Origin: Bdellovibrionota bacterium
Lineage (GTDB): Bacteria > Bdellovibrionota_C > UBA2361 > JBGSMV01
NCBI GenBank assembly: GCA_044356455.1
Contig: JBIKWF010000042.1
Coordinates: forward strand, 1 to 32,934
DNA: 32,934 nucleotides
Reading direction: 5' to 3'
Shown here: piece by piece, positions 1 to 32,934 of the stretch
How the letters are laid out: each line of letters begins with the position of its first letter
Numbering within the stretch: the stretch's first letter is position 1
The notes under the pieces: generated by a model
Database searches by the model: none
Told to the model about the DNA's origin: nothing
The model's input: the letters and a program-made list of their open reading frames with translations, nothing else
Made by a program: the position numbers and the translations under genes

Positions 1-2
1 AG

Positions 3-122
3 CTCACATATTCCGGTCCTCCGTTATACGTTGTAGATAGTTACGTGGGCGAAAAACCAACTCCCACCGCGGAACTTGCATCCGCTAGACGAGTGCGCCG
101 GTTACGGCGCACTGAGACATGA
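3..122 (+). CDS. possible 3' end of a gene entering from outside the window
   Basis: Frame open from the window edge to TGA at 120-122 (LTYSGPPLYVVDSYVGEKPTPTAELASARRVRRLRRTET), converging on the stop of the 2020-aa gene; too short to identify. Confidence 0.3.
   Translation, partial: LTYSGPPLYVVDSYVGEKPTPTAELASARRVRRLRRTET
92..113. terminator. GC-rich hairpin downstream of the 2020-aa gene
   Basis: AGTGCGCCG-GTTA-CGGCGCACT, perfect 9-bp stem about 25 nt past the stop; no U-tract. Confidence 0.4.
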
Positions 123-136
123 CGGTTAGTGAGCTC

Positions 137-3100
137 TCACTTCTTAAGCTGAAGTTTGTTGCACGTTCTCGTAAATTTTCGCTTCCCGTAGAACATTTGA
201 ATCTTCGCTGAATATTTACCCGAGCTGAGAGATTTGAACTTCTTCAGCGGCTTTCTGGCCGGAATCAAGGCAGTGACGGAACTTTGGTCTGGTAGGCGCA
301 GCTTTGCCGAAATACGCGTGAGTCTTAGCGGCACCACATTGGCTGCGACACCTGCGGCATCAATCAATGCAACACGTAGAGAAGTTTTAGAGGTAGCGGT
401 TAAGCGACATTTAAGAAGTCCTATCTGAGCGAGCCTGCCGCCTTCTGTCGTAATATCAGGCGTCGGCGATCCAACAGGCCCAGAAGTTGGTGTGGGCGGC
501 GGAGCAGTTGGCGGTATCGGCGAGATACTTGTGGCAGTCGGCGGGACAAGGGCGGTGGGAGAAGCTCCTGGATTACTCGTAGTCGTCACGGTTGGGGAAT
601 TTGTGGGCGTCGCAGATGAAGTGGCTGTCGCGGTGGCTGTCAAAGTCGCGGTGGCTGTCGGAGTCGGAGTCGGCGGAACAAGACTCGCCGCTAGAATCTC
701 GCTACACGCGCTCGTTGCACCAGAGGCAGTTCTTCCCTGGAGCGAATAGTAATAGCGCTCCCCCGGAACAGGGCCAGAATCAACAAAACTAGTGCTCGTC
801 GAGATGTCTAGGGGCGTTCCTATGCAGCGTTCGCCAGGCGAATTCGAGCGGTATACTAAGAAACTTGTTTGCCGGGCCTGCGATGACCAACTAAGCGAGA
901 TACGCCGAGCAGGCGCATCCGGGAAATACGCCAGGTCGCGTGGTGGTGTGAGAACCGCAAGCCGCGCTATTCGCGAATCAAGGAACTGCGCCCCGCCCGC
1001 CGATACCCGCACGAAAAATGTCGCACCATCATCCCCTTCTCCCGTGGACGAGAGCGCTATTCTTGAGCCCGCCTCCCCGGGAACGGGAGCTCCGCTCCTA
1101 TACCACTGGTAGAGGGGAGCATAGGGCGCCGCTGAGGCGCTCACCTGAAATGAGACTGGCTGCCCTTCAAGAATCTCAGGGGAATCACTTGGCTGATTCG
1201 TAATGAGAGGCGAAACATCGGTAAAGCCATCTGCCCTCGCGGAACAGGCTCCCAAATAACTAGGCGCAATGACCGTCTGAACGTAATAAGTTCGAGTACT
1301 ACCCGGCGCGAGGCCACTGTCAACGAACCTTGGTTCCGAAACGCTTACGGCCGCCCCCGTGCAGCCTGGCGCGTTCGTGATGCGATAGGAAGATGCTCGC
1401 GGCTGAACGGGCCACACAAGTTCAATCCTATCAAGGAAGTGTTTGTTACTTGCTGAAATGCCGGTGATGGCGGCCGGCAACGCCACTCCACTCTGCACCG
1501 CTGAGCAAGAAGAAGGAGCTCCATTGGCGCCCACAAATTGGATTGAATAGTAATAAGGGAGTCCAGGCTCTGCGCCTCCGTCGTCAATAGAACTAGGCGG
1601 TGTGCCTGCTATCTCCCGATAACTTGGCTCAAGGCAGGTAGTAGAAGAGGTATTTCGATATATCTTGGTGGCAACTGCGCCCACAGAGGTAGAAAGCGCG
1701 AGGTTCACCAGCGAGGCCCGGTTTGAACTTGCGCTGAAACTTGGCGCTGAGAGTCTTCGATAACCGCGCACGACAGGACTACAAGCCCCGACGCTACTAT
1801 TTGAATACAGAATCCTTGCAGAATAAAAATAGTCAACCCCAGGGGAAGGCGCGGTGTCATCCCACTGAAGAATTCTTCCCGTAAGGGTCCGAAACGCAGT
1901 CCCTACACAACTCTCTGCTGCTGAAGAGGCTCGAAAAATCTCTACCGAACTAATTCCCGTTTGCTGAGGGATGTCCCATGAGAGAGCTATTTCATCGGTA
2001 AAAAGACCTAACGAGGCATTGAAACCAACGATGCCGCTCGTTTGCCCTATGCCGCGCGAGCCAGGCTCGCTTACCGAACAGGATGATTCAGAGCCGTTCG
2101 CATATACTGCGCCGACACGATAAAAATAGGTAATCCCGGCGTCAGCCGTAGAATCGAAGAATCGCGCCTCCGTGAGACCTTGAGCGATTCGGCTACTCGC
2201 CGCACAAGTGGCACCGGAACTAAGCGCCCGGTAAAGCGAGTACGAAACCGCATAGGGCGCTGATGACCAGGTGATATCAACGCCATCGGCTATCGTACCG
2301 TCAGTTGCGGTAACACTTGCCACGGGTTGCCTAATAGTGAGCCGCGCAGCTCGTGTCTGCACATAATTGACCTGACTCGTGGTGAGCCTTGCGTAATAAC
2401 TGCTTTGGTCGTCGCTCAGCTGAATATTAGAGCGGAAAAGGGACGAGGTGGTCTCTCCGCTAAGGGGCTGGTCATTTTTGTACCACTGGTAACGAATGGG
2501 CCGTGGAGAGGTGGCAACAACCGTGAATGTCGCACTTGTCCCGGCTGCGGACACATAGGCGTCAGAAGGCTGGGTGGAGATTACCGGCAAAAGGTCCACG
2601 GTTCCCACAACCACGGGGGAACAGGCTGAGATAAGCCCCCCAGGGGTCACACTCTTTGCCGAATAATAGTAGGTCCCTCCCGGAACCACGTTACTATCGT
2701 CCAGAATCGTAGCACCGGTGCTCGTAAGTTCGTTGGAGCAAGGGGTATTTGTTGTCGAGCGATAGATCAGATACGAATTTGCGAACGGCACGGCGTTCCA
2801 CGTGAGGCGAACTTTGTCAGCAAATTGCTGAGGCACGGATTGCAAACTTGGAGCGCCAAGAGGCAACGCAACGCTCACAAGAGAGCTACACGCTCCAAGG
2901 CTGCCGTTAGCACCACGCGCCTGCATTCGATAGAAATAGTTCATCCCCGGAGATACCAAGGGATCGGAGTAGGAAGTAAATATGCCAAGAGTTGCATGAG
3001 GAGTACCTGCACAAGTAAGCGCAGAATCTGTGGAGCGATAGACAAAATAGCTGGTCGCTCCATTTACGTTTGCAGGCTTCGAAAGGACTATTTCTCCCGT

Positions 3101-6100
3101 TGCAGAGTTAGGGGAGGCCGAAAAGCTAGGAGCACTAAGCTGCATATAACCCACGTCGGTGCCTCCGCAGATCCCGGGGACTCCTCCCGAGTAACGCGGT
3201 CTGCCTGAATAAAAATAGTTCACACCTGGCACGAGGGACGCACTAGAGTCGGCTACGCTCGCGGCAGAGTTTGAATTTACACTGATAGCAGGAGTGCCTT
3301 GGCACCCTTGATTGATAGTTGAGCGAAACAAGTCGTATCCCACCACTCGGCTAATAACTATGGGGACCCACGTGAGATTAACAAAGGAAGTACTCGCTCC
3401 GTCTGAGGCGGTAAGCCCCCCGAGCCACGCATTTACCGAAAGAGTCGCGGGAGCAGACTGCATGCTGTACGTGTCAAACGCCAACCCATAAGCTACCGCC
3501 GACGCGTGGTAACGCGCTCCATCATCTGCGTTTCCCACATTAGAAACCATAAGCGAGGAGCTGCTTGAATTCGGGATCAGAATATTATTTCGATACCAGC
3601 GGTAGGTTAAGGGCCCAGCACTGGAGAAAGCGGCAGAAAAGGTCCACGAATCCCCCGCAGTCACCGTACGATCTGCGGGAGATGAAACAAGGAGCGGCCT
3701 TGGGTCTCGGCTGCCTAACACAGGCAAGGAAGGTGCGGCGGCCGTGGCATTATACGACTTCACTCGATAACGGTATCGGAGTCCATTGGCTAAGACCCCG
3801 GAATCATCGAAGACCAGACCCGGGAGATTTATTCCCGTTTGCGCAATCCACTCGAAGCTAGCGTCAGGAGGATTTTCGGGAGCTCGTTCAATCACATATC
3901 CATTGGCACCTCGTGCCGTGGCTTGCCATGAGATACGAACAGAGTCGCGAAGACCAGGGGAAAGGGACGAGGAGAAGAGCGTCGCATTCACTCCTGTCGG
4001 CGGAGCAAGCGTATAACTGGTAACCGTCACAGAGGGATCACTGTCGAACTGCGAGAATCCAGCCTCGTCCTTTGCTATCACATAATACTGCACGTCTTGG
4101 CCCGCTGGATTGGCGACTCTTATGTCTCTATCTTCGTACGTAATTGCGCGCTCATTCGGGATCTGCGCGGTGGAAAGTTGCGCTACCTGCGTGAACACGG
4201 AAGCGGACGCAAGCTTGCGGTAAATGGTGTAGGAGGATGCACTCCGCTGAGCGGACCCAGCAAAGTTGAGGGTGATTCTATCTGCAGCCGCGCCTGGGAA
4301 AACAACCAGGTTCGTAGGCGGTAATAATTTTACAAAGCGAAACGCCTCAAGGGTAGCGGAAGAAGTACAGCCAGAAATGTTGCAGGCAAGAACAACATAC
4401 CACCGGTGAGTCCCATCCGCAGGTGCACCCGCATCAACGAATTGGGCAGATTTCCTGCCTTCGCTATTGATAGATGGATTCAACGTGGCTTCGCCAATTC
4501 CTGCAAATGCGCCAGCAGGCCCATTCTCCCCGCGCCACACATAGAGTCCCAGCTGACCCAAGGCTGCGGTTCCGGCAGTTACCAGAGTCACACTGTCGCT
4601 TGAACGAGTTCCGCGAGAAATAGTCACGTCAGCCGGAACCGGCATTGAGGCGATAGGAGAGCAAGGGCCGGCACCTGCGGCGTTGACTGCCCTCACGGAA
4701 TAGTAGCTAGGCACTCCCCACGGCGGGCTCGGGTCTATCCAGACATTCCCTTGCGTCTCAGCTATCGGTGCCCCCTGACAAGCACCAGAAGCTGCGGAGC
4801 GAAAGACTTGGAAACGAAACACTGGCCCGCCAACTTGGGCACGATCCCAGCTTAGCTCAAGCTTGGCGGGGTCGACGCCACTTGGCGAATTGGGAAGTTG
4901 CGGGTAGCGCACGCTCAGGCGTGGCGGAGCACCGGGGAGCGCAGCCTCATCGGTAACGGGCTGAAAGCAAGCATAGTTGGTAGCCCGAACTTGGCTGCTA
5001 TGCACCGTCGTAAAGTTTAGCGCGCTCGAAACCACCGAGCGCATAATGTTCGACGTCGTGTCGTCGTGGTCGAGATAGAGATCGTGCCCAAGCTCATGAG
5101 CCGAAAGATTGACGGCTCCTGTTCCCCCATACTTTGAAACAATGGAGGGGTGCGAGCAGGCCCCGTATCCAGAGCGACCGACTACGGTTCCGCCGAGCGT
5201 TCCTGCCCCCACCACCCAAGCCTGCATCAATCCAAGGCCATAGCGGTCCCTGATTTCCGGCCGGGCCATGACCTGACTCGCCGCATCAAAAAGGGCGTCA
5301 GTGCCTATATCGGGATAGGGATCCGCGGCGCTATCCCAGCCGTTTTGGTAGGCAAGATATAAACGAATCCCGAGCTGCGCCTCGTAGATGCCTGCTACCT
5401 GATTGACGATATCGCGAATGGTGGTAAGGGAAGCTGCCACTCCCCCACTCCTCGACGTATAATGATAAGAAGCATCAGTTCCGATATTTGCTACCCGGTA
5501 CAACACACTGCGTGGACCATACCCGCCCCCTTCTGTCACCGTCGGGAATCGTTCGGCTCGCTCCTCCTCTGTAAGCGCCTGGGTATCACAATCATGAGAG
5601 CCAGACGCAATAATTTGTTCAATAGGGAGCTGCTCCAAAATCCGAATTTGAAGCGCGGAACCTGGCGATCCAGAGAAACTAATGGGATCTGCTCCTTCAA
5701 AGAAGAAGACCTGCTCCTGCACGCCGACTAACCCACTGAGCTTCAGGGGCTCAGTCTCTTGAGCAGGGATAAGAGAGAAACGGATAAAACCAGGAACTCC
5801 AGGTCTTAAGTCACAATCCTCGCACGTCCCGGAAAAAAGTTTGCTCTTAAGCGCAGGTAATGGACGACTACCATGTTCGTCGCTTATCTCGGTGACAGTA
5901 CGCTCAGAAACGAGATTGCTCGGGGTAACAATAAAGCGCGACACCGAACCGTTAATAGGGAGAATAAAAGATACGCTCCTCGCCTCCAGCTCTTGAGCGT
6001 CAAGATTGAGCAGAGTATCGATGTCGACATGGCTCAGCGCACCTCCCTCTTGGCCCGGTAGCGCCGCAAGGCGAATCTCAACAACTGGAGACGTGGGCGT

Positions 6101-6199
6101 GAAACTGCGAGGGGTGCCGATAAAAAATAGATTAAGTGACAGAGCGAGAACTATCCCGGCTAACGTGGCAAGCCGCCAAGAATATGATCTCGATTTCAT
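137..6199 (-). CDS. large exported zinc metalloprotease (reprolysin/M12-like metzincin) with FN3-like and Ig-like repeats, Pro/Thr linker and basic C-terminal domain
   Basis: N-terminal hydrophobic segment; prodomain with possible cysteine switch (HDCDT); HELGHDLYLDH zinc motif followed by Met-turn NIMRS; about 12 FN3-like modules (W..YR..D..G..YYY); 3 Ig-like modules (P-x-D..Y-x-WY..DD); PTPTATAT linker. Confidence 0.85.
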   Translation of the reverse strand: MKSRSYSWRLATLAGIVLALSLNLFFIGTPRSFTPTSPVVEIRLAALPGQEGGALSHVDIDTLLNLDAQELEARSVSFILPINGSVSRFIVTPSNLVSERTVTEISDEHGSRPLPALKSKLFSGTCEDCDLRPGVPGFIRFSLIPAQETEPLKLSGLVGVQEQVFFFEGADPISFSGSPGSALQIRILEQLPIEQIIASGSHDCDTQALTEEERAERFPTVTEGGGYGPRSVLYRVANIGTDASYHYTSRSGGVAASLTTIRDIVNQVAGIYEAQLGIRLYLAYQNGWDSAADPYPDIGTDALFDAASQVMARPEIRDRYGLGLMQAWVVGAGTLGGTVVGRSGYGACSHPSIVSKYGGTGAVNLSAHELGHDLYLDHDDTTSNIMRSVVSSALNFTTVHSSQVRATNYACFQPVTDEAALPGAPPRLSVRYPQLPNSPSGVDPAKLELSWDRAQVGGPVFRFQVFRSAASGACQGAPIAETQGNVWIDPSPPWGVPSYYSVRAVNAAGAGPCSPIASMPVPADVTISRGTRSSDSVTLVTAGTAALGQLGLYVWRGENGPAGAFAGIGEATLNPSINSEGRKSAQFVDAGAPADGTHRWYVVLACNISGCTSSATLEAFRFVKLLPPTNLVVFPGAAADRITLNFAGSAQRSASSYTIYRKLASASVFTQVAQLSTAQIPNERAITYEDRDIRVANPAGQDVQYYVIAKDEAGFSQFDSDPSVTVTSYTLAPPTGVNATLFSSSLSPGLRDSVRISWQATARGANGYVIERAPENPPDASFEWIAQTGINLPGLVFDDSGVLANGLRYRYRVKSYNATAAAPSLPVLGSRDPRPLLVSSPADRTVTAGDSWTFSAAFSSAGPLTYRWYRNNILIPNSSSSSLMVSNVGNADDGARYHASAVAYGLAFDTYSMQSAPATLSVNAWLGGLTASDGASTSFVNLTWVPIVISRVVGYDLFRSTINQGCQGTPAISVNSNSAASVADSSASLVPGVNYFYSGRPRYSGGVPGICGGTDVGYMQLSAPSFSASPNSATGEIVLSKPANVNGATSYFVYRSTDSALTCAGTPHATLGIFTSYSDPLVSPGMNYFYRMQARGANGSLGACSSLVSVALPLGAPSLQSVPQQFADKVRLTWNAVPFANSYLIYRSTTNTPCSNELTSTGATILDDSNVVPGGTYYYSAKSVTPGGLISACSPVVVGTVDLLPVISTQPSDAYVSAAGTSATFTVVATSPRPIRYQWYKNDQPLSGETTSSLFRSNIQLSDDQSSYYARLTTSQVNYVQTRAARLTIRQPVASVTATDGTIADGVDITWSSAPYAVSYSLYRALSSGATCAASSRIAQGLTEARFFDSTADAGITYFYRVGAVYANGSESSCSVSEPGSRGIGQTSGIVGFNASLGLFTDEIALSWDIPQQTGISSVEIFRASSAAESCVGTAFRTLTGRILQWDDTAPSPGVDYFYSARILYSNSSVGACSPVVRGYRRLSAPSFSASSNRASLVNLALSTSVGAVATKIYRNTSSTTCLEPSYREIAGTPPSSIDDGGAEPGLPYYYSIQFVGANGAPSSCSAVQSGVALPAAITGISASNKHFLDRIELVWPVQPRASSYRITNAPGCTGAAVSVSEPRFVDSGLAPGSTRTYYVQTVIAPSYLGACSARADGFTDVSPLITNQPSDSPEILEGQPVSFQVSASAAPYAPLYQWYRSGAPVPGEAGSRIALSSTGEGDDGATFFVRVSAGGAQFLDSRIARLAVLTPPRDLAYFPDAPARRISLSWSSQARQTSFLVYRSNSPGERCIGTPLDISTSTSFVDSGPVPGERYYYSLQGRTASGATSACSEILAASLVPPTPTPTATATLTATATATSSATPTNSPTVTTTSNPGASPTALVPPTATSISPIPPTAPPPTPTSGPVGSPTPDITTEGGRLAQIGLLKCRLTATSKTSLRVALIDAAGVAANVVPLRLTRISAKLRLPDQSSVTALIPARKPLKKFKSLSSGKYSAKIQMFYGKRKFTRTCNKLQLKK
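460..680 (-). repeat. low-complexity Pro/Thr/Ser linker-coding repeat
   Basis: GTGGCTGTC and GGAGTC repeats encoding PTPTPTATATLTATATATSSATPT...PPTAPPPTPT; boundaries approximate. Confidence 0.7.
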
Positions 6200-6354
6200 G
6201 TCGCTCTATGCGTCCTAAGGGGGAAACAGGCGTGAGGCCAAGTACTCCCTGATTATACCCCTTTAAGATGCAATTCGCGCGAGGTCCTCTTCTTTATAAA
6301 AGCCCTCTTTAAAGAGCATCTTCTCCAATGATTTCGAGACATTAGGGACTAATA

Positions 6355-6867
6355 CTACTCTCCTAGTACCCGCTGCACGACACTAAGACTGGTCCCCGCG
6401 GCCACAACCTTCCCATTAGGATCCAAGACGAATAGTGCAGGGAGGCTATCCACGCCAAAGGCAACCTTAGCTTCGTCGTATACGCCATTACCCGAGTAAG
6501 AATGCTGCAAACCATCAAGCTTCCCATACGTGATGCGATCTTGGAGCTTGGGCAAGTCCTCGGCTTTATCAATGCTCACCGCAAGAAACACGATATCTTT
6601 GCGTGATGCGTTACGCTTCGCATACGCATTGAGTTCATTTACTACCGTATGCGACTGATTACATGAATTCGCCCAGAACAAGACCACCACGTTTTTCCCG
6701 CGAAGATGCTCAAGCACCAAGCGATCGCCTTCAAGCATATAGAAGGAGGTATAGGGGGGACTTTGATTCCCTAGAAGGGATGAACTTCCTGCCCCGGCAC
6801 ACCCTGAAAGCCCCACACTACTGGCCAAGCCCAAGCAAAGGAGCGCCTTAATAACATTCTTTCTCAT
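6355..6867 (-). CDS. TlpA/ResA-like thioredoxin-fold lipoprotein with a CxxS active site
   Basis: Lipobox LSGC; LRGKNVVVLFWANSCNQS; cis-Pro motif FGVDSLPALFVLDPNGKV. Confidence 0.8.
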   Translation of the reverse strand: MRKNVIKALLCLGLASSVGLSGCAGAGSSSLLGNQSPPYTSFYMLEGDRLVLEHLRGKNVVVLFWANSCNQSHTVVNELNAYAKRNASRKDIVFLAVSIDKAEDLPKLQDRITYGKLDGLQHSYSGNGVYDEAKVAFGVDSLPALFVLDPNGKVVAAGTSLSVVQRVLGE

Positions 6868-7002
6868 ACGAGATAATCTCCAACTGTCCTCAGGGAGTAC
6901 TCATCCCCTGAAACGATATAGATCACTTTTCGAAAATGCGCACAGTGCCAGATATGTGAACGGTGCGCGGACGGTGGCAGATTGCCTTTAACTAATTGGT
7001 AG

Positions 7003-9495
7003 CTACTGATTAGCTGAGCGCTCGCGGATCATCCAGAAAGTGTCTTTGTAGGCTTGCTTCACCTCGGGGTCGGTCTCACGCTCAAAATTATCGATTATTA
7101 TTCTTAGCGCGCCGACGTCATTAAATCCCTCAAGGGCCTTTACCGCAAGCAGGCGAGCCCCCTTATCCTTGTGCCCCAGCATGCCGAGGAGCGTGCCCAG
7201 GTTAAGAGACTTTGGATACTTCTCAAGCACCAATTTGGTAAGAAACGGATCGTTTGATTGCACCAGCAGCGAAATGAGTTTTGGATCCTTAAGGACCGGC
7301 TCAAAAACACGGAAGGCTTCCCTCGCATCTTCATCAGGCACTTTGGAAAGATTCCCAAAGACCCCGATCGCATGGGCATATTTTACGCGGTTCTCCCAAG
7401 CATTACGCCGCACCCACTCCGCGAGCCCGGCACTAGGCTGAATACGCAAAGACTTTCCGACAAGCGTATCAAAGGCTTCGAGCAGCAACGCCTCGTCTTT
7501 CAGGTCTGCGCACATGAGAAGCAAAATGCGTTCAACTTCGACATCGAACCAGCGGCCGATAGCCCCAATATCCTCTGAAGTAAGGGATCCAGCTGCCGCT
7601 TTTACCAAGGCGTTGAGAACTTCTGGAGGAACATCTTGCCTATCGCGAACAATCGCTAAGTAATCCTGCCGGACGCCGGGGAGAATGCCTCTTTCGACAG
7701 CAAGGCTTGCAAAGGCACGCACGTTGTAATCGTTGCGTGTTCCCAAAACATCAAGTAACCAAAGCACGTCAGCATCAGGAAGCTCACTACGGCGCTGCAC
7801 CACGTCATCGCCAAACACGAGCGCCAACTCGGGGTGCACAAGAATGAGCCCAAGTGCAGATTTATCTGCCGCGGTCTCTAGCGCGAGCGAGTCTCCCACT
7901 AATTGGGCAAGGAGCGGTTGATATTCATTGACGTTTTGAGAATCAAGCGCGATTGAAGCCGCCATTCTTAAGGTCATGCGCGGATCGCTCACGTAGGCCT
8001 TGCGTAGTTCAGTTTGACGGGCCTCCAGGGGCAAGGTTGCGTTTAAAGACTTCATCAAGGGCTCATAGGCTGCGGGCACCACGCCCGATGGAATGGTGCG
8101 TAGCCATTGGTTTAGTTGCTCGGCGCTCCGCAGCATGCCAAGCCTTCGCACCCGCTGCACTAATGACTTCTCAGCAAGACCTCTTAGCTCGGGGGTCTTC
8201 GCGTCAAGGGAGCTCTTTACCAAAGCGACGTGTGCAAGAGGATCGTCAGAGGCCACAAGCTGATCAAATTGGGCGGCAGCTTGCACGAGCTGCGTCTGAC
8301 TATCTCCGATGGCGTCAACGGCCTTCTGGATCTCAGGATTTCCGCTGAGGGCGTCAGGCCGAGGAAGGCTTTCCTTATGCTCATCCTCGGGAGCTGAAGA
8401 GCGCGACGTGAGCTGAGCTCCGACGACTGCGGACACGATGAAAACAGCGACCACGGCGATGAGGAGCCGCATGCGCGAAAGCAGTCCGACTGGTGACGCT
8501 TCCTCCGTAGTGGACGAAGAAGTCGTCGCAGGCTGACCCACCGCGGTGCCGCGAATCATCCCACTAGAACGTACTCCTGTAGTAGCAGGACTTGCCGCGG
8601 CGGCAGTGGATTTTGTGGGAGTAGCCGCGGCCTTCTTTGAAGGAAGCCCGGCACCCGAAAAAGCCTTCTGGCGAGCTTCTGCGATTCCTTTGAGCAACTC
8701 CGCCGCTGAAGGATAACGATCCTTGGGATCAGAGCCCAAGCAGCGCATGAGCACCTCATCTGCCCAAAGCGGAGCACCTGGGACTAAATCAGAGAGCGGA
8801 AGAATCGGAGCGCCGGCGCCTCCAGGCCCCCCACCCTCTCCGAACGGAGATTTTCCAGAAAACAAATAGTAGCCAAGAACGCCGAGCGCAAAGACATCCG
8901 AGGCTGGCTCAAGCACTCCGCCATATTGCTCTGGCGCGACGTAGCGCACCGTCTCTAAAGAAGGAAGCATAGAGGTCGCTTGAGCGTCAGCATCAAACGC
9001 CCCAAGAGCCCCGACAAAAAGAATTTCACCCGCCCTGTCAACCCAATACGAGGAATGACAAAGATCTCCGCAGACCAGCCCACGTTGATGAATTGCTTCG
9101 ATAGAACGCACGCAGGCAATAAAACGCCGCTCCGCTTCAGCCAACATCGCTCGCCCGCCTTGAGCCGCTCCCGAACTCACCACGAGGCTATTTCCGTCCA
9201 GAGGCTTGAAGGCCGCGAAACCTACACCGGAACTATCAACGGCAAAATTGATCAGGTGCTGACCAACACTTGGAATCTGCTGCAGAGTACCTAGTCGAGC
9301 GAGAAATCTATCGACCGCCTCGGTGTGAAGCGGCAGTGGATGGCGCATCACCCACACCATGACCGGCTCTTCGCGAGAGCGGTCTACGGCCTTATGAAAA
9401 TCGGCGTTGCGCGTCGAAGCGAAGTGACCTTCGAGAGCGAAGTAATCACTCACAAGGCCCTTCACGTTCGCTGATTGTCTAATAAGATCTGACAT
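7003..9495 (-). CDS. membrane-anchored Hanks-type pseudokinase with large alpha-helical (HEAT/ARM-like) C-terminal domain
   Basis: Kinase C-lobe motifs YVAPEQ, SDVFALG, SGKSPF, DRYPSA; VAIK, HRDxxxxN and DFG motifs degenerate; TM LLIAVVAVFIVSAVVGA; Leu/Ala-rich helical C-terminal region ending in HEAT-like RLLAVKAL...ETDPEVK. Confidence 0.75.
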   Translation of the reverse strand: MSDLIRQSANVKGLVSDYFALEGHFASTRNADFHKAVDRSREEPVMVWVMRHPLPLHTEAVDRFLARLGTLQQIPSVGQHLINFAVDSSGVGFAAFKPLDGNSLVVSSGAAQGGRAMLAEAERRFIACVRSIEAIHQRGLVCGDLCHSSYWVDRAGEILFVGALGAFDADAQATSMLPSLETVRYVAPEQYGGVLEPASDVFALGVLGYYLFSGKSPFGEGGGPGGAGAPILPLSDLVPGAPLWADEVLMRCLGSDPKDRYPSAAELLKGIAEARQKAFSGAGLPSKKAAATPTKSTAAAASPATTGVRSSGMIRGTAVGQPATTSSSTTEEASPVGLLSRMRLLIAVVAVFIVSAVVGAQLTSRSSAPEDEHKESLPRPDALSGNPEIQKAVDAIGDSQTQLVQAAAQFDQLVASDDPLAHVALVKSSLDAKTPELRGLAEKSLVQRVRRLGMLRSAEQLNQWLRTIPSGVVPAAYEPLMKSLNATLPLEARQTELRKAYVSDPRMTLRMAASIALDSQNVNEYQPLLAQLVGDSLALETAADKSALGLILVHPELALVFGDDVVQRRSELPDADVLWLLDVLGTRNDYNVRAFASLAVERGILPGVRQDYLAIVRDRQDVPPEVLNALVKAAAGSLTSEDIGAIGRWFDVEVERILLLMCADLKDEALLLEAFDTLVGKSLRIQPSAGLAEWVRRNAWENRVKYAHAIGVFGNLSKVPDEDAREAFRVFEPVLKDPKLISLLVQSNDPFLTKLVLEKYPKSLNLGTLLGMLGHKDKGARLLAVKALEGFNDVGALRIIIDNFERETDPEVKQAYKDTFWMIRERSANQ

Positions 9496-9605
9496 TTACC
9501 TATCCTATAGCCCAAACTTTTGGGCCGCAAAAGCCTCAAATCTTGCAGCCGAACGCCCCCTCACCTGCTCTGCTCACCGCCCTCAAGCCTGCACGGCTGA
9601 GATAA

Positions 9606-11777
9606 TTACACCCGAATTGCACCCACCGGCTCCACTACCACTGAGGGCTCAAGCTCGTGATGGGCAACCACGGGAACCTCAAGGCTACACTGACGCAAGA
9701 ACGCAACAACGCGAGCCCTAAGCTCCGGCGCCACGAGCAATGAGATCTGACCTGTGCCGAAGCGCCGAATCGGCCCAAGCACTTCAGACAGCGCCCGAAG
9801 GAGTCGCTCTGCCTGGTCCGGCGCAATTCCTAGCGTCCCATTCGGAGAAACCGCAGGCGTCTCTGCGAGAAGCGCCTCAGCACTTTCGTGGAGAGTGACC
9901 ACTCGCAGGCTGCGCCTCAGCGACAATAAAGGCCCAAGAACATGTCGCCTGCGAGAGGCGCGGACAAAGGACACCACTTCTTCGAGATCAAATTCTCCAT
10001 CAGCGACAAGTGAGGCCCCCGTCGTTGAACAATAGGTCGCTACCGCCTCTATAATTTGCCGCGAATCCCGAATTCCCACCCCTTCACGCACCAGCTCTTG
10101 GAGCAGCTCAGCAAATCGCGCGGGAGTGAAGTAATCCCTATTCAAGGTTCGCGATAGCAGGCCCGGGAACCTCTTCTCCAACCGATTCTCTATCTCAATC
10201 ACTTCCGCGACAGATAAGACCTCTTCGGGGACACTTCTCAGAAACCCAGCCGTGCGAAGGGCGATGTACTGAAAATGATCATACGTCGCGACTCCCGCTG
10301 CCTCGAGCACTCGCCGCTGCGTTTCTGAAGCAGAAACCCAGACCACCGTACTTCCACCTGAAGGGTGCGGCACTTCTTCGAGTACCTCTAGCCCGAACTC
10401 AGAAGCCGCATGCGGGCTCACCTCCGCGAGCAATCCATCCGGTACGAGAGCTTCTTCCAAAACGAGGGTGCCGCGCACCGATACGCGGTAATAACAAAAA
10501 GAGGAAAGAGGATCGACTACTACACGCAGCGCAGGCAGCTGCAAACCAATCTCTTGAGCAAAATCTGCCTCAAGTTGCTGCCACCAAAGGCGGTAGCGGG
10601 CCTGATCTTCCTTGTATTTCTTATAGAGGTACGAACTATCAAGGGAGACCTTAAGAATGCTCGCTTCCTCCTGAGTCGAAGCGTCAAGGCCGAGCAGGAG
10701 CGATGAAGGTGCATCGGCAATGACGATAGAAGTCGCTGGCTGACGCGAAGCATTTGACGCGCCAGAGGGGCCTCTTTGCTGCCTCCAACCTAGGACGGCA
10801 AGAGCTCCGCCCACGACGAGAAAAGGCAAAGGAGGCAATCCAGGAACGAGTCCCATGGCCGCCACAATCGCGCCACCAAACATCACGGTACCTGGCCTTG
10901 CAAATAGCTGCGCCTGCACATCGGAGCCAAGCGAGGACCCTTCGCCGGACGAAACGCGCGTCACCACCATGCCTGCGCATATAGAAATGAGAATTGCCGG
11001 AATCTGGTGGACCAGCCCGTCGCCCACAGTCAGCGTGGTATAGGTGTTGACGGCCTCCGAGAACGAGCTTCCGCCGCTCATCCCGAGATAGATACCGGCG
11101 AGAATATTCACCGCAATAATAAAGAGTCCAGCGACCGCGTCGCCCTGCACAAACTTCATGGCGCCGTCCATAGAGCCGTACAGCTGAGACTCCTTCCTTA
11201 GATCTTCTCGGCGGCGCTGAGCGTCGCCGGGCGAAAGAAGCCCCGCTCGCACATCGGCATCAATTGCCATCTGCTTACCGGGAAGCGCATCAAGCGCAAA
11301 CCTGGCTGCTACCTCAGAGACACGCGCCGCTCCGCGAGCAACGACTATAAAATTAACCATGGTGAGAATGAGGAAGATGATAAGACCTACAACTATCTCC
11401 CCTCGAATCAAGAACGTTCCAAAGGCATGAATCACCTCTCCGGCCTCGCCCTGACTAAGGATCAGGCGCGTAGAGGCGACATTCAAACCAAGGCGAAAGA
11501 GAGTAGTGAGCAAAAGAATGCTCGGGAACGAGAGGAGTGCGAGCGCATTAGGCAGATAGAGACCTGCGAGAAGCAAAATCAGCGAAAACGAGATATTAAT
11601 AACGAGTAGAAAATCGAGCAGCAAGGTCGGCAGAGGCACGAGCAACATTGCCGTGATCGAGATCAGAAATGCGGCTAAGAGGATATCACTGGCCCGTGCG
11701 GTGCGAATCATAATCGGTTCTTTCTCAGACGCAGACGAAGCTCCTCTATTGTAGGCTCCCCTGGCGTTTCGCACCAT
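9606..11777 (-). CDS. sctV: type III secretion export gate protein, SctV/FlhA (FHIPEP) family
   Basis: FPSILLLTTLFRLGLNVASTRLIL, RVSEVAARFALDALPGKQMAIDAD, YGSMDGAMKFVQGDA, LTVGDGLVHQIPA, LVREGVGIRD; alternative start at 11711 (MIRTAR). SctV versus FlhA cannot be settled without phylogeny. Confidence 0.93.
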   Translation of the reverse strand: MVRNARGAYNRGASSASEKEPIMIRTARASDILLAAFLISITAMLLVPLPTLLLDFLLVINISFSLILLLAGLYLPNALALLSFPSILLLTTLFRLGLNVASTRLILSQGEAGEVIHAFGTFLIRGEIVVGLIIFLILTMVNFIVVARGAARVSEVAARFALDALPGKQMAIDADVRAGLLSPGDAQRRREDLRKESQLYGSMDGAMKFVQGDAVAGLFIIAVNILAGIYLGMSGGSSFSEAVNTYTTLTVGDGLVHQIPAILISICAGMVVTRVSSGEGSSLGSDVQAQLFARPGTVMFGGAIVAAMGLVPGLPPLPFLVVGGALAVLGWRQQRGPSGASNASRQPATSIVIADAPSSLLLGLDASTQEEASILKVSLDSSYLYKKYKEDQARYRLWWQQLEADFAQEIGLQLPALRVVVDPLSSFCYYRVSVRGTLVLEEALVPDGLLAEVSPHAASEFGLEVLEEVPHPSGGSTVVWVSASETQRRVLEAAGVATYDHFQYIALRTAGFLRSVPEEVLSVAEVIEIENRLEKRFPGLLSRTLNRDYFTPARFAELLQELVREGVGIRDSRQIIEAVATYCSTTGASLVADGEFDLEEVVSFVRASRRRHVLGPLLSLRRSLRVVTLHESAEALLAETPAVSPNGTLGIAPDQAERLLRALSEVLGPIRRFGTGQISLLVAPELRARVVAFLRQCSLEVPVVAHHELEPSVVVEPVGAIRV

Positions 11778-11883
11778 CTCCCATGAAAATTCTACAAGAC
11801 CTTTTCGTGGTACCGGAAACGATAGGAGACGTACCGTCGCCCCTCAACGCGCAAGAAGGCACCTACCTGCCCTGCCCAAGGGG

Positions 11884-12813
11884 CTACTGCCCACCGAAGG
11901 CCAACAGCAACTGCGTTCCAAAGCCAATCGTGAAGATAAGCATAAATCCAACGAACACTAGCCCCACCGGTCCGGTCGCCTCAAGCTCGAGTCGCTTAAT
12001 CTTGGCTTCGACCTTCGTCTCTCTCTGGGACGAGACGGCGTCAGCAAGCTCTTGGAGCTGCTTCGTGATCTCACCACCATGCTTCGAAACTTGTGACAGC
12101 GACATGAACGTATGCTTGAGCTCGTTATGCCCCGAGAGTTTTCCGACTTCCATAAGCGACTCTGAGAGCGAGAGTCCCGACTTACTCAGAAGCTGCGCAT
12201 GACGAAGGAGCTCCGTCACGGGGTTGTGGCTATCTCGCTCATCAGACATTTGCACTACTCGCTGCAAACATGGCCCAATATCCAGCGAACTACTCACACC
12301 GATAACAATTTGCTCTACCACAAGAGGGAGATAGAACAGAATGTCCTCGCTGCGCTGCTTAATACGTCTATCAAGAATTGAAAAGGGCAACTGCACACCG
12401 AGCAGAACACCGAAGATGAGACCAAATATGGCGAAAGTCGATCCCGCCGAAACTAAGGAGAGGCCTAACACCAAGGGCAGAACGATCGGGGCAATCAGGC
12501 GAATCTGCCCAAACTGCTTACGCTCCTGCTCCGTAAACATACCAGCATGAAAGAAGCGCTCCTGCATCGTAACCGGAGCTTTGCCTTTTATCTTCTTCTT
12601 TGCGGCGGATTTGGCCGCTTCAAAATCCTCTTCCGCATTACCGGTACGTGTTCTGGTTCTTGAATCTGATTGAGAGAAGGACGACGTTCCTCCTGACATC
12701 ATGGCGCGCAGATTCGTCTGTCTCCGCGGGAACACCACGAAGTAGAGCAAAAAGGCGCCCGAGAGAAAGGCTCCCATGATTGCTACTAATCCAATGACCG
12801 CTCCTGAGCTCAT
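11884..12813 (-). CDS. tadC: Tad pilus inner-membrane platform protein TadC (T2SSF family)
   Basis: N-terminal TM, two central TMs, RRIKQRSEDILFYLP, GGEITKQLQELA, C-terminal TM; follows tadB. Confidence 0.85.
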   Translation of the reverse strand: MSSGAVIGLVAIMGAFLSGAFLLYFVVFPRRQTNLRAMMSGGTSSFSQSDSRTRTRTGNAEEDFEAAKSAAKKKIKGKAPVTMQERFFHAGMFTEQERKQFGQIRLIAPIVLPLVLGLSLVSAGSTFAIFGLIFGVLLGVQLPFSILDRRIKQRSEDILFYLPLVVEQIVIGVSSSLDIGPCLQRVVQMSDERDSHNPVTELLRHAQLLSKSGLSLSESLMEVGKLSGHNELKHTFMSLSQVSKHGGEITKQLQELADAVSSQRETKVEAKIKRLELEATGPVGLVFVGFMLIFTIGFGTQLLLAFGGQ

Positions 12814-12871
12814 ATATCCTTAAACCTTTGCCGCGCTACGCGCTCCCTGTCGTGACCAACTTGCCTTGCCC

Positions 12872-13843
12872 TCACACTCGAATCTTTGTTACCTGCCGCA
12901 CCCAGAAGATTCCGAGCAGAATGACGCAAATACCAACCTGCCATACCTGCCACCCGGTTTCATCATTCAGTCCCGCCATGATCATATCGGGGTACATCAG
13001 ATACATATAAAATTGCATAGCACAGAGCATAAAGATGATGATCCAAATGGATCCGCGCTGCATACCTACGGCCGAAACGGCAGCGCTACGGAAGTACTGG
13101 CGTTTACGCACTTGTTTCGCGAGACGCTCGAGCGTGTCAGAAAGCGTTCCACCGACGCGCCGACTAAGAAGCAGCGCCTGCACAAAAAGCTCAATCTCGG
13201 GATGGTAGACATCTTCCCCAAATGCACCGATCGATTTGTCTTCAGACACTCCAAAGCGGAGGCGCTCAATCATCATCTCGACCTCTTCTCGCACGAGAGA
13301 ATCAGGCTCAAGACCTTGAGCCGCAGCTTCTAGCCCCTGCACAGGATTCATACCTGTCTTGAGCAGTCCCACGAGCGAAAGCAAAAACTGGGGGTAGTCT
13401 ACGTCAAAGCGCTTCATGCGTTTTTCAAGCTTAGAGTTCACGAGCCAGCGCATAAATAAGGGGCCCGTAAGGAGCGACATGAGCTGAAGAATGATGTTCA
13501 TGTACATACTCACGACAATAAAGGCGAGTATGCTGATACCTACTTCTAAGCTATGAAAGGCCACAACAGGAATAGGAAGCTGCGCGAACTTGAGGCGCTT
13601 CTTGATCGTCAATTTTGATGAGGTAACTTTTTTCTCTGAGCTGATAGCCGTAAGCGCGTCGGGCTTGCCTTCTTTCCCAGTCGCCCGATCGTCCATTGAA
13701 TTAAGGCGCTGCGAAGACGCCATCATTCCGCGGTAGTTTCCGGTGAGGCCAGTTTTGCGACCACCGCCGCCTAAAAGGATCACGAGCGCGAGGAGTGCCA
13801 CCGCTGCGACTACCACTAAGAGGATCAACAGCCCTGTACTCAC
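12872..13843 (-). CDS. tadB: Tad pilus inner-membrane platform protein TadB
   Basis: GTG start with GGAGAG RBS; RFDVDYPQFL..LKTG, RRVGGTLSDTLERLA, two C-terminal TMs; follows tadA. Confidence 0.88.
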   Translation of the reverse strand: MSTGLLILLVVVAAVALLALVILLGGGGRKTGLTGNYRGMMASSQRLNSMDDRATGKEGKPDALTAISSEKKVTSSKLTIKKRLKFAQLPIPVVAFHSLEVGISILAFIVVSMYMNIILQLMSLLTGPLFMRWLVNSKLEKRMKRFDVDYPQFLLSLVGLLKTGMNPVQGLEAAAQGLEPDSLVREEVEMMIERLRFGVSEDKSIGAFGEDVYHPEIELFVQALLLSRRVGGTLSDTLERLAKQVRKRQYFRSAAVSAVGMQRGSIWIIIFMLCAMQFYMYLMYPDMIMAGLNDETGWQVWQVGICVILLGIFWVRQVTKIRV

Positions 13844-13854
13844 AAGCTCTCTCC

Positions 13855-15402
13855 TTAGCGCCTACTACCCGCCTTCGCGGAAGTCTGCTGCTCGTTAATA
13901 TTACCAAAACCAATTTCTGGCGGAGAGTCTCCAAGCCGAATTCCGTTGGCTTCAAGAATCTCCTCAAATGAACTTGTCCAAGAATCTACGCGCCAGAGTG
14001 GACGTTCACCCGTTCTGCAAATCGAAAACATCGGGCGCACTTGGATCTGCCCCTCAACAAAGTGGCCGACCTCCACAATCTCTCCCACGCGCGGCTTGCC
14101 GAGCCCCTTTTCACGGAACATCCAAATAACTACATCAACGGCAAGTGCAATTTGCTGGCGAATAATATCGATAGCTACTGATTTTTGGGCTCGTCCGAGT
14201 AAGCTCTCAAGACGCACCAGTGTCTCGCGCGCGTTACGCGCATGCACCGTAGTCATTCCAACGTGACCTGTCTGAGCACTTTCAAGAAACGCCTCGGCCG
14301 AGAAGGGCGTTCTCATTTCTCCGAGAATAACGCGCGTGGGCGTCATACGAAGCGTGGTCTTAATATGCTCTTGTAGAGTGACCTCACCGATTCCTTCGAT
14401 ATTCGGAGGTCTCGACACCAGCGAGCGGAAATAAGGATGGCTGAAGTTAACTTCAGGCGTGTCCTCGACCGCCACAATCGACTCATCGGGTCCAAATTGC
14501 GTCCCAAGGCACTTCACGAGTGTCGTTTTACCTGTTCCCGTTTCTCCCGCCACGATTACGGTGACGTGACCACTGCGCATGAGCGCGGCGAGATATTGCA
14601 CGATAAAGGGCGGAGCCACTTGATAGGTGACCAAGCTCTCAAGCGTCACCTCCATGATGCGCGGCACGCGGATACAAAGCAGCGGACCGCGAGTACCGCA
14701 CACACTTTCATGGATGGCGCAAATACGAATACCGTTGGGGAAAGATCCGTCCACCGTGTGTTGCTGAGTGGAGAGTGATTTCCCAAGTCGCAAAAGTAGT
14801 CGGTCAAGAAAGGCTCCATATGCTTGGGCATTGGGCCAATGAAGTCCGGTGGTTTCACTTACTTTACCGCGCTGGAGCACTACCGTCTGGTAGTCATACA
14901 CATGGATATCGGTAACTTCTTTGTTATCAATCAAAGGCTGGAGCACGCCCCACCCCATCAGATCTTTCTGAAGCGCGATAATGACGTGCGCGCGCTCAAG
15001 ATCGTCTATGGCTTCTGATCGCTTTCGAAGCACCCGATCAACCGCGGCAGCAATTGAGGATTCTGCGATATTTACTGTGCCGTCAGCATTATTAAGATTG
15101 AACTCACTTCCTAACTCACGACGAGCCTCTCGCAGAATCGTACTTGCCAGAGGAGAAAGCTTTCCACGCGTAGCTGCGGTCTGACGCGCAGCTGTTCCTT
15201 GCGTTGCGCTTGCAGGAGCTTGAGAAGTTGCGCGCGTCGTTACGGCATTTGTTGAGGTAGCGCCCGCATTGGAGCCTTGTCCGGGCGCATTCGCACGTTC
15301 GGGGCCACTCGCACCGCCTCGCGTGCTTCCGCGCGTGGAGAACAGACCCATCAAAGAGTCTTTATCGCCACCTGAGCCGCCATTATCCGAACCGCTGGCC
15401 AT
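13855..15402 (-). CDS. tadA: Tad pilus assembly ATPase TadA/CpaF
   Basis: GWGVLQPLIDNKEVTDI, Walker A GETGTGKT, Asp box VEDTPE, LRMTPTRVILGEMR, His box GHVGMTTVHA. Confidence 0.93.
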   Translation of the reverse strand: MASGSDNGGSGGDKDSLMGLFSTRGSTRGGASGPERANAPGQGSNAGATSTNAVTTRATSQAPASATQGTAARQTAATRGKLSPLASTILREARRELGSEFNLNNADGTVNIAESSIAAAVDRVLRKRSEAIDDLERAHVIIALQKDLMGWGVLQPLIDNKEVTDIHVYDYQTVVLQRGKVSETTGLHWPNAQAYGAFLDRLLLRLGKSLSTQQHTVDGSFPNGIRICAIHESVCGTRGPLLCIRVPRIMEVTLESLVTYQVAPPFIVQYLAALMRSGHVTVIVAGETGTGKTTLVKCLGTQFGPDESIVAVEDTPEVNFSHPYFRSLVSRPPNIEGIGEVTLQEHIKTTLRMTPTRVILGEMRTPFSAEAFLESAQTGHVGMTTVHARNARETLVRLESLLGRAQKSVAIDIIRQQIALAVDVVIWMFREKGLGKPRVGEIVEVGHFVEGQIQVRPMFSICRTGERPLWRVDSWTSSFEEILEANGIRLGDSPPEIGFGNINEQQTSAKAGSRR

Positions 15403-15462
15403 CTAAAACCTCACAAGCTAAAACCCTGACGAGCTAAAAGCTTCGCGTCATTTCAGCGCTCC

Positions 15463-15478
15463 CTGATATCAATATCAG
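15463..15478. promoter_or_regulatory. palindrome upstream of tadA
   Basis: CTGATAT-CA-ATATCAG (7-2-7) about 60 nt upstream of the tadA start. Confidence 0.3.
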
Positions 15479-15589
15479 AAGTAGCCCTGCGGACTCCGCG
15501 CCTCAAAGAAGCACGAAGCACCTTGTTAACCTCTTTCGTAACCAGCCGCCTCGTACCGGCGCGGCATGAATGAAGCCCTGCGGCTTCGA

Positions 15590-16471
15590 CTACTGGGCGG
15601 ACTCAGGAACAAGCCTTCCGCCTGGCTTCACACAATAACGTGTACCCGCCATAACCACCGAGCCTTGACAATCGCTGACTGGTCCCGCGGAATTTTGCGT
15701 TCCAAGCAGGTCATCAACGGTCAGTATCGCAGATTCATTGCTTGACTTCACGTCGGTATCACCGCGCAGCTGCAAGGTGATGCTGCCCTGAGTAACGGCA
15801 AGACTTATGCGCGCCGCATCCTCAGATGAAACAAGTAAGGTAACCGTTGACGGCACCGCAGCTCCAGGCTGCTGTGAATTTTGAGTCTGCCGCTCTGCCG
15901 AAAGTACTCGGGCGTTTTGAACGATACGTGTAATACCGCCTCGACCGCGCACACTGGAGATCCACATCACGTCAACGCGCGCTCCCGGACGAACCCAGCC
16001 TTCTACGGCACTGCGTGCATCTACAGAAATGGTAATGGCACGATAGCCTTCGGGAATACTTGCAGTAATCGCACTGGTGGGCTTCACACTCGTCATGAAG
16101 TCACGGTGCAGGGGCTGGCCCCCAAGAATGAGAGACCTTGAGAACTGGCCCTTTAATTCTTCAAAATCAACCACGACGCGCGGCGATACGCCAACTTGAG
16201 GGCGCGATTCTTTTCTAAAGAGGGTCGGATCGAGCTGAATACCCGCCTCGATATCGCGAGCTGGCACAAGCACATCGATCATTTTAACCGGTGGCTCTTG
16301 AGGTGCTTCCGCAAGTTTTGGTGGTTCCGAGATGGGAGCCGACGCCCCGGCGTAGATTGCTAGAAATGCGATCGCGAGACAGGTGACGATAAGGAACACA
16401 CCAACCACGACCATTATACGGGTCCGGTCTGTGTGACGCGACGCTCCTATTGTTCCAAAGTGCCTTGACAT
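15590..16471 (-). CDS. cpaB: Flp pilus assembly protein CpaB/RcpC
   Basis: N-terminal TM, SAF-like VLVPARDIEAG, IPEGYRAITISVD..SAVEGWVRPGARVDV, VTLLVS, ITLQLRG. Confidence 0.92.
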   Translation of the reverse strand: MSRHFGTIGASRHTDRTRIMVVVGVFLIVTCLAIAFLAIYAGASAPISEPPKLAEAPQEPPVKMIDVLVPARDIEAGIQLDPTLFRKESRPQVGVSPRVVVDFEELKGQFSRSLILGGQPLHRDFMTSVKPTSAITASIPEGYRAITISVDARSAVEGWVRPGARVDVMWISSVRGRGGITRIVQNARVLSAERQTQNSQQPGAAVPSTVTLLVSSEDAARISLAVTQGSITLQLRGDTDVKSSNESAILTVDDLLGTQNSAGPVSDCQGSVVMAGTRYCVKPGGRLVPESAQ

Positions 16472-16822
16472 ACTCCCCCGCCGAACTAATTCGACTGCGA
16501 CTAACCTACTTACAACCTTTCGAGAACTCTCGAATGGCTCAAGTAATCTTAGCGTCGCCGAAAGGAGCAGCTAACCGTCCAATAAACTCCCAACCGGCAA
16601 CTCTTAGACATTCATGTGCTCGAAATATCCACGAAAAATTTCGCGGCCACTCCTGCTCGATGAACATCGAAGAACGAAAAGAAACTTCCTTCTCGCCTTG
16701 AAAATTACCCCTCAAGAACTTCCGTCACGCACGAAACTTCCGCGAATAACCAAGCTCAAGACACCACTTCTTACAAAACCTTCCCCGCCAAGGCAGCGAG
16801 TGCTCTATTCAATACTCGACTG

Positions 16823-16922
16823 AAAAGAGCGCCCTTTCGGGCAGTGACTTGCTCCTTTGGGGAGCAAGTCACTCTAACTCCGGAAGCAGATCAAAAGATT
16901 GCTCTTTTTATCCACCTGCCGG
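16823..16922 (-). terminator. three stacked hairpins in the flp 3' region (terminator or mRNA stabiliser)
   Basis: On the minus strand: long imperfect stem capped by AAAAGA-GCAA-TCTTTT; perfect 13-bp stem AGTGACTTGCTCC/GGAGCAAGTCACT (16843-16873); GCCC-GAAA-GGGC followed by GCTCTTTT. Confidence 0.7.
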
Positions 16923-16939
16923 CTAAACCCTAACCAAAA

Positions 16940-17131
16940 CTAGCTGGTAGCTAGGATGGTAGCATTAAGAGCCGAGAACTTGCCGGAGATTGTCGTTCCG
17001 AAAATTCTCAGAACGGCAACTGCCGCCAGTGCGATTAGCGTTACGAGGAGGATGTACTCCACGAAAGTCGCTGCCCGCTCCTTCTTACTATTCTTCTCGA
17101 CCGAAACTTCAGATTTCTTCAGTTCATTCAT
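16940..17131 (-). CDS. flp: Flp family type IVb/c pilin
   Basis: 63 aa, charged leader, ERA/ATFVEYILLVTLIALAAVAVL..FG...SGKF; strong GGAGG RBS. Confidence 0.9.
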   Translation of the reverse strand: MNELKKSEVSVEKNSKKERAATFVEYILLVTLIALAAVAVLRIFGTTISGKFSALNATILATS

Positions 17132-17431
17132 ACTAATTTCCTCCAGTTCAGGAACAAACCCTCGTGTGAATCTCCTAATGCGACAAAGGCCAGCATCTAA
17201 GTTCGACTAAAACTCGACTTACCAAAGCGGTTCTGGAGAGTATCAGCCCGATATCCACCTAAGGATTTCGAGAAAAATTCGCCAAAAACACAGGTAACAC
17301 TCTGAATCGTCAGGCCAAACCCGTTAGACAAGCTCTATAGAGCAGTCAGAGATCACACTCCTATTGAGACACTACCGCTTCAAGAATCTACCGCAAGATT
17401 CAAATCGACCAGATACTAGAAAACTTTAGTA

Positions 17432-17448
17432 GGCAATTTACGGGCCAA
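17432..17448 (-). promoter_or_regulatory. candidate sigma54 (-24/-12) promoter for flp
   Basis: Minus strand TTGGCCCGTAAATTGCC matches TGGC-N7-TTGC with exact GG-N10-GC spacing; intergenic and oriented toward flp. Confidence 0.55.
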
Positions 17449-17456
17449 CTGGCGTT

Positions 17457-18758
17457 CTATTTCTGCCCGATAAGGGGAACCTCTTTCGAAGTGCCGGGAG
17501 CCTCCGCTTTTTGGCCCCCGCTACGTCCAAAAAGGCGACTTAGCCAGCCACCACCGCCCCCCGAACCACTTGCCGCCCCTTCTTGGTCACCAGCCTTGGG
17601 GTCAATGACCCCAAGTTCTCGGGCAATGGCTTCAAGCTTATCACGGGTGCCTTTTTGCCCCATGCTGTAGAGGGTTCGCCCACTACCAGGCCACAAGGCG
17701 GCCTTGGGGTCATTGGGGACCGGAGGAAGACGCCACGGAGCCTCCCCTAGATGATGAGCAGGCTCGAGCTCGGCCATAATCTGGTCTACCCCAAGCAGGG
17801 CTCCGGAGTACGGGTTCACAAGAAACATAAGCCTATCGGTGCTGCCGACCAGCGTTTTCACAAAGGTCAGGTACAGATCGACGGCGGTGAGCCCAAGAAT
17901 AGTGTCATCTATGACAATAAGCACCACATCGGCCATGCGCATGATGGTGCCAGTGGCGGGCCCGAGCCTTCCACCGGTATCTATCACCACTACATCAAAG
18001 AGCACACGCGAGAGCTCGACGACGCGCTGGGCGATGGTCATGCCATCAGTGTGACAGACCAAGTCCATCGATTCCGCCATGCGATCAGGCGGCATGAGTA
18101 CAGAAACTTCTGTGCTGATGGGAATCACTGCATCACGCAAAGACTCGCGAGAGATCTCGCGCGATCCATTGACCCAAGCGCTTACCACTTTAGCTTCAAC
18201 GCCGTTCACGGTAAGTGAGCGGCTCAAATCGCGGGTCTCAACGTCCAGGTCCCATAACAGGGTCCTACGATTATACACGCTGCACACCTCCCCAAGAGCA
18301 GCAGCGATCGAAGTTGCACCAACTCCGCCCTTAGCGTGCGTTACCGCAATAACGCGTCCTTCTCTTGTTCTCCCCTCTCTTCTGAACTCGGCATGAATCG
18401 CAACAAGCTCCTGGAGAAAGTCGAGAGGACTTGCACTGTCAGGGAATACCTTTCGCACACCTGCTGAGTGCGCCGTTCGGAATGCACCGCCGCCGTATGC
18501 CTCGTCGGTGACGAACATGACGATGTGAAGCCAAGGCGCTACCGCAAGGGCTTGACGAGCGAGAGCAACGGCACGGTCTCCAAGACCAGAGCCCAGCACC
18601 AGCACATCCGCCTCAGCTATCCGCTCAGCAGCCTCACGCTCCGCCACAAGCTTGACTTTTAGATCAAGCATCTCCATGTCGGCCTGATTAAAAGCCTCGA
18701 TGCGCTTTGCGCAAAAAGCTTGGGCCTCTGTTGTGTTGTCGACAATAAGTAGCTTCAT
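17457..18758 (-). CDS. cpaE: CpaE/TadZ-like pilus localisation protein (pseudo-receiver plus MinD/ParA-like ATPase)
   Basis: MKLLIVD receiver start with Gly at the phospho-Asp position (VLVLG); deviant Walker A KGGVGAT; LWDLD; FDVVVIDTG; C-terminal amphipathic GGWLSRLFGR. Confidence 0.85.
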   Translation of the reverse strand: MKLLIVDNTTEAQAFCAKRIEAFNQADMEMLDLKVKLVAEREAAERIAEADVLVLGSGLGDRAVALARQALAVAPWLHIVMFVTDEAYGGGAFRTAHSAGVRKVFPDSASPLDFLQELVAIHAEFRREGRTREGRVIAVTHAKGGVGATSIAAALGEVCSVYNRRTLLWDLDVETRDLSRSLTVNGVEAKVVSAWVNGSREISRESLRDAVIPISTEVSVLMPPDRMAESMDLVCHTDGMTIAQRVVELSRVLFDVVVIDTGGRLGPATGTIMRMADVVLIVIDDTILGLTAVDLYLTFVKTLVGSTDRLMFLVNPYSGALLGVDQIMAELEPAHHLGEAPWRLPPVPNDPKAALWPGSGRTLYSMGQKGTRDKLEAIARELGVIDPKAGDQEGAASGSGGGGGWLSRLFGRSGGQKAEAPGTSKEVPLIGQK

Positions 18759-18832
18759 TGCTTCCTTGAGAGGTGATTGTTTGGCCCCTCTTATTTAAGT
18801 CATCCTAACCAATTAGAATTCTTGCCACAATC

Positions 18833-20494
18833 TCACTTATTCTTCGGTGCTCCCGCAGCTCTTGGTGCTCCCCCACTACCCGCGGGCACCCCGCGGTTAG
18901 CCTGCCCTGGCGCTTCCATAGGAATCGGAGCTGGTATGTCAGCTGACTCTACTACCGTACGCACTTCAGGAGCCCCACGACTGAGGAGCTGAGGCGCAAA
19001 AATCTTAAGCAGAGCAAATCCGACGCCAATTCCAATTACAATAGCTACCAGCAGCGTGACGACATCAACCCACAAAGAGCGCGATCCCTGGTCAAGCTCT
19101 TGAGACAGCTTACGCATGCGGTCAGAGGTAATCCCCCCGGAGGGAATCTTCACCACCGGAGATACTCGAACCTCACGATCCCAAGTATCCGTTATTACAT
19201 TAGGAGACGAAAGCATGGGCTCCATACGTATGGGCTCATGAATCGTCTCGCCGTGATCATGATCGCTATAATGTTGAGCAATATTATTAATCTCAGTGTC
19301 GGAGGAAATGCGCGGCTCAAGGGCGGACTGACGCGGCGGCGGATTCCCTTGCCCTTGCTGCCTGCGCGCTTCACGTTCCCACGAATACCGGCCCGGACGC
19401 TCCGAACCATTACGGTCAATCGATGTTTGAACCTGCCCATCATCAAAAGGGGTGGCCACAATGCTACTCGGCTCAGCGCCAAGTCCCGGAGCAATAAAGG
19501 CACCCGGCCCTGCCCCCAACGCGATTGGGCCCGGCGCAACGGGGCCGCGGGCAGGCGCCGCATTCACTGAAGAAGACGCTTTCGTGCCAGGAGAGACTAC
19601 GGGCCCGCTTTGTGCAGGATGATCGGCCCCCGCAGTCGCCACCACTTCCGGCATAAATCGCGCGAGGTCGTCGTACATCTCCATCGCTGATTGATAGCGC
19701 AGCTCAACCTCGCGGTGCATAGCCCGAAGTATAATTTTATCGAGCTCCGGAGGGCATTCCGGCCGTAGCGCACTCGGCAACACCGGATCTGCCTTCAGAC
19801 GCTTGGTCATGGTTGCGTATACGCTGTCGCCGCGGAACGGCGATTCGCCGGTCACCATTTCATAGGCAAGAATCCCAAGTGCGTAGATATCTGAACGCCA
19901 GTCGACCTGCGCATTCAGCATATATTCGGGGCTCACGTAATCTATGGTGCCCACTACTCCGCCGTGCTCGGTCAGTTTGGGACCGTGCCCCATGCGAGCA
20001 ATACCAAAGTCAGCTATTTTGATTTGGCCTTCTTTTGAGATCAAAATATTCTCGGGCTTCATGTCGCGGTGCACGATGCCAGCCCGGTGAATCGCTTGTA
20101 CTCCCAAGCACATCTGGCTGAGCAGCCTCACGGTCTCTTGAATCGGAGGAAGCTGGTCTCGGTTTCCAAGGCGATCCGCCAAGTCCCCACCGCCGACATA
20201 CTCCATGGCATACGCGACGAGATCCCCGTCACGAATATACTCATAGGCACGCACCACGTTAGGATGCGAGACACTGTAAGAAGCCACTACTTCATTCATG
20301 AAACGCTGAGAGGCAACTTTGTCCTGGGCAACTTCGGGGAAAAGCACCTTGAGCGCAAAGAGATGCCCCTGCAGCTCGCGATGCCGGCATGCGTACACGA
20401 GTCCCATACTGCCCTGACCAAGGCACTTCACAACCTCATAGCGGCCGGCAATCACCGTCCCAGGTTGTAAACTTATGAGATGTTCGTCAGCCAT
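18833..20494 (-). CDS. membrane-anchored Hanks-type Ser/Thr protein kinase
   Basis: GQGSMG, ALKVL, HRDMKPEN, DFG, GTIDYVSPE, SDIYALG all intact; long disordered linker; TM near the C-terminus. Confidence 0.95.
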   Translation of the reverse strand: MADEHLISLQPGTVIAGRYEVVKCLGQGSMGLVYACRHRELQGHLFALKVLFPEVAQDKVASQRFMNEVVASYSVSHPNVVRAYEYIRDGDLVAYAMEYVGGGDLADRLGNRDQLPPIQETVRLLSQMCLGVQAIHRAGIVHRDMKPENILISKEGQIKIADFGIARMGHGPKLTEHGGVVGTIDYVSPEYMLNAQVDWRSDIYALGILAYEMVTGESPFRGDSVYATMTKRLKADPVLPSALRPECPPELDKIILRAMHREVELRYQSAMEMYDDLARFMPEVVATAGADHPAQSGPVVSPGTKASSSVNAAPARGPVAPGPIALGAGPGAFIAPGLGAEPSSIVATPFDDGQVQTSIDRNGSERPGRYSWEREARRQQGQGNPPPRQSALEPRISSDTEINNIAQHYSDHDHGETIHEPIRMEPMLSSPNVITDTWDREVRVSPVVKIPSGGITSDRMRKLSQELDQGSRSLWVDVVTLLVAIVIGIGVGFALLKIFAPQLLSRGAPEVRTVVESADIPAPIPMEAPGQANRGVPAGSGGAPRAAGAPKNK

Positions 20495-20547
20495 TACGCA
20501 CTCGTCTCTGAAATCGCCCTACTGCCTTACCTGAGGACTTCTTGCGT

Positions 20548-21327
20548 CTACGCCTTACGAGGAAGCAGGCAGACCGTAAATTTTCGCTCCCCGAACGCAA
20601 CTTCATCACCGTGCTCAACATTGGACTTGTCACCGGAGAGGTTCACTATGTCTCCCCCGTTAATTCTGGTGATAGTAGTTCCGTGTTCTGACAACTGGTC
20701 GAGAATCTGTATCGCCCCGTCCTCGCCAATACGCACGATGGCGTGCATCGAGGAAACAGTGCCGTCCTCAAGGAAGAGAAAATTACCGCCCGAAGGCATT
20801 TCAGAGGTAACAATCAATCGACCACTTCGAAGAGGGAAGATTTCACCATTTGGATCGCGATCATACGTTACAAGAATCCCCACCAAGGCCGAAGACTTCT
20901 TCCACTCAATGACGTCCCCCTCGGGCGCAGGCTGCGCGGCCACCGGCGCGCGCGGAGCGGGGCCTGCGGATCGACCTACCGGAGGAGGAGCTTCAACTGG
21001 CCTGCGCGCCTCTTGATACGAACCGCCCTGTGAAGCGGGGTGGGACGCTGGCGCAATTGGCGAAGAACGCGGTCTATCCGGCGGCGCTTCAACGGCAGGC
21101 CTGCGCGGCGATGCCGAGACGAAGCCACCACTTGAGCGCCCTGCATCAGGCATTCCTGAAAGCGCGGGAGAAGGGTCGAGCTCTTTAGCCAGACGCGCCC
21201 GCACTTGACCTGTTATCTCTGGGGTCAGCATCACGGTGCGGTTACGAGCCCTAGGAGCATGTTCGACTTCTGCTTCCGCCTCATCACCGCCTTCGTCCCC
21301 GAATTCGAGGTTCTTATCATTGTCCAT
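20548..21327 (-). CDS. FHA domain protein with disordered N-terminal region
   Basis: C-terminal FHA-like LEDGTVSSMHA..ILDQLSEHGT..HGDEVAFG; ATG at 21327 chosen for its GAGGAG RBS. Confidence 0.8.
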   Translation of the reverse strand: MDNDKNLEFGDEGGDEAEAEVEHAPRARNRTVMLTPEITGQVRARLAKELDPSPALSGMPDAGRSSGGFVSASPRRPAVEAPPDRPRSSPIAPASHPASQGGSYQEARRPVEAPPPVGRSAGPAPRAPVAAQPAPEGDVIEWKKSSALVGILVTYDRDPNGEIFPLRSGRLIVTSEMPSGGNFLFLEDGTVSSMHAIVRIGEDGAIQILDQLSEHGTTITRINGGDIVNLSGDKSNVEHGDEVAFGERKFTVCLLPRKA

Positions 21328-21357
21328 GGATTCGCTCCTCAAAACCTATCAACGTAC

Positions 21358-22326
21358 CTACTGACCAACCCCAAACGTCATGACCCCTACTACGGTAAGC
21401 AGGGCCGCCAATACGGACAGCACCGCCACAATCGCAAGAGTACGCCACAAACTTCTTCCTGAATTCGCTTGATTCGCGCGAGGCCGCTTGCGCTCGAGCG
21501 CTTTGCGCGGATCGTACCCCGCAGGCGGCTCTTGTTTCAGTTGTCCGCCAAGGGGAATAATCGCTACTGAGATATTATCGTAACCCCCACGCGCCTTCGC
21601 GAGTTCAACGAGTTTTACGCATGCGCCTTGCGGAGTGTCATCGGTCACAATAGTCGCAACTTCGGTCTCGCTTACTTGACTATAGAGGCCATCAGTACAA
21701 AGCACTAAGAGATCCGGCGTTTCACCAGCCGTCGTTTCGCAGACCCAGTACTGCTGCAAGGAAACTTCAAGCGCTGGTTCGGATCCGATAGCCCGGGTGA
21801 GAATGTGCGCTTGAGGATGCGCAAGCGCCTCCTCAGGCTTGATGTGCCCTTTCTCGACCAGTTCTTGCACATACGTATGATCGGTAGTGAGCTGCTGAAT
21901 CGCTCCATCGCGAATAAGATACGCGCGAGAATCGCCGACATGCGCGATGACCACCTCGGGGCCATCAAACATAGCCCCCACAATGGTGGTGCCCATTTGA
22001 GCAAACGCTTGATTTTGGCGGCGAAGTACAATGACTCGGTTCGCTTCAAGGACCGCGTTCCTTAAGGCCTCTTCCGCCGGACGCGGGGGTAAATTCTCAA
22101 GATCGCGGCGAATGGCATCAATCGCAAGTTGCGCAGCGAGTTCTCCCCCAGTGGCGCCGCCCATGCCGTCGCAGACAAGCCACGCGAGCCCAGAGGGGGA
22201 CTCAACCACGGCGTAGCGGTCTTCATTGAGGTCGCGCTCACATCCCGTATCGGTGATGGCCGCGGGGATGCTGCGGTCGCCCGCCTCCCCATCCGTCCCC
22301 CGTTTCTCCGTCTGCCCGAGCAACAT
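21358..22326 (-). CDS. PP2C/PPM-family Ser/Thr phosphatase (Stp1/PrpC-like) with C-terminal TM
   Basis: TDTG..R..NED, VCDGMGG, MGTT, HVGDSRAY, DHT, ILTRAIG, LCTDGL, GGYDNISV; C-terminal hydrophobic helix. Confidence 0.95.
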   Translation of the reverse strand: MLLGQTEKRGTDGEAGDRSIPAAITDTGCERDLNEDRYAVVESPSGLAWLVCDGMGGATGGELAAQLAIDAIRRDLENLPPRPAEEALRNAVLEANRVIVLRRQNQAFAQMGTTIVGAMFDGPEVVIAHVGDSRAYLIRDGAIQQLTTDHTYVQELVEKGHIKPEEALAHPQAHILTRAIGSEPALEVSLQQYWVCETTAGETPDLLVLCTDGLYSQVSETEVATIVTDDTPQGACVKLVELAKARGGYDNISVAIIPLGGQLKQEPPAGYDPRKALERKRPRANQANSGRSLWRTLAIVAVLSVLAALLTVVGVMTFGVGQ

Positions 22327-22490
22327 GCCTCGCCCCTTTAAGAAATGTTCCTAGAAAAGCGCTCTCCACTCCTTGAAGCTACGTTCCTAGTCCCCCTCGC
22401 AATTCAGTTCTCAACGCCCTAGATGAAAAGCTCTAAGATCCCGGCAAAGAGCCCTTAGGAACTCCCACTTCAAAGCGTTTCAAGAGGTTA

Positions 22491-22522
22491 TGCGAAATTT
22501 CGCACCTCTCCCCAAAAGAGGT
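22491..22522. promoter_or_regulatory. palindrome and overlapping hairpin upstream of the phosphatase gene
   Basis: Perfect 14-bp palindrome TGCGAAATTTCGCA (22491-22504) overlapping CACCTCT-N6-AGAGGTG (22503-22522). Confidence 0.35.
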
Positions 22523-22613
22523 GTCGGCACACTACGAGAAATTCTTCACCCCTCAATCCCACAAATACCTAAAGAAAATGATGTTTTGGCGATGCGGCGC
22601 CTTAAAATCTCCC

Positions 22614-23069
22614 CTATTCCGTCTTCCCCACGGGACGCAGCTCAAAAAGAAACTCCCTGCTCTCAGGGGTAAGGCGAGATTCAAAGCCCTGCTTCGCAAT
22701 CCAGCTGGCAAGTTCGACCCAGCCTTCTTTGTGTAAGGTATATTCTTGCCACTTATCTCCACGGTGCTCGCGCAAGGGAAACCCCGCATCCGTCCATTTC
22801 TTCTTAATATTTTGAAATCGCCCACCGACCACACTTCGCAGCCGTGACAGGGACTCAACCCCAGTCCACTCCCCGCGGCTCACCGCAGCGGGCGCCTCCG
22901 CGGCCACCCCCACGGAGCATCTAAGAGCCTCGACGAACTCCGCAACCAGTGCAGGCTCACGCTCGCGCAGGGCGTGCTGCACGGAGCGCACCATTACTTC
23001 CTCAAGCTGCTCATCGATGAGACGCGCGACTTCTGCATCAAGCGCGCCTTCAGTCATTGTTTTTTTCAT
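22614..23069 (-). CDS. hypothetical protein
   Basis: 151-aa ORF with AGGGGA RBS, 42 nt downstream of the hybrid kinase and co-oriented; no recognised motif. Confidence 0.65.
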   Translation of the reverse strand: MKKTMTEGALDAEVARLIDEQLEEVMVRSVQHALREREPALVAEFVEALRCSVGVAAEAPAAVSRGEWTGVESLSRLRSVVGGRFQNIKKKWTDAGFPLREHRGDKWQEYTLHKEGWVELASWIAKQGFESRLTPESREFLFELRPVGKTE

Positions 23070-23111
23070 AAGTCCCCTACACTCACGGTCGCAAAACTCC
23101 CTTGAAAGAAC

Positions 23112-25388
23112 TCACCCAGCCGTTGCTCCCGACAAGGCCTGCATCTCTGCCACAAGACGCGCGCGTCCTACAGGCTTCGCTAAGAAATTGCTGGCACCTG
23201 CCTGCTGCACCTGCACGCGCACATCCTCAGCAACATTCCCGCTCACTACAATAATCGGCAAATCCTTACCGAAGCGCTCGCGCAGCGTGCGCACCACATC
23301 AAGTCCGGTCTCTTCACCAAGCTGCAAGTCACTGATTACAAAACGCGGCTGCCCCTCGCGCTCTACGATACTTAAGGCTTCTGTCACGGAGGCTGCGGTA
23401 AAGAACGGAATGGTGAGGGCTTCTGCGATGCGCCCGTAAAAAGTGGTAACCTGGGGATTATCATCTACGAATAAGGCCCATTTTCCCCGTGCGGCGCGTT
23501 TTGGCGCTGCGAGGATACCTCGCGGCAGCGACATCACCAGGCGCGATCGGTAGGGCGCATCTGCCGGCCTAACTTCAAAGGCCCCGGCACAGAGTTCTGC
23601 GAAACGGCGCACCGCACTGAGCGCCGAAGATTCATGCTCTCGCTCTCCCTGCCCATCTCGAAAGCGTTCCCTCTCTTCCTTAAACTGAAGCGCCCCTTCA
23701 CCAAACCCGAGAAACTCGAAGACGACAACATCGTCATTCGCTCGGCAGAACACCTTGACTTCTGCCGGAGTAAGGACTTCTCCCAAGCTCTCCTTAAAGA
23801 GAGCGCGCAAACATGTTTCGAGAAACTCTCTACTCGTAACCTTCACCGCCACCGCTTGGCCTACCTCGGCCTCGATCGCGCACCGCATACCCCGACGCTT
23901 CGAGCGGTAATCCGCAAAGGCGCGCAGGTCTTCAACGATGGGAAGAATCGAAACGATGTCGGTCCTTGAGAAACTTCCAATGCGGAGGAGCTCATTGAGC
24001 AATTTCGTATCAGATACCCCCGCAGACAAATTTCGCGACGCGACCTCAAGCTCCTTCACCTCCTTTACTACGAGGGGAAGTTTTTCAGCCACCACCTGAG
24101 GAGACTTACATTCGGCGAGGAGCTGGTGAATATTCTCACACTGCATCGCAATGTCTTGAGCGACGTTGTTCACCATATGAACAAGTTCATTTACTTCGCC
24201 TTCCCGCTCGAGCGCGGACTTTTGGCTAATAAGGAGGGAGTCTGAGGCAAGAAAGCGGCCCCGTGCAGCGGAAAGTGACACATGCGCCAGGGCCTGCAGC
24301 CCCATGATGACCTTAAGAATCCGGCGCACCCCCACAATCCTCGTAACGAGATTAACAGGCACTAAAACCGCAACACCTTGTTCTCGCTCGTCAAGCACGA
24401 GCAGAAACTTTGCGTAGAGACAGGCACGCGGAACCTTTCGAAACCAATCATGGAAAGGCGCAAGAAACTGGTCACTTAACTCGCGAGGGATGAATACGCC
24501 TGCATCTTTCCCCAAATCGCTCACACGCTGCACCACGCCGCGTGAGAATACCGCGTCAACAGTCGACGGACTAACCTTAACGTGGTCAATCAACTCGCTA
24601 CTCCCTGCGCCTGTAACCAAAAGAGCCAACCTACCCCCCACCAGCGCTTTGGTCAGCGCCGCGTAGAGCCTCACCGTCGCGAGAGCACTCGCGCTGACCG
24701 AGGCGCAATATTCACTGAGGAGCTGCTGGCATATGCGCGTGACGAGCTGCAGCCGAATCTCAAGCGCAAAGCGCAAACCACCAAAGGCGAGCACCGAAAC
24801 AACACCGAGCCACAAAAACACCGCAAGGGACGCTCCCTGACCAAGATAACCAAGATTGAAGGTTCCCCACGCGACCACAAGCAACGCAGTGGCGAGAATA
24901 CTTGCAGTAGGAAGCGTCCATGGAAGTCCAAACACCCCTACTCCCCACACGAGTAGGCCTAGCACCACTTGCAAGGGAGTGACTCGCACAAAGGCCACAA
25001 GTGGCATCCAGCCAAGCCCCCAGAGCGCTGCGCCACAGGCCATGGAATTAACCGCCACGCGGCTCGTGGATCGCGCAATCATCCAGAGTGTCATCGCGGA
25101 CACGGCAGTAAGCGAAAGCCATGCAATTCCTGCGGATCGAGCGACCTCTGGTGCGCTCACAAACTGGGCAAAGGAAACGGTGGAAAGAAGAAGGTGAAGA
25201 ATCAGAAGGCGAGAGAGAAAGGTTGTACGAACCTCTCGCACCAAGCTTGAGTTAAACTTTTTTAGAAGATACTGCGCCTCTGCAAGCTGCGCATCTTTGG
25301 GTGAGAGCGGAACCGGACGCAAAGGAGATCTTCCCGCACCAAAAAAGCGCGTTCCACCTCCCGTCCCTGATTCATTGGTTCCCGCCAT
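23112..25388 (-). CDS. multi-TM hybrid histidine-kinase-like protein with degenerate ATPase domain and C-terminal receiver
   Basis: About 6 N-terminal TMs; H-box-like ELVHMVNN; eroded N/G1/G2 boxes; intact REC (FVDDN, ISDLQL, VVSG, LAKP). Confidence 0.75.
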   Translation of the reverse strand: MAGTNESGTGGGTRFFGAGRSPLRPVPLSPKDAQLAEAQYLLKKFNSSLVREVRTTFLSRLLILHLLLSTVSFAQFVSAPEVARSAGIAWLSLTAVSAMTLWMIARSTSRVAVNSMACGAALWGLGWMPLVAFVRVTPLQVVLGLLVWGVGVFGLPWTLPTASILATALLVVAWGTFNLGYLGQGASLAVFLWLGVVSVLAFGGLRFALEIRLQLVTRICQQLLSEYCASVSASALATVRLYAALTKALVGGRLALLVTGAGSSELIDHVKVSPSTVDAVFSRGVVQRVSDLGKDAGVFIPRELSDQFLAPFHDWFRKVPRACLYAKFLLVLDEREQGVAVLVPVNLVTRIVGVRRILKVIMGLQALAHVSLSAARGRFLASDSLLISQKSALEREGEVNELVHMVNNVAQDIAMQCENIHQLLAECKSPQVVAEKLPLVVKEVKELEVASRNLSAGVSDTKLLNELLRIGSFSRTDIVSILPIVEDLRAFADYRSKRRGMRCAIEAEVGQAVAVKVTSREFLETCLRALFKESLGEVLTPAEVKVFCRANDDVVVFEFLGFGEGALQFKEERERFRDGQGEREHESSALSAVRRFAELCAGAFEVRPADAPYRSRLVMSLPRGILAAPKRAARGKWALFVDDNPQVTTFYGRIAEALTIPFFTAASVTEALSIVEREGQPRFVISDLQLGEETGLDVVRTLRERFGKDLPIIVVSGNVAEDVRVQVQQAGASNFLAKPVGRARLVAEMQALSGATAG

Positions 25389-25442
25389 TAGTTTAGACCT
25401 TGATATCGAATGCCTCCCTAGCTTCAGGGTCCCCTAAGAAAC

Positions 25443-25579
25443 CTAGGGAACCTCTGAAAGACCCCGATATTTAATTTTTTCTCTCTGTGAACTCTGTGTC
25501 CTCTGTGGTTTTTCAACAATTTAAATCAACCACAGAGGGCACAGAGTTCACCGAGCAGACTTTTTCAGAGCTTCCCTAG
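25443..25579. mobile_element. MITE/REP-like palindromic element
   Basis: CTAG at both ends; terminal inverted repeats GGAACCTCTGAAA / TTTCAGAGCTTCC (12/13); internal 24-bp inverted repeat 25487-25510 / 25528-25551 (23/24) built from CTCTGTG units; no ORF. Confidence 0.75.
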
Positions 25580-25626
25580 TTACCTTCTCCCCTCTGCCCC
25601 ACTAAGAGGGAGTTCTCAGGGATTCA

Positions 25627-26229
25627 CTAACCCACTTCTGGATCCATCGCCTTCCCACACGCGGAGCAGGCCACTCGTCCCTGAACCTCAGGAGGCACCT
25701 GCGCCTGATGACTGAAAACAACGACATAGTCACGTCCTCCGCACCCCTTACACTGGGGATACGTGTTATCCAGATCGAGGAACAACTTGCGCGACGCTTC
25801 CCCCACGTAGCGCGACAAAAATTCATCGAGCGCAATTCCAGTCGCGCCACGTTTTTCTGGAGAACCGATGAGTTCCTTTACCCGCGAGAGAAATTGCTCG
25901 TTTTGTGCCTGCGGTGATCCTTTCACCACATAATCGACGGCGCCCTCATCCAAGAAGCGTTGCTTGAGATGAACGGACGGGTTGCCCGTAAAAATAAGAA
26001 CGTACGAGACTTTGCCGCCGCGCTTCACGAGATTGAACAGGTACGACCCTGATTTATCGCTCAGTCCGATATCAAGAATCGCCGCCTTATAGCTGTCCAC
26101 TTGCACGCAGCGCTCTGCTTCTCCAACCGTTGAGCATGACTGAACCGAATAACCTGCCTCGCTAAAGAGACGACTTAGCCGCTCGCGTTCCTGGAGACCG
26201 TCTTCAACTATTAAAATGTCTTTCATCAC
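25627..26229 (-). CDS. response regulator: receiver domain plus C-terminal zinc-ribbon-like domain
   Basis: ILIVED, AAILDIGL, IFTG, VVKG; C-terminal CKGC...CSAC. Confidence 0.85.
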   Translation of the reverse strand: MMKDILIVEDGLQERERLSRLFSEAGYSVQSCSTVGEAERCVQVDSYKAAILDIGLSDKSGSYLFNLVKRGGKVSYVLIFTGNPSVHLKQRFLDEGAVDYVVKGSPQAQNEQFLSRVKELIGSPEKRGATGIALDEFLSRYVGEASRKLFLDLDNTYPQCKGCGGRDYVVVFSHQAQVPPEVQGRVACSACGKAMDPEVG

Positions 26230-26352
26230 TCAGAACCTCCTGGGCCTCGGAAATTAAAACAGCAGTTGGCAACGGAGCTGAATCAGTAACCGTTACCGAT
26301 CATCTCATTAGTCAGATGTTGCAGAGCAGAAACTGTTTCCTAAACAAGTACT

Positions 26353-27636
26353 ATGCGCGAGAAAGTAACCATCGTTTTAAATGAGAGGGAGCCGAATAAG
26401 GCCCGTGCTGCAGAAGCACTTCAGAAATCACTCTCTGAAATAGGCGTGGTGTCTTCGCGGCTCCCGATTGGAGAATCTATTGAGAAGGTAGTTCTCCACC
26501 GAGCGCCCTACGTGCTCGTTCTAGACTATCTCCTTGGCGACTACAGCACGGGTCTCGACGTACTGAACAGCGTGAAGCGTCTTGCCGAGGAGGAGCGCCC
26601 CGAGGTCTTCTTTCTCACTGATGAACCGAGTGTTCCCGTAGCGATTGAGGCGATGCGCCTCGGTTGCAGAAATTATTTTGAACTTGAGCATCCCCAATCA
26701 ATTCAGAAACTCACCCGCTCGATTCAAGAGACCCTGAGCGCCACGCAGCACCGGGAGCGCAAAGCAGGGCCTCTTTTGCCCGAGCGAGAGGAACTCGATG
26801 ATCTTATCGCAGAATCTAAGAGAAGCCGCAGTGTCCACGACCAGACTAACGTCTTCGCACAGGAGAAAATTTCTGCCCTTATCATTACGGGGCCTGAAGG
26901 ATGTGGGAAAAGAACCCTCGCGCGCGCCTTCTCGCGCCTGAGAGACAGCAACAGTTTCCTTCGCACCGTGGATTTAAGAACCTGCACTGATTCCGCGGAA
27001 CGCGTACTTGGCATAGGCGGCAAGTCCTCTGGCCCACGGCTCGGAGAGAATCTTGGACTCACCATTCTTCACGCAGAAGAAGATGACGGCGAATTCCTCG
27101 ATACACTTTCAGGATTCCCTCTCTCCTCTCACTCCCCTGAATCATTCTTGGTAGCCTGCGTTTCAAACGACTCTGCCTTGGCTGCCTGGCAGAGGGCCCT
27201 GCCTCAGGCGCGAACGATAGAGATTCCCCCGCTAGAGGAACGAGCAGACGACATCCCTGCCCTCGTGCAGCGCTTTATCTTGGATGCCCACACGCTGACG
27301 GGAGAAAAAACCAAACCCTTTGACTCTGAAATCCTGGGCTGGATGAGCACCTTGTTATGGAAAGGAAATATTGCACAGCTTCGAGCGACTAGCATTGAAA
27401 GCGCCATTCGCAGCACGAGCGACAAAACACTGAGCGTGCGGGACGTCATTACTGAGCAGCGCGAGCGTTGGGAGGCCGAAAGAGCGCTCGGGCCTCGCCT
27501 CGAGCCAGAATCAGCCCTCACCTACGCTCAAGCGTTGTCTCTCTGTGGCCACCATTACCGCGCCGCGGCAGCTCTACTCGGGTGCTCCACACGTTCCCTT
27601 TTGCGACTGGTGACACAGAAGGGAGGGAATATCTAA
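26353..27636 (+). CDS. degenerate NtrC-like regulator (REC, sigma54-type AAA+ remnant, Fis-type HTH)
   Basis: LVLDYLLG..GLD receiver; Walker A GPEGCGK; IEIPPLEERADDIPALV and WKGNIAQL retained; no GAFTGA and no Walker B DE; AAAALLGCSTRSL HTH. Confidence 0.8.
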   Translation: MREKVTIVLNEREPNKARAAEALQKSLSEIGVVSSRLPIGESIEKVVLHRAPYVLVLDYLLGDYSTGLDVLNSVKRLAEEERPEVFFLTDEPSVPVAIEAMRLGCRNYFELEHPQSIQKLTRSIQETLSATQHRERKAGPLLPEREELDDLIAESKRSRSVHDQTNVFAQEKISALIITGPEGCGKRTLARAFSRLRDSNSFLRTVDLRTCTDSAERVLGIGGKSSGPRLGENLGLTILHAEEDDGEFLDTLSGFPLSSHSPESFLVACVSNDSALAAWQRALPQARTIEIPPLEERADDIPALVQRFILDAHTLTGEKTKPFDSEILGWMSTLLWKGNIAQLRATSIESAIRSTSDKTLSVRDVITEQRERWEAERALGPRLEPESALTYAQALSLCGHHYRAAAALLGCSTRSLLRLVTQKGGNI

Positions 27637-29201
27637 TGGACTCAGCTTCATCATCGCCACCAGCAGTTGTTGGCATTTACGGTTCTATTGATTTCTCGCG
27701 TCGCGTGAGCGCGGCTATCACTGCCGCAGACCCTTCCGTGCGCTGTATGCCTGCCCTCCTCGCCGAAGCTTGGAGCAACATCCTCACGAATCGGCCAAGC
27801 ATTGTGGTGTTTGAGCTCGGGCTTGCGTACTCAGACCGTTCTCACGTCTCCCTTCGCAGCTTATTAGGCGAGTTACGTGCGCGCTTTGGAACTTCAATTT
27901 ATACGATTGCAGCCCTCACAGACCCGCAGAAATTATTTTTTGGAGGCGACCTGCTCTACGGGCTCGAGCGTGAGTTCACTCCGTCCCTCTGGATAGACTC
28001 ATTCATTGCAAGTCCCCCAAGTATTATGGGAACAGTCCCTTCTGTATTTGAACAGGCGGTGCATGCGGTACGCCTGGCAGCGGGGGAAATGCTCAGGCGA
28101 GAGAACGGCAGCATCCCGCTGCCCCCGTTAGGCGCACCCGGCTGGGCCCAATCACTTGCCGCCCCTAAAAGCCGCGAGCTGTGGATGCGCTGGCTTCCAC
28201 GCTACGCGAGTTACACCAATGAAAATCCAATCATCATTGGGCAAACCGGAACAGGTAAGACCAACCTTGCGTACGCCCTGCACCTCCTTTCTGGCCGCAA
28301 GGGTCAGTTTATTAGTATCACTCCTCGGGATTTCTCGAGCTCAGAACTCGTACAAGCCGAGCTCTTTGGTGCCGTAGCGGGCGCCTATACGGGAGCGGTC
28401 GACAAATGGGGGCTCGTTAAAAGCGCCGAGAAAGGAACGCTTTTCATCGATGAACTACAAAGTATCGATAAGGATCTTCAGGGCAAGCTCATTACTTTTA
28501 TTGAGAACAAGGCCTACCGCCGGGTAGGTAGCGCGGAGAGCACCGCCGCAGACGTGCGCTTCGTCTTCGCGTCGAATCGCGAGCTCTACGACATGATGGA
28601 CAGCGATATCCTGAGACACGACTTTGCCTATCGTCTGGAACGTGTACAACTGGACCTCCTGCCCCTGCAGCAACGTCGGCTTGATATCGCCGCCGCGCTT
28701 GCCCACGCACTCGCAAAAGTCCGCCGTCAAAGACCGAGCGCGCTGCAAGTGTTCGGCTTGAATCAAACTGCTTATCGCCTGCTTTTTAGTCACGGGTGGC
28801 CTGGGAACCTGCGCCAACTTGAGAACACCGTCGCGCAATTATGTGAACTTTCCGATCTGGAAGGTGCGTCCATCGTGACTGAAGAGATGGTTGCTGCCGT
28901 ATTTGAGCACCGTTCTCGCGGTCTGTCTCTCACGGTCTCTGACGTGGTGTCTCAAGCCGCGGCAGAACTCTCACGCCAAGCACTTCACGGCGAAGCGGCA
29001 AGTGTAGAGGCGAGCCTTGACAGTTTCATCGAGCTCATTCGCACGGGGGCCGTTGAAGCCTGCGGCGGAGACATTTCGAAGGCCTCAAATTTATTGGGCG
29101 AGGATAAGAAGCTTTTGGAACTCATGAATCATTCACAGGCCGCAAAACGCGAGCTGCTCCTCAGGCGCATCGCTCCTAAAAACAGCAAGGGGGCGGCATG
29201 A
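27636..29201 (+). CDS. sigma54-dependent enhancer-binding protein
   Basis: Start reassigned to ATG 27636 (TAATG overlap, GGGAGG RBS); GQTGTGKT, AELFG..GAYTGA, GTLFIDE, DVRFVFASNR, DFAYRL, WPGNLRQLEN; C-terminal GGDISKASNLLG HTH. Confidence 0.92.
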   Translation: MDSASSSPPAVVGIYGSIDFSRRVSAAITAADPSVRCMPALLAEAWSNILTNRPSIVVFELGLAYSDRSHVSLRSLLGELRARFGTSIYTIAALTDPQKLFFGGDLLYGLEREFTPSLWIDSFIASPPSIMGTVPSVFEQAVHAVRLAAGEMLRRENGSIPLPPLGAPGWAQSLAAPKSRELWMRWLPRYASYTNENPIIIGQTGTGKTNLAYALHLLSGRKGQFISITPRDFSSSELVQAELFGAVAGAYTGAVDKWGLVKSAEKGTLFIDELQSIDKDLQGKLITFIENKAYRRVGSAESTAADVRFVFASNRELYDMMDSDILRHDFAYRLERVQLDLLPLQQRRLDIAAALAHALAKVRRQRPSALQVFGLNQTAYRLLFSHGWPGNLRQLENTVAQLCELSDLEGASIVTEEMVAAVFEHRSRGLSLTVSDVVSQAAAELSRQALHGEAASVEASLDSFIELIRTGAVEACGGDISKASNLLGEDKKLLELMNHSQAAKRELLLRRIAPKNSKGAA

Positions 29202-29488
29202 GAACTATATCACTTGCCCAGTTCCAATCTCTCTCAGGCCTTTCCGATGCTGCACTTTGTGCTCTTCTGCGCAAGAATCAGCTTCCGTGTTCCTACGATA
29301 GTGAAAACGGGATTATGATTGACGTGAGCTCCGTTGAAATACAGGAGCTAGTGCAGGCACTCGCCGAGCGGGTCGCCGCCCCTTCCCCGGCAATTCAAGA
29401 AATAATAAATGAACGCGTAGGCGGCATTATTGCCGATGCTTTCGAACGTGTGCGCAAGGAGGCCTTCGAGAGGCTGCAGCAAAAGTAG
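29198..29488 (+). CDS. small hypothetical protein, possible MerR/excisionase-like HTH
   Basis: ATGA overlap with the upstream activator; ISLAQFQSLSGLSDAALCALLRKNQLP resembles a winged-HTH pattern. Confidence 0.6.
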   Translation: MRTISLAQFQSLSGLSDAALCALLRKNQLPCSYDSENGIMIDVSSVEIQELVQALAERVAAPSPAIQEIINERVGGIIADAFERVRKEAFERLQQK

Positions 29489-29631
29489 CGCGGAGAGCCG
29501 AAACATCTGCCCTGTACTCGCTGGGCTCTTTGTGCAATTGATTGAAGAACTTTACAGAAAGTGCGGCGAGACTGGCGAGTGAGCTCCTTTCGGGTTCCCT
29601 TCTCAAAGCACCTCGGTAGGCAATAACGCAC

Positions 29632-30240
29632 ATGGTGAAGATTAATCGCATATACACCCGCACAGGAGACGATGGCAGCACAGGTCTCGTGGGCGGAGAT
29701 CGCGTGCCAAAGGATTCCCTCAGGGTCGAGGCCTACGGAGAAGTTGATGAATTGAACGCTGCCTTAGGCATCGCACGCACGTGTGCCGAGAAAGCGCTTA
29801 AGAACCAACAAGCCGATAAGCCGTGCGCTAAGGGCGCCCAGCTTCTTGAACAGATTGCGCTCTTGCAGAATGAGCTCTTTGATCTAGGAGCTGAACTCGC
29901 CACTCCTCCCGGTAAAGAATGGCCTACCATGGTCACAATATCAGCCTCCCAGATTGAAAGACTCGAACATTGGATTGATGATCACACGAAAGACATTCCT
30001 GAACTGCGGTCTTTTGTGCTCCCCGGAGGAACCGATCTTAATGCTTCCTTACATCTTGCGCGCACCATCTGCCGACGAGCAGAGCGGAGAGTCCTTACCC
30101 TTTCCAGGCATGAGAAAGTTTCTGCGCTTGCTCTTGCGTACCTTAACCGCTTGAGCGATCTGCTCTTTGCCATGGCGCGTGCTGAATCGCACCGAACGGG
30201 AGCTTCAGAGTACCTTTGGGAACCGGGACGCAAGGGCTAA
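29632..30240 (+). CDS. pduO: PduO-type ATP:cob(I)alamin adenosyltransferase
   Basis: RIYTRTGDDGSTGL, AYGEVDELN, QNELFDLGAELATP, FVLPGG, ARTICRRAER, YLNRLSDLLF. Confidence 0.95.
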   Translation: MVKINRIYTRTGDDGSTGLVGGDRVPKDSLRVEAYGEVDELNAALGIARTCAEKALKNQQADKPCAKGAQLLEQIALLQNELFDLGAELATPPGKEWPTMVTISASQIERLEHWIDDHTKDIPELRSFVLPGGTDLNASLHLARTICRRAERRVLTLSRHEKVSALALAYLNRLSDLLFAMARAESHRTGASEYLWEPGRKG

Positions 30241-30270
30241 GGCGATCCCAATGGAATGCAAGGATCAACT

Positions 30271-30855
30271 ATGTCTTCTCGCCACGCTTTCCCTTCCGCC
30301 CCCTCCTCCTCTCCAAAGCCCCTCTGGCGGAGTATTCTTCTCGTCGTTAGCGTAGCAGTTTTTGCGCTATTCTGGGCATTCTTTTGCTACGCACTTGTCA
30401 GCTTTAAAGCCTACAAAATCCCCTCCCAGAGCATGGCACCGACTCTCATCAAGGGGGATCACATCATGGTTAAGCGCCGAGACCCCATCGAACGTGGTGC
30501 CGTCATGGTCTTTAAGGATCTTGCTACTTCTTCTGGGGAAGGAACCGCCGATGTCGTAAAGCGGGTGGTCGCAGTTAGTGGGGATTTAGTTGCAGTTCGC
30601 AGCGGTCATGTCATCCTCAACGGCGCCGCTATCAACGAACCATATCTTGATTACGAAACGGAAACTGGAATCGACTTTGGCCCTGTCACCGTCCCTCGCG
30701 AAGCTGTTTTTATCCTTGGTGACAACCGCGGACACTCATTCGACTCGCGCTACTATGAGGTGCCCTTTGTCCCCACAAGCGCCGCATTGGGAAAAGTCCT
30801 CTTCGTCTATTTTTCAGCACACGACACGGGAAGAATCGGGCTACAAGTTCGCTAA
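30271..30855 (+). CDS. lepB: signal peptidase I
   Basis: Single TM, IPSQSMAPTL (catalytic Ser), VKRV (catalytic Lys), GDNRGHSFDSR; ATG 30271 has an AAGGA RBS (alternative start 30256). Confidence 0.93.
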   Translation: MSSRHAFPSAPSSSPKPLWRSILLVVSVAVFALFWAFFCYALVSFKAYKIPSQSMAPTLIKGDHIMVKRRDPIERGAVMVFKDLATSSGEGTADVVKRVVAVSGDLVAVRSGHVILNGAAINEPYLDYETETGIDFGPVTVPREAVFILGDNRGHSFDSRYYEVPFVPTSAALGKVLFVYFSAHDTGRIGLQVR

Positions 30856-31002
30856 GGAGTCTTTGAAGAACTCCCGCTCCAGGTACTCTGCGCACCCGGC
30901 TCTGCGTTACTTGAAGACTGATGAATAACGCGGAGACAGGGAGACCGCGGAGAGGAGATAGAATCGATAGTATTTTGATACTCTTGCCCGTACTCCAAAG
31001 AC

Positions 31003-31049
31003 GAAAAATGCTCTAAAGAGCGGCGCTAAAGCGTCCGCTCGATAGAGCA
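31003..31049 (-). terminator. intrinsic terminator for the RTX-repeat gene
   Basis: Interrupted stem TGCTCTA..GAGCGG-CGCT-AA-AGCG-T-CCGCTC..TAGAGCA (31009-31049) followed by TTTTTC on the minus strand; lies between convergent genes. Confidence 0.6.
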
Positions 31050-31064
31050 AGTAGGTGCATTGGG

Positions 31065-32210
31065 TTAGGATGCAAGTAAGCATCCCTGCTCAATTTCGCC
31101 GCTCTGGCAGGAATTCATCCCCTCTCCTCCTTCGAGAGTGTCCTGTCCCGCGCTACCGATAAGAGTATCGTCGCCCTCGCCGCCGCGAAGAACATCGTCT
31201 GACTCCCCGCCGACGATGCGATCATCTCCGCTTCGCCCTACGAGAAGGTCATTCCCAATGCCGCCGAAGAGCTGATCATTTCCGACGCCCCCGTCGAGCT
31301 CGTCCTTACCTCGAGCTCCGCGCAGCTCGTCGTTTCCGTCTCCGCCGATGAGAACATCGTCTCCAAGACCTCCGGCAAGCAAGTCATCGCCTGCTGCGCC
31401 AAGAAGCACATCATCATCGCCCTTTCCGAAGAGCGCATCGTTTCCCTCTGCGCCATCGAGCGTATCTTTTCCTTCGCCTCCCTCAAGATAATCATCGCCC
31501 GCGGCACCAGTGATAACGTCGTCTCCCATTCCTCCGAAGATCTCATCCTTGCCACTTCCACCGATCAGACGATCGGCTCCGAAGAAGCCGTATATCTTGG
31601 ACGGAATTGCGACGGGTAGATCTCGGAGGTCCACCAAATCATTTCCACCCCCTAAGCGTAGATAGAGCCCGCGGAGAGCGGCAAAATTTATGGCAATGCC
31701 CTTCTTGCTATAACCATTCAGCAGAAGACCGCCTTGCACCCCTATCACTGAGTTTGCGCTTGCCGTCGCCCCATAGATCGTCAGGCTATCGTCAGCTGCC
31801 TCAGTTAGATTGACCTGGATATCCTTCGTGGACGAAAGCTGAACCACGCTGACATGATCTTCCCCAAGGCCCGAGGTTATTTGAACTACCTCCAACTTGG
31901 GAAAGTAGCCTGAAGTTTTGAGGGACGGCTCTTTGGGGAGCCTTCGTAAAATTCTGCCAATCGTAATAAGCTGGCTTGTGTCTGCGCCGGCCATTCGGAT
32001 TTCCCGAACTTTCTTACAGGACACTTTCGAAACTTCCGTGCTTTTCGCTCCGACAAGGTAAATTCTGCCCTTGGCGCACGTAACAGCCAGAGTCCTGGCG
32101 GACGAATCCACCGTGAGAACTCCATCTGCGAAAGAAGCGGCTGCCTGAGCCGAATTGCAACCCATCCCTAAAACCAGCGCTAGCGCTGCGACCAATGATT
32201 GAACCTTCAT
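31065..32210 (-). CDS. exported hemolysin-type (RTX) calcium-binding repeat protein
   Basis: N-terminal signal peptide; 17-18 consecutive GGxGxDxLx nonapeptides; GGAGG RBS. Confidence 0.88.
   Translation of the reverse strand: MKVQSLVAALALVLGMGCNSAQAAASFADGVLTVDSSARTLAVTCAKGRIYLVGAKSTEVSKVSCKKVREIRMAGADTSQLITIGRILRRLPKEPSLKTSGYFPKLEVVQITSGLGEDHVSVVQLSSTKDIQVNLTEAADDSLTIYGATASANSVIGVQGGLLLNGYSKKGIAINFAALRGLYLRLGGGNDLVDLRDLPVAIPSKIYGFFGADRLIGGSGKDEIFGGMGDDVITGAAGDDYLEGGEGKDTLDGAEGNDALFGKGDDDVLLGAAGDDLLAGGLGDDVLIGGDGNDELRGARGKDELDGGVGNDQLFGGIGNDLLVGRSGDDRIVGGESDDVLRGGEGDDTLIGSAGQDTLEGGEGMNSCQSGEIEQGCLLAS
31104..31589 (-). repeat. 27-bp-period RTX nonapeptide repeat array
   Basis: GFFGADRLI through GGEGMNSCQ, 18 units with the last one degenerate. 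Confidence 0.85.
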
Positions 32211-32240
32211 ACACCTCCCAAAAGTATAACGACTAAACGC

Positions 32241-32259
32241 TATGTGAATTAATCACATA
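32241..32259. promoter_or_regulatory. palindromic operator 1
   Basis: TATGTGA-ATTAA-TCACATA, 30 nt upstream of the RTX gene start. Confidence 0.6.
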
Positions 32260-32370
32260 ATTTACATAAACCTATATGCCTCTTTTTCCAATAGCCGTAG
32301 CATAACAATATTAAACATGAAGAATTCAATAGCTTATAGAAATCGACGAATATATAATTCTTGATGTATA

Positions 32371-32387
32371 ATGTGATTTGATTACAT
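32371..32387. promoter_or_regulatory. palindromic operator 2
   Basis: ATGTGA-TTTGA-TTACAT, same half-sites and spacer as operator 1, 9 nt upstream of ATG 32397. Confidence 0.55.
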
Positions 32388-32396
32388 ATTGAACTT

Positions 32397-32934
32397 ATGG
32401 CAATCGCACGTCCGCTCATTTTAACCTGCCTTGGGCTTCTCCTTCGCCCCGTGGCACGGTTTTGCGTGCGCCATTCGATTCGCCTTCCTGACCTGATTGA
32501 GCTTTGTAAACACACGCTGGTTGAAGCAGCGTTTGACGAGCTGCGCCGAGGTTCCCCCAGAGTTAACGGGACTCGCGTCAGTCTTATGACAGGAGTGCAC
32601 CGCAGGGACGTGCAGCGCATCGAACTTAAAGAGCCTCCGCCAGTTTCTCAGGCTGATTTTATCATGCGTGTTACGGGGCAGTGGCAAACCGACGCACGCT
32701 TTGTTACCGCAGAAGGAAGCCCTCGAGTGTTGACGCATGGCGGAGAAAAACAAGAATTCGAGAGCCTCGTGAAGTCGGTCTCTAAAGAAATTAACCCTTC
32801 TACGGTACTGGCAGAGCTGGAGCGCGTGGGAGCCATTGAGAGGTCTTCGCGTGGAATTAAACTGGTCCACCAGTCGTATGTGCCAGAGGGCGATCCAGAA
32901 AGTGGATTCAAGATTGTCTCTCGCGACATTACCG
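32397..32934 (+). CDS. DUF6502-like protein (probable DNA-binding), truncated by the window end; absent from the ORF track
   Basis: Manual translation MAIARPLILTCLGLLLRPVARFCVRHSI...RVSLMTGVHRRDVQRI...RVTGQWQTDARF...PRVL...FESLVKSVSKEINPSTVLAELERVG, open to the window end; family recognised from memory of its motif pattern. Confidence 0.7.
   Translation, partial: MAIARPLILTCLGLLLRPVARFCVRHSIRLPDLIELCKHTLVEAAFDELRRGSPRVNGTRVSLMTGVHRRDVQRIELKEPPPVSQADFIMRVTGQWQTDARFVTAEGSPRVLTHGGEKQEFESLVKSVSKEINPSTVLAELERVGAIERSSRGIKLVHQSYVPEGDPESGFKIVSRDIT

Follow-up and report, generated by a model that had tools for sequence, protein, structure and literature searches.

A Tad pilus locus with an adjoining type III export gate gene in a lineage of Bdellovibrionota

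The window analyzed here is a 32,934-nucleotide stretch of DNA from a Bdellovibrionota genome (G000). It contains a Tad pilus locus in which tadC is directly followed by sctV, which encodes the export-gate ring protein of type III secretion systems (T3SS). Does this order join two machines, or is the position of sctV an accident? The initial annotation proposed that the locus may couple the Tad system and SctV genetically. This is strongly supported by adjacency across the lineage, by short gaps, and by deeper relatives in which the locus continues into sctJ-Q-R-S-T-U.

Gene content of the locus

Profile searches of the window identified eleven genes, all on the minus strand, in the order PP2C, FHA, kinase, cpaE, flp, cpaB, tadA, tadB, tadC, sctV, and pseudokinase. 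The co-oriented run described in the initial annotation was recovered in full (11/11 genes, one strand, same order). The PP2C gene (21358..22326) encodes a Stp1-type Ser/Thr phosphatase (PF13672/PF00481) with a C-terminal hydrophobic segment by hydropathy. It scored 228.9 bits against NF033484, slightly below the cutoff of 230, and was present in 31 of 53 loci from relatives, many of these loci being cut short. The FHA gene (20548..21342) encodes a protein with a disordered N terminus and a C-terminal FHA domain (PF00498). The kinase (18833..20494) is PknB-like (PF00069, E 5e-52), with intact catalytic motifs, a membrane anchor near residues 471-489 by hydropathy, and a short outer tail.

The Tad genes follow. 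CpaE/TadZ (17457..18758) is ParA-MinD-like (PF13614, TIGR03815) and has the highest conservation in the locus (median identity, 75%). The Flp pilin (16940..17131) contains 63 aa and matched PF04964 below the cutoff (E 1e-6). Its gene lies between cpaE and tadA in 35/42 informative loci. The periplasmic alignment protein CpaB/RcpC (15590..16471) matched TIGR03177 over the cutoff and PF16976. The TadA/CpaF ATPase (13855..15402; PF00437, TIGR03819) does not contain an FHA domain. Its closest solved relative is CpaF, and its variable N-terminal tail carries a short conserved Ser/Thr motif. The inner-membrane platform proteins TadB (12872..13843) and TadC (11884..12813) both matched PF00482.

SctV (9606..11777) belongs to a Tad-linked lineage and is a full-length export-gate ring protein (PF00771 over residues 41-712). 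Its likely start is residue 23 (11711). The gap after tadC was given as about 100 nt in the initial annotation; it measures 106 nt when counted to the first ATG and 172 nt when counted to residue 23, the more probable start. The last of the eleven genes (7003..9495) encodes a membrane pseudokinase with a kinase fold, one transmembrane segment (337-363), and a large all-helical HEAT-like outer domain. It lacks the catalytic Lys and the DFG Asp. Beyond the span annotated initially, the usual last gene of the run encodes a probable TlpA/thioredoxin-like lipoprotein (6355..6867, minus strand; PF13905; 33/53 loci). Genes for a 151-aa protein and for a 758-aa membrane protein that carries a receiver domain often stand at the head of the run (22614..25388, minus strand; 14/53 and 15/53 loci). 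The profile scan of the 23 main open reading frames of the window matched no other T3SS or flagellar family, as had been stated for the whole 33 kb.

Linkage of tadC and sctV

The adjacency of tadC and sctV is conserved in relatives. A full-length, nonflagellar sctV directly follows tadC in 51/53 loci of the same order, and the remaining two are cut by contig ends. The same arrangement was present in 19/20 loci of other orders. Control sctV/flhA loci had tadB or tadC nearby in 0/157 cases (two sets, 0/77 and 0/80), so the arrangement is far beyond chance. Gaps in the 51 loci ranged from -11 to 570 nt with a median of 54; 13 were 15 nt or less, and 4 were zero or overlapping. The pseudokinase gene follows sctV in 48/53 loci of the order and was found in 117/124 genomes of the phylum. 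Exceptions occur: tadC lies apart from sctV-pseudokinase in one genome (G061), the pseudokinase lies apart from tadC-sctV in another (G007), and the Tad-sctV link is probably broken in a third (G084).

A promoter and terminator scan was at chance level (promoters, 6 versus 7.4; terminators, 26 versus 19.1). The tadC-sctV spacer has a weak terminator-like hairpin, also at chance level. Open frames of 1,024 to 1,059 aa in six genomes look like TadC-SctV fusions. Two of these six loci were read (L161 and L165), and fusion was rejected in both because one in-frame TGA parts the genes. Literature searches found no description of the tadC-sctV arrangement in print. The organisms of this lineage are uncultured, and a metagenome scan returned no locus belonging to it.

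SctV and its partner genes

Tad-linked SctV scored 558 bits against TIGR01399 versus 515 against the FlhA profile TIGR01398, both below the cutoff (772 for TIGR01398). The structural model had a pLDDT of 87.5, and its cytoplasmic domain matched FlhA/CdsV/SctV-C with TM-scores of 0.72 to 0.84. Trees of 69 and 39 rows were built under LG+G4 without a mixture model and without four degenerate SctV sequences from family f26. In the 39-row tree, Tad-linked SctV formed its own clade (support, 100/99). Joining it to the FlhA of the lineage was rejected (AU p=0.0008), as was joining it to the SctV of Archangium/Corallococcus (AU p=0.0002), whose rows may represent either Myxococcus T3SS. Four genomes without flagellar flhA/fliP keep the Tad-linked gene. 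Tad-linked SctV does not group with the lineage's flagellar FlhA. Nine FlhA proton-path and pore-ring residues described in bioRxiv 2026.06.13.732081 show no variation among the SctV sequences of the order (47/47), whereas position D158 carries either D or E. Q254 is missing from 12/12 other-order sequences. Compared with a same-genus copy, 61% of the codons for identical residues were silently changed, and 37% of residues were changed.

The genome encodes three export gates. The flagellar gate is complete and separate on contig C110, and its FlhA scored 844 bits against TIGR01398. The partners of Tad-linked SctV are on contigs C24 and C95. They comprise FHA genes, sctJ, sctQ, sctR, sctS, sctT, a truncated sctU (U'), and a gene for a TPR protein. 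The term "orphan" in the initial annotation therefore holds for sctV within the window but not within the genome. The window has one FHA gene and the partner cluster has two or three; by tblastn, the window gene is a paralogue of the one on C24.

The sctJ-Q-R-S-T-U half is separated from the Tad half in most of the order, and in this genome it is itself split between the two contigs. The partner genes prolong this operon in a single family of the order (f2) and in 12/22 other-order genomes, so the ancestral locus was, judged by gene order, a single Tad-T3SS superoperon, and the locus in the window appears to be its Tad half. The linkage in the 12 other-order genomes was taken from coordinates (sctV to sctQ, 8.5 to 10.4 kb, same strand), and full contiguity was read gene by gene in one locus (L196). 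The superoperon has the order PP2C-FHA-kinase-cpaE-flp-cpaB-tadA-tadB-tadC-sctV-pseudokinase-FHA3-FHA-sctJ-73aa-sctQ-sctR-S-T-U'-85aa-TPR. A likeness of the 73-aa gene to a FliG remnant found no support in Pfam or the Atlas. The 85-aa gene had no profile match as SctX in comparison sets that were unannotated and noisy. No SctD-like protein with a periplasmic part was found in the cluster.

We refer to the partner gate of this SctV as D type. Its genes J, Q, R, S, T, and U' and the TPR gene stay together in 17/19 D loci. D-type RSTU adjoins the other sctV cluster in one genome (G041, L198). Another (G042) keeps Tad-linked sctV and D-type sctR, and C-type sctV and B-type sctR were not found there. 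The M-loop, or methionine seal, was present in 0/19 D-type SctR sequences versus 20/22 comparison SctR sequences. D-type SctU ends early and lacks the linker and C-domain. The M-loop and the SctU linker/C-domain are described as required for sealed, coupled export (PMC8239009; bioRxiv 2026.06.13.732081). The assignment of D-type SctT relies on its place in the cluster together with a faint hhalign match (probability 3%, E 0.013). The TPR protein is similar (hhalign 94%) to what the neighbor of sctV encodes in injectisomes of proteobacteria, but similarity among TPR proteins is generic.

Other components are unlinked or were not found. No dedicated Tad secretin (RcpA/CpaC) was found, and this genome has only GspD and PilQ. 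A secretin survey gave one or two matches in 37/38 genomes, with no third secretin and no SctC, though a very divergent secretin could escape it. PF13629 was over the cutoff in 0/39 genomes, and its positive control matched in Caulobacter. The needle protein SctF (PF09392) was found in 0/39 genomes by a search without a responding positive control, and the contiguous locus L196 has no needle-like gene. The A24 prepilin peptidase gene is single copy in this genome, on contig C138. A TadG-like gene is present at a second Tad locus, and six further pilin-like open reading frames are elsewhere in the genome. There is one unlinked sctL-sctN pair for two nonflagellar gates in this genome. The order has one nonflagellar sctN per two gates, and sctN was not detected in G024 and G035, two genomes with a completeness of 94-97%. 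Three ATPases are encoded in 16/26 other-order genomes. The scarcity of sctN in the order makes a replacement of SctN by TadA conceivable, but a third SctN exists in other orders, and the enzyme of this genome is about equally close to both (44.6 versus 46.1%). An apparent SctN beside the B cluster in L207 (418 aa, 32% match) is probably Rho.

Possible function and comparison with known systems

The presence of a Tad motor and a remodelled, needle-less gate in one presumably kinase-controlled, lineage-wide operon suggests that both machines work as one device. We consider it somewhat probable that the locus encodes a phosphorylation-controlled, coupled Tad and needle-less T3SS that works like Kil/T3SS* of Myxococcus. 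The two halves would be expressed and assembled together at one inner-membrane site. The kinase/PP2C pair would create phospho-Thr docking sites for FHA proteins, and the pseudokinase would be a sensor or scaffold. TadA/B/C would extrude the Flp filament through the CpaB ring. The SctV ring, driven by protons, would act with the remodelled SctRSTU' gate to carry proteins across the inner membrane. The pilus would take them outward in place of the needle, probably by borrowing PilQ or GspD as its secretin. CpaB and SctJ each form a separate ring, so the two machines probably lie next to one another. By analogy with Kil/T3SS*, the device would most likely be used, in a contact-dependent way, to attack other cells or attach to them. 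Predation specifically is a tentative assignment that falls short of being probable. Physical linkage, co-transcription, a phosphorylation trigger, contact dependence, and predation are inferences. A complex prediction for the SctV cytoplasmic domain (372-723) and the pseudokinase domain (9-284) scored 0.00 in two runs, which counts neither way.

A bolder version of this reading seems rather unlikely. It holds that a single chimeric nanomachine is ancestral to the phylum. The Tad motor and Flp filament would replace the needle (and perhaps, in some members of the lineage, SctN) of a proton-driven type III gate that evolved independently and whose seal and switch were reshaped for transfer to the pilus. 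A phospho-threonine signal would set off assembly, and the machine would exit via a borrowed secretin and attack other cells. It is unlikely, too, that SctV and RSTU' have given up export and instead serve Tad as a scaffold ring, a conduit for ions, or a relay of signals, for example one through which proton flow or contact at the envelope would act on pilus assembly via the pseudokinase. Loss of export would fit the missing M-loop in 19/19 D-type SctR sequences, an SctU that ends before the linker coupling FlhA to gate opening (bioRxiv 2026.06.13.732081), the barely recognizable SctT, and the two near-complete genomes without a detected sctN. It would also fit family f26, in which tadC-sctV-pseudokinase is kept although SctV is degenerate (most of 4 sequences have lost R85, D208, and D249) and no sctQ was detected in 6/6 genomes. 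However, the D set is retained together, and its TPR protein has the injectisome likeness noted above. Loss of the M motif need not block export, because the working flagellar FliP of the lineage also has a single Met in that loop.

We regard as quite unlikely that the operon merely holds two separate machines, coupled neither physically nor mechanistically, that are kept together because both are needed at one life stage and obey a single Ser/Thr switch. The T3SS half can relocate while all genes persist, RcpC makes its own dodecameric conduit (PMC12307814), and Kil of Myxococcus assembles without T3SS* (PMC12075869). Co-regulation alone is nevertheless hard to credit, because once the operon had split, sctV remained beside tadC and the pseudokinase gene, not with sctRSTU, in 51/51 of the order's informative loci. 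It is very improbable, and largely refuted, that sctV is a relic in decay, or that it is an ordinary flagellar or injectisome gene from a scattered set, fixed in its present place by chance. Long branches, degeneration in f26 and in one further genome (G086), and a tree with five FlhA rows that is compatible with an origin near the FlhA base (support, 64/13) point that way. The separate flagellar gate and the rejected join to it, the invariant functional residues, the retention of sctV in aflagellate genomes, and the wide occurrence of the marker pseudokinase all stand against it.

The coupled reading has its closest counterpart in Myxococcus xanthus. In Myxococcus, T3SS* recruitment depends on Kil, the Kil locus has FHA proteins, and pilus tips are proposed in place of the needle (PMC12075869, PMC8460266). 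In gene content, Kil and the locus here share a Tad core (ATPase, two platforms, CpaB, and Flp) and several FHA proteins (PMC8460266, PMC12075869, PMC10433427). T3SS* likewise has an export gate, SctJ, SctQ, and TPR chaperones and no secretin. The Myxococcus systems are at separate loci, whereas here one operon holds sctV directly behind tadC. Kil has the secretin KilC and an FHA-fused ATPase (KilF); here, no Tad secretin was found, TadA is not fused to FHA, and CpaE is separate. The locus here also has a fixed membrane pseudokinase, a gate without the M-loop, and a truncated SctU, and its SctV falls outside the Archangium/Corallococcus clade. Cooperation of Kil with T3SS* and delivery by a needle-less, secretin-less T3SS are stated open questions (PMC12075869, PMC10433427, PMC12428579). 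Cooperation of Tad with a needle-less T3SS was previously known solely from prey killing by Myxococcus, and the joint presence of Kil and T3SS* seems, according to one review, restricted to Cystobacterineae. A second lineage, with sctV hard-wired behind tadC and a different SctV clade, suggests that the pairing evolved twice. The locus names candidate coupling parts in one compact set (SctV, pseudokinase, FHA proteins, and the TadA tail) that is amenable to expression and structural work. T3SS evolution gains a deep branch and a natural example of a gate without the near-universal methionine seal, and the locus gives a first mechanistic hint at the lifestyle of a phylum-level group.

The canonical Tad/Flp (type IVc) pilus, as in Caulobacter (Cpa) and Pseudomonas (Tad), shares TadZ, TadA, TadB, TadC, RcpC, and Flp with this locus. 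It also has RcpA, TadD, TadV, and TadEFG, none of which is in the locus here. Tad of Bdellovibrio bacteriovorus has RcpA and a TadZ-TadA fusion (bioRxiv 2026.07.08.737194), in contrast to the separate CpaE here; the available text of that preprint mentions T3SS 0 times. Nonflagellar T3SS, including the secretin-less "Myxo" form (Abby and Rocha 2012, PMC3459982), share homologues of SctV, R, S, T, U, J, and Q with this system, which resembles the Myxo group in having no secretin. They differ from this system, which has a separate deep SctV clade, no SctC, SctN outside the locus, and SctU without a cytoplasmic domain. The only Tad-T3SS link in the available text of that paper is a rhizobial T3SS that borrows a Tad secretin. 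The canonical injectisome has an SctC secretin, a full-length self-cleaving SctU, and an M-gasket in SctR, none of which was found here. Flagellar FlhA shares the full FlhA-family fold and the conserved proton path with Tad-linked SctV, but the genome's own flagellar gate is separate, and Tad-linked sctV persists in aflagellate relatives.

Tad-linked sctV locus and its conservation

The window contains a conserved genetic unit in which genes for a Tad motor and for a secretin-less type III gate are united with Ser/Thr signalling. Every gene of the co-oriented run claimed in the initial annotation was found, on the minus strand and in the order PP2C-FHA-kinase-cpaE-flp-cpaB-tadA-tadB-tadC-sctV-pseudokinase. 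sctV (9606-11777, minus strand) encodes 723 aa and spans the whole FHIPEP model. It scores higher with the SctV profile (558 bits) than with the FlhA profile (515 bits), both under the cut-off. A family scan of the 23 window ORFs matched no further T3SS or flagellar gene, so the description of sctV as an orphan holds within the window. It does not hold genome-wide, where a partner type III cluster (D) lies on contigs C24 and C95.

The 830-aa pseudokinase has a PknB-like fold and lacks both the catalytic Lys and the DFG Asp. It has a single TM helix, and its outer portion is large, helical, and HEAT-like. In the upstream Ser/Thr kinase the motifs are intact; the protein is anchored in the membrane and has only a short outer tail.

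Sixty relatives were searched, and the best sctV locus was fetched for 53; the remaining 7 had no full-length orthologue listed. The tadC-sctV adjacency, which the initial annotation had proposed to survey, is widespread: tadC directly precedes sctV in 51/53 loci, and the other 2 end at contig ends. The pseudokinase follows sctV in 48/53 (4 end at contig ends, and 1 has moved). The tadC-sctV gap is -11 to 570 nt with a median of 54. It is at most 15 nt in 13/51 and zero or overlapping in 4/51. Other orders keep the tadC-sctV order in 19/20 loci. The lone exception is G061 (1.2 Mb), in which sctV and the pseudokinase are still together, elsewhere. The phylum search retrieved the pseudokinase from 117/124 genomes, all of one class, which we take to be UBA2361 in GTDB. 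NCBI labels of named homologues include Bdellovibrionota, Oligoflexia, Deltaproteobacteria, and Ca. Dadabacteria. Because kin are not independent, these counts show that a single ancestral arrangement has been stable; they do not show that it arose repeatedly. As controls, tadA/B/C, cpaB, and cpaE were absent near 77 other sctV loci, and tadB/C were absent near 80 metagenomic sctV/flhA loci (2/80 had a partial ATPase match 9-10 kb off).

In L161 (G040) and L165 (G052), tadC and sctV are in frame with one TGA between them, and read-through would yield a fusion. G095, G098, G101, and G108 were flagged as well; the rate of in-frame pairs is compatible with chance. TadA (13855-15402) has a short conserved Ser/Thr motif at residues 19-24 of its otherwise variable N-terminal tail, possibly a docking site or phospho-site. 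In Flp (16940-17131) the residue ahead of the cleavage site is Ala instead of Gly; C174 carries a second, near-identical copy in which it is Gly. A 2020-aa reprolysin-like metallopeptidase that contains Ig and Fn3 domains is encoded immediately downstream of the operon (137-6199, minus strand); none was found at this position in relatives' fetched loci. Two tandem sigma-54-activator-like genes (26353-29201, plus strand) overlap by 169 nt as ORFs, and the first matches in the receiver-side and lid regions only. A 381-aa protein (31065-32210, minus strand) carries RTX calcium-binding repeats.

Phylogeny and state of the gate

Tad-linked SctV of all orders formed a single clade (100/99). The five FlhA (100/100) lay apart from it, as did the Myxococcota/Chlamydia/proteobacterial SctV clade (100/99). 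In this SctV/FlhA tree, a check suggested by the initial annotation, uniting the Tad-linked clade with the lineage's FlhA was rejected (p=0.0008), and so was uniting it with the SctV of Archangium/Corallococcus (p=0.0002). Grouping it with the C paralogue of a second non-flagellar type III system (B/C) was not rejected (p=0.49). Its basal placement had a support of only 64/13, with five FlhA rows and without a mixture model. Four genomes (91-97% complete) keep Tad-linked sctV without flagellar flhA/fliP. That the gene is a relic, or a flagellar gene, is very improbable.

The SctV structure is predicted confidently (pLDDT 87.5), and the cytoplasmic domain of the model matches those solved for FlhA/SctV. 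Positions were mapped via E. coli FlhA and compared with the proton path and pore ring of a 2026 export-apparatus structure (bioRxiv 2026.06.13.732081); D208 of the proton path also appears in PMC3139655. R85, R94, N137, R147, R154, D199, D208, D249, and Q254 are invariant in 47/47 SctV of the order. Among these 47, the D158 position holds D or E, and 43 have Lys/Arg at K203. Q254 is missing in 12/12 SctV of other orders. In family f26 (L278, L280, L281, L282), sctV is strongly degenerate (574-685 aa) and has lost much of the proton path. It retains the FHIPEP loop and still lies between tadC and the pseudokinase. The D-type sctQ was not found in 6/6 f26 genomes.

On its sequence, the D partner gate is remodelled. 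An SctR M-loop with at least two Met occurs in 0/19 D sequences (one further sequence had no readable motif) versus 20/22 B sequences. The first and last Met of the FliP M-loop are 99% conserved according to PMC8239009. The lineage's own flagellar FliP has one Met only. In each of the 11 aligned D rows, SctU stops short of the coupling linker, and D-type SctT is barely alignable. Repurposing of the gate, with no export, is unlikely.

Partner cluster and proposed coupling

The first part of the D system in G000, the genome carrying the window, is on C24 (triple-FHA membrane protein, zinc-ribbon-type FHA, sctJ, 73 aa, sctQ). The second is on C95 (R, S, T-like, truncated U, 85 aa, TPR). G005 (L196) contains the unbroken run sctV-pseudokinase-FHA3-FHA-J-76aa-Q-R-S-T-U'-83aa-TPR, where FHA3 is the triple-FHA gene and U' is truncated SctU. 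The same pseudokinase-D junction is present in four further genomes of its family, by sequence or coordinates. Among 22 genomes of other orders with both matches, coordinates put tadC and D-type sctQ on one strand in 12, with sctQ 8.5-10.4 kb further downstream. In six of the remaining 10, tadC is too close to a contig end; for two the length of the contig is not known, and the other two, G061 and G084, seem to be split. At 17/19 loci the D cluster is intact. G042 (one contig, 82% complete) has Tad-linked sctV and D-type R; C-type sctV and B-type R were not found, and FliI is also absent, indicating that some of the genome is missing. As a counter-case, D-type RSTU in G041 (L198) adjoins the C cluster in divergent orientation. 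Our conclusion is that a single Tad-T3SS superoperon existed in the ancestor and broke after the pseudokinase in most of the order, with sctV left beside tadC. Mere co-regulation of the Tad and type III halves is quite unlikely. A divergent sigma-factor gene pair often follows the TPR gene of the D cluster (L196-L204, G000 C117) and may regulate it.

We lean toward coupled Tad and type III export. Phospho-Thr signalling would recruit FHA proteins, and both halves would then be co-assembled. CpaB may be the passage through which the pilus is extruded. The proton-driven gate would move proteins into the periplasm, and delivery would be pilus mediated via a borrowed secretin. The locus is proposed to work like the Tad-like Kil system and needle-less T3SS* of Myxococcus; a possible role in predation is drawn from this analogy only. 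It is not a Kil system as characterized in Myxococcus, having neither the FHA-ATPase nor a secretin. It also falls outside the Myxo SctV clade, canonical injectisomes, and flagella. The openly available literature searched yielded no description of tadC-sctV linkage. Our verdict is that the arrangement is real and lineage-defining, and that it varies on the pairing of Tad with a needle-less T3SS.

Secretins, ATPases, and other export systems

G000 (93% complete) encodes 3 sctV/flhA, 3 sctR/fliP, 2 FliI/SctN, and 2 secretins. The secretins are GspD and PilQ, each in its own operon. An RcpA-type secretin was not found, with the RcpA N-domain over the cut-off in 0/39 genomes. Secretin matches in 38 genomes numbered two in 33, one in four, and three in one. 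Genomes of the order typically have two FliI/SctN, and three are present in 16/26 genomes of other orders. None was found in G024, G035, G038, and G042. G024 and G035 are 94-97% complete and have two non-flagellar export gates. One unlinked sctL-sctN pair is on C112 of G000.

A second Tad locus in G000 (C19:3480-11900, L139) contains cpaE-flp-cpaB-tadA-B-C-tadG-like without a secretin. A second tadC-like match is usual across the class. Further lone cpaB genes are on C79, C121, and C156. The flagellar gate is on C110 and C16; on C16 (L137), fliH directly follows fliF with no fliG between. The B/C system is a second conserved secretin-less T3SS (relatives, L216-L255). Its B part in G000 (C127:35025-42000, L131) contains fliO-like, R, S, T, and split U, and its C part (C7:16000-22000, L130) contains sigma, J, Q, a 618-aa sctV, and TPR. 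The C order is sigma-J-Q-short sctV-TPR, and the B order is fliO-like-R-S-T-U(N)-GAF histidine kinase-U(C)-FHA. A large sensor kinase is wedged between the two sctU halves in most B loci.
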